NCBI GenBank assembly: GCA_019752125.1
Contig: JAIEMM010000012.1
Location: 3,437-67,436, forward strand
DNA length: 64,000 nucleotides
Source of the DNA: Patescibacteria group bacterium
Lineage (GTDB): Bacteria > Patescibacteriota > Minisyncoccia > Phycocordibacterales > SBAW01
Direction: 5' to 3'
Shown: piece after piece, positions 1 through 64,000 of the stretch
How the letters are laid out: the number at the start of each line of letters is the position of its first letter
How positions within the stretch are numbered: position 1 is the first letter of the stretch
The notes under the pieces: model-generated
Databases searched by the model: none
What the model saw: the letters and a program-made list of their open reading frames with translations, nothing else
What the model was told of the DNA's origin: nothing
Program-made: the position numbers and the translations under genes

Positions 1-441
1 ATATCTGCAGAGGGTGTTCCAGCAGGACTCGCACAAAATACGAAACTTGGGACGCCAGTAGATGTTGTCGTTGCGCTCGGTTCTGCGGCACGTGCAACCA
101 ACACAGGTGATGTCCGCCAAGCGGAACGCATTGTCGATATAGGAGACCGAACAACTCTTGCGTGGAGCAAAAAAATCAATAATGCCTCTTTTGTGTTGTG
201 GAACGGACCAACAGGTATCTACGAGCAAGGTTTTACGAAGGCGACACAGGTGTTAGCGCAAGCGCTTGTGCAGTCATCGTGCAAAGCACTTATTGGTGGA
301 GGGGACACGGCCGCGGCCCTTTCAAATTTTTCGTTCGACCCGTCGCGTATTTTTGTATCAACTGGCGGTGGGGCAATGCTTCAGTTGCTTGCAGATGGAA
401 CTCTGCCTGGCATTGAGGCTCTTAAAGGTTCTGCGGTATAA
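1..441 (+). CDS. pgk: phosphoglycerate kinase, C-terminal part (5' end outside window)
   Basis: Frame-1 translation to stop at 439-441 matches PGK C-terminus (IGGGDTAAAL...STGGGAMLQLL...LPGIEAL). Confidence 0.85.
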   Translation: MSAEGVPAGLAQNTKLGTPVDVVVALGSAARATNTGDVRQAERIVDIGDRTTLAWSKKINNASFVLWNGPTGIYEQGFTKATQVLAQALVQSSCKALIGGGDTAAALSNFSFDPSRIFVSTGGGAMLQLLADGTLPGIEALKGSAV

Positions 442-730
442 GGTGGATGTGGGCATGAGGCACGTCCTTACCAACAATAGAGAGATGGATATAATCGGCG
501 GAAGTTTCGTTCTTTAATTGTGCTGAAATTGTGCGCGCAACTCGGAAGAATTTATCTGAAAGTTCATCAGGTAAATCTAGGAACCATGCAAAGTGAGCTT
601 TTGGAACAACAAGGGTGTGTCCGGGCGCTTTAGGATGAATGTCTAAAAATGCAATAAAATCCTCGTCCTCGTATGTTTTGGTAGAAGGGATGTCGCCCGC
701 GACGATTTTGCAGAAAATACAGTTTTCCAT
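422..730 (-). CDS. HIT-family (histidine triad) nucleotide hydrolase
   Basis: 102 aa; HxHxHxx motif (HAHIHLIP) and FCKI N-terminus typical of HIT/Hint proteins. Confidence 0.8.
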   Translation of the reverse strand: MENCIFCKIVAGDIPSTKTYEDEDFIAFLDIHPKAPGHTLVVPKAHFAWFLDLPDELSDKFFRVARTISAQLKNETSADYIHLSIVGKDVPHAHIHLIPQNL

Positions 731-750
731 GAGTCTATTATACTGAACTG

Positions 751-2484
751 ATGCAGAAACAATACCGCCTACGGAAGCGAAGCCACGAAGACCTTATTTT
801 AGACCTGTTAAATGCTCGGGGCGTGGAACAAGAAGCCCAGGAACGATTTTTACAACCTGATTTTGAACGAGACTCTCATGACCCATTCCTTTTGCCAGAT
901 ATGGAAAAGGCTGTTGAGCGTATCTTGCGTGCAAAGAAAGATGGGGAAACAGTTGTTGTGTGGAGCGACTACGACGCAGATGGTCTCCCTGCTGGTGTGA
1001 TGCTTACGCAATTTTTGCGCGACATAGGTTTGAATGTCATTCACCACATTCCACATAGAAACAACGAGGGCTTTGGTTTAAATAAAAAAGGGATAGAGGA
1101 ACTCTCAAAACAGGGGGTAAAAGTGATGATCACTGCCGACTGCGGCACGACTGATGCGGAGCAAATTGCGTTTGCAAATGAACTAGGCATAGACACTATT
1201 GTGACGGATCACCATATGGTTCCTGCCTCCGCAGAGAAAACACTTTCTTCAGCTGCAGGCCAGCAAGGGGACGCTTCAGAAAGTGTTTTCTCTGCTCCGC
1301 TTGCATTAATAAATCCAAAACGTCTCGATAGCGCGTATCCATTTGATGGACTATGCGGCGCGGGGGTTGCATGGAAATTGGTTCAAGGAATTTTAAAAAA
1401 GAATCGTCCTGAAGGGTACGCAGATGGTCGCGAAAAATGGTTTTTAGATTTAGTGGGCATCGCGACGCTTTCTGATATGGTGCCGCTTGTTGATGAAAAT
1501 AGGATGCTCGCACATTTTGGACTGACGGTGATGCGCCGCGCCCGCAGACCGGGCTTGAGTGCGCTTCTTAAACTTTTAAAAATAAAGCCGCAAACACTTA
1601 CAGAAGATGATGTTGGGTTTATGATCTCGCCGCGCATCAATGCAGCGTCACGAATGGGTAACCCGCTTACTGCGGCGCGCCTGCTCGCCGCAGAAGGGGA
1701 AGAGGCAGCATCGCTCGCTCGCGAACTCCAAGCGCTTAACGATGAACGCAAAACTGTTGTAGCGACAACAGTCAAAGAAGCTAATAAGCGTCTTGCAGAA
1801 GCGACTCCAAGCTCTGTCATTGTGATGGGGAGCCCTAATTGGCGACCGGGCATTCTTGGCCTCGTCGCAAGCTCGCTTGTAGAGACGCATCAAAAGCCAG
1901 TGTTCCTATGGGGTCGCGAAGAAGGCCTGCCCCGCGAATCCGAAGGATTTTTGCGGGGGTCGTGCCGCTCGGACGGTGTCGCAAATGTCGTTGACTGTAT
2001 GCGCCTCGCCCATGAAGAAGATTTGTTCGTAGACTTTGGCGGGCATCACGGAGCAGGAGGTTTTTCTCTTACACAAGAACGCGTGCATGAACTCCATACA
2101 CGACTTGAACAAGCATACGAATCTTTACGTTCAGAAATTTCTGCAGCCGTTGAAGTGCAAATAGACAGAGAGCTAGATTTAGCGGAACTTCCTCACGCAC
2201 TTAAGGGTGTTCAAAAACTCGCACCATTTGGAGTAGGGAACACGAAGCCTTTATTTATTTTGCCAAACGTAACAATTTCTAATATTAAATTGTTTGGTAA
2301 AACTCAAAACCATCTTGGCCTGACTCTTGTAAAAAATACTGCACGAACCGAGGCAATAGCTTTTTTCTCAACTCCTGAATCATTTAAAAAACCAATCGCT
2401 AAAGATATGAAGGCCGACATCGTTGGCCATGTTGAGCTCGACTGGCGCGGCCAGCCTCGTGTAAGGATTGTTGATATACTCTAG
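751..2484 (+). CDS. recJ: single-stranded-DNA-specific exonuclease RecJ
   Basis: 577 aa; DHH phosphoesterase motifs (ITADCGTTD, TDHH) and DHHA1-like C-terminus. Confidence 0.9.
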   Translation: MQKQYRLRKRSHEDLILDLLNARGVEQEAQERFLQPDFERDSHDPFLLPDMEKAVERILRAKKDGETVVVWSDYDADGLPAGVMLTQFLRDIGLNVIHHIPHRNNEGFGLNKKGIEELSKQGVKVMITADCGTTDAEQIAFANELGIDTIVTDHHMVPASAEKTLSSAAGQQGDASESVFSAPLALINPKRLDSAYPFDGLCGAGVAWKLVQGILKKNRPEGYADGREKWFLDLVGIATLSDMVPLVDENRMLAHFGLTVMRRARRPGLSALLKLLKIKPQTLTEDDVGFMISPRINAASRMGNPLTAARLLAAEGEEAASLARELQALNDERKTVVATTVKEANKRLAEATPSSVIVMGSPNWRPGILGLVASSLVETHQKPVFLWGREEGLPRESEGFLRGSCRSDGVANVVDCMRLAHEEDLFVDFGGHHGAGGFSLTQERVHELHTRLEQAYESLRSEISAAVEVQIDRELDLAELPHALKGVQKLAPFGVGNTKPLFILPNVTISNIKLFGKTQNHLGLTLVKNTARTEAIAFFSTPESFKKPIAKDMKADIVGHVELDWRGQPRVRIVDIL

Positions 2485-2486
2485 CG

Positions 2487-3191
2487 ATGCAGAAAATTAC
2501 TATTTTTACTGACGGCGCGGCAAAGGGGAACCCAGGTCCAGGTGGGTGGGGCGCGATAGTTGCTGATAATGAGACTGTTACCGAGTTAGGAGGACGCGAA
2601 GATCATACAACCAACAATAGAATGGAACTTACGGGTGCTCTTGAAGCGCTCACTCGTGCAAAACATAAAGATGCGGATGTTGTTTTGTATACCGACTCAC
2701 GCTACGTCATAAACGGAATTACAAAGTGGGTGAAGGGCTGGGAGAGAAATGGATGGATGACTCAACAGAAGAAAGATGTGTTGAATAAAGATTTGTGGGA
2801 AAAGCTTGTGGAGGCCGTAGATTCGCGGACAGGAAGGATTTCGTGGAAATATGTTGGCGGGCATGTGGGTATTGCGGGCAACGAACGAGTTGATGAAATA
2901 GCGTCAAACTTTGCAGAAAAAATTCCAGTCACGCTCTACTCAGGTTCTACCGACGCCTACACAGTTTCTGTCCACGACATGTCCCTTGATGAGTCGAAAC
3001 AAAAAGCAAAATCTTCATCGAGCGCTCGCTCTAAAGCAAAAGCATATTCGTATGTAAGTAAAGTCGACGGAGTTGTGTTGGTTCACAAAACATGGGCTGA
3101 ATGTGAGGCTCGTGTAAAAGGAAAGGCGGCGCGCTTTAAAAAAGCGACATCACCCGAAGAAGAAACAGAAATCATAAAAGATTTTTCCTAA
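2487..3191 (+). CDS. rnhA: ribonuclease HI with C-terminal hybrid-binding (Cauli_VI-like) extension
   Basis: TDGAAKGNPGPGGWGA...NNRMEL...YTDSRYV RNase H core; ~80-aa C-terminal KVDGVVLVHKTWAECEARVKG-type domain. Confidence 0.8.
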   Translation: MQKITIFTDGAAKGNPGPGGWGAIVADNETVTELGGREDHTTNNRMELTGALEALTRAKHKDADVVLYTDSRYVINGITKWVKGWERNGWMTQQKKDVLNKDLWEKLVEAVDSRTGRISWKYVGGHVGIAGNERVDEIASNFAEKIPVTLYSGSTDAYTVSVHDMSLDESKQKAKSSSSARSKAKAYSYVSKVDGVVLVHKTWAECEARVKGKAARFKKATSPEEETEIIKDFS

Positions 3192-3231
3192 ATTTATCTT
3201 CTCTCTAGCGTCTTTTCGCTAGAGTAGGGAA

Positions 3232-4638
3232 GTGAGAAGAATATTTTTTATTACAGTAATGTGTGCTGGGTTACTGTGCATTTTTATTGCGAGGGTGGAA
3301 ATGTATGTTTCAGATTGGAATAAACAGAGTTTGGTTGCGCTTACGCGTACGTTGCCGGAGAAAGGCCCCTCGACTCTGCTCGGGGCAGGTAAAAAAGTTG
3401 TTGTGGAGGGAAGGGTGGTTGCGGACCCGGATATGCGGGATACGACACTGCACGCGAATATTAAAGTTGAGACAATAGATGGCAAAAAAGAAACAGGTAC
3501 ACTCATTGCGTTTTTTCCGACTGATACAAAACTAGAATACGGCCAGCGCATTGTTGCAAAAGGAACACTTCGTCTACCCGACCCGTTTGAAACAGACAAC
3601 GGCGGCACATTCGACTACCCGCACTACCTACAGGTGCAAGGAATTTCAGCGATGCTTACAAGTGGTAAACTCGCGTCCAGCACGCCGGCTGGGTTTTCAC
3701 TACGAGGTTCACTTTTTAATCTTAAACATAGCTTCGACCGTTCACTGGAGAGAATTTTTGTTCCACCACAGGGCGCGTTGATGCAGGGAATTATTTTAGG
3801 TGAGAGACACGGCATCCCCGACACACTCAACCATGCGTTTATTGTGGCGAGCCTTATTCATATTGTCGTGTTGTCGGGACATGTATTTACTCTCATTACT
3901 GATGCAATAATGCGGACGCTTTCTTTCTTGCCCAAGAGACCGCGCTACGTTCTTGCCGCATTGTTTAGCGTGCTTTTTATAATGATGGTTGGAGCCTCAT
4001 CCGTTGCGCTGCGTGCAGGAATAATGGCCGGCATTGGCATGCTCGCACGTTTTTACAACCGCAATGCAGATGCGTTAAGAGCACTCTTTGTGGCAGTACT
4101 CATTATGGGTTTGTTAAATCCACCCGCACTTCTTTGGGACACATCTTTTATATTGAGTGTACTTGCGACATTTGGGCTCATCACACTCTCTCCTTTAGTA
4201 GAGAAATGGTTATTTTGGATACCCAAGCGCTTTGATCTGCGAGGAATCGCAACTTCAACACTTTCAGTACAGATTTTTATTCTGCCCACGCTTCTGTATT
4301 ACACGGGCACACTTTCATACTTTGCGTTGCCTGCAAATGTAATTGCTCTACCGGTTTTGCCGTGGGCGATGTTGTTTGGATTTCTTGCAGGGCTTTTTGG
4401 AATGTTGCCTGGCGTCCTCGGTTTGGTTCTCGCGTTCGTGCCCGCATTTTTCGCACAGCTCTTACTGCGCTGGATTATTTTTATTGCCCAAGCAGTTGAA
4501 GCAATTCCGCATTCAGCGACAGTTATCCACGCCTTCCCTCTATGGGCGGCGCTTCTGTGTTACATACCACTTACGTTTATTGCGTACGTGTCAGTTTTTC
4601 GAAACGTTCCTCGACGAGCGACCAGTTCAAGTTCTTAA
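3232..4638 (+). CDS. comEC: ComEC/Rec2-family DNA internalisation membrane protein (no MBL domain)
   Basis: GTG start; N-terminal OB-like DUF4131-type region then polytopic competence domain; 468 aa. Confidence 0.7.
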   Translation: MRRIFFITVMCAGLLCIFIARVEMYVSDWNKQSLVALTRTLPEKGPSTLLGAGKKVVVEGRVVADPDMRDTTLHANIKVETIDGKKETGTLIAFFPTDTKLEYGQRIVAKGTLRLPDPFETDNGGTFDYPHYLQVQGISAMLTSGKLASSTPAGFSLRGSLFNLKHSFDRSLERIFVPPQGALMQGIILGERHGIPDTLNHAFIVASLIHIVVLSGHVFTLITDAIMRTLSFLPKRPRYVLAALFSVLFIMMVGASSVALRAGIMAGIGMLARFYNRNADALRALFVAVLIMGLLNPPALLWDTSFILSVLATFGLITLSPLVEKWLFWIPKRFDLRGIATSTLSVQIFILPTLLYYTGTLSYFALPANVIALPVLPWAMLFGFLAGLFGMLPGVLGLVLAFVPAFFAQLLLRWIIFIAQAVEAIPHSATVIHAFPLWAALLCYIPLTFIAYVSVFRNVPRRATSSSS

Positions 4639-5176
4639 AAAATGCGTCCATGTATTTTCCTTTGCCTTGAGTTCCATAGTCCAAAAGGAATGCATGTTCC
4701 CAGACATCCAGAGCAAGCACGATAGGGAGGGTTACGAAGTGGCCTTGATGTTGTTCGCCTGAGAAACCTGCAAGAAGCTGCTGACCCTCAGCGTCCCAAT
4801 AAAGAATTGCCCAACCTGGTCCGCGCATATTTCCAATTGCTTTGAAGTACGGCTCGAAGTGTTCAACCTTCGTGTATTCCTTTTCAAATTGTTTTGCAAG
4901 TGAGCTACTTGGGGTGAGCGGAGTCGAACCCCCTTCAAACTGTGCGAAATAGAGTTCGTGCAAACGCATACCGCCAAATTCAAACGAGCGGCGGCGAATA
5001 AGTTCTGAAAGCGCGTGAGCGTTTGCCTCGCTGTCTTGTGCGTATTCAGGGATCTTTTTTGAAATTGCGTTGAAGTTTTTAACGTAGCCCTGATACAGAC
5101 CAATATGATCCTCTACAGATTTAGTCGAAATCCCATCAAGGGCGGGGATGTTAAAAGTTTTTGGTGTGTATTCCAT
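4577..5176 (-). CDS. Fe/Mn superoxide dismutase
   Basis: Fe/Mn-SOD motifs (HH..H, DVWEHAF...Y); likely start at MEYTPKTF (5176) rather than ORF start 5221; 3' end overlaps convergent comEC by ~60 nt. Confidence 0.85.
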   Translation of the reverse strand: MEYTPKTFNIPALDGISTKSVEDHIGLYQGYVKNFNAISKKIPEYAQDSEANAHALSELIRRRSFEFGGMRLHELYFAQFEGGSTPLTPSSSLAKQFEKEYTKVEHFEPYFKAIGNMRGPGWAILYWDAEGQQLLAGFSGEQHQGHFVTLPIVLALDVWEHAFLLDYGTQGKGKYMDAFFKNLNWSLVEERFEKLTRTQ

Positions 5177-5296
5177 ATGCCAACATTGTACACCGGACAC
5201 GTTGTATACAGGTTGGCGCACGAAGATATTTGCTATTTTTACAAAATGTTGTATTGTGTACCTCGGTATGTTTTCAGTACATCCTTTAATAAAGGA

Positions 5297-5674
5297 ATGT
5301 TAGCTATGAGTATATGCGAAATTGGGACGGCATCTAGGCGGAAACCTGGCCCTCGCTGTGGTTCTCCGAATGGGCAAGCTGTAAGAGACGCATTGGAGGC
5401 TACGAGGAGGCTCATGCTTGCAGGCAATCTTTTCCCCACCATGAAAGAGATTGCAGATGTGGCGGGCTATACCGAACGGCATATATATTATTGCTGGGGA
5501 ACGCGTGCAGATTTGCACCACGCGGTGCTCGACGGCGATCCTGTTTTTGCCGCAAAGTGTGGCAGAATACTGCTCTCGCAGATCGGTGTCCCAGACATGC
5601 CTCATAGGTCAGACGAACTTGACGCCTGGTTCGACGGCCTTTGCAGAAAGACCTTGTTGGATAAGATTGGATAA
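5297..5674 (+). CDS. small HTH protein, TetR-like N-terminal domain
   Basis: TMKEIADVAGYTERHIYYCWGTRADL resembles TetR HTH; internal ATG chosen because the 5' part of the ORF overlaps the SOD gene; followed by the 'gcgaccc..gggccgcc-T-run' terminator. Confidence 0.4.
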   Translation: MLAMSICEIGTASRRKPGPRCGSPNGQAVRDALEATRRLMLAGNLFPTMKEIADVAGYTERHIYYCWGTRADLHHAVLDGDPVFAAKCGRILLSQIGVPDMPHRSDELDAWFDGLCRKTLLDKIG

Positions 5675-5722
5675 TCAAAAAGCGACCCTCTCGGGCCGCC
5701 TTTTTTCTATGTAAATATTAGT

Positions 5723-5965
5723 TTAGATAAGACCAGCCTTTTTGAGGGTCTTGTATGCGCCGTTCTTGGCGATAGTCTTGAGGCCTTGAGTCGAGACAGT
5801 GACAGTGATGGTCTTGTTGAGCTCAGGGACGAAAATGCGCTTCTTCTGGAGGTTTACCTGCTTACGGACATTGCCAGTAGGGTTGAATTTTGTAGCACGA
5901 ATACGGTTGCTGTAGCCGCCAGCAACTAGAGAGCTTTTATTCGTGATGGGACAAGTCTTTGCCAT
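5723..5965 (-). CDS. rpmB: 50S ribosomal protein L28
   Basis: 80 aa MAKTCPITNKSS...typical L28. Confidence 0.85.
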   Translation of the reverse strand: MAKTCPITNKSSLVAGGYSNRIRATKFNPTGNVRKQVNLQKKRIFVPELNKTITVTVSTQGLKTIAKNGAYKTLKKAGLI

Positions 5966-6002
5966 ATGTGTAGCCTGGACATGCTATCATGTTTTTGTTG
6001 AT

Positions 6003-6638
6003 ATGCAAACGGACCTCATCTTCGGCCTCATAATCCTTATAATCTCGGTTATTTTGCACGAGGTGGCCCATGGCTATATGGCCAACTATCTTGGCGACCC
6101 AACCGCTCGTCTCCAGGGCCGCCTTACCCTTAATCCTCTCTCCCACATAGATCCTATTGGCTCTATTCTTCTACCCGCCCTGCTCGTGTTCAGTAGTTCG
6201 CCATTCTTGATTGGCTATGCAAAGCCGGTTCCATACAATCCTTATAATTTGAAAGGGAAGTGGGCTGAAACGCTGGTGGCTGCAGCTGGCCCTGGCACAA
6301 ACCTTCTCCTCGCCTGTATCTTCGCCATCCTTATACGTGCTGGAAGCGTTGCGATGACCACTCAAACCCTGACCGCCTTTGCGACCATCGTCTACATCAA
6401 CCTTTTATTGGCCTTATTTAACCTCATACCTATCGCTCCGCTAGATGGATCAAAGGTGCTTTCAGGGTTGCTCGGCACCCGCACTGTGGTCGGCCGCGCC
6501 TATGAGTCTTTCCGATCAAGCCTTGAGCGCGTCGGCGTTTTCTCCGGCACGCTTATTATTTTGGTTATTTTGTACCTTCTCTATCCGTACTTCTCCTTTG
6601 TTGTTCAGGCAACCTTTACTCTTTTAGTAGGGCAATAG
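6003..6638 (+). CDS. site-2 protease-like M50 family membrane metalloprotease
   Basis: HEVAHG (HExxH) plus downstream LDG motif in polytopic membrane protein; internal ATG 6003 avoids overlap with rpmB. Confidence 0.7.
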   Translation: MQTDLIFGLIILIISVILHEVAHGYMANYLGDPTARLQGRLTLNPLSHIDPIGSILLPALLVFSSSPFLIGYAKPVPYNPYNLKGKWAETLVAAAGPGTNLLLACIFAILIRAGSVAMTTQTLTAFATIVYINLLLALFNLIPIAPLDGSKVLSGLLGTRTVVGRAYESFRSSLERVGVFSGTLIILVILYLLYPYFSFVVQATFTLLVGQ

Positions 6639-6723
6639 GACAGCAAAAATTGTTCTGCTTGCGCTGGCCATTTATATATAGTAGATTGTTGGCAACGCCT
6701 TGAGGGCGTTTTTAATTCAAGAA

Positions 6724-7137
6724 ATGGCACGTATATCACAGCTTGTCCGCAAAGGACGCACACAATTGAAGAGCAAGTCGAAGTCACCGGCCCTTGGTCG
6801 TGGTTTCAACGTTCTCAAAAATCGTCCTGTGTTCTACTCGTCTCCATTCAAACGCGGAGTCTGCACGAAAGTAACGACTATGACTCCCCGCAAACCAAAC
6901 TCAGCTATCCGTAAGATTGCCCGTGTTCGCTTGACCAACGGTCAGGAAATCACCGCATACATCCCAGGTGAAGGCCACAACCTCCAGGAACACTCAGTGG
7001 TTATGGTTCGTGCAGGCCGTGTGAAAGACATCAACGTTCGTTACCAGATCGTGCGCGGTCGCCTCGATGCAGGTGCGGTTGAGAAGCGTAATGTTTCTCG
7101 CTCACGTTACGGTGTTAAGCGCTCAACTAAGAAATAA
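6724..7137 (+). CDS. rpsL: 30S ribosomal protein S12
   Basis: [12 protein letters not shown]...PNSAIRK...; start set at conserved N-terminus. Confidence 0.95.
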
Positions 7138-7142
7138 TTTAT

Positions 7143-7613
7143 ATGCGTCGACCAGTTAAAAATCGCAATATCGTCGGTCCTGACATGAAGTTCAACTCAA
7201 CGAAGGTTGAGAAGTTCATCAACTCTGTTATGTGGGACGGCAAGAAGAGCACTGCTCGCAAGGTTGTCTACGATGCGTTCGATATCATTCAGGAGAAAAC
7301 TAAAGTAGAAAGCCCTCTCGAAATCTTTGAAGAAGCTATCCGCAACGTAGGTCCTGCAATGGAAATCCGTTCACGCCGTGTTGGTGGTGCAAACTACCAA
7401 GTTCCTCGCGAAGTTCGTCCAGAACGTAAGCAGGCTCTCGCGTACCGCTGGATACTCATTGCCGCTCGCGCTCGCAAGGGTATGCCTATGGCAAACCGCC
7501 TCGCAGAAGAAATCATTGCAGCATCTAAGAATGAAGGCCCTGCAATCAAGAAGCGCGAAGATACTCACAAGATGGCAGAATCAAACAAGGCGTTCGCACA
7601 CTTCGCCTGGTAA
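7143..7613 (+). CDS. rpsG: 30S ribosomal protein S7
   Basis: 156 aa with S7 signature ([13 protein letters not shown]...). Confidence 0.95.
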
Positions 7614-7629
7614 TTTCAAACACAAAAGA

Positions 7630-7660
7630 AAACACCGCCTCAAAAGGGCGGTGTTTTTAC
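7630..7660 (+). terminator. rho-independent terminator after rpsG
   Basis: caccgcc-tcaaaag-ggcggtg stem-loop followed by TTTTT. Confidence 0.7.
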
Positions 7661-7676
7661 ATGCTACATTTTTTGT

Positions 7677-8495
7677 ATGCCCTTAAGGTTGCGTGGGTTT
7701 ACGCTTATAGAGCTCCTTGTGGTTATTGCCATTATTGGTCTGCTTGGGGCCATTGTGATGGCCTCGCTCCAAAGTGCCCGCACAAAGGCGCGGCTGACTT
7801 CTGCAAAGGCGCAAGATGCAGCAATGCGAAATGGAATCGAACAGGTTGTGGGGCAGTGGCCTCTTGATGACTGTTCGGGCACGAACGCGAGCGACACCTC
7901 AGGTTCTGGTAACACGGGTGCATTTACAGGTAGTGGAAATACATGGGATACGGCCAACACTCCATATGGAACGGGATGTTCAGTGCTCTTAAATGGAAGT
8001 GGAGCGATTTCCGTTCCTGATAAAAGTACCTATGCGTTTGGAACAGGTGACTTTACGATGGCTGTTTGGATAAAGACAAATACTCAACAGACCGGAAGTA
8101 CAGGATTTATTGCAAAAAATTTAAGCGGCACAGGTCCTGGATTTGGAATCAGACCTAGTGGCGCAACAAATATTGAAATATGGCTGGCTGATGGCTCAAC
8201 GGCATCAAGCCCTAGCTGCACCAGCTGTAATTATGCTGACGGGAACTGGCATTTTATAGCAGGAACGCGAAGAAATTCTCAACTCAGTCTGTATTATGAC
8301 GGAGCTTTAGTTGTAACAGCAGCCTCAAGTCAAAATGTGACGAATGCACAGCCGCTTTACATAGGTTCGCGCGGAGGGACGACGTTCATTGGCAATGTGG
8401 ACGATGCGCGCCTCTACAGTGTTTCGATAAGCGCATATGAAATACGTGCGATGTACGCGCTTGGCGCTATCTTCCATGCGCTCGCACTTCGTTAG
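7677..8495 (+). CDS. prepilin-type (type IV pilin-like) protein with LamG/ConA-like C-terminal domain
   Basis: Short leader then GFTLIELLVVIAIIGLL prepilin cleavage/methylation motif; C-terminal ...DDARLYSVSIS... jelly-roll-like region. Confidence 0.7.
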   Translation: MPLRLRGFTLIELLVVIAIIGLLGAIVMASLQSARTKARLTSAKAQDAAMRNGIEQVVGQWPLDDCSGTNASDTSGSGNTGAFTGSGNTWDTANTPYGTGCSVLLNGSGAISVPDKSTYAFGTGDFTMAVWIKTNTQQTGSTGFIAKNLSGTGPGFGIRPSGATNIEIWLADGSTASSPSCTSCNYADGNWHFIAGTRRNSQLSLYYDGALVVTAASSQNVTNAQPLYIGSRGGTTFIGNVDDARLYSVSISAYEIRAMYALGAIFHALALR

Positions 8496-8523
8496 GTGTT
8501 GTTGTAGTGTGGTTTCAGAAACT

Positions 8524-8552
8524 TTCCCCCGTTGTGGGGGATTGTAGTTTTT
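8524..8552 (+). terminator. rho-independent terminator after pilin-like gene
   Basis: ccccc-gttgt-ggggg hairpin followed by ttgtagttttt. Confidence 0.6.
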
Positions 8553-8582
8553 AGCGTTCTTCATAAAGAGAAGGGAAAGACA

Positions 8583-9923
8583 ATGACCAAGAAGTTTTTT
8601 GGCACGGATGGTATTCGGGGAGAAGCGAATAAGAAGCTCACTCCGAAGCTGGCGCTTGAAGTTGGGATGGCGGCCGGAATTCATTTCCGGAACAACAATC
8701 CCCATCATCGGCATCGGGTGCTTATCGGCAAGGACACACGGCTTTCCTGCTACATGTTGGAGCAGGCACTTACCGCCGGCTTTTTGTCGGCTGGTATGCA
8801 TGTGTTTTTGACAGGACCTATTCCGACGCCTGGAGTGGCAGCCCTGACACGTTCCATGCGCGCCGACTTGGGCGTCATGATTACCGCGTCTCACAATCCT
8901 TTCGAGGACAATGGCGTCAAACTCTTCGGACCCGACGGCTACAAACTCTCGGATGACGAAGAGCGCAGCATCGAGCAGTTGATGTTGAGGGACCATTCAG
9001 AGCAGCTCGCGTATGGAGACCGTATCGGCCGGGCACAACGCATTAACGGTGTTGCTGACCGCTACATCGAACTCGTCAAAAGTGTCGTGCCTGATATCGA
9101 CTTCGAGGGGTTTCGTGTTGTCATCGACTGCGCGAATGGTGCCGCATATAAGGTTGCTCCACTGGCTCTTGAGGAGTTGGGCGCAGAAGTGTTCGCCATC
9201 GGCGTCGAGCCCAACGGAGTGAACATCAACAGCGGCTGTGGTTCTACAAACCCACTCAAACTTCAAGCCGAAGTCCGTCGTCTGCGTGCCGACATTGGTA
9301 TTGCGCTCGACGGAGACGCCGACCGCGTGCTGCTCGTGGACGAGAAAGGAAACGTAGTGGACGGCGATCAAATCCTTGCGCTTATCGCGACGAATTTGAA
9401 GAACAGGGGTTTGTTGAAAAACGGTGTCGTTGGGACAGTCATGACCAACGGCGGCTTCGAGAGATATTGTGGGGAAACGCTCGAGACTGCCTTTTTTAGG
9501 GCAGATGTAGGCGACCGCTATGTGCTCGAGCGCATGCGTAAGTTCAACGTCACGCTCGGTGGGGAACAGTCTGGGCACATCATCATGTCTGACTATGCGA
9601 CAACAGGTGATGGCTTGATGGCGGCTCTTCAAGTCCTCTCCATCCTCAAGGAAACTGAGCAGCCAATGTCGGCAATCGCGGACTGTTTCGAGCCGATTCC
9701 ACAGGAGCTCCGGAATATCCGAGCTCCCAAGGAGCGGCTGGGACTTCCTACTGTCATCGCCGCGATCGAGGCTGCTAAGCGTGGACTTGGAGAGCTTGGA
9801 CGGCTGATCGTCCGTCCTTCCGGAACAGAGCCTCTAATCCGCGTGATGGTGGAACATCCCGACCGCAAGCTCATTGAGCAGATCTTACAGGACCTGACTC
9901 CTGTCATCGTCACAGCTCAATAA
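8583..9923 (+). CDS. glmM: phosphoglucosamine mutase
   Basis: FGTDGIRG...TASHNP phosphohexomutase signatures; RBS aagggaaag upstream of ATG 8583. Confidence 0.85.
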
Positions 9924-9929
9924 CAAAGC

Positions 9930-9969
9930 AAGCCGTCCCCCTTAATAAAGGGACGGCTTTTTCTTTTTG
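9930..9969 (+). terminator. rho-independent terminator after glmM
   Basis: agccgtccc...gggacggct hairpin followed by tttttcttttt. Confidence 0.7.
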
Positions 9970-10037
9970 CATTTTTGGCTATCTAAGGTATTGTGTAGTC
10001 AACGCGCATTTGCGCTATTTTTAATCCTCAATTATTT

Positions 10038-12191
10038 ATGGCTGACACTAGAGACTACCCATTGGAGAAGGTTCGTAACTTCGGAATCATCGCGCACATC
10101 GATGCAGGCAAGACCACCACGTCTGAACGCATTTTGTATTACACCGGCTCACAGCACAAAATCGGCGAAGTGCACGATGGCGGAACCACCACCGACTGGA
10201 TGGAACAGGAAAAGGAGCGCGGTATCACTATCACTGCCGCTGCCATCACTTGTTTCTGGAGCCGCACCGACGAAGCAGATAAAAAAGATATCTCTAAGAA
10301 GTATCGCTTCAACATCATCGACACTCCTGGCCACATCGACTTTACCGTAGAAGTGAAGCGCTCAATGCGCGTACTCGACGGCGCAGTTTGCGTTTTCGAC
10401 GGCGTTGCCGGCGTAGAACCTCAGTCTGAAACAAACTGGCGCTATGCCGATGAAGCTAACGTGCCTCGCGTATGTTTTATCAACAAGCTCGACCGCATGG
10501 GCGCATCGTTTGAAAAATCGTACCAGTCTATTCTCGACCGCCTCACTAAGAATGCAGTTCGCATGCAGCTCCCAATTGGCGCAGAAGAAGCGCTTGCCGG
10601 CGTTGTCGACCTTCTTTCTATGAAGGCTTACAAGAACGAAGGAGCTATGGGAGACAATGTTGTCGAGATGGAAATCCCTGCAGCAATGATGGACGATGTT
10701 AAGAAATATCGCGCGGAGCTCATCGAAAAGATCGTTGAAAACGATGACCAGATGATGACCGACTACCTCGATGGCAAAGAGCCAACACTTGAAGCACTCA
10801 AGGCAACTCTCCGCAAAGCCGTTATCGCAAATAAAATTTTCCCGGTATATACCGGTTCAGCATTGAAGAACAAAGGCGTACAGCTTGTGCTCGACGCAGT
10901 TGTAGACTACTTGCCATCTCCTTTGGACATGCCGCCAGTTACAGGCACAGACCCTCGCACAGGTGAGCCAACAACTCGCACTGCGTCAGACTCTGAACCA
11001 TTCTGCGCACTCGCATTTAAACTCCAGGCAGACCCATTCGTCGGCCAGCTTACATTCTTCCGCGTGTATTCCGGTTCTATTGAAGCAGGTTCATATATCT
11101 ACAACTCAACAACGGGTTCAAAAGAACGCCTCGGCCGCATTGTGCGCCTCCAGGCAAACCAGCGCGAAGAAGTGAAGAAAGTGTATGCAGGTGAAATTGC
11201 AGCAGCAGTAGGTTTGAAGGACACAAAAACTTCTCACACGCTCTGCGATGAAGCAAATCCAATTGTCCTCGAACAAATTAAATTCCCTGAACCAGTTATC
11301 TCGCTCCGCATTGAACCTAAGACAAAAGCTGACCAGGAAAAAATGGGTATGGCTATGAAGAAGCTCGCAGACGAAGACCCAACCTTCCGCGTCTCGACTG
11401 ATACAGAAACAATGGAAACATTGATCTCAGGCATGGGTGAACTCCACTTGGAAATTTTGGTCGACCGCATGAAGCGCGAGTTCGGCGTTGAAGCAAACGT
11501 TGGTACGCCACAAGTTGCATACCGCGAAACAATTCTCCAGGAAGCAGAAGCAGAAGGTAAGTACGTCAAACAAACGGGAGGTAAGGGTCAGTACGGTCAC
11601 GTCCGTTTGCGCCTCAAACCGCTTGAACCGCTTGATCCTGAAAAGAAAATCGCAAAGAACATCACTCGCGAAGACCACTTCGAATTTATCAACAGCATTA
11701 AGGGAGGTGTTATTCCACAAGAATTCATCGGCCCAGTTGAAAAGGGTATCCGTGAAGCAATGGAGCGCGGTATCGTTGCCGGCTACAAGATGGTTGATAT
11801 CTCTGCAGAACTCTACGACGGTTCGTACCACGATGTGGACTCATCAGAAATTGCCTTCAAAATTGCAGCATCGATGGGCTTCCAGGATGCAGCTAAGGCA
11901 GCAAAGGCAGTATTGCTCGAGCCTATTATGAAAGTCGAAGTCGTTGTCCCAGAAAAATTCATGGGTGACGTTACTGGCTCTCTTTCAAGTAAGCGCGGTT
12001 CTATCGAAGGCATGGAAGAACGCGGTCTCGCACGCGCAGTTAAAGCAAAGGTGCCGCTTGCAGAAATGTTCAGCTACACCAGCGCACTCCGCTCTATGAC
12101 AGAAGGTCGCGGTTCGTTCACGATGGAATTCGACCACTACGAAGTCGTTCCGCCAAACGTTGCCGCTGAAATCATCGCCGCAAGAAAATAA
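10038..12191 (+). CDS. fusA: elongation factor G
   Basis: 717 aa, [10 protein letters not shown]-domain and full EF-G domain order. Confidence 0.95.
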
Positions 12192-12239
12192 TTATCCCCA
12201 CACACTCGCTTGTGCGAGTAGTGAAGGAGACATAGAATC

Positions 12240-13922
12240 ATGAGTAACAGGGCATCCCGGAAACGGGACGCCCTTTCTCGTATTTATTTCCTTAATTTTA
12301 TAAAAAGTTCTATGACCATTCATCGTTTGTCGCGAATATTTGCACTCGGCAATTTTGCCCTCGCTGCTGGAGTGCTGTTGGCTATGGTGATTGTCTTGCA
12401 ATCGCCCGAGACATCGTTCGCGCAGACGACAGGTACGACTGCACAAAAATCTGGTTGTGTAGCGCCTTCGTTCTATTCTTTTAATGTGCCTCCCGCTGTC
12501 CTTAACTCTCCTTGGACCTTGCCGCTGCTTTCAACGTTAGATGGAACATATGCCCCAACAGTAACTGCCACGGGCTTGGCTCCAGGCATTGAACTTCAAG
12601 ATCAAAAATCCACTATTGCTGCAGGTGGCGCCTCTCTACACATTTGGGTGCTCACTGGCACGCCGTCCCAACTAGGGACATATACAATCACCGTTACGGC
12701 TCAAAATAGCTGTGGAGGATCCTCAGCCGTCGTTACGCTCCCAGTGAATAATTCAACAGCGGCGACAGGCAGCGCGTGTCCTTCTGGTACGACAGGCACA
12801 TATCCAAACTGTGCAACAGTCCCTACAAACACAGCGTTCGATAAGACGTCTCTAGTAACTTCTACCTCAAGTCCGACAATAACCGGCACGTCAAACACCG
12901 CCAAAGTTAGTTTGGAAGTAAAGAATACTGTAGGGAATGTATATACGAGTCCGCTTGTGTCAGTGTTGAACGGGCGCTGGGCTATTCCTCTTACAAATAT
13001 TTCCACAGGCACATACTCTCTTTCTCTCTACGGAGAAAACAATTTGTTACTGATTCTCGGGACGTTAATAGCCGCAATTCCTTCTACCTCTGGTTCGGTG
13101 CCACAAATTACGTCGCCGGTGTCATCTACGGCTGCCCCCTCTGTAACCGCTTGCGCGGATTTACCTACCGCAACCATGCAGATAGGAGGGCGGGGGACTG
13201 GTGTAACAAACCTCCAAAACTTCTTGATACAAAAAGGATTGCTTCCTGAAGGTTCGGCAACTGGTTATTTTGGCCCGCTGACACGTGCGGCAGTACAGCA
13301 ATTCCAATCCAGTGCAGGCATTGTCTCGTCGGGTGATGAGAAGACAACCGGCTTTGGTTTAGTTGGCGCACGAACTCGCTCCTTGATTGCATGTCAGGGG
13401 ACTGCTCCTACAAATAGCGCACAGCAACCTACACAACGCATAAGTTGCCCATTAGTTCCACAGCCTGTCTGTGGGGTGGGGGGCACTCTTATTCCTCTTG
13501 GGTTTGATAACAATGGATGTTCGCTTGGAAAGGTGTGCCAGATGCCCGTAGGTCAAACTCAAAACATATCGTGTCCAGTCGTAAAAAACCCTTCATGTCA
13601 GTATGGGACGCTCATATCACTCGGAACTGACTATGATGGATGCTCGCTAGGTTCTTACTGCCAGCCGGCTCAATGTAGCTACATACAACAGATTACGTCT
13701 TGCCCTGCAGGACAAACTCTCGTGTCTGGGACCGACCAGTACGGTTGCCCAAACGTTTCATATTGTTCCGGCGGCTCTTCAGCTACATCCAGCGTCCCTG
13801 TCCCGGGAACCACGTGCCTCCAATCTGCGTACCAAGTGGCCAATTGCCCAGCGGGATATCATTCATCGTCCATAAACGACCTTAACGGTTGCCCTATGGC
13901 ACCTTTGTGCGTTCCAAACTAG
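12240..13922 (+). CDS. secreted/membrane-anchored protein: putative Ig-like domain + peptidoglycan-binding (PG_binding_1-like) domain + four Cys-rich repeats
   Basis: RBS gaaggaga upstream; N-terminal hydrophobic anchor; GVTNLQNFLIQKGLL...GYFGPLTRAAVQQFQ PG-binding motif; four tandem C-P..C..GTLI.LG.D..GCSLG..C modules. Confidence 0.6.
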   Translation: MSNRASRKRDALSRIYFLNFIKSSMTIHRLSRIFALGNFALAAGVLLAMVIVLQSPETSFAQTTGTTAQKSGCVAPSFYSFNVPPAVLNSPWTLPLLSTLDGTYAPTVTATGLAPGIELQDQKSTIAAGGASLHIWVLTGTPSQLGTYTITVTAQNSCGGSSAVVTLPVNNSTAATGSACPSGTTGTYPNCATVPTNTAFDKTSLVTSTSSPTITGTSNTAKVSLEVKNTVGNVYTSPLVSVLNGRWAIPLTNISTGTYSLSLYGENNLLLILGTLIAAIPSTSGSVPQITSPVSSTAAPSVTACADLPTATMQIGGRGTGVTNLQNFLIQKGLLPEGSATGYFGPLTRAAVQQFQSSAGIVSSGDEKTTGFGLVGARTRSLIACQGTAPTNSAQQPTQRISCPLVPQPVCGVGGTLIPLGFDNNGCSLGKVCQMPVGQTQNISCPVVKNPSCQYGTLISLGTDYDGCSLGSYCQPAQCSYIQQITSCPAGQTLVSGTDQYGCPNVSYCSGGSSATSSVPVPGTTCLQSAYQVANCPAGYHSSSINDLNGCPMAPLCVPN

Positions 13923-13931
13923 CCCCGCCAG

Positions 13932-13959
13932 TTGCGTTTTTGTAGTGCTTTGCTACTAT
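13932..13959 (+). promoter_or_regulatory. candidate sigma70-type promoter for tuf (TTGCGT-N16-TACTAT)
   Basis: Hexamer match by eye ~75 nt upstream of tuf ATG. Confidence 0.45.
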
Positions 13960-14032
13960 GGCTCTAACACGTACAAAAGCCGTGTTTGGCTGTGCTTAAT
14001 TATTGTGTAATTAGTATTTAACCCATTTTTGT

Positions 14033-15226
14033 ATGGCAACATTTGACAGACAAAAGCCGCACATGAACGTCGGCACCATTGGTCACGTCGACCACGGAAA
14101 AACAACGCTCACTGCGTCTATCCTCCACACCCTCGACATGCTCAAGGCAGAGGGCTACAGCTCTCGCGTTGAAGGAGTTGACGGTATCGACAACGCTCCT
14201 GAAGAAAAGGCGCGCGGTATTACTATCGCTCTCCACCACTCGGAATATGAGTCGCCAAAGCGCCACTATGCGCACATCGACGCTCCGGGCCACGCAGACT
14301 ACATTAAGAACATGATCACCGGTGCCGCTCAAATGGACGGCGCAGTGCTCGTAGTTGCTGCAACTGACGGCGTTATGCCCCAGACTCGTGAACACATCCT
14401 TCTTGCAAAGCAGGTTGGTGTGCCTAAGATCATCTGCTTCCTCAACAAAGTAGACATGGTTGATGACAAGGATCTCGTAGACCTCGTCGAAGAAGAAGTC
14501 AAAGAAGCTCTTGCAAAACAAGGCTACGCTGACGCTCCAGTTATCAAGGGTTCAGGTCTCAAGGCTCTTGAAAGCACTGACGTAAGCAGCGAATGGTCTC
14601 AGAAGGTTAAAGACCTTATCGACACCATGGACAGCTACTTCCCAGACCCAGTCCGCGAAACTGACAAGCCATTCCTTATGCCTATCGAAGACATCTTCTC
14701 TATTGAAGGTCGCGGTACGGTAGTTACAGGCCGCATTGAACGCGGTTCAGTCAAAGTAGGTGAAGAAATCGAAATCATCGGTCTCGTTCCAACTACTAAG
14801 ACCACTGTCACTGGTATCGAAATGTTCAACAAACAGCTCGAATCTGGTATGGCAGGCGACAACGCAGGTATCTTGCTCCGCGGTACAAAGAAGGAAGACA
14901 TCCACCGTGGTCAGGTTCTTGCAAAGTCAGGCTCAGTAACTCCTCACACAGACTTTGAAGCAGAAATTTACGTCCTTACAAAGGATGAAGGTGGTCGTCA
15001 CACACCATTCTTCACCGGCTACAAGCCTCAGTTCTACGTTCGTACTACGGACGTAACTGGCGAAGTAACCCTTCCTGCAGGCGTAGAAATGGTTATGCCA
15101 GGCGACACGGTTACCTTTAAGGTAAAACTTACAGCACCAGTTGCGCTTGAAGAGAAGACTCGTTTCGCAGTCCGCGAAGGCGGTAAGACCGTCGGCGCAG
15201 GTGTCGTTACAAAGATCGTTGCGTAA
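14033..15226 (+). CDS. tuf: elongation factor Tu
   Basis: [17 protein letters not shown] and full EF-Tu length. Confidence 0.95.
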
Positions 15227-15262
15227 TCACTTATTGGAGTAAGCTAATCAAGGTATAGGTTA

Positions 15263-15290
15263 CCCCTCTCCGCCAGCTGGCGGAGAGGGG
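15263..15290. promoter_or_regulatory. perfect 28-nt palindrome downstream of tuf (CCCCTCTCCGCC-AGCT-GGCGGAGAGGGG)
   Basis: Perfect 12-bp arms around AGCT; no T-run, so attenuator/processing or protein-binding site rather than a classical terminator. Confidence 0.5.
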
Positions 15291-15309
15291 AGAACTAGAC
15301 CAAACAACT

Positions 15310-15681
15310 ATGGCTACCGAAGAAATAAAAAAAGCACCAGCCAAGCGTGCAAAGAAGACTGCAGCTCCGGCCGCAGTCCAGAAGCTCCGCATTAAAGTGC
15401 GCGCATACGAGCACAAAGTGCTTGATGCGTCAGTTCGCCAGATTATGGACACCGCACTTCGCTACGATGCGAAGATCGCAGGCCCAATACCTCTGCCAAC
15501 TGAGATCAAAAAGTACACCGTCAACCGCTCAACCTTCGTCTACAAAGACGCACGCGAACAGTTCGAGATGCGTATCCACAAGCGCGTGATCGACATCCTT
15601 GAACCAAACGCAAAGGTTATCGAAGCTCTCACCAATCTCTCACTCCCATCTGGCGTGACGATCGAGGTGAAGATGGTCTAA
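15310..15681 (+). CDS. rpsJ: 30S ribosomal protein S10 with Lys/Ala-rich N-terminal extension
   Basis: LRIKVRAYEHKVLDASVRQIM...core S10; ~20 extra N-terminal residues. Confidence 0.9.
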   Translation: MATEEIKKAPAKRAKKTAAPAAVQKLRIKVRAYEHKVLDASVRQIMDTALRYDAKIAGPIPLPTEIKKYTVNRSTFVYKDAREQFEMRIHKRVIDILEPNAKVIEALTNLSLPSGVTIEVKMV

Positions 15682-15699
15682 TCAACAATCAAGTCGAAA

Positions 15700-15742
15700 A
15701 GAAAAAAAGAACTCCTCCACTCCGGGGGAGTTCTTTTTATTT
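15700..15742 (+). terminator. rho-independent terminator after rpsJ
   Basis: gaactcc...ggagttc hairpin followed by tttttattt. Confidence 0.75.
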
Positions 15743-15909
15743 ATCCACTTGAAGTAATAATTTTTTCTTATATACTTAGAAAAAGTTGCTCATTGGTTAG
15801 TTTGTTCGCGATCGCACTTGTTTTGAAACGATTTCTGCCTGATATCATGAATCGGGTTTTTTGTTTGGAGCGTTTTGTAGGAGACTACGCCCCGAGCAAA
15901 GAAATTCTA

Positions 15910-15946
15910 CGAAAAACCTCTCTACGGCCGTAGAGAGGTTTTTCGT
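15910..15946. promoter_or_regulatory. perfect palindrome cgaaaaacctctctacgg/ccgtagagaggtttttcg in rpsJ-rplC spacer
   Basis: 18-bp perfect arms with A/T runs on both sides (bidirectional terminator-like). Confidence 0.5.
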
Positions 15947-15954
15947 ACCTGTAT

Positions 15955-15983
15955 TTGCATAAAATAGCGACCCCGTGTATAGT
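15955..15983 (+). promoter_or_regulatory. candidate promoter for rplC operon (TTGCAT-N17-TATAGT)
   Basis: Near-consensus hexamers with 17-nt spacer ~70 nt upstream of rplC. Confidence 0.55.
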
Positions 15984-16053
15984 CTTGTGGACTCTTACAT
16001 AAGGAGTTGATCCATGTCCCGGGCACCGGCGCCCAGAGGGACCACTAGACAAC

Positions 16054-16677
16054 ATGAAGTTTATACTCGGAACAAAGCAACACATGGTTACCGTCTTTGA
16101 TGAAGGCGGTATTGCGCATGCGGCAACTATCATCGTTGCTCAGCCTGCGGTTATAACCCAGCTCAAAACTAAGGAAAAAGAAGGCTATAACGCCGTTCAG
16201 ATTGGTTCAGGCGAGGTTAAAGAAGGCCGTGCTAACAAGGCACAGGTTGGCCACGCTAAGGGCAAGTCACTCAAGAACTTTAAAGAAATTCGCCAGCGCG
16301 ACGGCAAGCTCCCAGAGGGTGTCGAAGTTGGTGGAACTATCGACGTGACTGTATTTACAGCAGGCGAGAAGGTGCAGGTATCTGCAATCTCAAAGGCAAA
16401 GGGTTTCCAGGGTGTTATCAAACGCCATGGCTTCCACGGTGGCCCTCGTTCTCACGGTCAGAAGCACTCTGAACGCGCACCAGGTTCTATCGGCGGTTCA
16501 GGCGGTCGCGCAGGCGGTCGTGTGGCCAAGGGTATGCGCATGGCAGGCCGCATGGGTGGCGACCGTGTTACAGTTCGAAATCTCGCAATCTTGCAGGTAC
16601 ACCCTGAAACAAACGAAATCGTCATCGCAGGTGCCGTCCCAGGCCGCCGCGGTACGCTCGTAGAAATTCGCGGCTAA
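16054..16677 (+). CDS. rplC: 50S ribosomal protein L3
   Basis: 207 aa, L3 signature. Confidence 0.95.
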   Translation: MKFILGTKQHMVTVFDEGGIAHAATIIVAQPAVITQLKTKEKEGYNAVQIGSGEVKEGRANKAQVGHAKGKSLKNFKEIRQRDGKLPEGVEVGGTIDVTVFTAGEKVQVSAISKAKGFQGVIKRHGFHGGPRSHGQKHSERAPGSIGGSGGRAGGRVAKGMRMAGRMGGDRVTVRNLAILQVHPETNEIVIAGAVPGRRGTLVEIRG

Positions 16678-16686
16678 TACAATTTT

Positions 16687-17355
16687 ATGGAAGCACCACT
16701 TTACAACATCAAAGGCGAAAAGAAGGGAACAGTCACGATCCCTGAAAACATTTTCGGTTTGCCATTTAATGCAGACCTTCTTCACAGTGTCGTAACTGCG
16801 ATGCAGGCAAATGCCCGCACACCGGTTGCGCACGTAAAGACTCGCGGTGAAGTTCGTGGCGGCGGTAAGAAGCCATGGCAGCAGAAGGGAACTGGCCGCG
16901 CACGTCACGGTTCATCTCGTTCTCCAATTTGGCGCGGCGGCGGTGTTACTCACGGCCCACGCAATGAAAAGAGCTACGCTCAGAAGATCAACCGCCAAGC
17001 TCGCCAGAAGGCATTGCTTGTAGCACTCTCACGCAAGTGGAAAGATGGTGAAATTATCTTTGTCGATAATCTTGAAATGGCAGCACCTAGAACTGCTGAA
17101 GCAAAGAACATCATTGCAAACCTCGGCAAGGCAGGGCTTGTTATGAAGAAGAAGTACAACGGTGCACTCATTGCACTTCCTGAACGCCACACCGCAACAG
17201 TAAAAAGCTTTGCAAACATTGGTAACGTCAACGTCGAAGAAGTTCGCACGCTCAACCCAGTCAACGTACTTTCGAGCAAATACCTCATCATCGCAAACCC
17301 TGAAGCCGCATTTGTAACCCTCGGCAGCAAGCGTGTCGTAAAGAAAGACAAATAG
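16687..17355 (+). CDS. rplD: 50S ribosomal protein L4
   Basis: 222 aa, L4 signature. Confidence 0.95.
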   Translation: MEAPLYNIKGEKKGTVTIPENIFGLPFNADLLHSVVTAMQANARTPVAHVKTRGEVRGGGKKPWQQKGTGRARHGSSRSPIWRGGGVTHGPRNEKSYAQKINRQARQKALLVALSRKWKDGEIIFVDNLEMAAPRTAEAKNIIANLGKAGLVMKKKYNGALIALPERHTATVKSFANIGNVNVEEVRTLNPVNVLSSKYLIIANPEAAFVTLGSKRVVKKDK

Positions 17356-17356
17356 T

Positions 17357-17644
17357 ATGAAAAAGCACCCTGGACACATAATCATCTCTCCGCGCATCAC
17401 TGAAAAAGGCGCATACATGAGCGAAAGCGGCGTCTACGTCTTTAACGTTGCAAACACTGCAAATAAGAAGGAAATCGCAGAGGCTATCACCGAGCTTTTT
17501 AAAGTAACTCCACGTTCAGTTCGCGTTGCGCACATCCCACGCAAGCAGGTTATGACACGCAACACGAACCGCAAGGGTATGACTGCAGGCGGCAAGAAGG
17601 CCTATGTCTACCTTAAGAAGGGAGATAAGATCGAGATCGTGTAA
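17357..17644 (+). CDS. rplW: 50S ribosomal protein L23
   Basis: 95 aa L23. Confidence 0.9.
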   Translation: MKKHPGHIIISPRITEKGAYMSESGVYVFNVANTANKKEIAEAITELFKVTPRSVRVAHIPRKQVMTRNTNRKGMTAGGKKAYVYLKKGDKIEIV

Positions 17645-17660
17645 TTTCTAAGACACCATT

Positions 17661-18509
17661 ATGAAATCCTATAAACCATACACAAAATCGCGTCGCCACA
17701 TGACTGGCATCAACTTCCGTGAGAAGTTGTCGGGCCACGCGCCATTTAAGGCTCTTACCACGGGAGGTAAGCGTTCAGTTGGTCGCAACAATGCGGGCCG
17801 CATCAGCGTTCGCCACAAAGGAGGTGGGCACAAGCGCCTCTACCGCGAAGTGGATTTCACATACAAAAAATTGGTTCCTGCGGTTATTGAAACTATCGAA
17901 TACGATCCAAACCGCTCAGGCTTTATCGGCCTCGCACTCTACAAAGATGGTGAGCGCCGCTACATGCTTTTGCCAGGTAGTGCAAAGGTGGGGGACACGA
18001 TCCAGACTGGTGAAAACGTTCCTGCACTCCCGGGTAACCGCATGCCTCTTAAGGATATGCCTATCGGTGCCTTTGTATACAATGTAGAAATTAAGCCAGG
18101 TAACGGTGGCAAACTTGGCCGCTCAGCAGGTACTCATATCGAACTTATCGCTCGTGACCAAGGCTACGCAGACTTGAAGATGCCTTCTTCAGAAGTCCGC
18201 AAAGTTCTCGACACGTGTTACGCAACTCTTGGTGAAGTGTCTAACGATGAACACCACTTGGTTGTTGTTGGTAAGGCGGGCCGTTCGCGCTGGATGGGTA
18301 TTCGCCCAACAGTCCGCGGTACTGCGATGAACCCAGTAGACCACCCACACGGCGGCGGTGAAGGCCGTCAGGGTCGCGGTCTCCGCCGCGCAAAGTCTGC
18401 GTGGGGTAAACCAACCGGTAAGGGTCAGAAGACTCGTACTCCGAAGAAGTACTCAAACTACCTCATCGTTTCTCGCCGAAAGGTTGGTAAGAGAGGCAGC
18501 GCACAGTAA
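17661..18509 (+). CDS. rplB: 50S ribosomal protein L2
   Basis: 282 aa L2 (GGGHKRLYR...HPHGGGEG). Confidence 0.95.
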   Translation: MKSYKPYTKSRRHMTGINFREKLSGHAPFKALTTGGKRSVGRNNAGRISVRHKGGGHKRLYREVDFTYKKLVPAVIETIEYDPNRSGFIGLALYKDGERRYMLLPGSAKVGDTIQTGENVPALPGNRMPLKDMPIGAFVYNVEIKPGNGGKLGRSAGTHIELIARDQGYADLKMPSSEVRKVLDTCYATLGEVSNDEHHLVVVGKAGRSRWMGIRPTVRGTAMNPVDHPHGGGEGRQGRGLRRAKSAWGKPTGKGQKTRTPKKYSNYLIVSRRKVGKRGSAQ

Positions 18510-18530
18510 AACCAAACTCAATAAAAAAAT

Positions 18531-18566
18531 AAAAACTCTCGCCTCACGGCGGGAGTTTTGTTTCTT
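18531..18566 (+). terminator. rho-independent terminator after rplB
   Basis: ctcgcc-tcac-ggcggg stem then ttttgttt. Confidence 0.65.
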
Positions 18567-18589
18567 GCTCTTTGGAGAAAATATCCTAT

Positions 18590-18820
18590 AGTAACGCCTA
18601 GATAGTTCGGGGCCACACTCTACGCTAATGCTGGGATGCCTAGAATTGAAGGTATATGGAGGCCCCACCGTCCTTCGTGTTCCTTGTCCTTCGGCCAGCC
18701 GGGACCAGGGTGCCCGTAATCGCTATGCAGACAGACTCTTGGAACGGTATGTGTGTTGGAAATAGCGAACCCAGATTTTTCAGTTTTGCCTGCCTAGTCC
18801 TTTAGGCAGGTTTTTCTTTT
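18590..18820 (+). ncRNA. candidate small RNA / structured transcript ending in a + strand terminator (18789-18820)
   Basis: ~200 nt non-coding stretch after the rplB terminator, ending in cctgcct...aggcagg + T-run; no family recognised by eye. Confidence 0.25.
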
Positions 18821-18821
18821 G

Positions 18822-18851
18822 TAAAAAAGAAATCCCCGCTGCAGGGCGGGG
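18822..18851 (-). terminator. minus-strand terminator (ccccgc..gcgggg + T-run) after gene 18854-19198
   Basis: Hairpin immediately 3' of the minus-strand stop; near-identical copy at 19259-19287. Confidence 0.6.
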
Positions 18852-18853
18852 GT

Positions 18854-19198
18854 TTAATAGTCGTAGGAGGCGAGCTTGTCGAGGAATTTCATCAGATCGG
18901 AAACATATTCCTTGCCTAATGGAATGCTCGCAGATTCCGTCTCCTCTTTCATGGGATCTTCGTAGCACAGCTTCAGCGACTGGCCGTCGATGTAGACCTT
19001 CAGGTAAATCAGTGTGCTTGGTTTCCCCGGACTATCTTCATCCAGGAATCCAACCTGCACAGCTTCGACCTCGAGGTCGGGGTACAGAGGATGGGAGATC
19101 ATAGAGCACCAAATTCCCAAACCCTTTTTATAGCTAAGCCGTTGTTGCGTTTTTCGGTGGATATCTCCGAAAACGGCTTCAGCAACTTCATACGCCAT
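18854..19198 (-). CDS. hypothetical protein (114 aa), antisense insertion in r-protein cluster
   Basis: ATG with RBS gggaga; own terminator; no recognisable domain. Confidence 0.45.
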   Translation of the reverse strand: MAYEVAEAVFGDIHRKTQQRLSYKKGLGIWCSMISHPLYPDLEVEAVQVGFLDEDSPGKPSTLIYLKVYIDGQSLKLCYEDPMKEETESASIPLGKEYVSDLMKFLDKLASYDY

Positions 19199-19258
19199 AG
19201 AGCAATCTCCCGCGTTATGATTGCCATCTATTCTAGATATAAAAAGTTGTCACTGCAA

Positions 19259-19287
19259 GTAAAAGAAATCCCCGCTGCAGGGCGGGG
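19259..19287 (-). terminator. minus-strand terminator after gene 19297-19500
   Basis: Same aaaagaaatccccgctgcagggcgggg module as 18822-18851. Confidence 0.6.
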
Positions 19288-19296
19288 AAGGGTGTT

Positions 19297-19500
19297 TCAG
19301 GACAGCTCTTGAAGCTGTCTCTTCATGTGGCCACGCAGGTCAGCCTCGAGAGCCTGGGAAGTTGCGGTAACCCAGCACTCGACAAACTCGGCCTCTGTCT
19401 GTTCGCTGAACGGCTTGTACAGGCCGGCGCCCTTGTCGAGACCTTCAAGGTCTTGTGATACGGTCGCCTTTGAAATTGCAACTTCAGGTGCGTCAGTCAT
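19297..19500 (-). CDS. hypothetical small acidic protein (67 aa)
   Basis: Internal ATG 19500 has RBS aggaggg 8 nt upstream; own terminator; no recognisable domain. Confidence 0.4.
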   Translation of the reverse strand: MTDAPEVAISKATVSQDLEGLDKGAGLYKPFSEQTEAEFVECWVTATSQALEADLRGHMKRQLQELS

Positions 19501-19660
19501 CGGTCCTGCCCTCCTTCTAGGCTCTAGTATAGCGCACAGCACACCTGCCGGTAGACAGGTTTGACTCATAAGAGCCTACCTGCTAGTATCTCTGTACTTC
19601 CGTGCCGCAAGGTCTAGCCGCTCTTTGGCTACGACGGGCAGGGAATTTAATTTTGGAAAG

Positions 19661-20011
19661 ATGGCTCGATCACTTAAAAAAGGACCATACGTAGACGAAA
19701 AGCTCCTCAAGAAGATTGAGGGTAAGAAACCGCAGACAGCTGAGGTTATTAAGACGTGGGCACGCCGCAGCCAGATCGCACCAGAAATGGTGGGGTTCAA
19801 ATTCGGCGTTCACAACGGTAAAACACACATAGAGGTGCTTATTTCAGAAGACATGGTGGGTCATCGCTTGGGTGAATTTGCTCTTACGAAGAAATTCGTT
19901 CGCCACGGCGGTAAGATGCAGAAAGAAATGGAACAGAAGGCGAAAGAGTCTGAAATCGCTTCTGCACAGGCCGCAAAAGCAGCTACCGACACTAAGGATA
20001 AGAAGAAATAA
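19661..20011 (+). CDS. rpsS: 30S ribosomal protein S19 with Lys-rich C-terminal extension
   Basis: [12 protein letters not shown]...GHRLGEFA S19 core; ~25-aa extra C-terminus. Confidence 0.9.
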
Positions 20012-20014
20012 TAT

Positions 20015-20377
20015 ATGGCAGGCGCAACCGCAAAACTTAAGAATTACCGCCAGTCGCCCCGCAAGGTGCGCTTGGTTGCTGATTTGGTTCGCGGCAAGCG
20101 CGTAGTCCAGGCTCTCGCAGAACTTTCCATGCTCCCTAAGCGTGCGTCTGAGCCAATGCAAAAGCTTATCAAGTCTGCTATGGCAAATGCAGGGGAGGGC
20201 GCAAGCGACCTCGTCATTTCGAAAATCGAAGTTAACGGAGGTATTGTCTTCAAGCGTTTTATGCCACGCGCCCGCGGCAAGGCATCGCCTATCCGCAAGA
20301 AGACAAGCATTGTTACACTCACCGTGACCCCAATGCCAAAGAAGCCAAAGCAAAAGAAGGCAGAAACCACAAAATAA
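20015..20377 (+). CDS. rplV: 50S ribosomal protein L22
   Basis: 120 aa L22. Confidence 0.95.
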   Translation: MAGATAKLKNYRQSPRKVRLVADLVRGKRVVQALAELSMLPKRASEPMQKLIKSAMANAGEGASDLVISKIEVNGGIVFKRFMPRARGKASPIRKKTSIVTLTVTPMPKKPKQKKAETTK

Positions 20378-20378
20378 T

Positions 20379-21047
20379 ATGTCTAAAGTAGTAAATCCAT
20401 TTGCACATCGTTTGGGAATCATCCATGACTGGCGTCATCGCTGGTTTGCGACGGGCCCTAAATTTCAGGAATATCTGAAAGCGGACATTCTCCTGCGCCA
20501 GTTTTTGCAGAAGGAGCTTCGCGGTATGTACATTGGTGGTATTGAGCTTGAACGCAATGACAAGACTCTCCGCGTCAAGATCTCAACCTCACGCCCAGGC
20601 GTTATCATTGGCCGCTCAGGTGAAGGTTCTACTAAGTTGAAGAACAAGATCACTGAATTTTTGACACGTCACAAATTAAACGCGCCTGAGATCAAACTCG
20701 ATATCGAAGAAATCCGCTCTCCTGAAAGCAACGCAGCTATCGTTGCGTATATGATCGCAGAGGGTCTCGAGAAACGCCTCCCATTCCGCCGTGTGTTGAA
20801 ACAAACAGTTGAGAAGGTGATGGCAAACCGCGATGTTAAGGGTGTTCGTATCGCTCTTGGCGGCATGCTCGGCGGTGGTTCTATGTCCCGCACTGAAGAG
20901 CTCAAGAAGGGTCGCGTACCACTCCAGACCTTCCGTTCAAACATCGACTACGCAAAGGAGCGCGCAAACCTTCCACTCGGCGTCATCGGTATCAAAGTAT
21001 GGATCTACAAAGGCGAAGTCTTTGCTGACAAGGCAAAAGAAAAATAA
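20379..21047 (+). CDS. rpsC: 30S ribosomal protein S3
   Basis: 222 aa S3 (KH + S3-C). Confidence 0.95.
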   Translation: MSKVVNPFAHRLGIIHDWRHRWFATGPKFQEYLKADILLRQFLQKELRGMYIGGIELERNDKTLRVKISTSRPGVIIGRSGEGSTKLKNKITEFLTRHKLNAPEIKLDIEEIRSPESNAAIVAYMIAEGLEKRLPFRRVLKQTVEKVMANRDVKGVRIALGGMLGGGSMSRTEELKKGRVPLQTFRSNIDYAKERANLPLGVIGIKVWIYKGEVFADKAKEK

Positions 21048-21050
21048 TTT

Positions 21051-21473
21051 ATGTTGTTTCCTAAAAAAGTAAAATTTAGAAAGTCTCACACGATGCGTCG
21101 CAATCCTAAACGCGAGATGGTTGCTTCTCGTGGTGCAACGATTGCCTTTGGCAGCCATGGTTTGAAGGCTACAACTGCTGCACGCGTTCGCTCAAACCAG
21201 ATCGAAAGCGCCCGCAAAGTTATCGCTCGCTCACTCGGTAAGACAGGTAAGTCATGGGTCCGCATCTTCCCCGATAAGCCATACACTCAAAAGCCGGCTG
21301 AAGTTAAGCTCGGTAAAGGTAAGGGAGATCCAGTTGGATACGAGGTCCAGATTTGGCCAGGCCGCATTTTGTTTGAAGTCGATGGCGTAGACGCAAAGCT
21401 TGCAACTACAGCGCTTATCAGCGCTTCAAAGAAGCTTCCGCTTAAGGCAAAAGTCGTAACACGCACCCACTAA
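21051..21473 (+). CDS. rplP: 50S ribosomal protein L16
   Basis: 140 aa L16. Confidence 0.95.
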   Translation: MLFPKKVKFRKSHTMRRNPKREMVASRGATIAFGSHGLKATTAARVRSNQIESARKVIARSLGKTGKSWVRIFPDKPYTQKPAEVKLGKGKGDPVGYEVQIWPGRILFEVDGVDAKLATTALISASKKLPLKAKVVTRTH

Positions 21474-21479
21474 ATCTAT

Positions 21480-21674
21480 ATGGCAAAGAAAACATCAATA
21501 AAAAATCATTCTGTCGAAGATTTGAACCGCCTTGTCAAAGACAAGCGTGAAGAACTCCGTACCTTGCGCTTTTCGGTCGCAGGTAGTAAAAATCGTAATG
21601 TGAAGCAGAGCAGAACGCTCCGCAAGGACGTTGCGCGCGCCCTCACGGCAATAAACGCTCACAAGAACGCATAA
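21480..21674 (+). CDS. rpmC: 50S ribosomal protein L29
   Basis: 64 aa L29. Confidence 0.9.
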   Translation: MAKKTSIKNHSVEDLNRLVKDKREELRTLRFSVAGSKNRNVKQSRTLRKDVARALTAINAHKNA

Positions 21675-21679
21675 CCTAT

Positions 21680-21931
21680 ATGGAAACCACTACACAAAAA
21701 AACATCAAAACCCTCCGAGGCGTTGTTACTTCGGACAAGATGCAGGAAACTGCGGTGGTTTCCGTGCAGCGCTATGTAAAGCACCCTAAATACAAGAAGT
21801 TCTTGAAGCAACATAAAAAGTACCACGTGCACAATCCGGGCAACCGCGCAAAGGAAGGCGAGAAAGTCGTCATCCGCTCATGCCGCCCACTTTCCAAGAC
21901 CAAATCGTTTGAAATCGTATTTGAGAATTAA
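21680..21931 (+). CDS. rpsQ: 30S ribosomal protein S17
   Basis: 83 aa S17. Confidence 0.9.
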   Translation: METTTQKNIKTLRGVVTSDKMQETAVVSVQRYVKHPKYKKFLKQHKKYHVHNPGNRAKEGEKVVIRSCRPLSKTKSFEIVFEN

Positions 21932-21934
21932 TTT

Positions 21935-22315
21935 ATGATCCAAGACCGCTCACTCGTTGTTGTTGCAGATAATTCAGGCGCCAAGATTGGCCGCATTTTC
22001 AAGATTCCTGGATCTTCTAAGAAGCGTTATGCGCAGATAGGGGAGATTGTTGTCTTGTCTGTACAGACAGCTGAACCTCGCAAGGCAGTTAAAAAGAAAG
22101 ACATCCTCAAGGGTGTTGTTGTTCGCCAGCGCCAGCCATTCCGCCGCAAAGATGGTTCGTACATCCGTTTTGATGAAAACGCAGTTGTTATCATCGAAGG
22201 CACAGGCAAGAACCCTAAAGAACCAAAAGCAGGACGCATCTTCGGTCCTATCCCACGCGAACTCCAGGAGCTCGGGTACCAGACAATCATCTCCCGTGCG
22301 CCGGAAGTCGTGTAA
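21935..22315 (+). CDS. rplN: 50S ribosomal protein L14
   Basis: 126 aa L14 (MIQDRSLVVVADNSGAK). Confidence 0.95.
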   Translation: MIQDRSLVVVADNSGAKIGRIFKIPGSSKKRYAQIGEIVVLSVQTAEPRKAVKKKDILKGVVVRQRQPFRRKDGSYIRFDENAVVIIEGTGKNPKEPKAGRIFGPIPRELQELGYQTIISRAPEVV

Positions 22316-22347
22316 AAATTTATTTTTACACCAATAAAAAGAATTTT

Positions 22348-22575
22348 ATGAATACATTACACATCAAGAAAGGCGATACCGTGGTAGTCCTATCAGGTAA
22401 CCACAAGGGCAAGTCTGGCAAAATCGTTAAGGCTTTCCCAAAGACCGGCATGGTATTGGTAGAAGGCATCGGCATGCACAAGAAGCATCAGAAGGCTCGC
22501 CGCGAAGGTCAGCAAGGACAGATAGTCGACAAGCACCACCCAATTGCCGCAAGCAAAGTAGCGAAGAAGAAATAA
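22348..22575 (+). CDS. rplX: 50S ribosomal protein L24
   Basis: 75 aa KOW-type L24. Confidence 0.9.
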   Translation: MNTLHIKKGDTVVVLSGNHKGKSGKIVKAFPKTGMVLVEGIGMHKKHQKARREGQQGQIVDKHHPIAASKVAKKK

Positions 22576-22578
22576 TAT

Positions 22579-23115
22579 ATGGCTAACCTCATTCAGGAAC
22601 AACAGAAAACTGTTTTCAATGACCTCAAAAAAGAATTTGAGTGGGCTAACGTCATGCAAGTTCCAAAAATTCAAAAAGTAGTTGTTTCAGTTGGTATTGG
22701 TTCAACTAAAGACAAAAACAAAATTAAGCTTATCGCAGAACGCTTGGCTACTATTACGGGCCAGAAGCCAGCAACTCGTATCACAAAGAAGGCTATTGCG
22801 TCGTACAAGACTCGCGTTGGTGATACTGTTGGCTACCAAGTAACACTCCGCGGTATTCGTGCACAGAATTTCTTGAACCGCTTGCTCCACATCGCGCTTC
22901 CTCGTACGAAAGACTTTAAGGGTATCCCAGCAAACTCAGTCGACGAGATGGGTAACTACACTCTTGGTATCAAAGAACACAGTGTGTTCCCTGAAACTGC
23001 AGACGAAGAACTCAAGGATATCTTCGGAATGGCTATCACTGTCGTTACTACTGCAAAGAACAAAGCAGAAGCAAAAGCATACCTCACACACCTCGGTTTT
23101 CCCTTCAAGAAATAA
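22579..23115 (+). CDS. rplE: 50S ribosomal protein L5
   Basis: 178 aa L5. Confidence 0.95.
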   Translation: MANLIQEQQKTVFNDLKKEFEWANVMQVPKIQKVVVSVGIGSTKDKNKIKLIAERLATITGQKPATRITKKAIASYKTRVGDTVGYQVTLRGIRAQNFLNRLLHIALPRTKDFKGIPANSVDEMGNYTLGIKEHSVFPETADEELKDIFGMAITVVTTAKNKAEAKAYLTHLGFPFKK

Positions 23116-23135
23116 TTTTTAAGAAATATGAAATT

Positions 23136-23163
23136 GGCCCCATGCGGGGCCTTTTTCTTTTTA
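23136..23163 (+). terminator. rho-independent terminator after rplE
   Basis: ggcccc-atgc-ggggcc then tttttcttttt. Confidence 0.75.
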
Positions 23164-23246
23164 TAAATCTACCTTGCTTTATGTTCCACAATTAGGCATA
23201 TTTCCTTTAGAGTTTTCGAGTACACCGTCCACACGAGGAGGATTCC

Positions 23247-23870
23247 ATGGACGTACATCATGAGCCTAAGCGGGCAGCGTTGAGTTCATATGGAGGAGGT
23301 GGAATAAGCCTCAACGGCCTGAACCGCGCGGAAGAGGATATCCTTGAAGGCGCATTCAGGACTGGCCACCACTGGGTCCGTATGGGGCAGAATGGCCGCA
23401 TCGAGCACACACCATCTTTCAATGCCTTGCCGAGTCCGGCTGACGATGACCGTATGCTCCCGTTTTGGAGGGAGGGTGAGAAAAAACCTCCTGTCCAACT
23501 GGAACTGTTCAGCCACGCTGAAACTGGTGACCAGCGCCTACACTCGAGTCGCTCATTCACCATCCAGCACCTGTGCGGCTACGGCTACACGCCGGAGAAG
23601 TACAAGGCGCAAGCTGCCCTCCTTGAGAGTTGGGGGTTCGAGTGTCTACGTTCCCGCCGGGGCAAGACTGGAGAGTTCTGGGAAATCTGGTTCTTGCCTG
23701 GTGTTTGGGCCGCCAAGGGCAGTCTAAAAACGGCAGTGCATCGACTCCCACAGAAAGAGCGGAACGAAGAGACTCAAGCAAAGCTTGCACTTGAATTTAT
23801 CCGTCGTAACGCAAGCTTCGGCACCTTGGACGTATCGGTTCAGCGTCTTGCCCAAGTGCTGGACGACTAA
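23247..23870 (+). CDS. hypothetical protein (207 aa), cassette gene 1
   Basis: ATG ORF; followed by cassette terminator; no recognisable domain. Confidence 0.5.
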   Translation: MDVHHEPKRAALSSYGGGGISLNGLNRAEEDILEGAFRTGHHWVRMGQNGRIEHTPSFNALPSPADDDRMLPFWREGEKKPPVQLELFSHAETGDQRLHSSRSFTIQHLCGYGYTPEKYKAQAALLESWGFECLRSRRGKTGEFWEIWFLPGVWAAKGSLKTAVHRLPQKERNEETQAKLALEFIRRNASFGTLDVSVQRLAQVLDD

Positions 23871-23893
23871 CATTCACGTGGCGACCCCGCAAG

Positions 23894-23946
23894 GGCCGCC
23901 CTTTTTCTTTTGACAAAGAAGTAGTGGGTAGGTAGGGTGGTTTCAG
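23894..23946 (+). repeat. 53-nt repeat copy A: terminator 3' half + promoter (TTGACA-N17-TAGGGT-ggtttcag)
   Basis: Identical to 24344-24396; TTGACA at 23910-23915, TAGGGT at 23933-23938. Confidence 0.7.
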
Positions 23947-23969
23947 ACTGCAACGTAAGGAGGTTCAAC

Positions 23970-24314
23970 ATGTCCGACTGGCTCGATCAGCTCCCATTAT
24001 TGCCCAAAAGTAAGGGGCGGTTGGAACATAAGGAGAGTTGGCCTGAAAAGCTGGCGCTTCAGGTGTTCGATCGGAAAGTACCTACCGACCAAAGGACCCA
24101 CGGTAACGCACTTTTCCAGATCCGCTCCGTGCTCGACCCTGTCACCGTGCAGGAAGACATCACCCACGTAAGGTCGTCAGCCCCTTTGCCTTTCTCGGAG
24201 CGCGATCAGCAGGTGTTCCTTGCGGTAATCCAATGGCTCGGCACTAATATTGGCCGAGGCTTCATGAGCGACTTTCAAAAGCAGCTGGACTCTGAATTTG
24301 AGCGTCGGCGTTAA
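23970..24314 (+). CDS. hypothetical protein (114 aa), cassette gene 2
   Basis: RBS aaggagg before ATG 23970; the upstream GTG (23937) lies inside the promoter repeat. Confidence 0.5.
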   Translation: MSDWLDQLPLLPKSKGRLEHKESWPEKLALQVFDRKVPTDQRTHGNALFQIRSVLDPVTVQEDITHVRSSAPLPFSERDQQVFLAVIQWLGTNIGRGFMSDFQKQLDSEFERRR

Positions 24315-24343
24315 TGTAAGAGCGACCCATCCAGGCCGCCCTT

Positions 24344-24396
24344 TTTCTTTTGACAAAGAAGTAGTGGGTAGGTAGGGTGGTTTCAGTTGATCAACG
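24344..24396 (+). repeat. 53-nt repeat copy B: terminator 3' half + promoter
   Basis: Identical to copy A; TTGACA 24360-24365. Confidence 0.7.
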
Positions 24397-24409
24397 AAAG
24401 GGGCTAGTT

Positions 24410-25045
24410 ATGCTCAGCATAGAGGAAAGATTTGTCGGAGCGTACATGTATGCGCTCAGTGAGGCGCTCATGCAGACGCGCGTAAAGGCTGTTGTGGACA
24501 CGGAAGCATCCGCGCTCTTCACTTTGGTAAAGTCGATTACGAATGGCGGTCTCACAAGCAAAAAGAAGCCTCACTCGCTCATTGAGCTACCCATCATTTT
24601 TGCTCTTCGCTTCCAGCGTGACCCCACAATGCGTACGCAGTTTGTGAAACACCAATTTCTTGAGTGTTCGAGGCAGGAGAAACGGAATGCACATGACCGT
24701 GCAATTCTCCGTAGTGCGTATCTGGCTGAGTTGCTTGAGGGTAGGGGTTCGAAAGGTGTCCAAGATTTCGTTCTTCGGAGCTACAGCACCGGCGTGCTCT
24801 TTACGACGGATGTCGGCGGGTTAGCGAAGGACGGGTTCTTCTTCCCTCTACCGGGCGGTGAGAAATCGATCTTTCCTTTTGTGCCGGGGGACGCACGTAT
24901 GTTCACCGCGGCATGCTTTGGGGCGCTCTACGGTCCAAAGAAGCTTACCTTTGCGGACTGGCAGGAAAAGCTGATCGAGAATCACTCCGGAATCAAGGAT
25001 CTCGGCCGCATGCTCTTCAGGGCAGCTTATGGTTACGAGGTCTAG
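24410..25045 (+). CDS. hypothetical protein (211 aa), cassette gene 3
   Basis: ATG 24410 after gaaagggg; no recognisable domain. Confidence 0.5.
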   Translation: MLSIEERFVGAYMYALSEALMQTRVKAVVDTEASALFTLVKSITNGGLTSKKKPHSLIELPIIFALRFQRDPTMRTQFVKHQFLECSRQEKRNAHDRAILRSAYLAELLEGRGSKGVQDFVLRSYSTGVLFTTDVGGLAKDGFFFPLPGGEKSIFPFVPGDARMFTAACFGALYGPKKLTFADWQEKLIENHSGIKDLGRMLFRAAYGYEV

Positions 25046-25056
25046 AACGATACAGG

Positions 25057-25110
25057 CGACCCATCCGGGCCGCCTTTTTCTTTTGCAATAAATTTTTTGG
25101 GTGGTATGGT
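25057..25110 (+). promoter_or_regulatory. cassette terminator (gcgacccatccgggccgcc + T-run) and degenerate promoter (TTGCAA-N16-TATGGT)
   Basis: Related to copies A/B but diverged after the T-run. Confidence 0.5.
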
Positions 25111-25167
25111 TGGCGCGGTTTGCCTCTCGCCAGAAAGGAGGGGTTAGTTCTACGTCAGGAGACCGTT

Positions 25168-26028
25168 ATGTCCAAGTCAACCGTTCTGCGTCATCCTTTG
25201 GCAGCACAGGGTGCTGTAATTCACGATGTTAGGAACTTTAAACACTGGGTCTCACTCTGGGATGAAATGTGGAAAAAGACTCCCGTCCAGAGCGAGTATG
25301 CAGAAGGTCTGCTACACGCAATCTTCAGCCCCACCCATACGATTTCTGAGCTTCGGGAAGTGTTCCATATCTGCGCCGTCCTTGCTGATGGACACAACTG
25401 TGAACGCTATTTCGTTGCGGAAGGGGAGAAGTACGGTGACTTTAGTCTTGCAGACATCGATTCGCCGCATTTGAACTACCATCCTCGTTGCAACTTGGCT
25501 CGGCGGGCATGGAGGGAGCTCTGCAACAACATGTTTGTCAGAGACACCTACAAGTCCCAATACACGTTGGCTCAGCTCTACGACTTCAGTCAGGGGATGG
25601 AGCCAAATGTGGTCGCGGAGGACATGCTCAGGCTGTTCCATCCTTCGCCTCCATATATGACTTCTCCAGACCATAGAAACTTCTACGGCAATACCAAGGA
25701 GGCGGGGAAGCACATCGAGACCTTTAAGCGTTTCCTGCGAGAGCTGTGGTGCCTGCATGATCCTGAGCGAGTGCCTAAGTATCTGCGTGAGCTGAGGGTG
25801 CGTTCCATCCCACATCTCGTCTGGTCGGGTATGGCCCCGGAGCTCATGAGGGACACTCCGGAAGTCTCTATGGAGGATGAGAATTGGCCTTACGATGAAA
25901 TCCTTGAGTATCTCAAGAGCAGGATTGCGTTCGGCGCGAAGGGCTTGTTGTCCAAGCAGCTTGCCAGCGGATCAGAGCTGACGATGCTCTATATCCAGTT
26001 CACTGCTCGTCGGAAGCTGCACAAGTAG
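25168..26028 (+). CDS. hypothetical protein (286 aa), cassette gene 4
   Basis: ATG 25168 preceded by gaaaggagg/caggag RBS; the longer ORF-track start overlaps gene 3 in another frame. Confidence 0.55.
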   Translation: MSKSTVLRHPLAAQGAVIHDVRNFKHWVSLWDEMWKKTPVQSEYAEGLLHAIFSPTHTISELREVFHICAVLADGHNCERYFVAEGEKYGDFSLADIDSPHLNYHPRCNLARRAWRELCNNMFVRDTYKSQYTLAQLYDFSQGMEPNVVAEDMLRLFHPSPPYMTSPDHRNFYGNTKEAGKHIETFKRFLRELWCLHDPERVPKYLRELRVRSIPHLVWSGMAPELMRDTPEVSMEDENWPYDEILEYLKSRIAFGAKGLLSKQLASGSELTMLYIQFTARRKLHK

Positions 26029-26042
26029 CGACCGTCGATGCG

Positions 26043-26072
26043 GGCGGCCCCAAAAAGGCCGCCTTTTTCTTT
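26043..26072 (+). terminator. cassette terminator D (ggcggcc...ggccgcc + T-run)
   Basis: 7-bp GC stem followed by tttttctttt. Confidence 0.7.
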
Positions 26073-26126
26073 TGCAAATCGAAATTTTAGAAATATTTCA
26101 GTACTCATTTTGCTATTCTCGTCAGA

Positions 26127-26193
26127 GCTGGCAGCACGGTGCGGCACAGGATTGCTAATCCAGGCGTCGAAGGTTCGAGTCCTTCTGCCAGCG
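26127..26193 (+). ncRNA. tRNA-like element / probable pseudo-tRNA (67 nt; good acceptor and T arms, collapsed D-arm; nominal anticodon GCU)
   Basis: GCTGGCA/TGCCAGC acceptor pairing, GAAGG-TTCGAGT-CCTTC T-arm, TTGCTAA loop; only 13 nt where the D-arm should be; no CCA. Confidence 0.35.
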
Positions 26194-26263
26194 TACGTTG
26201 ACCTTAGTAGCTTTGCGGAAGTATCATTACTAACGAGGATAATCCTCTGGCGCTGGCAGAAAC

Positions 26264-26295
26264 AAAACCCCCGTTTGAGCGGGGGTTTTTGTTTT
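26264..26295 (+). terminator. strong rho-independent terminator (aaaaccccc-gtttgag-cgggggttttt)
   Basis: Ends the tRNA-like transcription unit. Confidence 0.75.
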
Positions 26296-26318
26296 ATATG
26301 GCGGAGTATAGAATTTGT

Positions 26319-26347
26319 TTGACTTCCAGGGTGGGGTCAAGTATATT
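26319..26347 (+). promoter_or_regulatory. candidate promoter for rpsN-secY block (TTGACT-N17-TATATT)
   Basis: Near-consensus hexamers; followed by hairpin+T-run (26352-26378) and a ~115-nt leader. Confidence 0.55.
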
Positions 26348-26493
26348 GCTTGAAGCCCATCAGGGCTCCTTTTTTCTGTAAGGTGCCGCTTAGTCGCAAG
26401 GCGAGGCATACCCCCAGAATCATCCTTCGACAGGCTCAGGATAAATAACCAGAGCTCGATCGGAGAAAAGATAAAGAAAGGGATACTATATCC

Positions 26494-26679
26494 ATGGCAA
26501 AGAAATCTACAGTCGCACGCTCAAACAAGACCCCGAAGTTTAAGTCGAGGGTCGTTCGCCGTTGCTTCCGCTGTGGTCGCAAGCGCGCCTTTATGCGTGA
26601 CTTCGGTATGTGCCGCGCTTGCTTCCGTGAAGCAGCCAACGAAGGTCTTATTCCGGGCGTCCGCAAATCATCTTGGTAA
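26494..26679 (+). CDS. rpsN: 30S ribosomal protein S14, Zn-ribbon (type Z)
   Basis: 61 aa with CxxC...CxxC. Confidence 0.9.
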
Positions 26680-26682
26680 TTT

Positions 26683-27072
26683 ATGTTAATGGACCCAATC
26701 TCAGATTTCATAATTCGTATCCAAAACGCTTCTCGCGCAAAGCTTAGTGTTGTCTCTTTGCCGTACTCAAATATGAAAGAGGCAATTGCTGAAGTTCTCG
26801 AGCAAGAAGGCTACATCACAGGAATCGACAAGAAGGCAAAGAAAGAAGGCGTGCTCTCAGTTACCCTTGCATACAAAGATGGTGTGCCAGTCGTACAGGG
26901 AGTAAAGCGCATCTCTAAACCATCACGTCGCCTTTATGTTGGTGTTCGCGATATCAAGCCAGTTAAACGCGGATATGGTGCAGTTGTCCTTTCAACTCCA
27001 GCAGGTGTTATGAGCGGCAAGCAGGCCAAGATCAAGAATGTTGGCGGCGAAATCCTTTTCGAAATCTGGTAA
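26683..27072 (+). CDS. rpsH: 30S ribosomal protein S8
   Basis: 129 aa S8. Confidence 0.95.
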   Translation: MLMDPISDFIIRIQNASRAKLSVVSLPYSNMKEAIAEVLEQEGYITGIDKKAKKEGVLSVTLAYKDGVPVVQGVKRISKPSRRLYVGVRDIKPVKRGYGAVVLSTPAGVMSGKQAKIKNVGGEILFEIW

Positions 27073-27085
27073 TTCTGAAATTTAT

Positions 27086-27619
27086 ATGTCACGTCTTGCA
27101 AAACAACCAATCGCGATACCGCCTAAAGCTGAAATTTCTATTTCAGATAATTCTATCGTGGTAAAAGGACCAAAAGGCACACTTACAAAGCCTACACACC
27201 GCCTCGTAAGCGTTGAGGTTGTGCCTGAAGGTGTGCAGGTTGCTGTCCGCGGTACTTCGCTTGAGGGCAAGGCACTTGTCGGCACCTACGCATCGCATGT
27301 CAAAAATATGTTCAAGGGCGTTACTGAAGGCTACACAAAGAAGCTTTTGATCGAAGGTGTCGGCTACAAGTGGGATGTCGCAGGAACAAAGCTCAACCTT
27401 GCGCTTGGCTTCTCGCACCCAGTTCATGTAGAAATCCCTGCAGGTCTTACGGTTAAAGCAGACAAGGGTGCCCTCACAATTGAAGGTCATGACAAAGAAG
27501 AGGTTGGACAATTTGCCGCAAACATCCGTGCGATGAAGAAGCCAGAGCCGTACAAAGGCAAGGGCATCCGCTACGATGGGGAAGTTATCCGCCGCAAGCA
27601 AGGTAAGAAAGCCGCATAA
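27086..27619 (+). CDS. rplF: 50S ribosomal protein L6
   Basis: [12 protein letters not shown] start; two L6 domains. Confidence 0.95.
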
Positions 27620-27624
27620 ACTAT

Positions 27625-27930
27625 ATGGATACTAATCGGCAACGCCGCCACAACCGAATACGCGCAAAAGTTAAGGGTACTCCTGAACGCCCACGCCTGT
27701 GTGTGTACAAATCGAACAAGTACCTCGAAGCGCAAATCATCGATGATGTTAGCGGCCGCACCTTGGTCGCAGGCAAAATGGATGATGCCCAGAAGTTGGG
27801 CACAGAACTTGCTAAGAAGGCAAAAGCAGCCGGTATTACCAAGGTTGTGTTCGATCGCGGAGGTTTCCGCTATACTGGCGCAGTTGCAACACTTGCTGAT
27901 GCGGCACGAACGGGAGGTCTGGAATTTTAA
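27625..27930 (+). CDS. rplR: 50S ribosomal protein L18
   Basis: 101 aa L18. Confidence 0.9.
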
Positions 27931-27965
27931 AGAAAATTTGAAGTTTACGAAGATAAATTAAAAAG

Positions 27966-28571
27966 ATGGCTGAATTAGAACAAAACGTCACAGAAACACC
28001 AGAAGTAGCTACTGAAGAAGCAGTGGCTGTTGACGCTACGTCTGCACCTGCAGAAACCTCTCCTGCTCGTGCTCCTCGTGGCCGTGGTGGTCGTCCTGAG
28101 CGTGGTGGTCGCCGCCCATCAAGCCGCCCTCCTCGTCCAAAAAGCGAATTTGATCAGCGCATGATCAATATCCGCCGCGTTGCCCGCGTTGTTGCAGGTG
28201 GCCGCCGCTTCTCTTTCAGCGTTGCTATCATTTTGGGTAACAAGAAAGGAAAAGTTGGCGTAGGTCTCGGCAAGGCAGGGGACACAACACTCGCTATTGA
28301 AAAAGCAGTTCGCGATGCAAAGAAAAACATGATCACTGTGCATCTTACGAAGGACAGCTCTATTGCACACGAAGTCTCAGCAAAATACTGTGCCGCACGC
28401 GTTTCAATGATGCCAGCAAGCGGCCGTGGGTTGGTTGCAGGTTCATCGGTTCGCCCAGTGCTTGAGCTTGCCGGTGTTACTAACACGGTTGCAAAGATCC
28501 ACTCAGGTAGCAAAAACGGTCTTAACAATGCACGCGCCGCAGTCGAGGCGCTTCGTAAGCTCAAAGCCTAA
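27966..28571 (+). CDS. rpsE: 30S ribosomal protein S5 with Arg/Gly/Pro-rich N-terminal extension
   Basis: S5 dsRBD + C-domain; low-complexity N-terminus. Confidence 0.9.
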   Translation: MAELEQNVTETPEVATEEAVAVDATSAPAETSPARAPRGRGGRPERGGRRPSSRPPRPKSEFDQRMINIRRVARVVAGGRRFSFSVAIILGNKKGKVGVGLGKAGDTTLAIEKAVRDAKKNMITVHLTKDSSIAHEVSAKYCAARVSMMPASGRGLVAGSSVRPVLELAGVTNTVAKIHSGSKNGLNNARAAVEALRKLKA

Positions 28572-28579
28572 ATACCAAC

Positions 28580-29020
28580 ATGCAACTTCACGAACTTAAA
28601 CGCAAAACTGAAAATAAGGAAACCAAAAAGGTTGGCCGTGGTGGGTCCAGGGGTAAGACCTCTGGCCGTGGTACTAAGGGTCAGAACGCACGCGCAGGTC
28701 ACAAGAAGCGCCCAGAAATCCGCGAAATCTTGAAGAAGCTTCCTAAGCGCCGCGGTCGTGGTATCGCAGGTCTTGTCAGCATCAAAAACAAGCCGTCAGT
28801 TGTAAATGTCTCATCTATCGAGAAAGCATTTACAGCAGGGGAGACCATTACAGCAAAGTTGTTGCTTGAACATGGTATCGTACGTGGACGCAAGGGTGTC
28901 ACTCCAGTAGTAAAGATTTTGGGCGACGGTGAGCTCACAAAGAAGTTCACGTTCTCAGGTCTCGTTGTTTCAGCATCTGCAAAAGAAAAAATAGAAAAAG
29001 CCGGAGGTTCGATCGCATAA
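28580..29020 (+). CDS. rplO: 50S ribosomal protein L15
   Basis: 146 aa L15. Confidence 0.9.
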   Translation: MQLHELKRKTENKETKKVGRGGSRGKTSGRGTKGQNARAGHKKRPEIREILKKLPKRRGRGIAGLVSIKNKPSVVNVSSIEKAFTAGETITAKLLLEHGIVRGRKGVTPVVKILGDGELTKKFTFSGLVVSASAKEKIEKAGGSIA

Positions 29021-29031
29021 ATACATACTAT

Positions 29032-30303
29032 ATGGGAAGTTTTTCTGAAAAATTAACGCTTCTCCTCACAGACAAGCTGTTGCGTAACCGCTTGTTGTTT
29101 GTGTTTGGCGCACTTGCTGTATTTCGTGTGCTTGCCTCTATCCCAATTCCTGGTATTGATGTCGCCCAGCTTACGCTTTTCTTCAACAACAACCAATTCT
29201 TTGGCCTCTTAAACCTCTTCTCAGGTGGCGGGTTGAGCAATCTTTCCCTCGTACTCCTCGGCGTTGGCCCATACATCACCGCGTCTATCATTCTCCAGCT
29301 TCTTACTATGATGGTGCCAGCACTTAAACAGCTGTACCAGGAAGAAGGGGAGATAGGTCGTCAGAAATTTAGCCAATACACCCGTTTTCTCACACTTCCT
29401 CTTGCTGTTGTGCAGGGCATCAGCTTCCTGTTGATCTTGCAGCGTGAAGGTATTATGCCTGGCCTCACGTCATTCCAGTTTGGCGTTAACCTCCTTGTTA
29501 TTGTCGCAGGCTCACTACTCTTGATGTGGATCGGCGAACTTATTTCTGAGTTCGGTCTTGGTAACGGCGTTTCAGTACTTATCTTTGCCGGTATCGTTGC
29601 CCGCCTACCTCGCGATGCTTCACAGTTGTTGTTTTCGTTCAACGCATCGCAGCTTCCTGTATACATCGCGTTTATCGCGGCAGCTATAGCTATTGTTGCG
29701 GCGGTTGTAGTTATTACAGAAGCGGAACGTCCAGTGCCGGTGACATATGCAAAACGCGTACGCGGCATGAAGTTCTTCGGTGGCGCTTCTACCTACCTCC
29801 CACTTCGCCTTAACCAGGCAGGTGTTATCCCAATCATCTTTGCGCTCTCACTTCTTTTGATTCCACAAATGATAGCAAGCTTCTTCGCGACGTCGTCTAT
29901 TGGATGGCTTGCAAGCGCTTCACATACAGTCATGAGCCTCTTCCAGCACCTTGGTGTGTACGGAGCAGTCTACTTCGTGCTTGTATTTCTCTTTACGTAC
30001 TTCTACACTGCGGTCACGTTTGACCCACATCAGATCTCAGAGAACCTCCAGAAGAACGGCGCATTCATTCCAGGTGTTCGCCCAGGCGGCTCAACCATGG
30101 AATATCTAGGTCGCGTTATCACTCGGATCACCTTTGTTGGCGCGCTCTTCCTTGGTGTCATTGCCGTACTCCCAATCATCATGCAGTCTCTCACGGGCAT
30201 CACATCACTCGCACTTGGTGGCACCGCACTCCTCATCGTTGTCTCAGTCATCCTTGATCTTGCACGCCGCATTGACGCGCAAATCTCAATCCGCGAATAT
30301 TAA
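29032..30303 (+). CDS. secY: preprotein translocase SecY
   Basis: 423 aa, 10-TM SecY signature. Confidence 0.95.
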   Translation: MGSFSEKLTLLLTDKLLRNRLLFVFGALAVFRVLASIPIPGIDVAQLTLFFNNNQFFGLLNLFSGGGLSNLSLVLLGVGPYITASIILQLLTMMVPALKQLYQEEGEIGRQKFSQYTRFLTLPLAVVQGISFLLILQREGIMPGLTSFQFGVNLLVIVAGSLLLMWIGELISEFGLGNGVSVLIFAGIVARLPRDASQLLFSFNASQLPVYIAFIAAAIAIVAAVVVITEAERPVPVTYAKRVRGMKFFGGASTYLPLRLNQAGVIPIIFALSLLLIPQMIASFFATSSIGWLASASHTVMSLFQHLGVYGAVYFVLVFLFTYFYTAVTFDPHQISENLQKNGAFIPGVRPGGSTMEYLGRVITRITFVGALFLGVIAVLPIIMQSLTGITSLALGGTALLIVVSVILDLARRIDAQISIREY

Positions 30304-30306
30304 GCA

Positions 30307-30882
30307 ATGAAAGGCAAACTCATTCTTGTTGTCGGGCCGACCGGTAGCGGAAAGGGGACACTCCTCTCGTATTTACGCGAAACAGAAGGAAGCTCGTATG
30401 TCTTTCCTATATCGTGCACTACCCGCGCACCTCGTCCTGGAGAAAAAGACGGAGAGACGTACTATTTCTTAACAAAAGAAGAATTTGAAAAGCGCGAAGC
30501 GCAGGGCGATTTCCTTGAATGGGCTGCGTACGGCAGCAATTACTACGGCACGCTAAAATCAGAAATCCTTCCGTTTATAGAACAAGGTAAAACGGTTATT
30601 CGAGAAGTTGAGGTTCAGGGTGCCCGTCAGATCCAGACATTGATTTCTAAGGATGATCTTCAAATTATCTTTATTGATGCCGGGGAATGGGCGGATCTTG
30701 AGCGTCGCATTCTTGCACGCGCCTCCATGAGTGAAGTTGAACTGCTCGCGCGCCGCAAGCGTTACGAAGACGAACTTACATTTAAAGGTGAAGCCGCTCG
30801 TGTGGTTGTAAATCCTGATGGCGGCCTTGAGCAGGCAAAAATTGATTTTATAAACGCCGTCCATGAATTGGCGGCGCAGTAG
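30307..30882 (+). CDS. gmk: guanylate kinase
   Basis: GPTGSGKGTL P-loop, CTTRAPRPGE..G..Y.F guanylate kinase motifs. Confidence 0.8.
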   Translation: MKGKLILVVGPTGSGKGTLLSYLRETEGSSYVFPISCTTRAPRPGEKDGETYYFLTKEEFEKREAQGDFLEWAAYGSNYYGTLKSEILPFIEQGKTVIREVEVQGARQIQTLISKDDLQIIFIDAGEWADLERRILARASMSEVELLARRKRYEDELTFKGEAARVVVNPDGGLEQAKIDFINAVHELAAQ

Positions 30883-30888
30883 TGTACA

Positions 30889-31488
30889 ATGTCTAGCGTG
30901 AATAAACAGACACTGATATTTCTAGGTCCCCAAGGTTCAGGGAAGGGAACGCAGATAGATTTATTAAAAGAACATCTCGCAAAGGTTGATACGGGCCGCA
31001 CCATACTCCAGTTTGGAATGGGGCAAGGTCTTCGTGAGCTTGCAACCCACGCAGATTTTACTGGCAAAAAAACTGATGCAATTTTGCGAGCCGGCGGCCT
31101 TATTCCGTATTCAGTAAGCTGTGCAGTATTTGCTCAGTATCTGATGAACAACGCACAAGGAGACGAACACATCATCATTGATGGGTTCCCACGTACTCCA
31201 GACCAGGTGCCAATGCTCGACTCAGCGCTCGATTTTTTTGAAGCAAAGCCTGCAACTGTTGTGTGCATCAATATATCCGATGAAGAGGCGGTAACGCGTC
31301 TTTTGAAACGTGGCCGCAATGACGATACAGAAGAAGGTATTCGCAAACGTCTTGCATGGTCTCGCAAAGATACTATGCCTAACGTTGAATGGTTCCGCGC
31401 AAACCCATCATACAAAGTGCTCGACATAGACGGCGAGCGTAGTGTTGAAGAAATTCAAAAAGATATCATCGCACAGCTCGGTTTATAA
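30889..31488 (+). CDS. adk: adenylate kinase
   Basis: GPQGSGKGTQ P-loop; adk position after secY. Confidence 0.9.
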   Translation: MSSVNKQTLIFLGPQGSGKGTQIDLLKEHLAKVDTGRTILQFGMGQGLRELATHADFTGKKTDAILRAGGLIPYSVSCAVFAQYLMNNAQGDEHIIIDGFPRTPDQVPMLDSALDFFEAKPATVVCINISDEEAVTRLLKRGRNDDTEEGIRKRLAWSRKDTMPNVEWFRANPSYKVLDIDGERSVEEIQKDIIAQLGL

Positions 31489-31491
31489 AAA

Positions 31492-32259
31492 ATGATTGCG
31501 ACATCTCAAGCAGAAATAGAACAACTCAGGATTTCGGGCAAGATTCTTGCAGAAGTTTTGAAGGAGTGTATCCAAATGGTGAAGCCGGGGGTTACTACGG
31601 CCGCTCTTGATATTGCTGCAGAAAAAGGGATTCGCGATAGAGGTGGAGTACCAGTGTTTTTGAACTACAAACCATCTGGTGCTTCGTACCCATATCCAGC
31701 AGCACTTTGCGTGACTATCAATGATGAAGTTGCACACGGTATACCAAGCGAGGATCGAGTTATTCAAGAAGGCGATATCGTTTCTCTTGACCTCGGTGTC
31801 TCATACAACGGCTATGTTACTGATGCAGCGCTTGCGTGCATCGCGGGAGAAGGGGATGAAGATTCAAAACGTCTCCTTGAAGCGGCTCGGGAGACCTTGA
31901 AAGTCGCGCTCAGCGCGATGAAAGCAGGTGCGCACGCAGAAGATGCGGGTGCTGCAGTAGAACTTGTTGCAAAAAAATATAAGGTCGCGATTGTAGAAGA
32001 TTTGGGAGGACACGGAGTAGGAAAAGGTGTTCATGAAAAACCATATATCTCAAACGTTGGCACAAAAGGGAAGGGCGAAATTTTGCCTGCGGGGATGGTC
32101 CTTGCGCTTGAGCCGCATCTTACGCTCGGCAAGGGCGATATCGTGCTTGAAGACGACCAGTGGACCTATTCAACTCTCGACGGCTCCCGCGCTGCACACT
32201 TTGAGCAGACTATTATGCTCACTGAGAATGGGTGTGAAATCCTAACGCCGCTCTTGTAA
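31492..32259 (+). CDS. map: methionine aminopeptidase type I
   Basis: 255 aa pita-bread fold motifs. Confidence 0.9.
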   Translation: MIATSQAEIEQLRISGKILAEVLKECIQMVKPGVTTAALDIAAEKGIRDRGGVPVFLNYKPSGASYPYPAALCVTINDEVAHGIPSEDRVIQEGDIVSLDLGVSYNGYVTDAALACIAGEGDEDSKRLLEAARETLKVALSAMKAGAHAEDAGAAVELVAKKYKVAIVEDLGGHGVGKGVHEKPYISNVGTKGKGEILPAGMVLALEPHLTLGKGDIVLEDDQWTYSTLDGSRAAHFEQTIMLTENGCEILTPLL

Positions 32260-32287
32260 TTTTCCGTATATATTGTAGAGTAGCGCA

Positions 32288-32872
32288 ATGATACATCCGA
32301 AGGAGGAAAAGACGTTTGTGCTTATTAAGCCAGACGGCGTCCGTAAGGGTTTGGTGGGGGAGATTCTAAATCGCTTCGAGCGTCGCGACCTTAAGGTTGT
32401 TGCTCTGGAGATGTTCCAGCCGACCCGCGCCGAAATGGATAATCACTATCCTAAGGATGAGAAGTGGATTGCGCGCATAGGTGAACGCACATCTGCAACC
32501 TATTCAAAATACGGCCATGACATTAAGCGTGACTTCGGCACTACCGACACGGTTAAGATCGGGAAAGAGGTGCGCAAGTGGCTTATCGAGTTCATGATAT
32601 CGGCACCTCTCGTCAAAATGGTTGTCCAGGGTCCGCATGCAGTAGATATGGTTCGCAAGATTGTCGGACCTACAATGCCGTATTTGGCCGAAATGGGTAC
32701 CATCCGCGGAGACTATTCAGCTGACTCAGCAATTTCAGCCAATATAGAAAAGCGCGCAATATACAACCTCATCCATGCGTCAGAAACTCCTGAAGAAGCA
32801 AAGCACGAAATCAGCCATTGGTTTGGCAAAAACGCCATCTATAAATACAAACGTTTCGGTGTAGACGAGTAA
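32288..32872 (+). CDS. ndk: nucleoside diphosphate kinase (with insertion)
   Basis: TFVLIKPDGV...NLIHASE (cf NIIHGSD); 194 aa. Confidence 0.75.
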   Translation: MIHPKEEKTFVLIKPDGVRKGLVGEILNRFERRDLKVVALEMFQPTRAEMDNHYPKDEKWIARIGERTSATYSKYGHDIKRDFGTTDTVKIGKEVRKWLIEFMISAPLVKMVVQGPHAVDMVRKIVGPTMPYLAEMGTIRGDYSADSAISANIEKRAIYNLIHASETPEEAKHEISHWFGKNAIYKYKRFGVDE

Positions 32873-32912
32873 TTTAGAAATATTTCATCTAGTAGTTTGA
32901 TATACTAGTGCT

Positions 32913-33125
32913 ATGTATACTGCTGCATTCAAAAAAGATGGTAAGTGGATTGCGGCCTGGATTGAAGAAGTTCCCGGTGTGGTTACCCAAGGACGTACTC
33001 TCAAAGAAGCCCGAGAAAATCTCCAAGAAGCATTACAGCTTATGTTAGAGATTAATAGGGAGTCGGCGGTAAAAACTTATAAAGGAAAAATACGTCGGGA
33101 ACGCTTTATCTTAAAAGGTGCGTGA
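32913..33125 (+). CDS. hicB: HicB-family antitoxin (UPF0150-like)
   Basis: 70 aa, ...EEVPGVVTQGRTLKEARENLQEALQLML... Confidence 0.6.
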   Translation: MYTAAFKKDGKWIAAWIEEVPGVVTQGRTLKEARENLQEALQLMLEINRESAVKTYKGKIRRERFILKGA

Positions 33126-33316
33126 AACGGCGCGATTTAATCGCGTATCTTGAATACCACAACTGCGTATTTTCCCGAGAAGGTGCCAACCACACAATTT
33201 ATATAAATACTCGGAATAATCGGAGAAGTGCTGTCCCGCGGCATACAGAAATTAGTCCGTGGGTAAGTAAGAAAATCTGCATGTTTCTGCGTATACCTCC
33301 ACCCCGAACAAAATAG
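33122..33316 (+). CDS. hicA: HicA-family mRNA interferase toxin
   Basis: 64 aa KRRDLIAYLEYHNCVFSREGANHTIY... YcfA/HicA-like; overlaps hicB stop by 4 nt. Confidence 0.6.
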   Translation: MKRRDLIAYLEYHNCVFSREGANHTIYINTRNNRRSAVPRHTEISPWVSKKICMFLRIPPPRTK

Positions 33317-33366
33317 CTCTGCTTGCAGCTTTGGACAAAATGATATACTAGAAGCAGACTGCTGGG

Positions 33367-33500
33367 GCAAATGTCCTTAAGTGAATCTTCCGGGAGCTCG
33401 CTGTCCGGACACTCTGTGGAGTGCTCGGTAGGGCACCCACCTAACACAGGGAGACACTTGCTCCTGCGGTCTACAAAGAACCCCCTTAAGGGGATTTTTT
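33367..33500 (+). promoter_or_regulatory. candidate structured 5' leader/riboswitch-like element ending in a terminator (33479-33500) 12 nt before the RNase gene
   Basis: ~135-nt GC-rich non-coding stretch; aaccccc-ttaa-ggggatttttt terminator directly upstream of the GTG start. Confidence 0.3.
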
Positions 33501-33511
33501 GTTGATATACT

Positions 33512-34885
33512 GTGTCAGTGCAGTCAACAATATACTTTTACGGGGGCGCAGGAACAGTCACAGGTTCTAATTTTTTATTAGATACGGGTGGTGCAAAATT
33601 TTTAATAGACTGCGGGCTCTTTCAGGGCGCACACGCCTTTGATGATGAAAACTGGAAACCGTTTCCATTTGATCCATCTAGCATTACGCATCTCATAAAT
33701 ACGCATGCACACATCGACCATATTGGCCGTATACCGAAGCTGGTAAAAGATGGGTATCGGGGACGAATACTTTCAACTGAAGCAACAAAGTCACTTGCTG
33801 AGCCAATGCTCTTAGATGCAATGGAGCTGTCGCGTAAAACAGCGCTCAAAATCGGCAAAGAGCCACTGTATACCGAAGATGATATTGTCCAAGCCCTGTC
33901 GCAGTGGGATACGGTGCCGTACCACAAGAAAGTTGAATTGCCCGACGGGGTGACAGTGGAATTTTTGAACAGCGGACATATCTTAGGTTCTGCGATGGCA
34001 AAATTTACCCGTGGAGAAAAATCCATTGTGTTTACGGGAGACTTGGGCGGAGGCGCTTCGCCGCTCTTGGCTGCGTGCGAAATTCCCCAGGGCATAGACT
34101 ACATGGTTATGGAAAGTGTCTACGGTGACAGGACACAAAGCGACAAGTCGCGCGAGAGTCGTCTGGAGCAGCTTGCGGCACGGATAAAAGAAGTGGCACA
34201 GTCGCATGGCACATTGCTTATCCCGGCATTTTCTACTGAACGTACACAGGATTTAATCTTCGATATACGTGAATTGCTCCACGATAAAAAAGTCCCTTCA
34301 ATGCCCGTGTTTCTCGATTCTCCGCTTGCGCAGAAGATTACGGCAAGTTATGTAAGCCATCCGCAGTACTTCAGTGAGGATATGCAGGAGCGCATGAAGG
34401 CAGGAGAGCATCTCTTTGAGTTTGACGGACTGCACTATATCCATGATGCGGAGGAATCACGTAATATAGGCTCACGCAGTGGCCCTAGAATTATTATCGC
34501 AGGCTCTGGCATGAGTAATGGCGGCCGCGTTGTACAACACGAGCTTGATGTGCTTGGCGACACCCGCTCCACCATTCTTATTGTCGGATACCAGGCCGCA
34601 GGAAGCTTGGGCCGTAAGTTGGCCGAAGGTTTTAAAAGCGTGCCTATCAAAGGAAAGAAAATCTCTGTTCGCTGCCGTATCGAAAAAATCTACAGCTATT
34701 CAGCACACATGGACGGCTCGCAGCTACTTGAATTTGTTGAACAAATTGGACCATCGCTTACACAAGTGTTTGTAACCATGGGGGAGCCTGCATCGTCTGC
34801 ATTTTTAGCGCAGCGTATTCGTGAATACGCCGGCATCCAGGCACTTACTCCAGATGCAGGCACCGAGCAACAAGTAGAGTTATAA
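33512..34885 (+). CDS. MBL-fold beta-CASP family RNA-processing ribonuclease (CPSF73/RNase J-like)
   Basis: GTG start; HAHIDHIG metallo-beta-lactamase motif and beta-CASP region; 457 aa. Confidence 0.75.
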   Translation: MSVQSTIYFYGGAGTVTGSNFLLDTGGAKFLIDCGLFQGAHAFDDENWKPFPFDPSSITHLINTHAHIDHIGRIPKLVKDGYRGRILSTEATKSLAEPMLLDAMELSRKTALKIGKEPLYTEDDIVQALSQWDTVPYHKKVELPDGVTVEFLNSGHILGSAMAKFTRGEKSIVFTGDLGGGASPLLAACEIPQGIDYMVMESVYGDRTQSDKSRESRLEQLAARIKEVAQSHGTLLIPAFSTERTQDLIFDIRELLHDKKVPSMPVFLDSPLAQKITASYVSHPQYFSEDMQERMKAGEHLFEFDGLHYIHDAEESRNIGSRSGPRIIIAGSGMSNGGRVVQHELDVLGDTRSTILIVGYQAAGSLGRKLAEGFKSVPIKGKKISVRCRIEKIYSYSAHMDGSQLLEFVEQIGPSLTQVFVTMGEPASSAFLAQRIREYAGIQALTPDAGTEQQVEL

Positions 34886-34892
34886 TTGAGCG

Positions 34893-35495
34893 ATGGAATT
34901 ACTCGAACAAGGGCAGAAAATAAAACTTGGCGTGTCGGGTGCCGCAGAGACTGGACACTGCGGGATAGATGCATATGAAAAGGGGATGGAGCTTGGGCGA
35001 CAGATTGCTGCGCAAGGAGCAATCCTTCTTACAGGAGCTACTACAGGGTTCCCAATGTGGTCGGCTATGGGCACTAAAGAGGCGAATGGTATTTCCATAG
35101 GTGTTTCTCCAGCAAATTCAGAAAAAGAGCATATCGAAACCTACAATTTGCCGCTCGAGTACATGGATCTAATTTTGTACACAGGCTTTGGTTTTCCTGG
35201 GCGGGATATTATTTTCACACATTCATCCGATGGCATGCTCTTTGGGTGCGGGCGCATTGGTACCGTACATGAATTTACCGTAGCGTTTGAGGATGGAAAA
35301 CCAATAGGCATTCTTGAAGGCTCATGGGACACAGATGAAGTCATTAAGGATATATTGGCCAACGGCCATCGACCCAACGACAACATTGTGTTTGATAGTG
35401 ACCCTAAAATTCTTGTCGAAAAGGTACTAGAGCTCGTAAAAAAGAATAGGGCAGCCAGATCGGCTACCCATATTCCTGTTACTGCTCAGGTTTAG
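34893..35495 (+). CDS. LOG/TIGR00725-like Rossmann-fold protein
   Basis: GVSGAAETGHCGIDAYEKGMELGRQIAAQGAILLTGATTG pattern. Confidence 0.55.
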   Translation: MELLEQGQKIKLGVSGAAETGHCGIDAYEKGMELGRQIAAQGAILLTGATTGFPMWSAMGTKEANGISIGVSPANSEKEHIETYNLPLEYMDLILYTGFGFPGRDIIFTHSSDGMLFGCGRIGTVHEFTVAFEDGKPIGILEGSWDTDEVIKDILANGHRPNDNIVFDSDPKILVEKVLELVKKNRAARSATHIPVTAQV

Positions 35496-35496
35496 T

Positions 35497-35847
35497 TTAT
35501 TTTACTTTTGCTACGATTCGAGCAAAGGTTTCTGGAGACTGTTCTGCGAGGGCAGAAAGCATTTTGCGGTTTATTTCGATATTGGCTTTCTTGAGTGCGC
35601 CGATGAATTTGCTGTATGAGAACTTTTCGTCGATCATGTCGAGACCTGCGTTGATGCGAACGTTCCAGAGCTTGCGATAATCGTTCTTCTTGTCGCGGCG
35701 GTGCGCAAATGCATATTTGCCGGCGTGGAAGATAGCTTCACGTGCCTGCTTCTTTTTTGTAGAGCGGCCAAAGCGGTAGCCTTTGGTCATCGCAAGAATA
35801 TTCTTGCGGCGTTTTAGTGAATTTACTCCTCCTTTTGAGCGTGCCAT
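35497..35847 (-). CDS. rplT: 50S ribosomal protein L20
   Basis: 116 aa L20. Confidence 0.9.
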   Translation of the reverse strand: MARSKGGVNSLKRRKNILAMTKGYRFGRSTKKKQAREAIFHAGKYAFAHRRDKKNDYRKLWNVRINAGLDMIDEKFSYSKFIGALKKANIEINRKMLSALAEQSPETFARIVAKVK

Positions 35848-35865
35848 AGTAGTGATTTAATAGAA

Positions 35866-36078
35866 TTAACGTTTTGATGGGGAAACAGTGCCAATATAGC
35901 GCTGCGAAACCTTTGCGGACAAAGAAAGTAGTTGAGAACGGTTACCGGCCATCTGGGTTGAACGACCCTCTTTTGCATTGAAATGGTTCTGTCCTGGCTT
36001 GCGGGCAACTATCTTACCGTTCTTGGTAATCTTGATGCGCTTCGTAAATGATTTGTTGGTTTTCATGGGGTTTTTCAA
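35866..36078 (-). CDS. rpmI: 50S ribosomal protein L35
   Basis: 70 aa basic protein in infC-rpmI-rplT context. Confidence 0.8.
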   Translation of the reverse strand: MKNPMKTNKSFTKRIKITKNGKIVARKPGQNHFNAKEGRSTQMAGNRSQLLSLSAKVSQRYIGTVSPSKR

Positions 36079-36080
36079 CC

Positions 36081-36105
36081 AAAAAGGCCCAAATCAGGCC
36101 TTTTT
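36081..36105 (-). promoter_or_regulatory. hairpin between infC and rpmI (aaaaaggcc-caaatca-ggccttttt)
   Basis: Symmetrical stem-loop in the infC-rpmI spacer; possible attenuator. Confidence 0.4.
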
Positions 36106-36155
36106 GAAAGACTCGTGCACTATACCACCAAGGTTCTAGAAGTTCAAGCGAAAGG

Positions 36156-36671
36156 CTATTTCTTGGCACCTGCACGCTCTATCACAGTACTAAGGCCCTT
36201 GGGGCTCTTGGTTATAGGGTCACTGAGCTTATATTCTGCGGGGATGATCTTCAAAAAGCGCTCTAGACGGTCCTTCAAGAATGCGAATTCCATGTACTTG
36301 TAGCGGCCCCATAGAAATAGGTCTACTTTGACGCGGTGCCCTTCTCCTAGCCACTCTGCAGCACGCTTTGCCTTGAGCATCATGTCGTTTTCGCCAGTGC
36401 CTATCTTGACCTGGACGGACTTAGTCTCCGTCGTGTGAGATTTGGCCTTGATTTCTTTTCGTTTCTTTTCCTGTTCGTATTGGTATTTACCGAACTCCAT
36501 TATCTTGGCAACTGGAGGTACGGCGTTAGGGGAGATCTCGATAAGGTCGAGGCCGGCTGCGTCGGCGTGTGCGAGGGCTTCTGCAAGGGTAATTACACCA
36601 AAGTTCTCTCCCTCTGCACCTATGACGCGGAGCTCGGCTGCACGTATTTGTTTATTGATGCGAGTATCCAA
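36156..36671 (-). CDS. infC: translation initiation factor IF-3
   Basis: 171 aa IF3 N and C domains; non-ATG (TTG) start. Confidence 0.9.
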   Translation of the reverse strand: MDTRINKQIRAAELRVIGAEGENFGVITLAEALAHADAAGLDLIEISPNAVPPVAKIMEFGKYQYEQEKKRKEIKAKSHTTETKSVQVKIGTGENDMMLKAKRAAEWLGEGHRVKVDLFLWGRYKYMEFAFLKDRLERFLKIIPAEYKLSDPITKSPKGLSTVIERAGAKK

Positions 36672-36744
36672 AGCGGTTTGTGAAGGCAGTATACCATATC
36701 AGCCCTTTTTAGGTAATGCGGTACAATTACTCACGTCTACTTAT

Positions 36745-37281
36745 ATGGAGGATATACAGAAGCAATTTTCGGACATATTTGAGAAGCATTCTGATGAGCT
36801 CTTCAGACATGCTTTCATGAGGCTCTCGGACCGTGAGCGGGCTTTGGAGCTGACCCAAGAAACCTTCTTTAAGGCATGGAACCATGTCTCAAAGGAAGGC
36901 GCTGAGGAGATCCGCCAGTGGCGCTCCTTTCTATATCGCATTCTCAACAACCTGGTCATCGACGAATACCGCAAGCACAAGACACAGTCATTGGATGCCA
37001 TGCTCGCGAACGAAGAGACCAGCGTTATGATGGAGGGGGAATTACTGCGGGACGAAACCAATGAGCTTGAAGCAGCTATTGTGCGGTTTGATGGTGCGAA
37101 AGCGCTTGCGGCGCTTGAGGAGTTGGGGGAGCAGCACAAGACTGTCCTTATGCTTCGCTATATCGATGGGCTGTCTCCGCGCGAAATCGCAGAAAGTCTT
37201 GGTGAAAGTGAAAATACCGTATCGGTCCGCATTCATCGCGGCATCAAGAAGTTGCAGCAGATCCTTACTCAGGAGAAATAA
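36745..37281 (+). CDS. ECF-type RNA polymerase sigma factor
   Basis: Sigma70 region 2 and region 4 motifs; internal ATG 36745 chosen to avoid overlap with infC. Confidence 0.8.
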   Translation: MEDIQKQFSDIFEKHSDELFRHAFMRLSDRERALELTQETFFKAWNHVSKEGAEEIRQWRSFLYRILNNLVIDEYRKHKTQSLDAMLANEETSVMMEGELLRDETNELEAAIVRFDGAKALAALEELGEQHKTVLMLRYIDGLSPREIAESLGESENTVSVRIHRGIKKLQQILTQEK

Positions 37282-37283
37282 CT

Positions 37284-38156
37284 ATGAACGACCTAGAACA
37301 ACATTTTAAAAAAGCGGCAGAGCAGATCCGCATGACCAGCGACGAAAAGAGCGCGATGCGTTTTCGTATTCAGCAAGAAACAGCTTCAGCTACTCCAGCT
37401 CCTGTTTCTTCAGCCACGCCTAGCCCGTATGTATGGATGTTTGCGCCGCGTTCACTCGCAATGCTCAGCGTTGCGTTGCTTGTGATTTTTTCAACGGGTA
37501 GTGCGTACGCTTCAGAGGGGTCATTGCCCGGTTCTCCTCTTTACCCAGTAAAGACAAAAATTGTAGAGCCTCTAAAGGTTGCGCTTGCGTCAACAGTGCA
37601 GGCTAAGGCGCAGGCAAATGCAGATATTGCACAAGTTCGTGTACAGGAAGCGCAGACCTTGGCTGCAAAGGGAGCGCTCACTCCAGAGGCAGTAAAACAA
37701 ATTTCTGATAACTACAATGAACACGCACGCGCAGCGCTCGCGCTTGCTGCACACATAGACACTCACAATGGGGAAGATGATGATGTTGCTGTTATAACAA
37801 CAACGATGGCGGAGCCAGTAGAGCCTGAAGCGGAACATTCAGATGCGGCCGGTGATGTTGTTGCCGTTGCTCCTACTGCGCCAGTAACATTTTCAGCACG
37901 CATCCAAGAAGCTTCGTCTGAGGACACAGTAGATGAGGCTACTTCCTCTCCTTCAACTATGCGTATTCAGAGAACGATGAAGGCTGTTCCGCCTGTTGCG
38001 ATAAAAGCCACAAGCACGGCAACGACCACTGCGCGACAAAGCAATTCACATGATTTTGTTCGCACACTGCGTGCCTCGCTCTCTGCGCAGGCAGAAATTC
38101 TCCAGCAGCTTAATGAAGAAGTCCACTCGGATAGGGGAGAGAAAGGAGATAAATAA
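37284..38156 (+). CDS. putative anti-sigma factor: N-terminal cytoplasmic segment, one TM, DUF5667-like exo-domain
   Basis: Gene immediately follows sigma; TM helix (MFAPRSLAMLSVALLVIF); LPGSPLYPVK motif. Confidence 0.5.
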   Translation: MNDLEQHFKKAAEQIRMTSDEKSAMRFRIQQETASATPAPVSSATPSPYVWMFAPRSLAMLSVALLVIFSTGSAYASEGSLPGSPLYPVKTKIVEPLKVALASTVQAKAQANADIAQVRVQEAQTLAAKGALTPEAVKQISDNYNEHARAALALAAHIDTHNGEDDDVAVITTTMAEPVEPEAEHSDAAGDVVAVAPTAPVTFSARIQEASSEDTVDEATSSPSTMRIQRTMKAVPPVAIKATSTATTTARQSNSHDFVRTLRASLSAQAEILQQLNEEVHSDRGEKGDK

Positions 38157-38165
38157 TATACATAA

Positions 38166-38194
38166 CAAAAACTCCCTCTACGGGGAGTTTTTGT
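38166..38194. terminator. bidirectional terminator (actccc-tctacg-gggagt)
   Basis: A-run upstream and T-run downstream. Confidence 0.7.
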
Positions 38195-38213
38195 TATGTA
38201 AGAGTTTGGTGTG

Positions 38214-38876
38214 CTAGTTGGTCATGAACGTTGATGGCCATGTGACAGAGATCTGTCCGCTGGCATTCACCGCAAGAATCATATAGTAGTACGTCGTGTG
38301 TGCGTAGAGGTTAGTGAGGTTCACTGAATTTGTTGTACCTATAGCAACAGTGCTCGTCTGGAGGTTTACACCTGTTATGCCAGGAGACTGTCCAGGACCT
38401 GTGGTTTCAGTAACAGTGAGAGGGGATGTGCTGTAGTAGATTGTTCCGGTTGCAGGTTGGCTTGTATTCCACATCACAGTCATGCCGGTGTTATTCGCAG
38501 CAAGTGCTGGGATACTGATTATCGGAGCTGATGCTGTGCTTACCACACCGCCACCATATACCGCGTTGAAGGTTGCTATGGTCGATGGGCCGACGCGACC
38601 GTAGCCAGTTGATGCTGCGGTTCCACTCGACACAATACTATTACGAGCTTGGAAGCGTTTTACTGCTCCTGAACTTAGGGAGCCAAAGTACCCTGTCACT
38701 AAGCCTTCTGGGTATAGGGATGAGTCTGATGCGAACGTCTGCTGGAGCGTTGTAACGTCGGAACCTTTAGTGCCGATGTCCATCTGTGTCGAAATTGTTG
38801 CAGCAAGTGCGGGTGTTGCCAACATAAGTGCTGAAAGACCAAGTGCTGCGGCTGAAAGACCAAGTGTTTTTTTCAT
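38214..38876 (-). CDS. secreted protein with PG_binding_1-like and FN3-like domains
   Basis: Signal peptide (...ATPALA), GSDVTTLQQTFASD...GYFGSLSSGAVKRFQ, then beta-rich Thr/Ser-rich domain. Confidence 0.6.
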   Translation of the reverse strand: MKKTLGLSAAALGLSALMLATPALAATISTQMDIGTKGSDVTTLQQTFASDSSLYPEGLVTGYFGSLSSGAVKRFQARNSIVSSGTAASTGYGRVGPSTIATFNAVYGGGVVSTASAPIISIPALAANNTGMTVMWNTSQPATGTIYYSTSPLTVTETTGPGQSPGITGVNLQTSTVAIGTTNSVNLTNLYAHTTYYYMILAVNASGQISVTWPSTFMTN

Positions 38877-39002
38877 AAAATGTGTTACTTAATGTGCTAA
38901 TGGTTACTAATCGAAACCTATTGCTAGGTCACTAATGATGACGCGTGCGTACTGAGCCCGTTACTACCAAGCAACTCAACAATAGAAGATATCTAATGAA
39001 GC

Positions 39003-39401
39003 ATGCATGAAGAAGATATTTTCTGTGATACGCTATCCTCAATGCACGTAAGAACACTCCGCACCCCAGAGATGGAGGCAAAATACCAAGAGATGAAGGA
39101 TAGCGGCATTATGAATAACAGCTGCCGGCTGTGTGATGAAGATGTAACAATGACTTTTACGCATTGGAGGCTTATACCTAACCGCTTCCCATACGACCAG
39201 GTGTTTGAGCCACATGACATGCTTATCCCTATTCGCCACACGGCCGACATCAACGAAGAGGAGCGGCTCGAGTTGGAAGAAATAAAAAAGTCGTATATCA
39301 ACCACCACTATCGTTACATTATGGAAGCGACCCACTCGACCAAATCCATTCCGCAGCACTACCACTTGCATTTGGTGGAGATAAAGAAGGAAGAGATCTA
39401 A
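39003..39401 (+). CDS. HIT-like fold protein
   Basis: ...LIPNRFPYDQVFEPHDMLIPIRH... and HYHLHLV (HxHxHxx) motif. Confidence 0.5.
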   Translation: MHEEDIFCDTLSSMHVRTLRTPEMEAKYQEMKDSGIMNNSCRLCDEDVTMTFTHWRLIPNRFPYDQVFEPHDMLIPIRHTADINEEERLELEEIKKSYINHHYRYIMEATHSTKSIPQHYHLHLVEIKKEEI

Positions 39402-39402
39402 G

Positions 39403-39846
39403 GTGAACAAAAAGCAGTTTTTAAAATCTCTAAATGATGTGTGGTGCCGGCTCGCAGTGACCGCACATGGGGTGGGGGTAGTTGCCATACGCGACATCCC
39501 TAAAGGTATTGACCCATTTAAAAACTGCGACCCTCACGGCGACGTGCTTGAGATTTCAGAAAAAGAATTGGACGCTAGTCTCGCGCCAAAAGAGGCGAAG
39601 CAATTGGTGCGTGATTTCTGTGCACTGCAAGATGGCGTGTATTTTGTACCCGACTATGGCATTGATGCGATAGATAAATCGTATTTCTTAAATCATTCTG
39701 ACAAGCCCAACATGGTAGCAAAGGATAAAGGAGAAGTGTTTGTCACTGCCCGTCGGATAAAGAAAGGGGAGGAGCTCGTAGCTGACTACGAGCAGTATCA
39801 CGAGTACGTAGAAGTGTTTACCAAAAAACAAAAGCTCACTAACTAA
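39403..39846 (+). CDS. SET-domain protein (putative protein-lysine methyltransferase)
   Basis: GVGVVAIRDIPKG, YFLNHSDKPN, EELVADY motifs in SET order. Confidence 0.7.
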   Translation: MNKKQFLKSLNDVWCRLAVTAHGVGVVAIRDIPKGIDPFKNCDPHGDVLEISEKELDASLAPKEAKQLVRDFCALQDGVYFVPDYGIDAIDKSYFLNHSDKPNMVAKDKGEVFVTARRIKKGEELVADYEQYHEYVEVFTKKQKLTN

Positions 39847-40004
39847 GGGAATGTAGATAAAAATCTGCCTGTATACTTCTTGTGTGAGCATTGGACATCG
39901 ACATCAATCACTCCGCCGTAGGGGAGTGATTAAGACAAAGAACAATAACTTCATATTTAGTATCGGAAGAATTGGGGTCAGGTACCAAATAAATTGAAAA
40001 GTTA

Positions 40005-40032
40005 TGGTGTGATCAAAAACCGCCCTTGAGGC
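40005..40032. terminator. bidirectional terminator (accgcc-cttga-ggcggt + T-run)
   Basis: Read directly. Confidence 0.7.
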
Positions 40033-40095
40033 GGTTTTTGTATTTTGTGGACGTCGCACGAAAAACTTTGTTTTGGAGTGGTATACAATACTGTC

Positions 40096-40653
40096 ATGTC
40101 TTCACAGCGATCAACCTTTGCTTCAAAAATTAAATGGAATGAAGTAACGTGGTATTCAAAACTAGGAGCAATAATTTTTTTCATTGGTGTGGCGCCCGCG
40201 CTTTCTTTTTATATAGGGATGCAGTACCAAGCAGCGACACAACCATTTACACCTCATATTTCTGACCTACATAAGGCAGCTGGAGTTCATAGAGGAGAAA
40301 TACTAGTGTCTGACTCTACGACAGTATTCACTTTAAGTGGAAAACTCGTAGAAGAACAATTTTTTGGCCCACCAAATTATGGTGAAAGTCCACAGACGGA
40401 TTCAAAACAGAATATGCTTATGCTTCTTTTATCTAAACCTGTAAATGTACAAGGAAATGAAACAAATTTTGTAAATAATGAATATTACCCAAATATAAAT
40501 AAAATTCAGCTTGAGCTTGTTGGTAGTCCAATAGTGGATGCACTGGTTGGTAAAGAGATAACAGTGAGCGGAACTTTCCATGACGCTCACAATGCACACC
40601 AGCACACTCCAGTGTTGCTCAAGGTGGAGACGATCACTGCTGGTTCGAAGTAA
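40096..40653 (+). CDS. hypothetical membrane-anchored protein
   Basis: ATG 40096; one N-terminal TM; start lies 8-14 nt after a TATACAAT -10-like element. Confidence 0.4.
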   Translation: MSSQRSTFASKIKWNEVTWYSKLGAIIFFIGVAPALSFYIGMQYQAATQPFTPHISDLHKAAGVHRGEILVSDSTTVFTLSGKLVEEQFFGPPNYGESPQTDSKQNMLMLLLSKPVNVQGNETNFVNNEYYPNINKIQLELVGSPIVDALVGKEITVSGTFHDAHNAHQHTPVLLKVETITAGSK

Positions 40654-40684
40654 TAGGTCAGAAATCTTTCTATCGAAAAAACAC

Positions 40685-40713
40685 CCTAATTGGGTGTTTT
40701 TTAACTATTGTGG
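40685..40713. terminator. bidirectional terminator (aacaccc-taatt-gggtgtt)
   Basis: Read directly. Confidence 0.7.
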
Positions 40714-40923
40714 AGGAGGTCTCAGGAAGTTGGAACCAACTGGAAGCGCTTGTATTTGAGTGGTACGGCATCCTATCGAGCTCCAAACTCGTGCCCCAGA
40801 GGGCATAAAACGAGCCACACCACACGTTATCTGCGAAACGTAGGGTCACATAGGAGTTATGCAACCATGTAGGGTAATAGGAAACTCCCTCTATGGGTCA
40901 CATAGAGGGAGTTAACGAGAGAC

Positions 40924-41184
40924 TTAACCAGGGGAGTTTGCCGGATCGCGATCGCCTGGGAATGTGCGCTCTTCCTGAATGCGCGCACTCTCTTTAAGCT
41001 GGATTTTCACCGAGCCGCCGTTGGCACCCAATGCTCTTTCGAGGACGCCACCTTTTGTGGCCTTTTCTTTGGTCGTGAATGTTTTAACGACCTGGTGGGT
41101 TTTATTTTTGAACAATTCCCACTTTTCCTTGCCCTCGTTGAACCCGAGTGTGTACTGCGGTAGCGGAGGTAATTTTTTACCCAT
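40924..41184 (-). CDS. DUF2188-like small protein
   Basis: 86 aa; KWELFKNKTHQVVKTFTTKEKA...GGSVKIQLKESARIQEERTFPGDRDP pattern. Confidence 0.45.
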   Translation of the reverse strand: MGKKLPPLPQYTLGFNEGKEKWELFKNKTHQVVKTFTTKEKATKGGVLERALGANGGSVKIQLKESARIQEERTFPGDRDPANSPG

Positions 41185-41266
41185 AGCTATTAATTAATAT
41201 TACGTACGCGCAAAGCAGTTCGCAGGGGTGAGCCCGGGGCGTTCCGGGCGCCGCACTGCGTGGTCG

Positions 41267-41728
41267 TTAAGACCAGGGAGACGTAACAGCGAGTGGGAGT
41301 ACGTTAGGGAAGCGGTCGCCCACCTTGGGTTTCCACGTGTCCGCTAAGTATCGTTCCACAGCATCAAGCTTGGAGGAGTGAACCGGTGCCCAAGTCACGA
41401 ACAAGCCGAGGTGCTTGTAGGCCATGATAGTTGGGTCGTCGCGGTGGGATGCGAGGCGGTCGCGGATGATTCCTTGACCGATGCGCACTACCGCTGGGCT
41501 CAATCCGCCGTGCCAGATGATGTAGACCCCAACCATATCGTCGAAATGGGTATGACCCAGATTGACCGTAGGAAGGGGACACCAGCCGTTCGTACACTGC
41601 TGCCATGAGGCTGTTTGCATAAGTACGTCGGGGATAATCGAACGGGTTGTTAATGAGCGGGCATGGTAAGCTTTAGTTGTAAGACTTTCGCGATCTACCG
41701 TCCTAAGAAACGCCCTCCGGGCAGACAA
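41267..41728 (-). CDS. hypothetical protein, possible GIY-YIG-like nuclease fold (start uncertain; alternative ATG at 41620)
   Basis: GVYIIWHGG...VVRIGQG.IRDRLASH resembles GIY...YIG...R..H. Confidence 0.3.
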   Translation of the reverse strand: MSARRAFLRTVDRESLTTKAYHARSLTTRSIIPDVLMQTASWQQCTNGWCPLPTVNLGHTHFDDMVGVYIIWHGGLSPAVVRIGQGIIRDRLASHRDDPTIMAYKHLGLFVTWAPVHSSKLDAVERYLADTWKPKVGDRFPNVLPLAVTSPWS

Positions 41729-41859
41729 TCAGCGGGCTTACTCGCCCTAAACCTTCGCAGGAGCGTCGGTTCTACTTCATATGATACTCACTTTGGGGCT
41801 TTTGTCCAGAGGCTGTACAAGAGATGGACACGGGGATAAGCTGGGGATATAATGGGGAT

Positions 41860-42507
41860 ATGCATGAGATTCAAAAAGTGCTCCTCACCATCCTTCAAGA
41901 GAGGGGAATACAGGTGCTTCCACCTTTACGAAAACTTGGCGAACTGACTGGCAAGACCCTTTCCGCGCAACAGGTCAAACACCACTTAGAACAACTACAG
42001 AAGAAAGGATTTATTTCAATAGATAAAAATACAAAAAAGATTGAAATCACAGTTGGTACTGAAAAAAAATCGCAAAAACAATCTTTCTATACACTCCCGC
42101 TGTATGGCGCAGTTAACTGTGGCCCGGCCTTGAGTCTGGCAGAACAAATACCTGAGAGTTTTATAAAAATTTCTTCAAATATTCTTAAGGGTTTTAGATC
42201 CGAGAATCTTTTTGTTGTAAGGGCAAGCGGAGATTCAATGAATAAGGCTGTTGTAGGAGGTAAAAGAATTGAAGATGGTGACTTTTTAGTTGTAGATACT
42301 TCAAAAGTTAACATTCGGGGTAAGGGGGAAATAGTTCTTTCTATTATTGATGGAGCGGCAAATATTAAAAGATTATATAAAGAACAAGATTCTTTTGTTT
42401 TGGTTTCAGACTCCACTAAAGATTATCCTCCAATCTATATTTCAATAAGTGATGATTTTTCAGTAAATGGAACTGTGGTTGCAGTGATGAAAAAGCCAAA
42501 AGGATAG
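41860..42507 (+). CDS. lexA: LexA-like repressor (winged-helix N-domain + S24 peptidase domain)
   Basis: S24 Ser-Lys dyad context (ASGDSMNKA...IVLSI); LexA-type wHTH N-terminus. Confidence 0.6.
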   Translation: MHEIQKVLLTILQERGIQVLPPLRKLGELTGKTLSAQQVKHHLEQLQKKGFISIDKNTKKIEITVGTEKKSQKQSFYTLPLYGAVNCGPALSLAEQIPESFIKISSNILKGFRSENLFVVRASGDSMNKAVVGGKRIEDGDFLVVDTSKVNIRGKGEIVLSIIDGAANIKRLYKEQDSFVLVSDSTKDYPPIYISISDDFSVNGTVVAVMKKPKG

Positions 42508-42528
42508 GGCTAAAGTTCCAAGAGTAAT

Positions 42529-42726
42529 TTATCTCCCCAATAGTCTATCAATCTTTTCTTCGACGTTTCTAAATTTGTCTTCAAAGTAGCTCCATACGAT
42601 GTAGAGAATTAGACCTGCCCCTGCAAAAGTTTCTACTGTATATGAGAAACTCTGGGTGCCAGCGATAAGCCATGCTACGAGGAGAAATAAACAAATAGCC
42701 ACCCAGTTCCAAATTTTATGTTTCAT
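42529..42726 (-). CDS. small 2-TM membrane protein
   Basis: 65 aa, two hydrophobic helices; no other support. Confidence 0.3.
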   Translation of the reverse strand: MKHKIWNWVAICLFLLVAWLIAGTQSFSYTVETFAGAGLILYIVWSYFEDKFRNVEEKIDRLLGR

Positions 42727-42744
42727 GCGAATTAATTAACTGGT

Positions 42745-42895
42745 AACAAAAAGCCCGCCGCGGGTAGTGGCCGAAGCCACTCATGCAAGTTTCCCTGCAC
42801 GGCCGGTGAAGGCAGACCCCACGACGGGTTTTCTGGCCTTCACCGGACTTTCGACCTTGCCGATAGGGAAGCTATCGGGTTAGGTCCTTTTTATT
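42745..42895 (+). ncRNA. candidate structured RNA/leader with long imperfect hairpins and a terminator (42853-42895) upstream of the AbiV-like gene
   Basis: gtggc-cgaa-gccac tetraloop hairpin; ccggtgaaggc...gccttcaccgg 11-bp arms; gacc..cgatag-ggaagc-tatcg..ggtc + T-run. Confidence 0.3.
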
Positions 42896-42942
42896 CAGTT
42901 GTGCATTTATGATACGTCATTTCAGTTATTAGTAAACGATGG

Positions 42943-43638
42943 TTGAATGGAGGGGTGATTACCAACCAGAAGCTGGATAGAATGGCATTTTTGGCCTTCT
43001 GCAATGCAATTCGTTTGCACGAAGATGCGATAGAACTCTACAAGATCAAGAGCTACTCATCGGCTTTCTTTTTGTCGGTTTTGTCACAAGAAGAGATTGG
43101 GAAAATGCATTTGATAAATGATTATACTTGGCAGCGAGGCACAAGCGATGATCCAAAAGCATACGCTAAAGGTGTCGAAAAAATGTTTGTGGAAGCAATT
43201 TTTCTACATAAACTAAAGCAAGCTCATTTTTTACTAAATTCTCCCATAGAAAATAATTATTCGGCTCGTGGAAGGAGGATTATGGAAGAAGCGTGGAAGG
43301 GGGTACTGGATGGTGAAAAACAAAATGCAGTTTACGTCGGTTTTGGTAGAAAGAACGGGAAAATAGATACTTCTGGGCCAATCAAACACCCATGGCAAGT
43401 TACCGAAAAAGAAGCAGAAACTCAGATCACTAAAATGAATGATTATCTATTAGTATTTGGTCTCGGTCTTCGCTACACCAACTTCGTTTTTGAGAACGAA
43501 GATATAGAATATATGTGGAAGGGAAAAAAGTTTCTCCGTAAAATTTCGTCTCTGTGGAAGAGTTACAGCAGGTCAGCAAAGAAACAAATTAAAACTTATC
43601 AAAAACTGCTTAAAGAAAATATCGTCAACGTCTCCTGA
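42943..43638 (+). CDS. AbiV-like (HEPN-type) abortive-infection candidate
   Basis: N-terminal ...AIELYKIKSYSSAFFLSVLSQEEIGK... resembles AbiV family. Confidence 0.35.
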   Translation: MNGGVITNQKLDRMAFLAFCNAIRLHEDAIELYKIKSYSSAFFLSVLSQEEIGKMHLINDYTWQRGTSDDPKAYAKGVEKMFVEAIFLHKLKQAHFLLNSPIENNYSARGRRIMEEAWKGVLDGEKQNAVYVGFGRKNGKIDTSGPIKHPWQVTEKEAETQITKMNDYLLVFGLGLRYTNFVFENEDIEYMWKGKKFLRKISSLWKSYSRSAKKQIKTYQKLLKENIVNVS

Positions 43639-43661
43639 TAGCGTTTTATAATAAAACTAAG

Positions 43662-44198
43662 ATGACTAAAAAGAACTTGTCACAGAAAGCAAAACTCTCT
43701 CTGGAGGAAAAGGCTAAAAAGGATAAGGAATTTGGGGGTGGGGTTGGTCGTGGCAACAAGTTGGAGCGCACTCGAGGAATATTTAGGACCTGGCTATTAG
43801 TGCCAAGGAATTTCCTTGGTGCCAACGAACAAATCTTCAGGGCTCTCGGGTTTATAGATGCAGAAACTATCGAATTGTATTCAATAAAATCTCAGGCAGA
43901 ATTTGCAGAAAAGTTCGGGGTAGCCGAACCCACTCTTTCTCGCTGGAAGGGGGAGATAGAAAAAGCAGGCAATGATCTCGCCGATTTTAGGCAGGAAATG
44001 AAACACTTGAGCATCAACCTTATGGGTGCTTTGTATCGAAAGGGATTGAGTACGGGAGATCCAGCTGCTATAAAACTTTGGCTCCAAGTAATGGAGGGAT
44101 GGAATGAACGTACTGTGCACCAGGTTGATGTAAGCGGGTACCAACTCTCAGAGGAGGAAAAAGCTGAATTGGATCAACTAATGGAAGCAAACTTATAA
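43662..44198 (+). CDS. phage terminase small-subunit-like HTH protein
   Basis: SQAEFAEKFGVAEPTLSRWKG HTH and ...DPAAIKLWLQVMEGW... as in TerS (Terminase_2-type). Confidence 0.4.
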   Translation: MTKKNLSQKAKLSLEEKAKKDKEFGGGVGRGNKLERTRGIFRTWLLVPRNFLGANEQIFRALGFIDAETIELYSIKSQAEFAEKFGVAEPTLSRWKGEIEKAGNDLADFRQEMKHLSINLMGALYRKGLSTGDPAAIKLWLQVMEGWNERTVHQVDVSGYQLSEEEKAELDQLMEANL

Positions 44199-44241
44199 AA
44201 TATAAAAGTTTTATAAACAGGGGATAACCCATCAAGTTTTA

Positions 44242-44269
44242 TTGGGAAATTTTTAGTGCTTGGTATAAT
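44242..44269 (+). promoter_or_regulatory. candidate promoter (TTGGGA-N16-TATAAT) upstream of small ORF + recombinase
   Basis: Consensus -10 with TG-like extension. Confidence 0.5.
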
Positions 44270-44350
44270 TGGGTTACGAAATAACTTAAAGAGCGACCGT
44301 TCTTTAAGGCCGGTATAATCCGGAATTTGGTGGGAAGAATAGGCAAAGGG

Positions 44351-44394
44351 CCCCCAAACTCAATCTGAATTTATATTCGGACTAAGTTTGGGGG
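44351..44394. repeat. 44-bp imperfect palindrome (cccccaaact...ttata...agtttggggg): terminator or recombinase att-like site
   Basis: 10-bp perfect outer arms plus 7/10 inner matches around central TTATA; ~230 nt upstream of the recombinase. Confidence 0.35.
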
Positions 44395-44428
44395 CGTTCG
44401 TTTTCTCACCAGCGAAGCCTCCGACAAA

Positions 44429-44623
44429 ATGTTGTCGGTTGAAGAATGTAGAAAATATGTCGGTAACGACATGTCAGACAAGGAAGTGGAGAATCTTCGA
44501 GATACTCTCTACTCGTTTTCGAGCATGGTGCTCGAGGCCTACTTTGATGCCCAAAAGAGGGCGGGGAATAGTGGTTTGCTTTCGGTTCCAAAGCACGACA
44601 GCGTGAAGGAGGAAAAGAATTGA
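44429..44623 (+). CDS. hypothetical small protein co-transcribed with recombinase
   Basis: 64 aa, stop 1 nt before the recombinase ATG. Confidence 0.3.
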   Translation: MLSVEECRKYVGNDMSDKEVENLRDTLYSFSSMVLEAYFDAQKRAGNSGLLSVPKHDSVKEEKN

Positions 44624-44624
44624 T

Positions 44625-46238
44625 ATGGCAAAGAAAGCACTAATTTACTGCCGAGTATCTTCCGTTAGGCAGGCTACTGAAGGTCATGGCTTGGATGCTC
44701 AAGAACATCGATGCCGTGAATTTGCACGCGCCAAAGACTATGAAGTCGTAACTGCTTTCAAAGATAGTTTTAGCGGCGGAGGCGATTATAGAAATCGTCC
44801 TGGAATGACCAGTCTTTTGGAATATATCGATAAGTATCCACATATAGAGTTCGTGGTTCTTTTTGATGATCTTAAGCGTTTGGCAAGAGATACTATTTTC
44901 TATCTTGAACTGCTGCAGGAATTTAAAATACGAGGTGTGGCGCTTGAGAGCCCGAACATTGTTTTGGGAAATTCAGCGGAAGATGAATTTGTGCAAACTG
45001 TCCTGATGGGTGCTGCACAATTGGAACGCAAACAAAATAAACGACAAGTAGTTCAAAAAATGAAAGCACGATTGGAGAAAGGCTACTGGGCTTTTTATCC
45101 GCCTCCTGGTTACAGACAAGTGAAAGATCCTGTACATGGAAGGATATTAATCCCCACCGATGTAGAAGCCCCCATTATTAAAGAAGCCCTTGAGGGTTTT
45201 GCATCTGGCAGATTTCCGCACCTTACGGATGTAATGAATTTTCTCCGGGAGGTCGGCTTCCGTGGCCGTCCCATCTATGTAGAAGGCGTCAGGCGTTTAT
45301 TAAAGCGAATTATATATGCCGGCTATATCGAATACCCTGCATGGGATGTGGCAACTACAAAAGGTCATCACGAGGCTCTTATAAGTCTTGAGACATATCA
45401 AATTATTCAAGATCGTCTCGCTGGACGTTACAAAGCGCGTGCTCGCAAGACAGATAATCTTTATTTCGTTCTGCGAGGTTTCCTTTTGTGTGCATCTTGT
45501 AGCCATGCATATACCGGCAGCTGGTCGAAAGGGAGGAATGGTAAGTTTCGATATTACCGTTGCAACAAGCCAGGCTGCGAACGTTTAAATAAGAGCATCC
45601 GTGCAGACAAAATTGATAAGGAGTTCGAAGTATTACTCAAATCTGTTCTCCCTAAGCAAGAGATGGCGCAATTCGCCAAGGCGGTAGTCTTGGATATATG
45701 GGCAAGCAAAGTAAAAGATTTTAAAAATGATCAGGCGATGCTTGAACGACGGCTCGCGGCCATCAAGCAGGATATCGACGCTTTGTCCCGTCGCATTGCA
45801 AAGACAGTCGAAGAATCTTTAATACGTAATTACGAGCAACAGATCCTGAGTTTGACCAACGAAAGTAGGGTTTTGCAGGAGCAACTCAAGAATTTGGGTT
45901 TATCAGCAGTAAGTTTTGAAACCGCATTGGAAGTGGTCATGGCGTTTCTCAATAATCCTTTGGCTATATGGGAAAACGGCGACCTAAACGCAAAAAGATT
46001 AGTCTTGCGACTAATCTTTGCGGACAAATTGGCGTACCATCACGAACTTGGTTTTGGAACCGCTCAAAAATCCTTGCTTATAGGTCTTTTTGAGCAGGTT
46101 CATGCCAAAAAATCTCAGGATGTGGAGATGCCGGGAGTTGAACCCGGGTGCAAAGCAAATTCTTTACGCGATCTACCAAACGTAGTTCGTTCTAAGTTCT
46201 CGTCTATCTGCATCAAGAGCGAACAAAAGCGCAGATAG
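44625..46238 (+). CDS. large serine recombinase (resolvase catalytic domain + recombinase domain + zinc ribbon + coiled coil)
   Basis: ALIYCRVSSVRQ catalytic Ser; Cys cluster CASCSHAY...YYRC; 537 aa. Confidence 0.85.
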   Translation: MAKKALIYCRVSSVRQATEGHGLDAQEHRCREFARAKDYEVVTAFKDSFSGGGDYRNRPGMTSLLEYIDKYPHIEFVVLFDDLKRLARDTIFYLELLQEFKIRGVALESPNIVLGNSAEDEFVQTVLMGAAQLERKQNKRQVVQKMKARLEKGYWAFYPPPGYRQVKDPVHGRILIPTDVEAPIIKEALEGFASGRFPHLTDVMNFLREVGFRGRPIYVEGVRRLLKRIIYAGYIEYPAWDVATTKGHHEALISLETYQIIQDRLAGRYKARARKTDNLYFVLRGFLLCASCSHAYTGSWSKGRNGKFRYYRCNKPGCERLNKSIRADKIDKEFEVLLKSVLPKQEMAQFAKAVVLDIWASKVKDFKNDQAMLERRLAAIKQDIDALSRRIAKTVEESLIRNYEQQILSLTNESRVLQEQLKNLGLSAVSFETALEVVMAFLNNPLAIWENGDLNAKRLVLRLIFADKLAYHHELGFGTAQKSLLIGLFEQVHAKKSQDVEMPGVEPGCKANSLRDLPNVVRSKFSSICIKSEQKRR

Positions 46239-46548
46239 ATAAAGTTCAAGTCTTAGACAAACGGGCGAACAATCCGTTTATAGCAACTCGATGTTATAAC
46301 ACTTGATCCTTCCTCACGAGTGTTGGAAGGGAAGTGACACGTTAAGCCTTAGCGTAGGCGAACGCGAAATCATTCGCCGTGAAAAACGGCGATGCAACTG
46401 ATTTGCCAGTTAGAGTTTGGAGCAGTTTAAAGAATTACCCCAGTTCTGATTGGCAACGTAAAGAGTGGTTGCAATGTCTAGGCCTGTCATCCCCAAGAAG
46501 TTCGCGACGCTAACCCGTGCTTCTTGCAGATTTTTGACCTATTCACCT

Positions 46549-47025
46549 TTATTGATTTTTCAAAGTCCTTCGAATGTCGCGATCAGTGTCTCTTTTCTTT
46601 AAGACGGCGCGCTTGTCGTATTTCTTACGTCCGCGCCCCACAGCGACCTTCACCTTCAATTTACTGCCCTTATTATACACTGAAATTGGCACAATTGTCA
46701 AGCCTTTCTGGCTTTCATATGCTGCAAGTTCAGGAAGTTCTTTCTTTGTAAGGAGAAGTTTACGGCTACGGTCGGGGTCGTAGTCGTCTGGGGTATTGGC
46801 TGCCTGGTAGGGTGGGATATGCATCCCTACTATATATGCTTCGCCCCCGCGCACTACCACGTGAGAACCTTCAAGCTTGCCGTGGCGAGCACGAATGCTC
46901 TTTACTTCGTGTCCGAGCAATTCGATGCCCGCCTCGAATTCTTCGAGGATCTCGTAGTCCAACCGCGCTTTCTTGTGTTCTATAAGATTCACGCTCTGAA
47001 TATACCATTTTCTTTTGTTTTTCAT
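46549..47025 (-). CDS. smpB: SsrA-binding protein SmpB
   Basis: 158 aa; ...DYDPDRSRKLLLTKKEL... Confidence 0.9.
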   Translation of the reverse strand: MKNKRKWYIQSVNLIEHKKARLDYEILEEFEAGIELLGHEVKSIRARHGKLEGSHVVVRGGEAYIVGMHIPPYQAANTPDDYDPDRSRKLLLTKKELPELAAYESQKGLTIVPISVYNKGSKLKVKVAVGRGRKKYDKRAVLKKRDTDRDIRRTLKNQ

Positions 47026-47051
47026 ATTCCAAAGTGTTACTATGTTTGCAA

Positions 47052-49019
47052 ATGGCTGAACAAAAAAATCTCAAACATAGCGGGCAGAAAAAGGGCAATG
47101 GCAAGGTCCATTTACCAAAGATTCCAAAAAATTCTTTTTGGGTAAATGTTGCTACGACCGTTTTGATACTTCTTATACTTACAAGCGCGTATTCATACTT
47201 CACTGCAAGTAAAGAGAGTGCGCCAGAGGTTATTCCTGTATCGCAGCTTGCGCAAGATATACAGTCGGGCAAAGTTTCGCAGATAACGGTAAGCGGTGAC
47301 GAGCTCACCATCAACTACGCACCTGTTGGAGAAGCTGCCTCTGTAAAAAAGATTTCTAAAAAAGAACCTGACGCTGCACTTACTGAGACGCTCAACAACT
47401 ACGGAGTTTCAAAAGATTCTCTCGACAAAGTAACAATTAGTATTGAGCGCCAGAGCGGCTGGCAGTACTGGCTCGGTATTCTTGCGCCCTTTGTTGCGCC
47501 ACTGCTTTTGATTGCATTCTTTGTATGGTATCTCTCTCGCCAAGTAAAAGGGGCGGGCATGCAGGCATTTTCTTTCGGCCAGTCAAAACACCGAGTCATA
47601 GACCCAAACGACAAATCTCAGAAAGTTACATTTAAAGATGTTGCGGGTGCGAAAGAAGCGAAAATAGAATTGCTGGAAATTGTGGACTTCTTGAAGAATC
47701 CTAAAAAATTCTTAGACATTGGTGCGCGTATTCCAAAAGGCATCTTGCTTATGGGCCCTGCTGGTACCGGTAAAACATTGCTCGCCCGTGCGGTGGCAGG
47801 GGAGGCAGGTGTGCCGTTCTACTCCATCTCTGGTTCTGAATTCGTTGAAATGTTTGTAGGTGTCGGCGCATCACGCGTACGCGATTTGTTCCATATGGCA
47901 AAGCACGCAGCACCTGCAATTATCTTTGTTGATGAAATTGATGCGGTCGGCCGTGTCCGTGGTACAGGTGTGGGTGGCGGTAACGATGAGCGCGAACAAA
48001 CTCTCAACCAGATTCTTGTTGAAATGGACGGCTTTGAGCCGAATGAAAAAGTTATAGTCATGGCGGCAACGAACCGCCCAGACGTACTCGACCCAGCGCT
48101 TGTGCGCCCGGGCCGCTTTGACCGCCGCGTTGCAATTGATTTGCCTGACCGCCAAGACAGAAAAGATATTTTGACAACTCACGCGCGCAAAAAACCGCTT
48201 GCAGAGGACGTAAACTTGGAAGTTATTGCAGAGAGAACCCCTGGTTTTTCTGGCGCAGACTTGGCAAACCTTATGAACGAAGCGGCAATTCTTGCTGCAC
48301 GTGAAGGTCGTAAGACGGTCGCGCAATTTGACCTCGTTCGCTCAATAGAAAAAGTGATGCTCGGACCGGAGCGCAAGTCGCATGTAATGAATGCGAAAGA
48401 AAAAGAGATCACTGCGTACCACGAAGCAGGCCACGCTATTGTTGCCTCGCTCTTGCCGCACGCAGACCCAGTACACAAAATCTCTATCATTTCTCGCGGC
48501 CGCGCAGCAGGGTATACGCTCAAGCTTCCATTTGAAGACAAGCGCATGCAGAGCAAGAAAGAATTCCTCGACGACATCGCAATGTCACTTGGTGGCTATG
48601 TTGCTGAAAAGACTGTGTTTGATGATGTAACCACAGGCCCTTCAAACGACCTCCAGGTTTCAAGTGCCTTGGCACGCGACATGGTGACGCGCTACGGCAT
48701 GTCAGAGAAAGTTGGAACTGTTGCGCTTGAAGGCGCTGATGGCCGCGCACTCTTTGGTGCGGGCGTAAACGGAAAAGAATATTCTGAAAAGGTATCTGCG
48801 GAGATAGATGGGGAAGTGAAGCGCATTATGGACGAGGCATACAAAAAAGCCCAGCACATAATCGACACACATCGCCCGCTCCTTAACGCTATCGCACATC
48901 GCTTGGTAGAAGTTGAGACTCTCGAACGCGAAGAGTTTGAAACTATCCTCGTCGCTCACGGCGTCACTCCAAAAAAGAAACAAGAAATAGAAGTAAAGCC
49001 AGTTACGGTTAACTTCTAA
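47052..49019 (+). CDS. ftsH: ATP-dependent zinc metalloprotease FtsH
   Basis: AAA Walker [13 protein letters not shown] zinc motif. Confidence 0.9.
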
Positions 49020-49021
49020 AA

Positions 49022-49058
49022 AGAAAACACCATCCTTAAGGATGGTGTTTTCTTTTCT
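49022..49058. terminator. bidirectional terminator (aaaacaccatcc-ttaa-ggatggtgtttt)
   Basis: 12-bp stem. Confidence 0.75.
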
Positions 49059-49061
49059 CTG

Positions 49062-49133
49062 TGGGCGCGGAAGGGATCGAACCTTCGACCATTCGTGTAT
49101 AAGACGAACGCTCTACCACTGAGCTACGCGCCC
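49062..49133 (-). tRNA. tRNA-Ile, anticodon UAU (AUA-decoding)
   Basis: GGGCGCG acceptor, GCTC/GAGC D-stem, anticodon arm TTCGT-CTTATAC-ACGAA, T-arm GAAGG-TTCGATC-CCTTC; CCA not encoded. Confidence 0.7.
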
Positions 49134-49207
49134 CAATGCAAAGATAGTAACCCATTGTGCTTTAGTTGTCTTGGGTCTAGACTTTTAGAAGAAGAAAGGA
49201 GGCCGCC

Positions 49208-49549
49208 GTGCGGCACATTATCAGGCCAAAAGGTACTGTCGAAGCCTTCCTTGAAGGTCCGGTTTCTGGGCACTTGGTGGAGATGGGTGTGCTCGTTTTT
49301 TGCGGGTTCATTGCTGAGTGTGCGGCTATGCTCGAGGATTTCTCTAAAGGAGATGCGTTTATTCTCACCCTCCTCGCGCTGCTTCTACTCGCATTGTGGC
49401 TGGTGCCAGCCTTCGCTCGCCTCAGTCATCGTATCGAACACCCTTCGTGGTACAAGCGTGACAAGATCGTCACTCACGTCACGTACGAAGACGGCAAAGA
49501 GATCAAGCGGAAAGCACGCGGCTCGTTCGCCGATATGTACGAGGAGTAA
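49208..49549 (+). CDS. hypothetical small membrane protein
   Basis: GTG start with aaggagg RBS; two TM helices; terminator follows. Confidence 0.45.
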   Translation: MRHIIRPKGTVEAFLEGPVSGHLVEMGVLVFCGFIAECAAMLEDFSKGDAFILTLLALLLLALWLVPAFARLSHRIEHPSWYKRDKIVTHVTYEDGKEIKRKARGSFADMYEE

Positions 49550-49595
49550 GAATCCTTTCTGTCCTCACGATAGGCCCCTCAAGGGCCTTTTCTTT

Positions 49596-51857
49596 TTATT
49601 CAAAATGCACGGCGTTCGCGCGAGCAAAGAGTGCGTGCTGGAGTAGAGGATACTTTTTCAAGTTCTCTTCGCCAGCTGGCGAATTTATTAATTTAAGCGC
49701 TTCTGTGCGTGCAGCTTCTACAAGTTTTAGATTTTTCAACGCTTCCATTCCAATGTCGGAGATGCCCCATTGTTTGCGGCCGGAGAGTTCGCCAGGACCG
49801 CGCTGGAGCAGATCTTGTTCTGCAAGTTCAAATCCATTTTTTGCAGTCACTAAGGCTTTAAGTCGTGCGAGTGTAGTTTCGCCCGTCCGCCGGCCGGCGG
49901 ATTCAGGGCAGACGAAACAATATGCTTGATGGTTTGAACGCACCACGCGGCCGCGAAGCTGGTGGAGTTGGGCCAGCCCAAAGCGTTCTGCGCCTTCAAT
50001 AAATATCATCGTTGCGTTGGGGACGTTCACGCCCACTTCAACCACTGAGGTTGCAACTAAAATATCTATCTCGTGGTCAGAAAACTTTTTCATCACTTCG
50101 TCTTTTTCCTTCGGCGTCATTTTGCTGTGCAAAATTCCAATCTCGTATTCTGTAAAGACTTTTTCTTTAAGGCGTTTCGCTTCTGCTTTTACCGACTTTG
50201 CCTGAAGTGCAAACGCTTTGTCTGGGTCCGGTTCATCGATGCGCGGACAAATAACATATGCCTGACGACCTTCTTTCAACTGCTCGTGAATTTTTGCATA
50301 CGCCTCGCCGCGTTTTTCTGGCTTAACAATTTCTGTAATGATTCGCTTGCGGCCAGCAGGCATTTCATCAAGGAGGGTCAGATCGAGGTCTCCATATATA
50401 GTCAGTGCAAGGGTGCGAGGAATAGGTGTGGCGGTCATTGAAAGCAGGTGGGGAAGAACTACATCTTTCGTCGCTAGCTTCTGTCGCTGTGCCGTGCCGA
50501 AGCGATGCTGTTCGTCTATGACAACGAGCGCTAAGTGTTTAAATTTTACGGATTTTTGAATAAGGGCATGCGTGCCTATGAGCACAGGAATTTCACCGTT
50601 CGCCACCCATTTTAAAAGTTGGGTGCGGGAGATCGTTGTTGATTTACCGCGTCCAATTTTTGAAGGGAATTTATAACATCCGCTTCCTGTAATAAGCCCG
50701 ATGTTTATAGGAAATGTTTCAAAGTATTTTATAAACGATTCAAAATGCTGTTTCGCCAAAATTTCGGTTGGCGCCATATATGCAACCTGTAGTGTTCCAA
50801 AATTTTGCTTTGCGGGGCGGGTACGCACTGCAGCATATGCGGCGGTAGCTGCAACGGCGGTTTTACCTGAACCCACATCGCCTTCAAGCAGGCGCGACAT
50901 AGGATGGCCGCTTCGCATGTCTTCCAAAATAGCCTCTATAGCTTTTTGTTGCGCGTTCGTTGCTTGGAAGGGGAATGTCCCAATAAAGTCATTAATTGCT
51001 TGTGTGGGCGCATCAACAGCAAAGCTTTTTTCTTTGAGTTGCTTGCGGCGTTCTATACCGCGCTCGAGCTGGATCATAAACACCTCTTCAAATGCAAAGC
51101 GCTTTTTTGCCGCTCCAAAATCTTTTAGCTTCTCCGGCGCATGGATCCACACAAGAGCTGTCTTTAATGTGGGCAGGTTGTAGCGTTTTAAAATCTCTGG
51201 CGGAATAGGATCTTCGGCTGCTTCTACTGCGCCTTCGGCAATTAATTTCTTGATCGCATGCCTAAACCAAAGAGATGTAATACCTTTCGTTTCTGGGTAG
51301 ATTGCAAAGAAAGCCTGCGCAGAATCAAGCTTCCCGGAACGCGGAGAATTCTCTGCTAAGAATTCTCCTACGTACGGCGCCGTCGCGCCTCCCTGCATTC
51401 CGGATAAACTTGTTTCCTGCGCAGGCTTGGAAAAAATTCCAACTTCCTCTAAAGAAATTTTTTCTAACTGAGGGTTTGCAAGGTAGAGTTTTCCAGCCGA
51501 GCCAGTCACTTTGCCTGTTGCTTTTACATGCGTCCCTTCCGCATACATCTTTGCAATGTAGGGCTGGTTAAACCACATCAGCTTAACCCGTCCGCTTTGA
51601 TCGCGAAGATATCCTTCTGACATGGGGATTTTACTTCTCCATGATTTTTTCGTTACCAATTTTTCAAGCGTTCCAACAAGTGTAACTTCTTGTCCTATCG
51701 CAAGTTGGCCTACATTAGATTCTCCCCCTGCTTGGTCAAAGCGGGCAGGGAAATGGTACAGAAGGTCGCGAACTGTCTTAATAGCAAGCTTTTTAAGCGC
51801 TAGTCTTTGGAGTTCAGTTAGGCGGAAATGTTCGGAGAGTTGGTCGTTTGGAGTCAC
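49596..51857 (-). CDS. recG: ATP-dependent DNA helicase RecG
   Basis: 753 aa; wedge N-domain, DEQHRFG helicase motifs. Confidence 0.9.
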   Translation of the reverse strand: MTPNDQLSEHFRLTELQRLALKKLAIKTVRDLLYHFPARFDQAGGESNVGQLAIGQEVTLVGTLEKLVTKKSWRSKIPMSEGYLRDQSGRVKLMWFNQPYIAKMYAEGTHVKATGKVTGSAGKLYLANPQLEKISLEEVGIFSKPAQETSLSGMQGGATAPYVGEFLAENSPRSGKLDSAQAFFAIYPETKGITSLWFRHAIKKLIAEGAVEAAEDPIPPEILKRYNLPTLKTALVWIHAPEKLKDFGAAKKRFAFEEVFMIQLERGIERRKQLKEKSFAVDAPTQAINDFIGTFPFQATNAQQKAIEAILEDMRSGHPMSRLLEGDVGSGKTAVAATAAYAAVRTRPAKQNFGTLQVAYMAPTEILAKQHFESFIKYFETFPINIGLITGSGCYKFPSKIGRGKSTTISRTQLLKWVANGEIPVLIGTHALIQKSVKFKHLALVVIDEQHRFGTAQRQKLATKDVVLPHLLSMTATPIPRTLALTIYGDLDLTLLDEMPAGRKRIITEIVKPEKRGEAYAKIHEQLKEGRQAYVICPRIDEPDPDKAFALQAKSVKAEAKRLKEKVFTEYEIGILHSKMTPKEKDEVMKKFSDHEIDILVATSVVEVGVNVPNATMIFIEGAERFGLAQLHQLRGRVVRSNHQAYCFVCPESAGRRTGETTLARLKALVTAKNGFELAEQDLLQRGPGELSGRKQWGISDIGMEALKNLKLVEAARTEALKLINSPAGEENLKKYPLLQHALFARANAVHFE

Positions 51858-51916
51858 TGATATATTATAGGCGCAACCCCTCGACTTCGCTCGGGGTAAA
51901 TTTTTAGGAAAAATTT

Positions 51917-53059
51917 ATGAAAAAAACCGACACTGCTAAGAAGGCTATTGCGTTACACAAGAAATGGGGTGGAAAAATTCGTATCTCACCAACAACTCCT
52001 ATCAAAAATCGCGAAGATATGTCACTGGCCTACACGCCCGGTGTTGCGGCAGTATCTATGCTTGTCGCAAAAAACAAAAAACTTGCGCGTGAATACACAA
52101 TAAAAGGAAAGATGATCGCTGTTATTTCAGACGGCTCGGCAGTGCTAGGCCTTGGCAACATTGGTGCGCTCGGTGCACTTCCTGTTATGGAAGGGAAGGC
52201 GGCGCTTTTTAAGACCTTTGCAAACGTAGATGCGTTTCCAATTGTTCTAGACACTCAGAACGTAGATGAAATTGTAAAAACAATAATTAACATCGCGCCT
52301 GCGTTTGGCGGCATAAACTTAGAAGATTTTGCTGCGCCTAATTGTTTTGAAATAGAAGACCGCGTAAAAGCAGCGCTCGATATTCCTGTTATGCACGACG
52401 ACCAGCACGGCACTGCTATTGCCGTACTTGCTGCGCTTATCAATGCGGCCAAGGTTGTTAAAAAAGATTTTAAAACATTAAAAGTAGTTGTTGCTGGTGC
52501 GGGTGCTGCAGGTACAGCAGTAACAAAGCTTCTGCTTAAAGCAGGAGTACGCGACGTGATTGTACTCGACCGTAAAGGAACTCTCTCCAAGAAGCGAACA
52601 GACCTTTCAGGCCACAAGAAAGAATTGGCTGCTAAAACTAATCCACGCGGTGTTGACGGGACTTTGCAGGACGCACTTACGGGGGCAGATGTAGTACTTG
52701 GTGTGTCTGGTCCTGGCCTTATGAGCGCATCCGATGTGCGTTTGATGGCAAAAAACCCAATCGTGTTTGCGATGGCAAACCCAACTCCAGAGATAATGCC
52801 GGAAGAGGCAAAGAAGGGTGGGGCGGCAGTTATTGGAACTGGCCGCAGCGACTATCCAAACCAAATAAACAACTCACTGGTATTCCCAGGAGTGTTCCGT
52901 GGCGCACTCGATAACAAAGTTACGAAAATTACTGATGATATGAAACTCAAGGCTGCAAAAAATCTCGCAGCGCTCGTCAAAAAACCAACGGCGGACAAAA
53001 TTGTCCCAGGGCCGTTCGACAAAGGGGTAGTGGAAGCGGTTGCAAAGGCAATAAAATAA
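51917..53059 (+). CDS. NAD(P)-dependent malic enzyme (short bacterial type)
   Basis: ...AYTPGVA...VISDGSAVLGLGNIGALGALPVMEGKAALFK... Confidence 0.85.
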   Translation: MKKTDTAKKAIALHKKWGGKIRISPTTPIKNREDMSLAYTPGVAAVSMLVAKNKKLAREYTIKGKMIAVISDGSAVLGLGNIGALGALPVMEGKAALFKTFANVDAFPIVLDTQNVDEIVKTIINIAPAFGGINLEDFAAPNCFEIEDRVKAALDIPVMHDDQHGTAIAVLAALINAAKVVKKDFKTLKVVVAGAGAAGTAVTKLLLKAGVRDVIVLDRKGTLSKKRTDLSGHKKELAAKTNPRGVDGTLQDALTGADVVLGVSGPGLMSASDVRLMAKNPIVFAMANPTPEIMPEEAKKGGAAVIGTGRSDYPNQINNSLVFPGVFRGALDNKVTKITDDMKLKAAKNLAALVKKPTADKIVPGPFDKGVVEAVAKAIK

Positions 53060-53106
53060 TCTACAGTATACGAGGCTATAGATCTCGAGCCAGAAAGAGA
53101 GGGAAG

Positions 53107-53499
53107 GTGGGCAATTCTACCCTGACTGACGTAACTGAGAAGAGGCACGACAATGTGCTCCCGAACTCCTATTATCGGGCAGAGTACGCGCAACTCATGG
53201 CAGAGGCATTTGATGCGGCTGCGAATGCCCTGCACGATATGGCTGACAAGATGCGGATGAATCCGAACGGGATGTTGGCGAAGGCGTTCCACCCGACCGT
53301 CATCGGAATGGATCCGGCTCTGGCGGCTGTGTTCGAAATTGGCTATGTGCCTGGCGACCCTCAGAGGGTCGTAGTAAAGGGGGTGACCCGTGTGGTCCAG
53401 GCCGAGCTTGGTTTCCGAGCTGTGTGGACGGCAAGCACCGAGGACGGCGTTACCCTCGGCACCATAGTGCCTCTCCCCGACAACTCCTTTGGAGGGTAA
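53107..53499 (+). CDS. hypothetical protein (130 aa)
   Basis: ATG ORF with own terminator (53508-53537); no recognisable domain. Confidence 0.4.
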   Translation: MGNSTLTDVTEKRHDNVLPNSYYRAEYAQLMAEAFDAAANALHDMADKMRMNPNGMLAKAFHPTVIGMDPALAAVFEIGYVPGDPQRVVVKGVTRVVQAELGFRAVWTASTEDGVTLGTIVPLPDNSFGG

Positions 53500-53572
53500 C
53501 TTCAAGAGTCCGTGCAATGCACGGACCTTTTCTTTTTCACAAAAAGAAATCCCCGGAGATGTGCTCCGGGGG

Positions 53573-53908
53573 TTAGCGCGCTTGCAGCCGTCGATCAATC
53601 TCGTACTTCCAGGCCGCGTCGAGCATCGTAGCGTGCGTTCTATTTGAACAGATAAAACCAAGCATGGCGTCCATTTCACCCTTCAACGCAAGGCGTTCTA
53701 CGCCTGCGTCGTGGCTACCATAGAGCTGGCCCAGAATGCATTTGCTGGTGGTCGACGTGTCGAGCTTCTTGGTATCGATACGTTTATACCACTCGGAATC
53801 CTTCGAATCGAGTACCGCTGCGCCGCCGACGGCGAGCGTGTTTGCAACGTACCGCTCGCGGCCTTCGTGGCCTATACCAAGTTCGCGCAGTTCCATTTCT
53901 GTCAGCAT
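53573..53908 (-). CDS. hypothetical protein (111 aa)
   Basis: Internal ATG 53908 with ggagagga RBS; minus-strand terminator 53541-53571 of the 'aaaagaaatcccc...gggg' family. Confidence 0.4.
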   Translation of the reverse strand: MLTEMELRELGIGHEGRERYVANTLAVGGAAVLDSKDSEWYKRIDTKKLDTSTTSKCILGQLYGSHDAGVERLALKGEMDAMLGFICSNRTHATMLDAAWKYEIDRRLQAR

Positions 53909-53996
53909 TACCAAATCCTCTCCAATGAATCCAAAAAGACTATACACAACTCTTATATATTTGTCTTCTTTAAATAAAAAAGAACCCCGGAGGGTT

Positions 53997-54386
53997 CTAG
54001 AATCTGTTCGCGTCTTTGTAGTTCTGTGCAAAATGTGCAACATCGAACGTGCCGGACACCGTGCTGTAGTAGAGCACGAGATATCTTGCGATCACTTCAC
54101 GAATGGGACCTACGCTGTGGAGTTCTCCCTGCGCGGCGATGTAGACAAACACGGCGCGACAGAGCCGGTATTGATTCACCATTTCGTGCAGACTGGTGCG
54201 CTTGAACAGCACAACCACCTGATTGTAAGGAATCATGCGATCATACAGGTCAGCCGCAATCTCCTCGCGCTGCTGGGCGCGTAAGGCGGCCCACTGAGTC
54301 GCTCTATTCTCCACGACTCCCCACTGCTCTACATAGGCGCAGAGTTTCCCCCAGTTCTCCTGGACTCCCACCAGATCTCTTTCCAT
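53997..54386 (-). CDS. hypothetical protein (129 aa)
   Basis: ORF with terminator-like hairpin (aaccccggagggtt) just downstream of its stop; no recognisable domain. Confidence 0.4.
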   Translation of the reverse strand: MERDLVGVQENWGKLCAYVEQWGVVENRATQWAALRAQQREEIAADLYDRMIPYNQVVVLFKRTSLHEMVNQYRLCRAVFVYIAAQGELHSVGPIREVIARYLVLYYSTVSGTFDVAHFAQNYKDANRF

Positions 54387-54503
54387 GTGATGTACCCTCT
54401 ATGGTTGCCGAGAGTGAGGGTACCACCATGTTGTATTAAATTCCAGTTAGTTTCGTTTTAGGCGTAAAAATGATAAGGTTGTGTGTGTTCGCGCTCAATA
54501 CAA

Positions 54504-54593
<90 letters not shown>

Positions 54594-54595
54594 GG

Positions 54596-54662
54596 ACAAT
54601 TTTTTATCGGCATGACCCGCAGTGTTGCGAGCAAGCTGTGACCCGAGTGCCTAAAAAATTGT
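54596..54662. repeat. inverted repeat (acaatttttta / taaaaaattgt, 11-bp arms) directly 3' of tRNA-Ser: candidate att site
   Basis: Arms flank a 45-bp GC-rich core between tRNA and recombinase. Confidence 0.35.
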
Positions 54663-54665
54663 AAC

Positions 54666-54696
54666 AAAAAAGAACGATTTCGATCGTTCTTTTTTG
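54666..54696. terminator. bidirectional terminator (gaacgat-ttcg-atcgttc with A- and T-runs)
   Basis: Read directly; serves the tRNA and the convergent recombinase. Confidence 0.7.
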
Positions 54697-54702
54697 TTTA
54701 CT

Positions 54703-56055
54703 CTACTCCTCAAGCATCGTTATCTTTTTGTCTTTGTAGTTCAGTCTGCTTCGTAGGTTGGCGAGTAATTCTCTTTTGTCTGATGTGCTTCCTTCTTTGA
54801 GTAGGTACTTTGCGTATTGCCTGATATTCACATCGTCCTCCTCCACCAGTGAGTTGCCTGATTTTCCATTCACTATCTTTTGCAGTTTGTTGAATCGCCG
54901 TATTTCATCTTCGAGCTTTTGCCTCATGCCCAGCTCGTTAATATTTACGATGTCTATTATTTTCAATAGCTCATCTATCAGCTCTTCCTCACGAATGTAC
55001 TTGTTCTTGCAGTTTCTGTCTCGTGCACGACTGCATCCGTAGTAGATGTAGTGTGCCGATGTGCCGTCTTTGAGTGGTTTCCACTTCTCTTCTGCCGATA
55101 TACCACTCTGGCAGTATCCGCAGGTAAATAATTTCGTGAAGGCGAACTCTTTATTCTCACGCACTATCTGGTCGCGTTTCAGTTGTGCTTGAGCTTTCTC
55201 AAACAACTCTTGAGTGATGAGCGGTGTATGTTTGCCTTGATACCAGTTTCCACTTTCTCGCGGATATTCAAATGGTCCGTAGTAGAAGGGATTATCGAGT
55301 ATGCGGTACACACCACTTAGCGTCAGTGGTTTGTTTCCGCGTGTATGAAAGTTCAGTTCAAACTTTAGCCAGTTGTATATCTTTCTCCCCGAATAGCGTT
55401 CGTACGAGACTTTCTCGAACATTTTCTTTACTATCGGTGCGCGTAGGGTATCGACTGCAATCTGGCACTTCTTGTCCATTAACTTTTGGTTCAAGTATCC
55501 GAGTGGTGCCACCCCAGGCCATAGTCCCATCTCCACCCTCGTTCGTAGTCCGCGCTTTACGTTGATACCTCGGTTGTCATTCTCTAGCTTTGCCTGTGAC
55601 CCCAGAATCATCAACAGGAATTTCTCACTCGGGCTATTGGTGAACCGTTGTCCGAAGGTACGTATCTCCACCAATAACTTTGCGTCCATCAAGTCCACTA
55701 TCTTTCCGAGGTCGCCAGCATTTCTGCTGATACGATCTGGTGCCCACGTCAGTATTCCCGTGAACTTGCCTTGTCGTATTTCCTCGATAATCTCGTTGAA
55801 GACAGGACGTTGCCCCGTCTCTTTTGCCGAGTGTGATTCTCTCTTGATTTCGACAATCTCAAGACCCTCGCGTTCTGCGAGTTGAATCATCTCTTTTATC
55901 TGACTATCTATAGAGAGGATTTGTCGCTCCTCACTTTCGGTCGACTTTCTCGCATAGAGGCAGTACTTAATGATAGGAGCTGGCTCAGCCTGCCTCACGC
56001 CGAGGTTAGTCCTTGATGTTGTTGTTTTTTCCATACAACACAAGGAATGACGCAA
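54703..56055 (-). CDS. large serine recombinase
   Basis: 450 aa; YARKSTESEE catalytic Ser region, recombinase domain, Cys zinc ribbon, C-terminal coiled coil. Confidence 0.85.
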   Translation of the reverse strand: MRHSLCCMEKTTTSRTNLGVRQAEPAPIIKYCLYARKSTESEERQILSIDSQIKEMIQLAEREGLEIVEIKRESHSAKETGQRPVFNEIIEEIRQGKFTGILTWAPDRISRNAGDLGKIVDLMDAKLLVEIRTFGQRFTNSPSEKFLLMILGSQAKLENDNRGINVKRGLRTRVEMGLWPGVAPLGYLNQKLMDKKCQIAVDTLRAPIVKKMFEKVSYERYSGRKIYNWLKFELNFHTRGNKPLTLSGVYRILDNPFYYGPFEYPRESGNWYQGKHTPLITQELFEKAQAQLKRDQIVRENKEFAFTKLFTCGYCQSGISAEEKWKPLKDGTSAHYIYYGCSRARDRNCKNKYIREEELIDELLKIIDIVNINELGMRQKLEDEIRRFNKLQKIVNGKSGNSLVEEDDVNIRQYAKYLLKEGSTSDKRELLANLRSRLNYKDKKITMLEE

Positions 56056-56170
56056 AGCCTTCTAGGAGTCCAGAGCGTCCCAAATGCCCAAGTGTTGGTA
56101 ACTAGAACGCCGTATTTCTGCTAAGATTTTGGACTTTTCCTCGTGTAAAAATTCGGCTATACTGTTGGTA

Positions 56171-56584
56171 ATGACTTTCCAGAGCACTGCCAAAATACTT
56201 CTCCTTTTTGGACTTGCCACGTTCCTATTTTTGGGAGTCTTTGGTATGCCGCACTCGATGATCATGGGTCCGGATGGAAACATGACAATGTCGAACTGTC
56301 CGTTTATGTCGGGGCAAGCTGCTGTATGCAACATGAATCCCCTCGAACACATCGCTGCGTGGCAGAGCATGTTCACGAGCACATTCCAGCAAAATGGCTC
56401 GACCTTGATTTTGTTGCTGTTGGCCGCACTCGCCCTTGCGCTTGTTTGGACTAGATTACGATGGCCTACTTCTCAAAGAGCGCTTCGGCCGCTATTCCGT
56501 ATCGCGCGTAGAGAAACATATCTACCGCCGCCACTTCTACAGGAGCTTTTTTCAAACGGCATCTTAAATCCGAAGGTTTTCTAA
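56171..56584 (+). CDS. Met/Cys-rich membrane protein (possible Cu(I)-binding)
   Basis: TM anchor, MPHSMIMGPDGNMTMSNCPFMSGQAAVCNMNPLEH Met-rich motif, second TM. Confidence 0.4.
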   Translation: MTFQSTAKILLLFGLATFLFLGVFGMPHSMIMGPDGNMTMSNCPFMSGQAAVCNMNPLEHIAAWQSMFTSTFQQNGSTLILLLLAALALALVWTRLRWPTSQRALRPLFRIARRETYLPPPLLQELFSNGILNPKVF

Positions 56585-56653
56585 CAACGTCTTTCTGCGA
56601 CTGCACAGCTTGGTTGTGCAGTCTTTATTATTTGCAGTAATTAACGTCATTAC

Positions 56654-57379
56654 ATGGAAACCGAATCGAAAAAGTTTAGTCTCTCAACACCTGTAGCGAT
56701 AGTCATTGCCGGTGCCTTCGTTGCCGTCGCACTGTTCTTTGGTATGCGAGGGACTCCCTCGACTGGCTCATTGCCTCAACAGCCACAGGCAGCCGCACAA
56801 CAAACCGGAGACCTTGAGCAAATGAGGGCGATTACAAGTGCGGATCACATTCGAGGCGATACAAACGCACCAGTTAAAATCGTCGAGTATTCGGACCCGG
56901 AGTGTCCGTTCTGCAAGCGATTCCACGACACCATGAAGCAAATCATGGATGAATACGGCAAGGACGGGAAAGTAGCATGGGTGTACCGAAACTTTCCGCT
57001 CGATCAACTTCACCCTAAGGCCCGCAATGAGGCTACAGCTATTGAGTGTGCCGGAGAGCTCGGCGGCAATGACAAATTCTGGGCGTACGCAGACCGGCTC
57101 TACGAAGTGACGCCATCAAACAATGGACTCGATCCGATGGAACTTCACAACATCGCGCAATACGTTGGTCTTGATATGACGAAATTCAACACTTGTCTCA
57201 CAAGTAATAAGTTCTCTCAGCATATCGAGGACGATGTGCAAAATGCCACTGCAACGGGTGGCAACGGTACGCCGTGGAGTATTGTGGTCACGAAAAGCGG
57301 CAAGAAATATCCGCTCTCGGGTGCGCAGCCGTATGAGGCAGTGAAGCAGCTCATTGAGCTCGCGTTGAAGGACAAATGA
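56654..57379 (+). CDS. DsbA-like thioredoxin-fold thiol:disulfide oxidoreductase, membrane-anchored
   Basis: N-terminal TM; CPFC active site in thioredoxin-fold context. Confidence 0.7.
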   Translation: METESKKFSLSTPVAIVIAGAFVAVALFFGMRGTPSTGSLPQQPQAAAQQTGDLEQMRAITSADHIRGDTNAPVKIVEYSDPECPFCKRFHDTMKQIMDEYGKDGKVAWVYRNFPLDQLHPKARNEATAIECAGELGGNDKFWAYADRLYEVTPSNNGLDPMELHNIAQYVGLDMTKFNTCLTSNKFSQHIEDDVQNATATGGNGTPWSIVVTKSGKKYPLSGAQPYEAVKQLIELALKDK

Positions 57380-57382
57380 TCT

Positions 57383-57931
57383 ATGGAAGCATTCCGGATG
57401 GTCTTCAAAAATTGGAGATTTGCCGCTCTAGCGGCAGTCGTGAGTAGCACGGTCTTTGCTGTGGCAACCTGGCTTCCCAACACGCGTCTCTTGTGGTCCA
57501 TCTGGTCTGATGCATCGCTTCCAATCGCTGACAAACTGACATTCCCGATACGCCTACTTGAGTCGATAATCACCAACTTCACTACGCTCTCTGCGCTCTA
57601 CACGGTCGCGATTGCGCTTCTTGTAGGCATCAATATCGCATTCATTGCATATCTGATCCACCGACAACAGAAGCTTTCGCAATCTGGAGCGGTGGCCGGG
57701 ACATTCGGAATTCTCAGTGGGACTGTGGGGATGGGATGCGCCGCGTGCGGCTCGCTTATTCTTACATCTCTTCTCGGGACTGTCGGCGGAGCTGGTTTTG
57801 CAGCTGCGCTTCCCCTAAGAGGCGGCGAGTTTGGAATTATCGGTGTTGTACTTCTTAGCGCATCAACGTACTTCCTAGTAAAACAAATTACCAAGCCGCT
57901 CGTGTGCGAACCTGCAGATCTCAAAGCATGA
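57383..57931 (+). CDS. polytopic membrane protein with CAAC motif (possible DsbB/VKOR-like partner)
   Basis: 4-5 TM helices, GMGCAACGS; adjacency to the DsbA-like gene. Confidence 0.35.
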   Translation: MEAFRMVFKNWRFAALAAVVSSTVFAVATWLPNTRLLWSIWSDASLPIADKLTFPIRLLESIITNFTTLSALYTVAIALLVGINIAFIAYLIHRQQKLSQSGAVAGTFGILSGTVGMGCAACGSLILTSLLGTVGGAGFAAALPLRGGEFGIIGVVLLSASTYFLVKQITKPLVCEPADLKA

Positions 57932-58500
57932 ACACTCCATTATCAATCGCCCTTGTAATAGCAGTGCTCCTCATTGGCAGTGCATATTACTTCGGCGCGA
58001 AGCCAGCCATCGTTCCTACCCCGATTGCCAATCAAGCATTAGCAGCCAAGTTCGACATCTTAAGCAAAAACGGAAACTCGACATGCTCGGCATCGTTTGC
58101 AGATTCCATCGACACGATGCCCGATTCAGGCAGAATTCAAGGCTCCTGCTGTTCTCCGATGGATGCACACCGCTACGAAGAACAAGTGACGGGACTTAAG
58201 AAATTCAAAGACATTCCTGAAATTCCGAGCGACCCCTACGACATTGATGCGGCGCTCGCAAAGCAACTCAAAGCGTACTACGACGTAGAGCTAACACCGG
58301 AACAGCAAAAAGCATACGACTATGCGATGGCGAACTCGAATGAAAAGGGCCCCTGCTGTTGCAAATGCTGGCGCTGGTATGTCTACGGGGGCTTAGCAAA
58401 ATTACTCATCCAAAAATATCAATTCACCGGCGAACAGGTCACGGAAGTCTGGAATCTTTCAGACGGCTGTGGTGGTCCCGGCGATCACGCAAATCACTAA
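57928..58500 (+). CDS. Cys-rich secreted/anchored protein
   Basis: ATG 57928; signal anchor; CC, CCC and CGGPGDH clusters. Confidence 0.4.
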   Translation: MNTPLSIALVIAVLLIGSAYYFGAKPAIVPTPIANQALAAKFDILSKNGNSTCSASFADSIDTMPDSGRIQGSCCSPMDAHRYEEQVTGLKKFKDIPEIPSDPYDIDAALAKQLKAYYDVELTPEQQKAYDYAMANSNEKGPCCCKCWRWYVYGGLAKLLIQKYQFTGEQVTEVWNLSDGCGGPGDHANH

Positions 58501-58505
58501 CAGTT

Positions 58506-58961
58506 ATGAAAACCATACTTATTATTGCAGGCGTCGCTGTCGCCGTGCTTGTCGGAGGCGTGTGGCTCTCAAACAACTTGCAATCAAATGATCCCGACAT
58601 CGTTTCTCGGAGCGGCATCCATTGGCATCCCTCCATTGCTATCTATGTAAAGGGCGAAAAAGTCGAAATCCCCGCAAACGTTGGCATCGGGCCGGAGCAT
58701 GCCAGTATGCCGGGCTACGACCCCATGATGAAAATGGCGGCGTCGCATACGCATGACGCCTCGGGCACCATCCACTTCGAATTCATGGAAGGCCCCGTGC
58801 GGAAAGCTGATACTACGCTCGGCCAGTTCTTCACCATGTGGGGCAAGGATATGCGCTCATTCGGATCTAACATGCGCATGACGGTTAACGGCAAAGAAAA
58901 CACCGAGTACGAGAGCTACATGATGCGCGACGGAGACAAGATAGAACTGCGATATGACTAA
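58506..58961 (+). CDS. His/Met-rich anchored protein (possible metal-binding)
   Basis: ATG 58506; TM anchor; HWHP, SMPGYDPMMKMAASHTHD motifs. Confidence 0.45.
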   Translation: MKTILIIAGVAVAVLVGGVWLSNNLQSNDPDIVSRSGIHWHPSIAIYVKGEKVEIPANVGIGPEHASMPGYDPMMKMAASHTHDASGTIHFEFMEGPVRKADTTLGQFFTMWGKDMRSFGSNMRMTVNGKENTEYESYMMRDGDKIELRYD

Positions 58962-58978
58962 TAATCACTTCATCAAAT

Positions 58979-60124
58979 ATGAAAACAATATATTGGATTG
59001 GGGGTACCGTGGCGCTCATAGGGGTTGCAGCGCTTGTAGCGCTCAGCTCGTCGAATAGTACGCCCGCGAGCACCCTCTCAACAGAAAGAACCATCAGTGA
59101 AAAAGTCTACATAGCGCTCGAAGGCGAAGGAAAGGTTGCCGTACTCAATGCGGCTGACAACAGGATTCTAAAAACCATTGATCTCTCTGACAGTGCAAAT
59201 GGCGGAACAGTCCGCTATATGGCGCACAACGTTCAAGTCGCGCCAGACGGTAAAAGCGTACTGGTTACGGCAAATGTCGAGGAAGGAATGGATATGGAAG
59301 ACAGTGAGACGCAGGGTATGCAAATGTCCCACGGAGAAGCATTCGATCAACTGGTTGTTATCGATCCTTCGCGGGACGAAATCGCGCGAAGAATTACGAT
59401 AGACACCGACAGCCACCTCGCACACGTGGTCATTGCCCCGGATAGCAGGACCGCGTACGTGACGCTCCAGGAAAAAGGAAAGGTTTATTCCGTCGATCTG
59501 ACGACCGGCAGTATCGCCAACAAAGTTGACTTGGGGAAAAAAAGCGGACCGCATGGGTTGCGCCTCACGCCGGATGGATCGGAAGCATACATAGCGCTTC
59601 TTGATGGAAAAGGTGTCGACGTCCTTGATACCAGGTCGGGTAGTGTTCGAAAGATTAAACTTCCGGGAGCAGGCGTACAAGCAGCGGTCACTCCGGATGG
59701 AACTTTTGTGCTCGCTTCCGTCTACAATACCAAGCAGGTGTTCTGGCTGAATCGACAAACAGGCGAACAAGGACTCATCAATCTTCCATCTGGATCGAAA
59801 GGTCCTGTGCAGTTGTACCCAACACCGGATTCGCAATATCTGTACGTAGCTGATCAGGGATATTACTTCGATCAACCGACAGGAAATGTTGTCTACCGAA
59901 TAAACATTGCAGACAAAGTGGTTGATCAAACGATCAGCGGCGGTTCGGCTCCGCACGGAGTCGTGGTGAGCCACGACGGGGCGAGAGTCTTCGTGACCAA
60001 CCTACTAAGCGACGACGTGTCGGTGATAGATACAGCAACGGGAAAGGAAATCGCACGCGTTCCGGTCGGTGACATGCCGAACGGCATTAGCATCTGGAAT
60101 GCACAGACAGGAGGTACGCCTTAG
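58979..60124 (+). CDS. YVTN-family beta-propeller repeat protein
   Basis: Repeated ...GPHGL.LTPDGS.AYI...D... units; signal anchor. Confidence 0.7.
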   Translation: MKTIYWIGGTVALIGVAALVALSSSNSTPASTLSTERTISEKVYIALEGEGKVAVLNAADNRILKTIDLSDSANGGTVRYMAHNVQVAPDGKSVLVTANVEEGMDMEDSETQGMQMSHGEAFDQLVVIDPSRDEIARRITIDTDSHLAHVVIAPDSRTAYVTLQEKGKVYSVDLTTGSIANKVDLGKKSGPHGLRLTPDGSEAYIALLDGKGVDVLDTRSGSVRKIKLPGAGVQAAVTPDGTFVLASVYNTKQVFWLNRQTGEQGLINLPSGSKGPVQLYPTPDSQYLYVADQGYYFDQPTGNVVYRINIADKVVDQTISGGSAPHGVVVSHDGARVFVTNLLSDDVSVIDTATGKEIARVPVGDMPNGISIWNAQTGGTP

Positions 60125-60184
60125 GGCTACCTCCTGTTCGCATAGTATAGTTGCACATATACCCCCATAGGGTATAATGGTGGC

Positions 60185-60457
60185 ATGAAAGCAGACATCA
60201 AGAAAAAAGCATTACGGCGACTTAGCCTTATCCGTGGACAGGTTGAGGGAGTCCGTAAGATGGTTGAGGACGAGCGATACTGCGTCGACATCATTACGCA
60301 GTCGAGCGCAATCAAAGAAGCACTCTCGGGCGTTGAAGACCTCCTGCTCCAAAACCACCTTTCTACGCATGTGATTGAGCAAATGAAAAACGGCAAAGGC
60401 ATACACGCCACTGAAGAAATATTAAAAGTATATAGATTGGCGCAGCGAAAGAAATAA
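60185..60457 (+). CDS. CsoR/RcnR/FrmR-family metal-sensing transcriptional repressor
   Basis: 90 aa; R.Y(C)VDI..Q..AI and NHL..H metal-ligand positions. Confidence 0.75.
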   Translation: MKADIKKKALRRLSLIRGQVEGVRKMVEDERYCVDIITQSSAIKEALSGVEDLLLQNHLSTHVIEQMKNGKGIHATEEILKVYRLAQRKK

Positions 60458-60672
60458 TGTCTATGGCAAACAAAACAACGATTCGATGGGTTTTGGTCGG
60501 TCTGATCGTACTTGCGGGTATATATGTTATCGCGGATCACGGACAGCACGTCCTTCCGTACCTACCACTCGCGTTCCTATCGGGCTGTCTCTTTATGCAT
60601 CTCTTTGGACATGGCGGTCATGGGATGCATGATCAACACGCTCATGACGAACCTACGAAAAAGGACTCTTAA
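60457..60672 (+). CDS. small membrane protein with His-rich tail
   Basis: 71 aa, 2 TM, HLFGHGGHGMHDQHAHDE; start overlaps repressor stop (ATAATG). Confidence 0.45.
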   Translation: MSMANKTTIRWVLVGLIVLAGIYVIADHGQHVLPYLPLAFLSGCLFMHLFGHGGHGMHDQHAHDEPTKKDS

Positions 60673-60677
60673 TATCT

Positions 60678-61211
60678 ATGAATCCTATCAAAACGAATTG
60701 GTATGTAATCACAGGAGGCCCCAGTTCCGGCAAGACTACGACGGTCAATCTCCTAGCGGGTCGCGGATACAAAACAACAATCGAACACGCCCGGCACTAC
60801 ATCGATACGCAGAAAATCACGGGGAAAACGGTCGAGGAAATCAGAGCAAACCAGCTGGTGTTTCAACGCGGTGTCTTAGACATGCAGATCGCCCAGGAAA
60901 ATGAACTTACTCTCGATGAAGCAGTGTTTCTTGATCGTGCATTACCTGATGCGCTTGCATATTATCGCTTTCTCAATCTGCCTGAAGACAGAGACCTGCT
61001 TCAGGCGCTCCAAGCGCATCTCTATAAAAAGGTTTTTATCCTCGACCCGCTACCACTCGTTAAGGACTATGCACGCACCGAGAATTCAAACGACCAGAAC
61101 GTCATCCATGGTCTACTCATTGAAGCCTATGAGTCGCTTGGGTACCACGCTATGCACGTACCGGTTCTTCCTCCAGAAGAACGCGTGGACTTCATTCTAA
61201 AAAACGTATAA
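60678..61211 (+). CDS. P-loop NTPase (AAA_28-like)
   Basis: ITGGPSSGKTTT Walker A. Confidence 0.55.
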   Translation: MNPIKTNWYVITGGPSSGKTTTVNLLAGRGYKTTIEHARHYIDTQKITGKTVEEIRANQLVFQRGVLDMQIAQENELTLDEAVFLDRALPDALAYYRFLNLPEDRDLLQALQAHLYKKVFILDPLPLVKDYARTENSNDQNVIHGLLIEAYESLGYHAMHVPVLPPEERVDFILKNV

Positions 61212-61216
61212 ATCGT

Positions 61217-62077
61217 ATGACTAACACCCACGCAGAAATTTTCGTCACAAAAGCGTCCGGGGAGCAGGAACCGTTCTCAGAAATGAAACTGCGTCGCTCG
61301 CTCGAACGTGTGCATGCGTCGTCAGATGCGATTGATGCAATCGTCGCGCAAATCAGAGCTGAACTACAGGAAGGGATGAAGACGGCAGATATATATCGCA
61401 AAGCTTTCGCGTATCTCCGAAAAAAGAGTCGGCCGGTCGCGGCTCGCTACAGTTTGAAAAATGCGCTCATGGAGTTGGGTCCGACAGGCCGCCCGTTCGA
61501 GCATTTTGTTGGTGAGCTGATGAAATTTGAAGGGTTTGATGTCGAGGTCGCGAAGATAGTACCGGGTGTGTGCGTAAAGCACGAAGTCGATGTGGTCGGT
61601 ACTAAGGATGACCGGCACGTAATGGTCGAATGCAAGTTCCATAACCGACCAGGGCTTCGTTCCGACGTAAAGATTTCCCTCTACGTGCAAGCACGGTTTG
61701 AGGACGTCGAGCGTCGATGGAAAAAACAGCCGCAGCACGGCGAGAAATTCCACGAAGTATGGCTCGTCACAAACACAAAACTCACGTCCGATGCGACTGA
61801 CTATGCGAAATGTGTCGGCATGACCGCGATTGGTTGGAGTTACCCGCAAGGTAATAGTCTTGAGAACCGCATCGAACGTGCCGGGCTTCACCCCATTACC
61901 TGTCTCACAACCCTCACGCGCTTTCAAAAGAACGCTTTGATGCAGAAAGGTATCTATTTGTGCAAAGAATTACTTCTGCGTGCAGATGTTTTATCGTCCG
62001 TTGGTGTAAAGGGAGATGCTGCTGAGAAAATTCTTAACGAAGCGCAACAGCTTTGCCAGAAAACAAAAGAGGTATGA
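61217..62077 (+). CDS. ATP-cone-like N-domain + Mrr-like PD-(D/E)xK nuclease domain protein
   Basis: VDVVG.KDDRHVMVECKFH restriction-endonuclease-like motif. Confidence 0.45.
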   Translation: MTNTHAEIFVTKASGEQEPFSEMKLRRSLERVHASSDAIDAIVAQIRAELQEGMKTADIYRKAFAYLRKKSRPVAARYSLKNALMELGPTGRPFEHFVGELMKFEGFDVEVAKIVPGVCVKHEVDVVGTKDDRHVMVECKFHNRPGLRSDVKISLYVQARFEDVERRWKKQPQHGEKFHEVWLVTNTKLTSDATDYAKCVGMTAIGWSYPQGNSLENRIERAGLHPITCLTTLTRFQKNALMQKGIYLCKELLLRADVLSSVGVKGDAAEKILNEAQQLCQKTKEV

Positions 62078-62820
62078 AGAATACAATTATCATTGTAGTA
62101 ATCGGTGTAGCTGTGCTTGGTAGCATTGGGTACTTTCTTTTTGGGAAAAATAAGGATGCTGATATCCCCACATCTCAATCCAGTGAAGCGGAGGAGATTG
62201 TAGTTTCTCCCCAGGAAGCACGCACAAGTGTCAGCATAGATTCAGCAACGCTTACTAAAGGCGGCTATGTTGTTGTGCGGGGCGGTGATGGCAAGAGGAT
62301 TGGCCAAGTTATTGAGATCAGTAGCTATCTTCCACCTGGTACACATACAAACATTACAATCGAGCTCGGCGAGTTTTACCCGTACAACCAAGAGGATCAG
62401 CTTGTCGCGATGATCTATCGCGATGATGGCGATCAATCATTCAGTGAACTCGACGTGCCTGTGGACACCTCTGCCATATTTGCCAAAACCGGAGCTCCCG
62501 TACCGCTTTCGATATTTGCAGAGCAAATTGCGCCAAGCGATGGCATGGGAATGGTAACGGTTCGATATACCGATGCAGGTTTTCAGCCCGCAAAACTCAC
62601 CATTCCGGTCGGCACGATGGTGGAGTTCATAAATCAAAGCGGAAGCGAGATGTGGGTCGCATCGAATATACATCCATCGCACGAGATATTGCCCACATTT
62701 GATCAATTCAAAGGAGTCGCAAAGAATAAGGGCTATATGTACACCTTTGATAAAAAGGGCTCATGGCCCTATCACGACCACATCAATCCGGCACTCGAAG
62801 GAGTAATAGAGGTCAAATGA
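62074..62820 (+). CDS. membrane-anchored cupredoxin-like domain protein
   Basis: RBS aaaagagg; C-terminal TMVEFINQSGSEMWVASNIHPSHE...WPYHDHINPALEG cupredoxin-like pattern. Confidence 0.5.
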   Translation: MKNTIIIVVIGVAVLGSIGYFLFGKNKDADIPTSQSSEAEEIVVSPQEARTSVSIDSATLTKGGYVVVRGGDGKRIGQVIEISSYLPPGTHTNITIELGEFYPYNQEDQLVAMIYRDDGDQSFSELDVPVDTSAIFAKTGAPVPLSIFAEQIAPSDGMGMVTVRYTDAGFQPAKLTIPVGTMVEFINQSGSEMWVASNIHPSHEILPTFDQFKGVAKNKGYMYTFDKKGSWPYHDHINPALEGVIEVK

Positions 62821-63074
62821 TTATGATGGATCCAAAACAAAGAGCTCTCAATAGTGTTATGCAGGTCGGGCTTGTCGGTTTTACGATGCTCGGTTTTTTG
62901 CTCACGTCGTTGAAGTTGCCTGAGTATGGCCTTATTGCAAATCTGGTCTCGGAAGTTTTCTGGCTCTACAGCACGTACAAGGCCTGGAAAGAAGCGAATC
63001 AAGTGGGCATGTTTATAAACACGCTCATTGTGACAGCGATCCTCATCTTTGGAGTTATCAACTATTGGCTATAA
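62817..63074 (+). CDS. small 2-TM membrane protein
   Basis: ATG overlaps upstream stop (ATGA). Confidence 0.35.
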   Translation: MIMMDPKQRALNSVMQVGLVGFTMLGFLLTSLKLPEYGLIANLVSEVFWLYSTYKAWKEANQVGMFINTLIVTAILIFGVINYWL

Positions 63075-63078
63075 TGTT

Positions 63079-64000
63079 ATGAACCACAACCACCACAATT
63101 CTGAAGAAACCCGCTACACGTGCCCCATGCACCCAGAAGTGGTGAAAAACTCGCCAGGCAAATGTCCGGGTTGCGGCATGGAGCTTATTCCAGTCTCCGC
63201 TAAAGCTACAGCGGGCAAAGCTACAAAGAAGTCGTCTGATCCTCACGCCGGACACGATATGCAGAAGATGAGCCATATGGATCACGAGGCAGCAATGACA
63301 AACCCCGCTATGGCCAAAAAGATGGAGGCCGACATGCGCCGCCGCTTTTGGATATCGCTTATTCTCTCCATTCCAATTTTTCTCTACTCACCGGTTGGTA
63401 TAAACTTTTTTGGTCTCAATCTTCCAACGCCGATTCCGGTAAGTTGGATTCTTTTAATCCTCACAACACCAATCGTTTTCTGGACTGGCTCGATATTTAT
63501 TACCGGCACGTACTACTCGCTCAAGGCCCGCGTCCTGAATATGTCAGTCTTGATCGCAACCGGCGTCCTCGCGGCGTACCTTTTCAGCGTGCTACTGACC
63601 TTCATACAGCCTGAAAGCGAAACATTCTATGAAGCCGCAGCGCTTCTGGTTACATTCGTGCTCTTTGGCCATTGGATGGAGATGAAATCACGTCGCGGCA
63701 CATCGGATTCGCTCCGTGCCCTATTTGATCTCGTACCGCCGAAGGCAAGCGTGATTCGCGATGGAAAGGAGCTTTCCATTCCGAGCGCGGAAATTGTGCA
63801 GGGCGACATTGTTATGTTGCGACCTGGCGACAAGGTACCGGTAGACGGTGAGGTGACAGAAGGAGAAAGCTCGATCGACGAGTCGCTTGTTACCGGTGAG
63901 TCGATCCCTGTTATCAAGAAGTCCGGCGATAAAGTTGTCGGGGGGTCGGTCAATCTCACAGGCGCTGTGCGTTTCAAGGCTACAAAAGTGGGATCTGATA
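63079..64000 (+). CDS. heavy-metal (Cu-type) P1B ATPase, N-terminal part (3' end outside window)
   Basis: N-terminal YTCPMHPEV...GKCPGCGM metal-binding domain, TM helices, actuator domain (...TGES.PV.K..GD.V..G..N); open frame to window end; not in ORF track because no stop. Confidence 0.85.
   Translation, partial: MNHNHHNSEETRYTCPMHPEVVKNSPGKCPGCGMELIPVSAKATAGKATKKSSDPHAGHDMQKMSHMDHEAAMTNPAMAKKMEADMRRRFWISLILSIPIFLYSPVGINFFGLNLPTPIPVSWILLILTTPIVFWTGSIFITGTYYSLKARVLNMSVLIATGVLAAYLFSVLLTFIQPESETFYEAAALLVTFVLFGHWMEMKSRRGTSDSLRALFDLVPPKASVIRDGKELSIPSAEIVQGDIVMLRPGDKVPVDGEVTEGESSIDESLVTGESIPVIKKSGDKVVGGSVNLTGAVRFKATKVGSD

Follow-up and report, generated by a model that had tools for sequence, protein, structure and literature searches.

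The canonical bacterial str operon, as in E. coli, has the order rpsL-rpsG-fusA-tufA. Surface loci can also be flanked by core genes: the pneumococcal cps locus lies between dexB and aliA, and O-antigen clusters lie between galF and gnd. In Gammaproteobacteria, multigene insertions are found between concatenated translation operons, for example separating str from S10 (Brandis et al. 2019, PMC6735719). Fluidity, an abundance of pili and surface proteins, and gains by horizontal gene transfer are established features of Patescibacteria (CPR) genomes (for example, PMC10031880).

We analysed a str locus in a 64,000-nucleotide stretch of DNA (the window) whose source genome belongs to a Parcubacteria, 'Adlerbacteria'-like lineage of Patescibacteria. 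The best EF-G matches come from Minisyncoccia, Adlerbacteria and Kaiserbacteria MAGs at 78–85% identity, and the window proteins are recorded in nr as 'Patescibacteria group bacterium'. As in the canonical operon, the four genes rpsL, rpsG, fusA and tuf keep the same order and orientation on one strand, with the S10 cluster after them. Unlike that operon, the locus contains three unrelated interposed genes, terminator-like hairpins, and promoter-like blocks belonging to fusA and to tuf (Table 1). The confirmed order is rpsL-rpsG, a pilin-like gene (N_methyl plus LamG), glmM, fusA, a gene for a PG_binding_1 protein, and tuf-rpsJ. Two genes fill the 2.4 kb from rpsG to fusA, and one occupies the 1.8 kb from fusA to tuf. 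Profile matches and coordinates thus bear out a reading made from the sequence alone (the sequence-only reading), which held that non-translation, envelope-related genes break the str order. The locus departs from a single operon both in contiguity, with foreign genes interposed at both junctions, and in carrying candidate internal terminators, the T-run hairpins at 7629–7657, 9930–9959 and 12249–12274. GC content is uniform across the region (0.49–0.52).

Table 1 Features of the interrupted str locus, in window coordinates.
Feature	Coordinates	Strand	Evidence and details
rpsL (ribosomal protein S12)	6724..7137	+	PF00164 2e-30; ATG at 6724
rpsG (ribosomal protein S7)	7143..7613	+	PF00177 7e-60
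Terminator-like hairpin after rpsG, then TTTTT	7629..7657	+	terminator scan; -20 kcal/mol, z -6.0
Type IV pilin-like protein, LamG/concanavalin-like C-terminal domain, 272 aa	7677..8495	+	PF07963 N_methyl, PF13385 Laminin_G_3, TIGR02532
Weak hairpin CCCCC/GGGGG with distal T-run, between pilin-like gene and glmM	8525..8541	+	-14 kcal/mol, z -2.8
glmM, phosphoglucosamine mutase, 446 aa	8583..9923	+	TIGR01455 equivalog 571 bits (cutoff 447.55)
Predicted intrinsic terminator after glmM (stem + TTTTTCTTTTT)	9930..9959	+	-17.9 kcal/mol, z -4.1, T-run
fusA promoter-like block and leader	9967..10037	+	TTGCAT 9967-9972, N16, TATTGT 9989-9994, CAACGC hairpin 10004-10015
fusA (EF-G)	10038..12191	+	TIGR00484 1049 bits; Pfam domains
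Conserved 5′ block of PG-binding gene	12193..12311	+	ATCCCCAC, TTGTGC 12210-12215, N17, TAGAAT 12233-12238, hairpin 12249-12274, T/A-rich tract to ATG 12312
PG_binding_1 protein, predicted secreted or membrane-anchored, 536 aa	12312..13922	+	PF01471 40.7 bits (cutoff 23)
tuf promoter-like block and conserved leader of ~73 nt	13932..14032	+	TTGCGT 13932-13937, N16, TACTAT 13954-13959
tuf (EF-Tu)	14033..15226	+	TIGR00485 653 bits
rpsJ, downstream of tuf	15310-15681	+	PF00338

The rpsL-rpsG unit had been read as ending at a hairpin, and the stable, T-run-bearing structure after rpsG agrees with this. The next gene encodes a pilin-like protein that exceeds the thresholds of both N-terminal models (PF07963, 28.9 bits, cutoff 21.2; TIGR02532, 29.6, cutoff 16.3). 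Its leader, MPLRLRG/FTLIE (extended, MPLRLRG/FTLIELLVVIAIIGLLGAIV), has the form of a class III signal: a short basic segment ends in glycine at -1, phenylalanine stands at +1 and glutamate at +5, and a hydrophobic helix follows. Where the sequence-only reading placed a terminator for this gene there is indeed a hairpin, though a weaker one than that after rpsG; 2 of 200 shuffled sequences fold equally well. The GlmM translation contains all four PGM_PMM domains I–IV (PF02878, PF02879, PF02880 and PF00408) and a TASHNP motif, which we take to be the catalytic phosphoserine active-site motif, and its best PDB matches are GlmM structures. The strong predicted terminator after glmM, missing from the earlier reading, separates this gene from fusA, and relatives have an equivalent terminator upstream of fusA.

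Among the GlmM matches listed, eight clade-specific sequences come first, followed by Hyphomicrobiales (alphaproteobacteria) at 60–64% identity, and GC3 of glmM (0.62) is a local maximum. Since the closest listed relatives outside the clade are alphaproteobacterial, glmM was probably acquired horizontally from an alphaproteobacterial donor. Among relatives, glmM occupies the rpsG–fusA junction only in L081/L090, L166 and L169. The pilin-like gene has orthologues at the same junction in L166 (67% identity; rpsG-pilin-glmM-fusA) and L167 (63%; pilin-small ORF-fusA), and in L005 the rpsG–fusA gap holds a homologue of 39% identity. In total, genomes whose EF-G is at least 89% identical show five or more states of this gap: it may contain pilin and glmM, glmM by itself, pilin with a small ORF, just a small ORF, or nothing. 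Its content turns over quickly. The rpsG gene is 96–99% identical in L081, L082, L166 and L169.

The fusA–tuf gap holds the PG-binding gene. The sequence-only reading described a 560-aa open reading frame with an RBS-supported start at 12240, 48 nt after fusA. The N-terminus (M..HR.aR.FeL) is conserved in 17 homologues, and all 17 start at the Met whose codon lies at 12312, as does the NCBI call; in L082, L085, L087 and L088 the ATG at 12240 is missing or stands in another context. For these reasons we rejected the 12240 start. With the conserved start at 12312, the protein measures 536 aa and its gene begins after a spacer of 120 nt from fusA. Its predicted architecture comprises an N-terminal hydrophobic helix, two Ig-like domains, PG_binding_1 and four Cys-rich repeats. 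The hydrophobic stretch ALGNFALAAGVLLAMVIVL, followed by SFA/Q, is conserved and modelled as a helix over residues 3–30. The PF01471 match spans residues 318–365 in the 560-aa frame numbering, and the columns G292...V328 are invariant in 18 sequences. The Cys-rich character noted earlier holds, with 22 Cys in the protein, 17 of them within the last 176 residues, and a repeat of the form CP-x5-6-C-x14-16-GC-x5-C in four copies. This C-terminal repeat matches no Pfam family and is poorly modelled. The AF2 model has a pLDDT of 63 and a pTM of 0.26 overall, with the Ig-like sandwiches at 75–87, and Foldseek searches with it returned only generic tandem Ig-domain proteins, including adhesion and S-layer proteins. 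Neither Pfam nor NCBIfam places a catalytic (hydrolase or amidase) family in the protein, so it would be a binding or scaffold protein rather than a recognisable hydrolase. At the level of protein families nothing differs from known Patescibacteria: the window proteins are named in nr as PG_binding_1 (PF01471) and N_methyl plus Laminin_G_3 CPR proteins (P0001, P0069, P0189), and their architectures match dozens of homologues. The dN/dS of the PG-binding gene is 0.12 against L081, and values of 0.12–0.15 for the inserts point to purifying selection; judged in this way, the inserted genes are functional.

Conserved non-coding blocks precede fusA, the PG-binding gene and tuf. Within the fusA block, GTATTGT and CAACGC are unchanged in nine orthologous loci regardless of the upstream gene, the arms of the CAACGC hairpin co-vary, and the block is kept in L087 although the upstream neighbour there is on the opposite strand. 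The downstream part of the leader is T/A-rich and has no SD. We infer that this block is a sigma-70-like promoter region belonging to fusA. The candidate promoter previously proposed for tuf also stands: its two elements lie in invariant columns, with TTGC, TA.TAT and AACAC..GCCGTGTTTGGC identical across six orthologous loci.

The 5′ block of the PG-binding gene is common to the window, L081/L090, L082, L085/L086, L087 and L088, with the consensus TTGTxx-N16/17-TAnAnT before the hairpin. In L087 it sits behind an extra 335-aa gene, that is, it moves with the PG-binding gene and not with fusA. The block is a putative promoter. The proposed -35 elements are weak, TTGTGC matching the consensus at 3 of 6 positions. 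L083 and L091 are without it and have a canonical terminator after fusA instead. The sequence TATCCCCAC, with which the block starts on its 5′ side, shows no enrichment across the window (8.1 matches expected, 12 seen when up to one mismatch is allowed) and so is not a genome-wide regulatory motif. The hairpin within the block (-19.3 kcal/mol, z -3.8; none of 200 shuffles fold equally well) is about as stable as the structures that the sequence-only reading accepted as terminators, and its pairing is preserved by compensatory changes in L085 and L088. The tail 3′ of the stem is T-rich but interrupted in the window (TTTCTCGTATTTATTT) and forms a better tract in L085 (TTTCTCTTTTTTATTTTTTT). The hairpin could therefore terminate part of the fusA transcripts and leave some read-through and co-transcription. 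Downstream of the PG-binding gene there is no terminator before tuf in the window (the fold after the stop has -5.8 kcal/mol, z -1.15) or in any orthologue examined. Rfam searches gave only a chance ctRNA match in 5000–17000 at E<=1 and no match in the region when the whole window was scanned at the gathering threshold, so the conserved hairpins are not known RNA families.

Codon usage sets the inserts apart from their neighbours. CAI relative to the ribosomal-protein set is 0.39–0.44 for the three inserts, similar to recJ, comEC and M50, versus 0.65–0.76 for the translation genes; the inserts resemble ordinary genes rather than translation genes. Because fusA and tuf each have conserved promoter-like blocks, the inserts probably sit between transcription units rather than inside an operon. 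The earlier suggestion that the surface genes are coupled to expression of the translation apparatus finds no support in these values.

We then compared the junctions across genomes, using the best 80 EF-G matches plus targeted look-ups and nine non-CPR control loci; the sample was chosen by similarity, so the counts describe these loci and are not an unbiased phylum-wide estimate. Of 52 CPR loci, 43 have more than 300 nt between fusA and tuf (median 862 nt), as do 17 of the 19 relatives with EF-G identity of at least 66% (median 2.4 kb) and none of 6 non-CPR loci (median 81 nt). The rpsG–fusA gap is longer than 300 nt in 21/59 CPR loci versus 0/9 controls, and control junctions measure 43–81 nt. 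CPR gap contents are varied and include PG_binding_1 proteins, N_methyl pilins, toxin-antitoxin modules, a reverse transcriptase, a holin and a peptidase. In each of the seven independent assemblies sampled with EF-G identity of 89–96%, all Adlerbacteria-like, the fusA–tuf gap contains an orthologue of the PG-binding protein (41–74% identity); the next relatives, L001 (EF-G 85%) and L038 (83%), lack the gene. A family-profile metagenome scan added L090 and L091 as the only further full-length orthologues. In the other 74 loci the match was confined to the PG_binding_1 domain, and since just two of them (L112 and L115) adjoin fusA, there is no general linkage between this domain and fusA.

The arrangement had been called atypical, which is true against bacteria generally and not within Patescibacteria. 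Because such interruptions are common in the group, interruption is a lineage trait and not an oddity of this genome, and the conservation of fusA-PG-binding-tuf across the Adlerbacteria-like clade lowers its novelty further. Our literature search on str-operon disruption in Patescibacteria and Parcubacteria found nothing. The interrupted variant is lineage-typical, previously undescribed and unsurprising, and the findings overturn no current understanding. As reported for the gammaproteobacterial case, an ancient translation cluster keeps its order while, in some lineages, unrelated genes are inserted between units (Brandis et al. 2019); there the insertions are sporadic and lie between whole operons, whereas here they lie inside the classical str operon and are near-universal in the lineage. 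The resemblance to cps and O-antigen loci appears to be one of layout, with variable surface-related content between highly conserved genes and differences among close genomes. Unlike those loci, the inserts here make up no biosynthetic pathway, the PG-binding gene appears to have descended vertically, and no evidence of allelic cassette replacement was obtained.

We consider it likely that the ancestral str order has been kept while its function as a single operon has been lost, and that the junctions host accessory genes, vertically inherited in the case of the PG-binding gene and replaced faster between rpsG and fusA. Gene identities, synteny, the conserved motifs and hairpins, purifying selection and ordinary codon usage are observed; where promoters act, where transcripts end and how the proteins are arranged and work are predictions, which for promoters and terminators come from sequence motifs and conservation. 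In this model the rpsL-rpsG unit would stop at its terminator, and fusA and tuf would each be driven by a sigma-70-like promoter block of its own, conserved among relatives, and have a leader with a hairpin but no SD. The unit junctions would serve as landing sites for accessory genes, mostly for envelope or secreted proteins. Those between rpsG and fusA would be a pilin-like gene of LamG type and a glmM whose probable source is an alphaproteobacterium, with a hairpin after each. The fusA–tuf junction would carry a vertically inherited, fast-evolving surface protein, with a membrane anchor, two Ig-like domains, a PG_binding_1 domain tethering it to the wall, and disulfide-rich C-terminal repeats. 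Transcription of its gene would start mostly at the promoter-like block that the gene has in the spacer after fusA; the mRNA would begin just 5′ of the stable hairpin, pass through an A/U-rich leader to the AUG at 12312 and continue into the tuf unit, since the gene has no terminator behind it. That final continuity also fits an unlikely alternative, in which the PG-binding gene is expressed by read-through from fusA within a working str operon, its output tied to expression of the translation apparatus, and the 12249–12274 hairpin is only a leaky attenuator that lowers expression. The gene lies on the same strand 120 nt past fusA in every orthologous locus, the imperfect U-tract may make termination incomplete, and in L087 the extra PG_binding/PKD gene begins 42 nt after fusA with no hairpin between and looks co-transcribed. 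The sequence-only reading likewise took the gene to be probably co-transcribed with fusA, but this rested on the unconserved 12240 start and on the supposed absence of a terminator, where a conserved hairpin with a T-rich tail is in fact present. That hairpin matches accepted terminators in stability, the promoter-like block upstream of it travels with the gene in L087, and the CAI of 0.44 is far from the 0.74–0.76 of fusA and tuf. The two or three terminators between rpsG and fusA, together with the fusA block, further argue that no intact str operon remains.

A different origin for the inserts, which we regard as possible though on balance improbable, is that the junctions are recombination hotspots at which the near-identical rpsG, fusA and tuf act as homology arms, with the surface-gene cassettes between them swapped by DNA uptake, so that the inserts would be inherited horizontally rather than vertically. 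Gap content does vary at EF-G identities of 95–97.5% (window, L081, L082, L166, L167, L169), and comEC lies upstream in the window and in relatives. At other CPR loci the gaps contain mobile-type genes, namely toxin-antitoxin modules, a reverse transcriptase and a PD-(D/E)XK nuclease. The alphaproteobacterial affinity of GlmM outside its clade and its raised GC3 point the same way. The dS between the window and L081 is 1.33–1.46 for glmM and the PG-binding gene versus 0.17–0.85 for flanking genes, but selection on codon usage can explain low dS in flanking translation genes. The identities of the PG-binding protein and EF-G share one rank order (74/96, 71/95, 52/91, 48/90 and 41/89%), as vertical descent predicts, and the grouping of the CPR GlmM sequences in one clade suggests that the gene was acquired once. 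We rejected insertion by a mobile element, since within 6600–15400 the inserts are flanked by neither direct or inverted repeats nor an integrase or transposase. A broader form of the exchange reading makes the str junctions, especially fusA–tuf, lineage-wide hotspots for variable surface genes, with glmM captured from a Hyphomicrobiales-like donor, possibly the host of this episymbiont. The gaps would contain pilins and secreted Ig-like, PKD or PG-binding proteins, from one to six or more of them, replaced faster than the genome as a whole. We find this reading rather doubtful. The window derives from a metagenome-assembled contig, and with alphaproteobacterial sequences as the closest listed GlmM relatives outside the clade, one might suspect an assembly or binning chimera of CPR ribosomal genes and foreign envelope genes. 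This is extremely improbable, since the same junctions recur in independent ENA, NCBI, JGI and Logan assemblies (L081–L083, L085–L088, L090, L091, L166, L167, L169), GC content is even, and conserved intergenic blocks tie the inserts to fusA and tuf.

Under our preferred reading, in which str order outlives the operon, the most conserved gene cluster of bacteria has apparently been dismantled into separate units in the CPR radiation. Its gaps gather envelope and adhesion genes, pilins and wall-binding Ig-like proteins, of the class expected to attach to host cells. The fusA–tuf gap is easily found in any MAG and could serve for sampling surface-protein diversity; were the hotspot reading true, the locus would mark how host interactions vary and would also document genes passing from host to symbiont. 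The alphaproteobacterial-like glmM, if confirmed, would be a case of a CPR bacterium gaining a peptidoglycan-precursor gene from outside the radiation. For annotation, adjacency to fusA or tuf in CPR genomes is no proof of operon membership, and the surface protein should be given its correct start at 12312. Upstream of rpsL, at the head of the cluster, lie a TTGCGC-N17-TAGATT sequence and a small hairpin with a T-run (6694–6710).

The str genes of the window keep the order of the canonical str operon, but the contiguity of that operon and its absence of internal terminators and promoters fail here at the sequence level. ORF listing and family scans of the window place the genes where the sequence-only reading had put them, with a pilin-like gene and glmM between rpsG and fusA and a gene for a PG_binding_1 protein between fusA and tuf.

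Genes, RNAs and spacer hairpins located in the window
Feature	Position	Strand	Basis
M50 peptidase gene	5943-6638	+	Pfam
rpsL	6724-7137	+	Pfam
rpsG	7143-7613	+	Pfam
Prepilin-type protein gene, Laminin_G_3 domain	7677-8495	+	leader MPLRLRG/FTLIE
glmM	8583-9923	+	TIGR01455 equivalog, 571 bits (cutoff 447)
fusA	10038-12191	+	NCBIfam, Pfam
PG_binding_1 protein gene	end 13922	+	Pfam
tuf	14033-15226	+	NCBIfam, Pfam
tuf-rpsJ spacer hairpin	15252-15301
rpsJ	15310-15681	+	Pfam
Smaller terminator	15719-15731
rpsJ-rplC spacer hairpin	15908-15947
rplC	from 16054	+	tblastn matches to relatives
rplB-rpsS gap, 1.1 kb	18510-19624
rplE-rpsN gap, 3.4 kb	23116-26493
Tandem P-loop ORF, GPTGSGKGT or GPQGSGKGT N-terminus	30307-30882
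Tandem P-loop ORF, the other of these N-termini	30889-31488
LOOT RNA	42766-42886	-	Rfam gathering level, 86.8 bits
tmRNA	46120-46494	-	Rfam gathering level, 86.8 bits
tRNA-Ile (anticodon TAT)	49061-49133	-
tRNA-Ser	54504-54593

Among species-representative genomes, EF-G, the fusA product, is best matched by MAGs of Minisyncoccia, Adlerbacteria and Kaiserbacteria (78-85% identity). Closer relatives, found via the inserted genes, reach 89-97.5%, one of them named Candidatus Adlerbacteria (P0011; Patescibacteria group, Parcubacteria group). Across 80 fusA-centred loci, the fusA-tuf gap exceeds 300 nt in 43 of 52 CPR loci (median 862 nt), in 17 of 19 close relatives with EF-G identity of at least 66% (median 2.4 kb) and in none of six non-CPR loci (median 81 nt). 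The corresponding counts for the rpsG-fusA gap are 21/59, 15/21 and 0/9, and the rpsJ-rplC junction is likewise often open. Gap contents are heterogeneous: PG_binding_1 and N_methyl pilin-like proteins recur most commonly, alongside HepT/MNT and Phd toxin-antitoxin modules, reverse transcriptase, PD-(D/E)XK nuclease, holin, S8 peptidase and P-type ATPase genes. Interruption of the str cluster is therefore a trait of the CPR radiation, and what has been inserted is accessory material of a generic kind; the split described earlier is real and typical of the clade. The inserted genes of the window are already annotated in public records. As far as one published account goes (PMC6735719), multigene insertions in Gammaproteobacteria lie between translation operons, whereas in this lineage they occupy internal str junctions and are near-universal; we found no paper describing str interruption in CPR.

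An unannotated conserved small ORF of about 75-200 aa, absent from the window, lies directly 3′ of fusA or just 5′ of tuf in 15 more distant Patescibacteria loci (L026, L028, L029, L031, L034, L041-L043, L049, L059, L060, L063, L064, L071 and L072). It combines a Phd/YefM-like N-terminus (GDR.VVF.....FVVM.L.EYE.L), a DKIN..I..W motif and an acidic tail.

Within the Adlerbacteria-like clade, all relatives examined (L081/L090, L082, L083/L084/L091, L085/L086, L087, L088 and a JGI contig) have an orthologue of the PG-binding protein (41-74% identity) in the fusA-tuf gap. Its identity falls together with that of EF-G (74/96, 71/95, 52/91, 48/90 and 41/89%), as would be expected from vertical descent of a fast-evolving gene. 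Further out, fusA and tuf are 117 nt apart in L001 (EF-G 85%), and the gap of L038 (EF-G 83%) holds Cys-rich secreted proteins of another kind. The gap is enlarged to two, or at least six, secreted PKD, Big or PG-binding proteins in L087, the JGI contig and L169. Two of the closest relatives, L169 (6557-12168) and the JGI contig that encodes P0010, carry islands for at least four to six large secreted proteins, the longest of 1293 aa, with PG_binding_1, PKD, Big_7 or beta-helix domains. In L088, fusA (5727-7879) is broken into four ORF pieces, either by assembly-error frameshifts or as a pseudogene, and the downstream PG-binding orthologue is intact.

The start at 12240 assigned by the sequence-only reading (560 aa) is wrong. 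The NCBI record for the window's own protein (P0001) has 536 aa, an N-terminus M..HR.aR.FeL matching ATG 12312 opens all 17 aligned homologues, and the upstream ATG position is occupied by other bases or followed by in-frame stops in L082, L085, L087 and L088. From this conserved start, a hydrophobic N-terminal helix, also conserved, leads into two Ig-like beta-sandwiches (pLDDT 75-87 in the structure model), which are followed by a PG_binding_1 domain and four Cys-rich repeats without a Pfam match. Similarities of the two Ig-like domains are weak, to PKD/He_PIG for the first and to Big_13 for the second, and an invariant CPxGTxGTYPNC motif lies between them. Foldseek searches with the model returned only Ig-domain adhesion molecules and one S-layer protein, and no catalytic domain was detected in the protein; we infer that it is exported and tethered to the wall as an adhesin or scaffold.

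Among relatives, the rpsG-fusA gap varies in content much more than the fusA-tuf insert does. This gap holds a pilin gene and glmM in the window and L166, glmM alone in L081/L090, membrane ORFs with glmM in L169, a pilin gene with a 57-aa ORF in L167, a 58-62-aa Cys-containing ORF in L082, L083 and L085/86, the same with an opposite-strand nucleotidyltransferase gene in L087, and nothing in L088. N_methyl and LamG domains place the pilin-like protein in a family found across CPR. The 57-62-aa ORF (L082:2091-2279, L086:2521-2697, L167:973-1146; also L083, L085 and L087) bears a possibly zinc-ribbon-like DC.H....C.LC motif and is missing from the loci with glmM, the window included.

Taken together, several features suggest that glmM was probably acquired horizontally, once, from an alphaproteobacterial donor. 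Eight clade-specific GlmM sequences (63-74% identity) group in a single NJ clade, and the next best matches, at least 100 among 5.8 billion proteins, show 60-64% identity over full length; the named ones are all Hyphomicrobiales (Pseudolabrys, Undibacter, Xanthobacteraceae, Bosea and Chelatococcus). Alphaproteobacterial matches score about 575 bits versus 395 for solved Firmicutes GlmMs. The GC3 of glmM (0.62) is the highest in the neighbourhood (other genes 0.42-0.60), and at the rpsG-fusA junction the gene is confined to a subclade that lacks the small ORF of other relatives. Less probably, the region is a hotspot for surface-gene cassettes, flanked by core genes, which also captured a glmM from the host.

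The inserts are functional genes: compared with L081, glmM has a dN/dS of 0.146 and the PG-binding gene one of 0.122. The suggested coupling of the inserts to expression of the translation apparatus does not agree with codon usage. With the ribosomal-protein and elongation-factor genes of the window as reference set, CAI is 0.44 for the PG-binding gene, 0.39 for the pilin gene and 0.42 for glmM, versus 0.65-0.76 for translation genes; recJ, comEC and the M50 gene lie at 0.38-0.44, and secY and SOD at about 0.6. Codon adaptation thus argues, though indirectly, against long-term expression of the inserts at ribosomal-gene levels.

The analysis confirms the hairpins reported after rpsG (7629-7657, -20 kcal/mol, z -6.0, with a T-run) and, weaker, after the pilin gene (8525-8541, -14 kcal/mol), and adds a strong terminator 3′ of glmM (9930-9959, -17.9 kcal/mol, then TTTTTCTTTTT) that had been missed. 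A stem-loop (12249-12274, GGGCATCCCG-GAAA-CGGGACGCCC; -19.3 kcal/mol, z -3.8; then TTTCTCGTATTTATTT) lies within the 72 nt formerly read as coding sequence. It is kept in L081/L090, L082, L085/L086, L087 and L088. Changes in two of these are compensatory, an A-U for a G-C pair in L085 and a different inner stem in L088; in L083/L091 a canonical terminator replaces the stem-loop after fusA. The statement that no terminator separates fusA from the PG-binding gene therefore falls. This hairpin could act as a leaky terminator of fusA transcripts, with partial read-through.

Promoter-like blocks precede fusA, tuf and the PG-binding gene. In nine aligned fusA upstream regions, a -10-like GTATTGT (TTGCAT-N16-TATTGT in the window, 9967-9994) and a following CAACGC are invariant and precede a short hairpin with co-varying arms, whatever the upstream gene, including the opposite-strand gene of L087. 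The separate candidate promoter proposed for tuf is matched by TTGC...TA(C/G)TAT, invariant in six tuf upstream regions (13932-13959 in the window; leader about 73 nt). The PG-binding gene has a 5′ block of its own (ATCCCCAC, TTGTxx, N16-17, TAnAnT, 7-8 nt, a hairpin, a T/A-rich tract, ATG). In L087, this block stands after an extra 335-aa gene, immediately 5′ of the orthologue; it has thus moved with the PG-binding gene and belongs to it rather than to fusA. With that block and the hairpin in between, the argument for co-transcription with fusA does not hold. Terminator scanning and folding found no terminator 3′ of the PG-binding gene in any orthologue. The most economical reading of this predicted architecture is at least three separate units, namely rpsL-rpsG, fusA, and the PG-binding gene, whose transcript would run on into tuf-rpsJ. 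Between the first two would lie the pilin gene and glmM. The rpsL (6658-6723) and fusA (9967-10037) leaders have a common design and partly common sequence, and may represent a common regulatory leader for translation genes of the lineage. In both, a -10-like hexamer is followed after about 6 nt by CAACGC(C/G) and a short hairpin, and TTTTTAAT(T/C)C then precedes an SD-less start codon.

Downstream, the tuf-rpsJ spacer contains a near-perfect palindromic hairpin with arms of about 25 nt and no T-run. The rpsJ-rplC spacer holds an 18-bp near-perfect hairpin, conserved in L081/L090, with terminator-like features on both strands and the smaller terminator upstream. The S10/spc cluster has two gaps, rplB-rpsS and rplE-rpsN, whose ORFs lack Pfam matches, whose sequence is not conserved among the relatives compared, and where nothing reaches the Rfam threshold except a borderline tRNA-like match (26127-26193, 29.6 bits) without an ARAGORN call. 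After secY, where a single adk is usual, the window has two tandem P-loop ORFs of about 190-200 aa.

What the first reader, a model, noticed from the sequence alone, without database searches (positions are those of the whole stretch)
13440..13919. Four tandem Cys-rich modules at the C-terminus of the fusA-tuf intervening protein
Four ~30-aa modules fit the pattern (I/T)SCP..(x)C..GTLI.LG.D..GCSLG..C, with four Cys each. They follow a PG_binding_1-like domain and an Ig-like Thr-rich region. This looks like a disulfide-stabilised repeat I do not recognise. It may be a cell-wall-anchored binding or adhesion module.
Basis: seen in the sequence. Interest (0 to 1): 0.5.

Follow-up and report, generated by a model that had tools for sequence, protein, structure and literature searches.

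The report
Undescribed four-cysteine repeat in wall-binding protein
The gene wedged between the translation-factor genes fusA and tuf encodes a secreted, cell-wall-binding surface protein of an ultrasmall (Patescibacteria) bacterium, and its tail carries four copies of a small four-cysteine module that is real and conserved in at least about 110 fetched proteins from environmental bacteria, but is absent from the domain and structure databases searched and has no known function.

Summary
A profile built without this protein or its five closest orthologues finds exactly these four modules (25-42 bits each). Shuffled controls reach 14 bits at most, against 130 for the real tail.

All 12 Cys of modules 1-3 are invariant in 20 orthologues. 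A profile search of 1.84 billion proteins gave 561 hits; about 90 of the top 150 are full-length modules in 2-17 tandem copies. Nearly all fetched carriers start with a signal peptide or lipobox, and 33 of 79 carry PG_binding_1, always upstream of the modules.

No Pfam, NCBIfam or PDB sequence model covers the module, and fold searches found nothing significant. AlphaFold gives one module pLDDT 92.7 as a beta-hairpin.

My best reading is a disulfide-stapled extracellular hairpin repeat forming a stiff, wall-proximal rod beside the peptidoglycan-binding domain. Oxidation state, disulfide pairing and ligand are untested. This is a new domain family of a familiar kind, of moderate interest.

The parts
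12240..13922 (+). Whole ORF (560 aa plus stop) between fusA and tuf. The conserved start is probably ATG 12312 (M25, 536 aa).
   Evidence: One search lists the ORF. The NCBI protein P0001 is 100% identical, 536 aa, named 'peptidoglycan-binding protein [Patescibacteria group bacterium]', and the orthologues start at the equivalent of M25. A GAAGGAG Shine-Dalgarno-like motif precedes 12240. A terminator-like hairpin at 12263-12281 lies between the two ATGs.
12312..12422 (+). N-terminal signal peptide or membrane anchor (MTIHRLSRIFALGNFALAAGVLLAMVIVLQSPETSFA|Q).
   Evidence: Read from the sequence. Orthologues keep a basic n-region, a 20-residue hydrophobic stretch and an AXA-like motif. No signal-peptide predictor was available.
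12423..12749 (+). Conserved N-terminal beta-rich domain (PKD/Ig-like) with the Cys pair C73/C158.
   Evidence: Weak PKD hit at aa 139-169, E 3e-4 to 1e-3, below the cut-off. Mean identity 0.60 over 14 orthologues.
12777..12812 (+). Two-Cys loop CPSGTTGTYPNC (C180-C191).
   Evidence: It is conserved in orthologues and present three times in P0012.
12828..13028 (+). Big_13-like Ig domain (sub-threshold).
   Evidence: Pfam Big_13, E 3e-4 to 1.4e-3, 19.5-21.6 bits against a cut-off of 27.
13191..13334 (+). PG_binding_1 peptidoglycan-binding domain, flanked by C305 and C385.
   Evidence: PF01471, E 2.8e-10, 40.7 bits against a cut-off of 23. Mean identity 0.64 over orthologues.
13440..13541 (+). 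Cys module 1 (aa 401-434; C403, C411, C427, C433).
   Evidence: Leave-out HMM 37.5 bits. AF2 single-module model has pLDDT 92.7 with a beta-hairpin.
13566..13664 (+). Cys module 2 (aa 443-475; C445, C453, C468, C474).
   Evidence: Leave-out HMM 41.7 bits.
13671..13769 (+). Cys module 3 (aa 478-510; C479, C488, C503, C509).
   Evidence: Leave-out HMM 34.5 bits. Its four Cys are invariant in 20 orthologues.
13812..13913 (+). Cys module 4 (aa 525-558; C526, C536, C551, C557). It is divergent and optional.
   Evidence: Leave-out HMM 25.5 bits. It is present in only about half of the orthologues, with mean identity 0.25. The linker before it has pLDDT below 50.
10038..12191 (+). fusA (EF-G), upstream neighbour.
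   Evidence: The same synteny is seen in 4 of 4 orthologous loci.
14033..15226 (+). tuf (EF-Tu), downstream neighbour.
56654..57379 (+). Membrane-anchored DsbA-like thiol-disulfide oxidoreductase (CPFC). A candidate oxidant for the module cysteines, but not linked to the gene.
   Evidence: Thioredoxin_4 E 4.9e-26 and DSBA E 5.8e-14. Sequence.

Best explanation
The gene encodes a secreted or membrane-tethered surface protein of a Patescibacteria (CPR) bacterium. Its layout is: signal/anchor, two Ig-like domains, PG_binding_1, then four copies of an undescribed 31-33-residue module (C-P-x6-C-x2-G-x5-G-x-D-x-N-G-C-x5-C).

Each module is predicted to be a beta-hairpin closed by a D-x-N-G turn. I infer that two disulfides staple it to its proline-rich N-terminal arm. 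Copies are joined by short linkers, so a tandem array would form an extended, stiff, protease-resistant rod.

In CPR proteins the array always sits directly downstream of the peptidoglycan-binding domain. The most likely job is therefore a wall-proximal stalk or secondary wall contact, which positions or reinforces the PG-bound protein in the envelope.

Shown here: the repeat, its conservation, its spread, its extracytoplasmic context, its coupling to PG_binding_1, and the absence of any known family match.
Inferred only: oxidised cysteines, the rod-like arrangement, and the wall-related role.
For: - Repeat reality: leave-out HMM and shuffles.
- Selection: all 12 Cys of modules 1-3 are invariant in 20 orthologues at 36-83% identity. 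Modules 1-3 (0.59-0.61) are nearly as conserved as PG_binding_1 (0.64), while linkers are at about 0.2.
- Family size: 561 cluster representatives at E<=1e-3 and 107 at E<=1e-10. All four Cys are present in 316 of 316 full modules.
- Extracytoplasmic location: signal-peptide-like or lipobox N-termini in nearly all fetched carriers, by my reading of the listed N-termini. The protein has an even 22 Cys. A DsbA-like gene is in the window.
- Fold: the single-module AF2 model has pLDDT 92.7, with strands 17-19 and 31-33. The four-module model is confident within modules only (pTM 0.28).
- Rod-like arrays: the C4-to-C1 linker has a median of 7 residues, 70% are 12 or fewer, and arrays reach 17 copies.
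- Wall link: PG_binding_1 in 33 of 79 representatives, and upstream of the modules in 47 of 47 cases, with the first module starting a median of 50 residues after the GYFG..T..AV..FQ motif inside PG_binding_1.
Against: - No experiment or model coordinates were available, so the disulfide state and pairing (C1-C3/C2-C4 or C1-C4/C2-C3) are unknown.
- In this protein nothing follows the modules, so they are not a spacer between two functional domains here.
- Some relatives appear to consist of a leader plus modules only (e.g. P0096, P0105, P0079, P0123; sequences). That implies the module has a function of its own, such as binding.
- AF2 gives no fixed inter-module geometry.
- No residue apart from the Cys, G, D and N-G turn residues is conserved family-wide. 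That says little either way about a ligand.
Confidence: 0.5

Rival explanations
1. The modules are themselves a ligand-binding or adhesion unit. They could bind glycan strands, other envelope polymers, or the surface of a host cell, with PG_binding_1 supplying a second contact.
For: - Proteins that appear to be made only of a leader plus modules exist (sequences), so the module is likely to be self-sufficient.
- The protein evolves fast (40-71% identity) between neighbours that are 89-99% identical. This is typical of exposed interaction proteins.
- Secreted proteins with a peptidoglycan-binding domain are among the most highly expressed genes of cultured Paceibacteria and were proposed as host-attachment factors (PMC10936435).
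Against: - No conserved aromatic or charged surface position exists across the family. Only the Cys and turn residues are near-invariant.
- There is no match to any carbohydrate-binding or adhesin family.
- Homology of the paper's proteins to this one was not checked.
Confidence: 0.27
2. The four cysteines of each module coordinate a metal (a Zn, Cu or Fe Cys4 site) instead of forming disulfides.
For: There are four invariant Cys per 31 residues. From general knowledge, many CPR bacteria live in anoxic settings and lack quinones for a classical DsbB. No DsbB or VKOR partner was found beside the DsbA-like gene.
Against: - The spacings C-x7-9-C and C-x5-C are not CxxC-type metal knuckles.
- Nearly all fetched carriers are exported, including lipobox proteins that I take to be from double-membraned bacteria.
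- No zinc-ribbon or rubredoxin model hits the modules. The only such hit is a chance-level Zn_ribbon_TiaS match, E 0.47.
- The non-module Cys also come in conserved pairs.
Confidence: 0.08
3. The modules are small disulfide-rich protease-inhibitor-like domains that protect the envelope.
For: Single family members also carry a Kunitz_BPTI domain (P0134, E 2.7e-9) or a weak Pacifastin hit (P0124, E 6e-4).
Against: Those hits lie outside the modules and occur in only 2 of 79 proteins. There is no sequence or fold match to any inhibitor family, and no conserved reactive-loop-like position.
Confidence: 0.04
4. It is a very divergent member of an already described Cys-rich family (DUF4215/Myxococcus Cys-rich repeat, TNFR CRD, VWC, EGF-like) that HMMER and Foldseek cannot connect.
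For: - A faint DUF4215 hit on the module region of P0024: E 0.097, 13.4 bits against a cut-off of 27.
- The top, non-significant, Foldseek hits are DR5 and CD40 TNFR CRDs, VWF C4 and the Meckelin CRD.
Against: - All of these are at chance level: E 0.7-6, TM-score normalised to the query (TMq) no higher than 0.40 among all listed hits and 0.37 or lower for these.
- The one significant DUF4215 hit in the family (P0191, aa 363-391) lies outside that protein's modules at 167-269.
Confidence: 0.08

Closest known systems
Extracellular disulfide-rich tandem modules of eukaryotes (TNFR cysteine-rich domains, VWC, EGF-like)
   Same: They are small (30-40 aa) beta-hairpin modules held by intramodule disulfides. 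They are strung in tandem with short linkers into rods on extracellular proteins. The best, non-significant, Foldseek neighbours are DR5, CD40, VWF C4 and Meckelin.
   Different: - There is no sequence-HMM hit and no significant structural match.
- This module has four Cys, not six.
- Its signature (C-P...P-x-C, G, D-x-N-G-C) is different.
- It is bacterial and coupled to PG_binding_1.
DUF4215 (PF13948) / Myxococcus cysteine-rich repeat
   Same: It is a bacterial, secreted, four-Cys repeat of roughly 30-45 residues with a 'DGC' before the third Cys. That description is from general knowledge of the family. One faint hit fell on P0024.
   Different: The Pfam model does not match the window modules at E<=10. 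It also misses relatives with 8-17 copies at E<=1. In P0191, DUF4215 and the modules are separate regions.
SprB repeat (PF13573) of Bacteroidota gliding-motility giants
   Same: It shares the local strand-turn motif '...T-V-T-D-A-N-G-C'. This matches profile positions 12-28 and accounts for about 60 of the top 150 profile hits.
   Different: - Only half of the module aligns.
- The C-P...C arm and the fourth Cys are missing.
- The repeat period is about 70 aa in P0072.
- The window protein gives no SprB hit.
I treat this as a shared supersecondary motif, not as membership.
PG_binding_1-containing surface proteins of Patescibacteria
   Same: The architecture class is the same: signal peptide, PG_binding_1, and Ig/PKD domains. 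Such proteins are highly expressed in cultured Paceibacteria (PMC10936435).
   Different: That paper does not mention cysteines (0 occurrences), and none of the papers found describes the module. Homology of those proteins to this one was not tested. Their gene context differs: fusA abuts tuf in Ca. Yanofskyibacterium.

Membership tests
PG_binding_1 (PF01471) | Pfam HMM score above the gathering threshold | tested here: met
   40.7 bits against a cut-off of 23, E 2.8e-10, aa 318-365. 41.6 bits on the shorter construct.
DUF4215 (PF13948) / Myxococcus Cys-rich repeat | The Pfam or NCBIfam model matches the module region at or above the cut-off | tested here: not met
   No hit at E<=10 on the window C-terminus. 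P0024 scores 13.4 bits against a cut-off of 27. In P0191 the DUF4215 hit lies outside the modules.
TNFR CRD / VWC / EGF-like | Sequence-HMM match, or a significant structural superposition with the same disulfide topology | tested here: not met
SprB repeat (PF13573) | Full-length match to the SprB repeat model | tested here: not met
   No SprB hit on the window protein. The similarity is limited to profile positions 12-28.
Proposed new family: four-Cys hairpin module | Four invariant Cys at C-x7-9-C-x14-15-C-x5-C | tested here: met
   All four window modules fit. 316 of 316 full modules in the family keep all four Cys.
Proposed new family: four-Cys hairpin module | Conserved G after Cys2 and a D-x-N-G turn before Cys3 | tested here: met
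   G15 and D23 are conserved in over 90% of 76 modules. Modules 1-3 have G...D-x-x-G-C. Module 4 keeps N-D-L-N-G-C.
Proposed new family: four-Cys hairpin module | Extracytoplasmic carrier protein (signal peptide, lipobox or membrane anchor) | tested here: met
   N-termini listed. This rests on heuristic reading only, with no predictor.
Proposed new family: four-Cys hairpin module | Two intramodule disulfides | not testable with these tools
   The AF2 output gives no coordinates. No Cys-loss variants exist from which to infer the pairing.
DsbA-like oxidoreductase (ORF 56654-57379) | Thioredoxin fold with a CxxC motif, and an export or anchor signal | tested here: met
   Thioredoxin_4 92.3 bits and DSBA 52.7 bits. 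A CPFC motif and an N-terminal hydrophobic segment are visible.

The most novel reading that the evidence does not exclude
In one Adlerbacteria-related CPR lineage a surface-protein gene has been inserted into the str operon between fusA and tuf. It may therefore be made at ribosomal-operon levels as a major envelope or host-attachment protein. In this reading, the PG_binding_1 domain and the new four-Cys modules grip peptidoglycan, possibly that of a host cell, as the physical basis of the episymbiotic lifestyle.
Probability: 0.12. Interest if true: 0.6.

Novelty: new variant of a known kind. Interest (0 to 1): 0.35.

Why it matters
The cell envelopes of Patescibacteria, and the way these bacteria attach to hosts, are largely unknown. 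This module adds a definable domain family that databases have not annotated. It has hundreds of sequence clusters and a confident predicted fold. It is tightly coupled to the peptidoglycan-binding domain in CPR surface proteins, and in this lineage it sits inside one of the most strongly expressed operons. A Pfam-style model would annotate many 'hypothetical' secreted proteins. It would also give a handle for binding assays, antibodies and cryo-ET labelling of CPR surface structures. Even so, it remains one more small Cys-rich extracellular repeat, not a new principle.

Tried and rejected
- Word-index homology search with the C-terminus alone found nothing. Only the full-length query found orthologues.
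- A PDB sequence search with the C-terminus and with the module profile gave only chance or short 'PxCPxG' hits in collagen IV NC1.
- The module alignment was too short for the search for homologous proteins.
- The orthologue alignment had no stretch conserved enough for a genome scan.
- The single-protein genome scan returned only one locus.
- The window protein and P0001 are not on record in the contig index, so the source assembly was not identified.
- I looked for module variants lacking pairs of Cys to deduce the disulfide pairing. None exist.
- I tested whether DUF4215 is the same family. It is not.
- The partial profile hits in giant proteins turned out to be SprB repeats.
- No DsbB or VKOR partner was found next to the DsbA-like gene.
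- Literature searches found no description of the module.

Full report
**What is at the coordinates.**
The window has an ORF at 12240-13922 (+), 560 aa. It lies between fusA (10038-12191) and tuf (14033-15226), followed by rpsJ and rplC. An identical 536-aa NCBI protein starts at the second Met (12312). It is named 'peptidoglycan-binding protein [Patescibacteria group bacterium]', and all orthologues start at the equivalent position. ATG 12240 has a GAAGGAG motif upstream. However, a terminator-like hairpin (12263-12281) lies between the two ATGs. I take 12312 as the likely start and list both.

The mature protein reads as follows:
- a basic and hydrophobic leader with an S-F-A|Q site
- a conserved beta-rich domain (weak PKD hit)
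- a CPxGTxGTYPNC loop
- a weak Big_13 Ig-like domain
- PG_binding_1 (E 2.8e-10, above Pfam's cut-off)
- the Cys-rich tail

**Checking the observation.**
The tail has 16 Cys. In modules 3 and 4 the 'SCP'/'NCP' cysteine is the second Cys, not the first.

A profile HMM was built from 60 modules of other proteins, excluding this protein and its five closest orthologues. It recovers exactly four modules, at aa 401-434, 443-475, 478-510 and 525-558, with scores of 37.5, 41.7, 34.5 and 25.5 bits. No other module occurs in any frame of the window. Two thousand shuffles of the tail, which keep its 10% Cys, never exceed 13.8 bits, against 129.5 for the real sequence. None shows three or more regex modules.

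**Conservation.**
Twenty-two proteins share the architecture. In an alignment of 20 C-termini at 36-83% identity, all 12 Cys of modules 1-3 are invariant, along with P, G and D positions. Module 4 is present in about half of them.

Mean identity to the window protein over 14 orthologues is:
- 0.59-0.61 for modules 1-3
- 0.64 for PG_binding_1
- 0.60 for the N-terminal domain
- about 0.2 for the linkers
- 0.25 for module 4

Modules 1-3 are therefore a selected core, and module 4 is a variable add-on.

**A wider family.**
An alignment of 76 modules (A1) has four invariant Cys, with G15 and D23 above 90%. Searched against 1.84 billion cluster representatives, it gave 561 proteins at E<=1e-3 and 107 at E<=1e-10.

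About 60 of the top 150 match only profile positions 12-28. These are SprB-repeat giants of Bacteroidota ('TVTDANGC'), which I set aside as a shared local motif.

The rest match the full module, in 2-17 tandem copies. One example is P0069, whose cluster includes a named Deltaproteobacteria MAG protein. Its repeat reads 'CPMYxxxMPxCxDGxIxxGGFDxNGCPLPPxC'.

Among the 112 fetched proteins that carry at least one full module:
- 316 of 316 full modules keep all four Cys.
- Nearly all fetched carriers begin with a signal peptide, a lipobox or a membrane anchor, by my reading of the listed N-termini.
- The C4-to-C1 linker has a median of 7 residues.

**Known families.**
Pfam-A and NCBIfam find nothing on the modules. 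This holds at E<=10 for the window tail and at E<=1 for relatives with 4 or more copies, including those with 8-17. The only trace is a chance-level DUF4215 hit on P0024 (E 0.097). The single significant DUF4215 hit in the family lies outside that protein's modules.

PDB sequence searches give nothing real. AlphaFold2 with the module alignment gives pLDDT 92.7, with a hairpin at strands 17-19 and 31-33 and bridges at 22 and 28. The four-module model is confident only within modules (mean pLDDT 67.8, pTM 0.28). This suggests beads on a string with no predicted packing.

**Context and co-occurrence.**
Of 79 full-match representatives, 33 carry PG_binding_1 and 14 carry PKD. Other domains (CAP, Endonuclease_1, Kunitz and so on) are singletons. 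Wherever a PG_binding_1 motif is present it precedes the modules (47 of 47). The first module starts a median of 50 residues after the GYFG..T..AV..FQ motif inside PG_binding_1.

The fusA-X-tuf placement recurs in all four orthologous loci with enough flank. EF-G is 89-95% identical and EF-Tu 93-99% identical, while X is only 40-71% identical. A more distant module protein, P0024, lies elsewhere. In Ca. Yanofskyibacterium, fusA abuts tuf directly (PMC10936435 supplement). The insertion is therefore lineage-specific.

That paper reports secreted proteins with a peptidoglycan-binding domain among the most highly expressed genes of cultured Paceibacteria. It proposes a role for them in host attachment. 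I did not test whether those proteins are homologous to this one.

A membrane-anchored DsbA-like protein (CPFC) is at 56654-57379. It is 43 kb away, and no DsbB or VKOR partner was recognised.

**Interpretation.**
What is shown: a real, conserved, exported four-Cys tandem module. It is undescribed in the libraries searched and is coupled to PG_binding_1 in CPR bacteria.

What is inferred: each module carries two disulfides that staple a hairpin to its Pro-rich arm, and arrays form stiff, protease-resistant rods. Next to PG_binding_1 they would act as a wall-proximal stalk or second wall contact.

The main rival is that the module itself binds a ligand, such as a wall polymer or a host surface. 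Proteins that appear to consist only of modules, and the gene's fast evolution, favour this reading. Metal binding, protease inhibition and cryptic membership of a known family are less likely, for the reasons given under the rivals.

**Verdict.**
This is a new domain family of a familiar kind, a small extracellular Cys-rich repeat. It is useful for annotation and for the study of CPR envelopes. It is not mechanistically surprising on present evidence.

Noticed in passing
window 10038-15226; loci L001, L002, L003, L005: A surface-protein gene is inserted in the str operon between fusA and tuf. The placement is conserved in 4 of 4 orthologous loci. The insert is only 40-71% identical, while its neighbours are 89-99% identical. 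The insertion is absent in Ca. Yanofskyibacterium, where fusA abuts tuf.
   Followed up: partly
window 12224-12312: The start codon is ambiguous. ATG 12240 has a GAAGGAG motif 9-10 nt upstream. However, orthologues and NCBI start at ATG 12312, and a terminator-like hairpin (12263-12281, followed by a T-run) lies between the two.
   Followed up: partly
window 12777-12812: A separate conserved two-Cys loop, C-P-x-G-T-x-G-T-Y-P-N-C, sits between the two Ig-like domains. It is present in orthologues and repeated three times in P0012.
   Followed up: no
proteins P0072, P0076, P0106 (not in the window): The module profile's central strand-turn (positions 12-28, 'G..x..TD.NGC') matches the 'TVTDANGC' part of SprB repeats. 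This produces E-values down to 1e-39 in giant Bacteroidota proteins. It is a shared local motif, not a full-length match.
   Followed up: partly
proteins P0033, P0047, P0048, P0051, P0056, P0070 (not in the window): There is a second, different Cys repeat of roughly 55-60 aa ('C.FNGQTV.NG.S..AYQ......G..C.SQ.RTC.NGTLSG.YQY..C'). It occurs in other PG_binding_1 proteins. Pfam was scanned for P0047 only and found no family on it.
   Followed up: no
window 42000-46300 and 54703-56055: Two large serine recombinases are present: 44625-46238 (+) and 54703-56055 (-), each with Resolvase, Recombinase and Zn_ribbon_recom hits. A low-GC stretch (0.40-0.44 at 42-46 kb) lies nearby. This may be an integrated mobile element.
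   Followed up: no
window 56129-58500: The DsbA-like gene (56654-57379) is flanked by uncharacterised genes. One is a membrane protein with a GCAAC motif (57383-57931). Another is a Cys-rich protein (57904-58500, containing 'CCCKCWRW'). Neither has a Pfam match, and no DsbB or VKOR was recognised.
   Followed up: partly
locus L003 2814-3821: In the genome carrying P0022, a second gene lies between fusA and the orthologue. It is 335 aa, with weak PG_binding_1 and PKD_4 hits. That lineage therefore has two inserted surface-protein genes.
   Followed up: no
locus L007 5001-5789: The module protein P0085 (Paceibacteria UBA918 contig) lies immediately upstream of the ATP synthase operon. The highly expressed peptidoglycan-binding-domain protein in PMC10936435 (PMX_810_sub_00350) is also next to a gene labelled 'ATP synthase subunit b'. 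This may be coincidence.
   Followed up: no

Follow-up and report, generated by a model that had tools for sequence, protein, structure and literature searches.

The junction between rplE and rpsN in Candidatus Adlerbacteria and related Paceibacteria is best read as an operon boundary and a lineage-wide hypervariable slot. In the 64,000-nt stretch of DNA analysed here (the window), the ORFs for rplE (ribosomal protein L5, 22579–23115) and rpsN (zinc-ribbon S14, 61 aa, 26494–26679) enclose four same-strand genes, g1 to g4, encoding proteins of 207, 114, 211, and 286 aa, as a sequence-only reading of this DNA had correctly located and sized them. All features described below are on the plus strand. 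The left anchor is 60–94% identical to rplE of 160 related rplE-rpsN loci (numbered L001, L002, etc.), and the right anchor is 100% identical in L001 and L002. The ribosomal-protein cluster usually ranks among the most rigidly conserved gene clusters of bacteria, so a different accessory set in almost every genome is unexpected. Insertions into the S10-spc cluster of well-studied bacteria are rare and located between operons (PMC8046335). The window captures a single state of a variable slot that is old and clade-wide, not a singular acquisition.

The rplE-rpsN spacer was measured in 65 related genomes of Candidatus Adlerbacteria/Paceibacteria (CPR), which are tiny uncultured bacteria, with loci sampled by rplE similarity; its length runs from 71 to 5916 bp, with a median of 1169 bp, and exceeds 200 bp in 58 genomes and 1 kb in 35. 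When 18 consecutive junctions from rplD to secY were compared in up to 100 loci, 16 were never longer than 245 bp, and rplB-rpsS was the sole other expanded junction (median 478 bp). An independent metagenome set agreed with these results. The slot is real, junction-specific, and diverse. What had been described as an insert in the most conserved operon block is instead a variable operon boundary, and the proposed recent single acquisition gives way to an old slot found across the clade, with a second such site at rplB/rpsS. Individual slots span 0.07–6 kb and encode 0–8 small proteins, mostly orphan and cytoplasmic. A crude set of 149 spacer ORFs yielded 124 singletons by blastp, and the contents of spacers from different genomes are mostly unrelated to one another. 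Pfam matches among these ORFs include ABC transporters, reverse transcriptases, IMP cyclohydrolase-like proteins, peptidases, glycosyltransferases, HTH regulators, and an RHH/YafQ pair.

The units in the window are modular. A terminator scan placed the rplE terminator T0 (GGCCCCATGCGGGGCC + TTTTTCTTTTT, −17.8 kcal/mol) at 23136–23162, where it ends the rpsS-rplE transcription unit; equivalents follow rplE in L001, L002, L006, and L012, and the predicted strength argues against read-through out of the ribosomal operon, which, like the poor −10 boxes described below, weighs on the high expression earlier thought probable for the module. As previously claimed, each of the four genes is followed by a hairpin and T-run, at 23881, 24322, 25056, and 26044. 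T1 (23880–23911, −12.5 kcal/mol) has the form GGCGACCC-CGCAA-GGGCCGCC with an A.C mismatch, T3 (25055–25085) is predicted at −13.3 kcal/mol, and T4 (26043–26073, −17.2 kcal/mol) has a perfect GGCGGCC/GGCCGCC stem. T2, located after g2 (24322–24351), is weak because its predicted stability is only −6.9 kcal/mol; it is a mosaic whose left arm and loop resemble T3 and whose right arm and 45 nt downstream are identical to T1. The TTTTTCTTTT tail is generic among terminators of this genome. All related slots follow one grammar, in which a stop codon is succeeded by a GC hairpin, TTTTTCTTTTG, a −35 box, a −10 box, a UTR with Shine-Dalgarno sequence, and an ATG.

The 53-nt block TTGACA-N17-TAGGGT-GGTTTCAG noted earlier is indeed an exact duplicate (23894–23946 and 24334–24386, 100% identical). 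Copy 1 comprises the T1 3′ arm, the T-run, TTGACA (23910–23915), N17, TAGGGT (23933–23938), and the final motif; copy 2 forms the promoter-like element before g3. Upstream of g4, a promoter-like element and 5′ UTR recognized by conservation occupy 25083–25167; the element reads TTGCAA-N16-TATGGT, with a spacer of 16 rather than 17, and the UTR contains a GGCG..CGCC hairpin and a Shine-Dalgarno sequence. A Shine-Dalgarno-like sequence is present at each of the four genes. The possible g1 promoter (TTGCTT-N17-CATATT, 23174–23202) is weak, read from the sequence, and negative in the consensus scan. The sigma-70 consensus scan also rejects the candidate promoters of genes 2–4, on account of their TAGGGT or TATGGT −10 boxes. 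L012 and L090 nevertheless preserve the region upstream of g4, even though protein identity is no higher than 38–45%, and this conservation in two other genomes, rather than the consensus scan, supports the candidate promoters. Every unit carries a terminator and a promoter-like element, but since the −10 boxes fail the scan and T2 is weak, the layout of one promoter and one terminator per gene is demonstrated only in part.

The four proteins match no known domain, defence, or phage family, in agreement with the earlier statement that no domain was recognizable; PADLOC, PHROGs, and phage and plasmid databases returned nothing for the effector/immunity or defence role that had been entertained. 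The description of four unrelated unknown proteins needs amending for g1 (23247–23870), which belongs to a large Patescibacteria-only family of hundreds of ∼200-aa proteins encoded elsewhere in chromosomes and has two domains, the C-terminal one with a ferredoxin-like fold. These homologues are not slot-bound, and a slot-specific pool therefore excludes part of the cargo. The near-orphan g2 (23970–24314) has as its sole relative a 179-aa ORF in the L006 slot, which it matches weakly at the C terminus (28% over 98 aa). Homologues of g3 (24410–25045), a rare family, occur nowhere but in the rplE-rpsN slot, where they lie between L5 and S14/S8; they come from L087, L088, L089, and L139 (60% identity) and from L006 (44%). 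Among 5.8 billion proteins, the g4 family (25168–26028) counts only three members, from the window, L090, and L012 (a pseudogene), all in the rplE-rpsN slot; the AF2 model of g4 is unusable (pLDDT 50). Judged from these homologues, the g3 and g4 families are confined to the slot. No housekeeping homologues, which the sequence-only reading had named as the case against itself, occupy the junction in most relatives. The four products are predicted to be cytoplasmic and probably serve strain-level accessory roles outside the translation apparatus. Base composition sets the cargo apart from the remainder of the window: GC content is 0.53 in the insert versus 0.47–0.49 in the flanks, and GC3 of the four genes is 0.60–0.64 versus a window mean of 0.50 (sd 0.08), so that all four are among the 7 highest of the 69 window ORFs.

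Beyond g4 lies the degenerate tRNA-like element reported before (26127–26193), which is real but marginal: it scores 29.6 bits against the Rfam tRNA model, with a gathering score of 29, and ARAGORN calls no tRNA at these positions. It has a 7-bp acceptor stem, a reduced D arm, a GCU anticodon loop, and a perfect T arm. L002 is the only other carrier, with 3 substitutions in 67 nt, of which the one in a stem preserves pairing; neither 179 other loci nor viral contigs contain the element. A reading as an attachment-site remnant was rejected: no integrase adjoins the element, the 3′ end does not recur at the other border, and the sequence does not duplicate the resident tRNA-Ser. The strong terminator and separate rpsN promoter expected here were both found. 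T5 (26264–26297; hairpin 26264–26289, −21.7 kcal/mol) closes the tRNA-like unit, and the right slot boundary is formed by the rpsN promoter and a conserved structured leader (26314–26493), with a promoter-like site TTGACT-N17-TATATT at 26319–26347. Homology to L001, L006, and L012 restarts at 26314. The leader is kept across 48 distinct relatives, and 6 of its 12 predicted pairs show compensatory changes.

We consider it rather likely that the slot holds moron-like units that are turned over by recombination at an operon boundary. The ribosomal-protein cluster would be split into separate transcription units at rplE/rpsN and rplB/rpsS, and the spacer from the rplE terminator to the rpsN promoter and leader would serve as a long-lived hypervariable accessory-gene slot. 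In the window, this slot appears to hold four units that are self-contained for expression. Each combines a promoter-like element with a 5′ UTR that includes a ribosome-binding site, an ORF, and an intrinsic terminator; a small tRNA-like RNA unit comes after the four. Lineages would probably gain, lose, and swap units through recombination at two kinds of anchor. Incoming DNA could pair with the ribosomal genes and the rpsN leader that flank the slot and are extremely conserved, making recombination through the flanks the presumed turnover route; the short terminator/T-run/promoter modules common to adjacent units could allow deletion or duplication of single units. Recombination between such modules predicts that g2 should lie between identical 53-nt repeats, as it does. 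In comparison with the close relatives L001 and L002, whose cargo is wholly different, homology stops precisely at terminator modules, on the left at 23115 or 23171 and on the right at 26043 or 26314. Transformation is plausible because the window encodes a ComEC-type Competence domain protein and RecJ. Neither a recent exchange whose breakpoints could be mapped nor two members of one species with alternative cargo turned up among the related loci compared.

An ancestral multi-gene array, inherited vertically with differential loss and fast divergence, would need no horizontal exchange. The age and clade-wide extent of the slot fit such a history, as does the g4 pseudogene of L012, which shows in-place decay. 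The g2-g3 order is also kept in the window and L006, and the tRNA-like unit, with T4 and T5, is common to the window and L002 at flank-like identity (87%), so the pattern is partly vertical descent with loss. However, the two closest relatives, L001 and L002, have ribosomal proteins 93–94% identical to those of the window and wholly different cargo: they lack g1 to g4, in keeping with the accessory nature claimed for these genes, and carry other genes in their place, so gains are required besides losses. Similarity of g3 and g4 also runs inverse to that of the ribosomal proteins in a comparison of three genomes per family. The window g3 is 60% identical to that of L087 (ribosomal proteins 59%) and 44% to that of L006 (81%), and g4 is 38% identical to that of L090 (82%) and 44% to that of L012 (64%). 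These identities indicate a history decoupled from that of the host, although the discordance could also stem from old paralogous cassettes. Together with the shifted GC3 and the singleton spacer ORFs, which would demand an implausibly large ancestral array, this leaves purely vertical inheritance improbable.

Slightly less probable still is hairpin-directed, site-specific cassette exchange of an integron-like or HUH/Y1-transposase-like kind, in which the GC hairpins would be recombination sites first and terminators second, and loop insertion and excision would build the arrays. The hairpin family GCG[AG]CC..GG[TC]CGC plus T-run was counted 19 times in the 97 kb that rplE-rpsN spacers make up versus 2 times in 676 kb outside, a ∼66-fold enrichment well beyond chance, and a related hairpin lies at each unit boundary in the window's subclade. 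Two arm types appear in all four left/right combinations, three window hairpins have the same A.C mismatch as if their arms came from different parents, and identity between the 53-nt copies breaks off where the loop meets the right arm. Homology to L002 restarts exactly where the T4 hairpin begins (26043). The L087 rplB/rpsS hotspot even contains a Y1 transposase gene between identical GCGAC..GTCGC palindromes. Yet no integrase or transposase was found in or beside the slot of the window, L001, L002, L003, L006, or L012, and the two serine recombinases of the window lie at distances of 18 and 28 kb, adjoining tmRNA and tRNA-Ser. The unit boundaries lack integron core sites, the hairpin T-runs are canonical and identical to unrelated terminators elsewhere in the genome, and, in contrast to integron cassettes, every unit comes with a promoter-like element. 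Only one transition separates the two arm types, and their combinations are therefore explained by point mutation and duplication.

Insertion of all four genes on one recent mobile element (an island, prophage remnant, or transposon) would account for a contiguous block of homogeneous GC3 that is missing from the nearest relatives and has a tRNA-like element at one end. We regard this as very unlikely: there is no recombinase, the borders lack terminal inverted or direct repeats, the tRNA-like 3′ end has no att-like duplication, and the insert has no similarity to viral contigs, phages, or plasmids. Moreover, g3 and g4 homologues occur singly in other slots, with other neighbours (those of g4 in L090 and L012), and the tRNA-like unit is present in L002, which lacks g1 to g4. 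Least credible is an assembly artefact joining a spacer from a co-occurring Adlerbacteria strain through the conserved ribosomal genes, to which the higher spacer GC3 and the proneness of hypervariable sites with near-identical flanks to chimeric assembly would lend themselves, but which requires two precise crossovers, leaves the match of 26043–26493 to L002 at flanking-gene identity and the recurrence of the architecture in many independent assemblies against it, and would spare the slot phenomenon even if the window's contig were chimeric.

The reading of moron-like units turned over at an operon boundary can be set beside several known systems. Core-gene-flanked hotspots of horizontal gene transfer are reportedly a general phenomenon, with work attributed to Oliveira and colleagues in 2017 as an example. 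Most such hotspots have no recognizable mobile-element genes, with homologous recombination in the flanks as the preferred explanation. As in those hotspots, one core-gene pair borders different accessory genes in each genome; the slot differs in its position within the S10-spc cluster and in its very regular internal promoter/terminator grammar. Integron arrays likewise hold co-oriented genes that are small, unrelated to one another, and often orphan, that have an imperfect hairpin behind them, and that are shuffled between genomes, but the slot has no intI, attI, or attC core sites, its hairpins are canonical terminators, and its units have their own promoter-like elements where integrons rely on a common Pc. 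In the streamlined SAR11 lineage, the 23S and 5S rRNA genes enclose hypervariable region HVR2 (Grote et al., 2012, PMC3448164), which too is a variable region at a fixed position between normally contiguous translation-apparatus genes, with strain-dependent content. HVR2 comprises ∼50 or more genes (tens of kb) of largely cell-surface functions (PMC3448164), whereas the rplE/rpsN slot holds its few small proteins each with a terminator/promoter module. A phage moron such as HK97 gene 15 consists of one gene that brings its own promoter and terminator (Cumby, Davidson and Maxwell, 2012, PMC3594210). Here the host is a ribosomal-protein cluster of a bacterial chromosome rather than a phage or prophage, one fixed site carries a stack of several units and is reused clade-wide, and expression is predicted. 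Like morons, however, these are single-gene units between adjacent genes of an otherwise conserved co-oriented order, differing in GC from their neighbours, and present in some relatives and missing in others.

The ribosomal-protein genes on the + strand are separated by spacers of a few bases, with the exception of rplE (22579-23115) and rpsN (26494-26679), which lie 3.38 kb apart and flank four ORFs of the same orientation. These are g1 (23247-23870, 207 aa), g2 (23970-24314, 114 aa), g3 (24410-25045, 211 aa) and g4 (25168-26028, 286 aa); each has a Shine-Dalgarno sequence, and the gene calls of an earlier sequence-only reading are thereby borne out. NCBI annotates all four as hypothetical proteins (K2Q00_03330 to 03345, 'Patescibacteria group bacterium'). 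Base composition, which that reading had proposed to compare, differs from the rest of the window: the GC3 of g1-g4 is 0.60-0.64, the window averages 0.50, and each of the four genes ranks among the top 7 of 69 ORFs.

The four genes had been taken for an insert in a conserved operon. A scan with the rplE protein yielded 80 loci, one genome per species and mostly from Candidatus Adlerbacteria and other Paceibacteria, and a metagenome scan added 80 more. Among the 65 complete rplE-rpsN spacers the median length was 1169 bp (range 71-5916 bp), with 58 longer than 200 bp and 35 longer than 1 kb; in several genomes rpsN was not reached within 6 kb of rplE. As a control, 18 consecutive junctions from rplD to secY were measured. 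Sixteen of them never exceeded 245 bp in any locus, and variability was specific to rplE-rpsN and to rplB-rpsS, the sole other expanded junction (median 478 bp, >1 kb in 16/69). Comparison of the syntenic junctions also revealed different cargo in the relatives, 124 of 149 crude spacer ORFs being singletons. Spacer ORFs with recognizable domains encode ABC transporters, reverse transcriptases, an IMP-cyclohydrolase-like protein, peptidases, glycosyltransferases, HTH regulators and an RHH/YafQ pair; no defence theme was found among them, and PADLOC matches to 92 spacer proteins of relatives were dominated by only two reverse transcriptases. The notion of an insert did not survive this comparison, as the junction is expanded and variable in nearly all relatives examined. 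Because the spacer varies almost everywhere, the window represents one state of a clade-wide slot, not a single insertion. We conclude that rplE-rpsN is an operon boundary which holds a hypervariable slot across the clade.

The window contains a second slot of 1.15 kb at rplB-rpsS (18510-19660). Its two orphan ORFs, at 18854-19198 and 19297-19569, are on the minus strand and have no Pfam match, and the hairpin AAATCCCCGCTGCAGGGCGGGG is present twice. At the same junction in the related locus L087, a Y1 (IS200/RAYT-like) transposase gene lies between identical palindromes, CCAATGTGCGACTCCCGGGAGTCGCACATT (L087:2700-4310).

The closest relatives, L001 and L002, are 93-94% identical to the window in ribosomal proteins and about 85-87% in flank DNA, and g1-g4 are absent from both at the same junction. 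The L001 slot contains one 75-aa ORF; that of L002 contains a 142-aa ORF and an IMP-cyclohydrolase-like gene. Homology between the window and L001 ends at the rplE stop codon and restarts at 26314, at the rpsN promoter. Homology with L002 passes the rplE terminator to 23171 and restarts at 26043, the first base of the hairpin of T4, the terminator behind g4. T4, a tRNA-like unit and its closing terminator T5 are thus common to the window and L002, and the part upstream has been replaced.

Homologues of g3 and g4 occupy the slots of other relatives. A g3 homologue is the sole slot gene in L087, L088, L089 and L139, and another lies in the L006 slot; a g4 homologue lies between two other orphans in the L090 slot. 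The L012 slot contains a g4 pseudogene in two frames beside an RHH antitoxin/YafQ-like toxin pair (L012:6652-7134, 7232-8114), and this split homologue shows that cassettes decay in place. Other cassettes recur in different combinations of genomes, for example L001-L006 and L003-L006. Relative to the window, g3 is 60% identical in L087 (ribosomal proteins 59%) and only 44% in L006 (ribosomal proteins 81%), and g4 is 38% identical in L090 (ribosomal proteins 82%) and 44% in L012 (ribosomal proteins 64%). From three genomes per family, the histories of g3 and g4 appear decoupled from that of the host. Purely vertical erosion of an ancestral gene set accounts for some of these observations: the order of g2 and g3 is common to the window and L006, the tRNA-like unit is retained in L002, and the L012 pseudogene is a gene caught in decay. 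It leaves unexplained, however, both the g3/g4 discordances and the cargo of the nearest relatives.

A terminator had been proposed behind each of the four genes, and a GC hairpin followed by the run TTTTTCTTTT is indeed present 3' of every one. Predicted stabilities after g1, g2, g3 and g4 are -12.5, -6.9, -13.3 and -17.2 kcal/mol, as compared with -17.8 kcal/mol for the rplE terminator; T2, the terminator after g2, is thus a weak hairpin. For the promoters proposed before genes 2-4 the sequence evidence is mixed. Two identical copies of a 53-nt block (23894-23946 and 24334-24386) precede g2 and g3, each comprising a hairpin 3' arm, a T-run and TTGACA-N17-TAGGGT-GGTTTCAG, and the -35 boxes (TTGACA, TTGCAA) are good, but the -10 boxes (TAGGGT, TATGGT) match so poorly that a sigma-70 consensus scan does not call them. 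Throughout the genomes of the window's subclade the units follow one order: a stop codon, a GCG(A/G)CC-loop-GG(T/C)CGC hairpin, TTTTTCTTTTG, and promoter-like boxes, of which the -35-like box (TTGACA or TTGCAA) abuts the T-run and the -10-like box follows 16-17 nt on; next comes a UTR with a Shine-Dalgarno sequence. The IMP-cyclohydrolase-like gene of L002 (L002:2519-3289, PF07826), a metabolic gene, has the same terminator/promoter grammar.

The T-run is generic for the window genome. The hairpin family, by contrast, is concentrated in the slot, with 19 copies in 97 kb of spacers versus 2 in 676 kb outside. The window's only slot-type hairpin outside the rplE-rpsN spacer is GCGACCCTCTCGGGCCGCC plus a T-run at 5677-5710, which is bidirectional and sits between convergent ORFs at 5105-5674 (+) and 5723-5965 (-). 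T2 is a mosaic, its left arm and loop matching T3 and its right arm and promoter matching T1, and in three hairpins of the window the left arm is 'A-type' and the right arm 'B-type', giving an A.C mismatch. The element upstream of g4, consisting of TTGCAATAAATT, GTGGTA(T/G)GGT, a GGCG..CGCC hairpin and a Shine-Dalgarno sequence, is kept in the window, L012 and L090 although the proteins are only 38-45% identical. This conservation is the best available evidence that the promoter-like elements may be functional.

Between g4 and rpsN, a degenerate tRNA-like element followed by a strong terminator had been described ahead of the rpsN promoter. Both were found, the element at 26127-26193 and the terminator at 26264-26289, but the tRNA assignment is marginal: the Rfam score of 29.6 bits barely clears the gathering score of 29, and ARAGORN does not call it. 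The element lacks positions 8-9 and has a reduced D arm and one anticodon-stem mismatch; although its anticodon loop has GCU, it is no copy of the tRNA-Ser(GCT) encoded elsewhere in the window. It is found only in the window and L002, and is conserved between the two. A tRNA as integration target was ruled out because the element is limited to these two loci and ARAGORN detected no tRNA gene in 50 related loci. A tRNA-targeted integrative island was rejected as well: there is no integrase, the element is marginal, and no repeat of at least 12 nt from its 3' part was found at the left border.

A consensus-like promoter (26319-26347) and a 150-nt leader precede rpsN. This region forms a conserved structured leader in the window (26314-26493) and 48 related loci, in the order promoter, hairpin (AGCCCnnnnGGGCT and CCTTTTTTCTG) and long-range helix, the last pairing UUCUG..GGUGC with GC..ACC..CAGAA and showing compensatory changes in 6 of its 12 pairs (e.g., GC n=30, CG n=12). 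Most relatives have an extra hairpin, ACUCCC..GGGGAGU, that holds the Shine-Dalgarno sequence; the window has a variant 3' half in common with L003, L013 and L040. The leader has no match in Rfam. It may be a new regulatory RNA, a candidate attenuator through which a ribosomal protein (S8 or S14) would control its own synthesis.

An effector/immunity or defence function had also been suggested for the four proteins, and this was not supported: g1-g4 have no match at E<=1 in PADLOC, Pfam or NCBIfam, nor in PHROGs. No relative was found in phage and plasmid records by tblastn, nor in viral contigs by pattern scans for g1, g3 and g4; a pattern scan of genomes for g4 was likewise empty. High expression of the module, which had been thought probable, found no support either. 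Family sizes were obtained with HMMER, run exhaustively against 1.84 billion representatives. About 280 clusters (E<1e-10) make up the g1 family, whose proteins are roughly 200 aa long and have strongly conserved motifs, and all its named members are hypothetical proteins of Patescibacteria; unlike g2-g4, its homologues have unrelated chromosomal surroundings in Kaiserbacteria, Falkowbacteria and others. g2 retrieved itself alone and has a weak relative in the L006 slot, and two relatives each were retrieved for g3 (60% and 44% identity) and for g4 (40% and 48%, the second a fragment). A profile search of 5.8 billion proteins confirmed that the g4 family numbers just three, and structure prediction from the 3-sequence alignment reached a pLDDT of 50. 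The g1-family profile matches ten IMG/VR contigs classed as viral (L171-L180), several of 100-390 kb, on which neighbouring genes encode DNA polymerase, clamp loader, SbcCD, RecA-like and ParB proteins; virion hallmarks are absent from the top PHROG families around the g1-family genes. Since these neighbours serve replication and repair and virion hallmarks are missing, a phage link for g1 cannot be claimed, and the contigs may represent pieces of CPR chromosomes or else large extrachromosomal elements.

We favour the view that slot units are gained, lost and exchanged by recombination, which would be anchored in two kinds of sequence: the flanks, whose conservation is extreme (98-100% identity for rpsN within the subclade), and the short terminator/promoter modules common to the units. 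A ComEC-type competence protein and RecJ are encoded within the window. A rival proposal makes the hairpins at unit boundaries the recombination sites themselves, with integrase-less or HUH/Y1-transposase-driven exchange stacking self-expressed orphan genes. The positions of the breakpoints favour it, as do the GCGAC..GTCGC palindromes flanking the L087 rplB-rpsS transposase, but no recombinase accompanies the slot, integron core sites are missing and the slot hairpins are ordinary terminators, and we regard this proposal as improbable. If it were true, the slot would in effect amount to a 'moron array' on a chromosome, a gene nursery with terminators as portable junctions, and the system would stack genes at ribosomal-cluster operon boundaries in Paceibacteria. 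Insertion of a single mobile element is unlikely; no recombinase ORF was found in 23116-26493, and the window's sole recombinase genes, both of the serine type, lie at 44.6 and 54.7 kb. An assembly chimera at the junction is also unlikely. Contigs ending just after rplE, compared by eye with those starting just before it for signs of assembly breaks at the slot, showed no asymmetry and carry no weight in this assessment.

Elsewhere in the window, a low-GC region (0.39-0.44) at about 40000-46500 adjoins the tmRNA gene (46120-46494, minus) and is probably a small integrated element with tmRNA as attachment site. It contains an S24/LexA-like peptidase gene (41824-42504), a LOOT RNA (42766-42886, minus; Rfam 86.8 bits), an AbiV/HEPN protein gene (42982-43635) and a large serine recombinase gene (44625-46235). 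A second large serine recombinase gene (54706-56034, minus) adjoins tRNA-Ser(GCT) (54504-54593), and this locus (54504-56034) may be another integration site. A tRNA-Ile with the anticodon TAT encoded directly, which is unusual for bacteria, lies at 49061-49133 on the minus strand.

The S10-spc ribosomal-protein cluster is a standard example of conserved gene order, and its genes are markers underlying CPR/Patescibacteria phylogenomics and genome binning. The slot indicates that even ultra-reduced episymbiont genomes retain dedicated places for flexible genes, and points to a simple route of gene flow between lineages, in which recombination would be anchored in the genome's most conserved DNA. 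It also offers a fixed address where PCR or long reads can retrieve the strain-level accessory genes of uncultured Adlerbacteria, and it marks out a set of rare orphan families (g2, g3, g4 and the neighbours in relatives) that move together with their own expression signals. These families are candidates for host-interaction or conflict functions.

No description of an rplE-rpsN hotspot was found in the searchable literature. An integron array was ruled out, as no attC core pair (RYYYAAC...GTTRRRY, 40-160 nt apart) is present in the spacer; the slot is also without an adjacent intI tyrosine recombinase or attI, and whereas integron cassettes are promoterless and read from a common Pc, each slot unit brings a -35/-10-like element and is shielded from its neighbours by a terminator. 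Insertions in ribosomal clusters are rare in Gammaproteobacteria and Bacilli and lie between operons (PMC8046335). In its site the slot resembles transfer hotspots flanked by core genes, in particular HVR2 of the streamlined SAR11 lineage, which lies between the 23S and 5S rRNA genes (PMC3448164). The units themselves have the anatomy of phage morons. A moron carries a promoter and a terminator of its own, deviates in GC and is present in some collinear relatives but absent from others (PMC3594210). Slot units share the terminator, the deviant base composition and the patchy presence among collinear relatives, and have a candidate promoter; they differ in being chromosomal, between ribosomal-protein genes, and stacked at a fixed site. 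Searches of PHROGs, phage records and viral contigs gave no match that would place the slot in a phage. The slot is a hypervariable hotspot built of moron-like units, and both its place and its lineage are unexpected.
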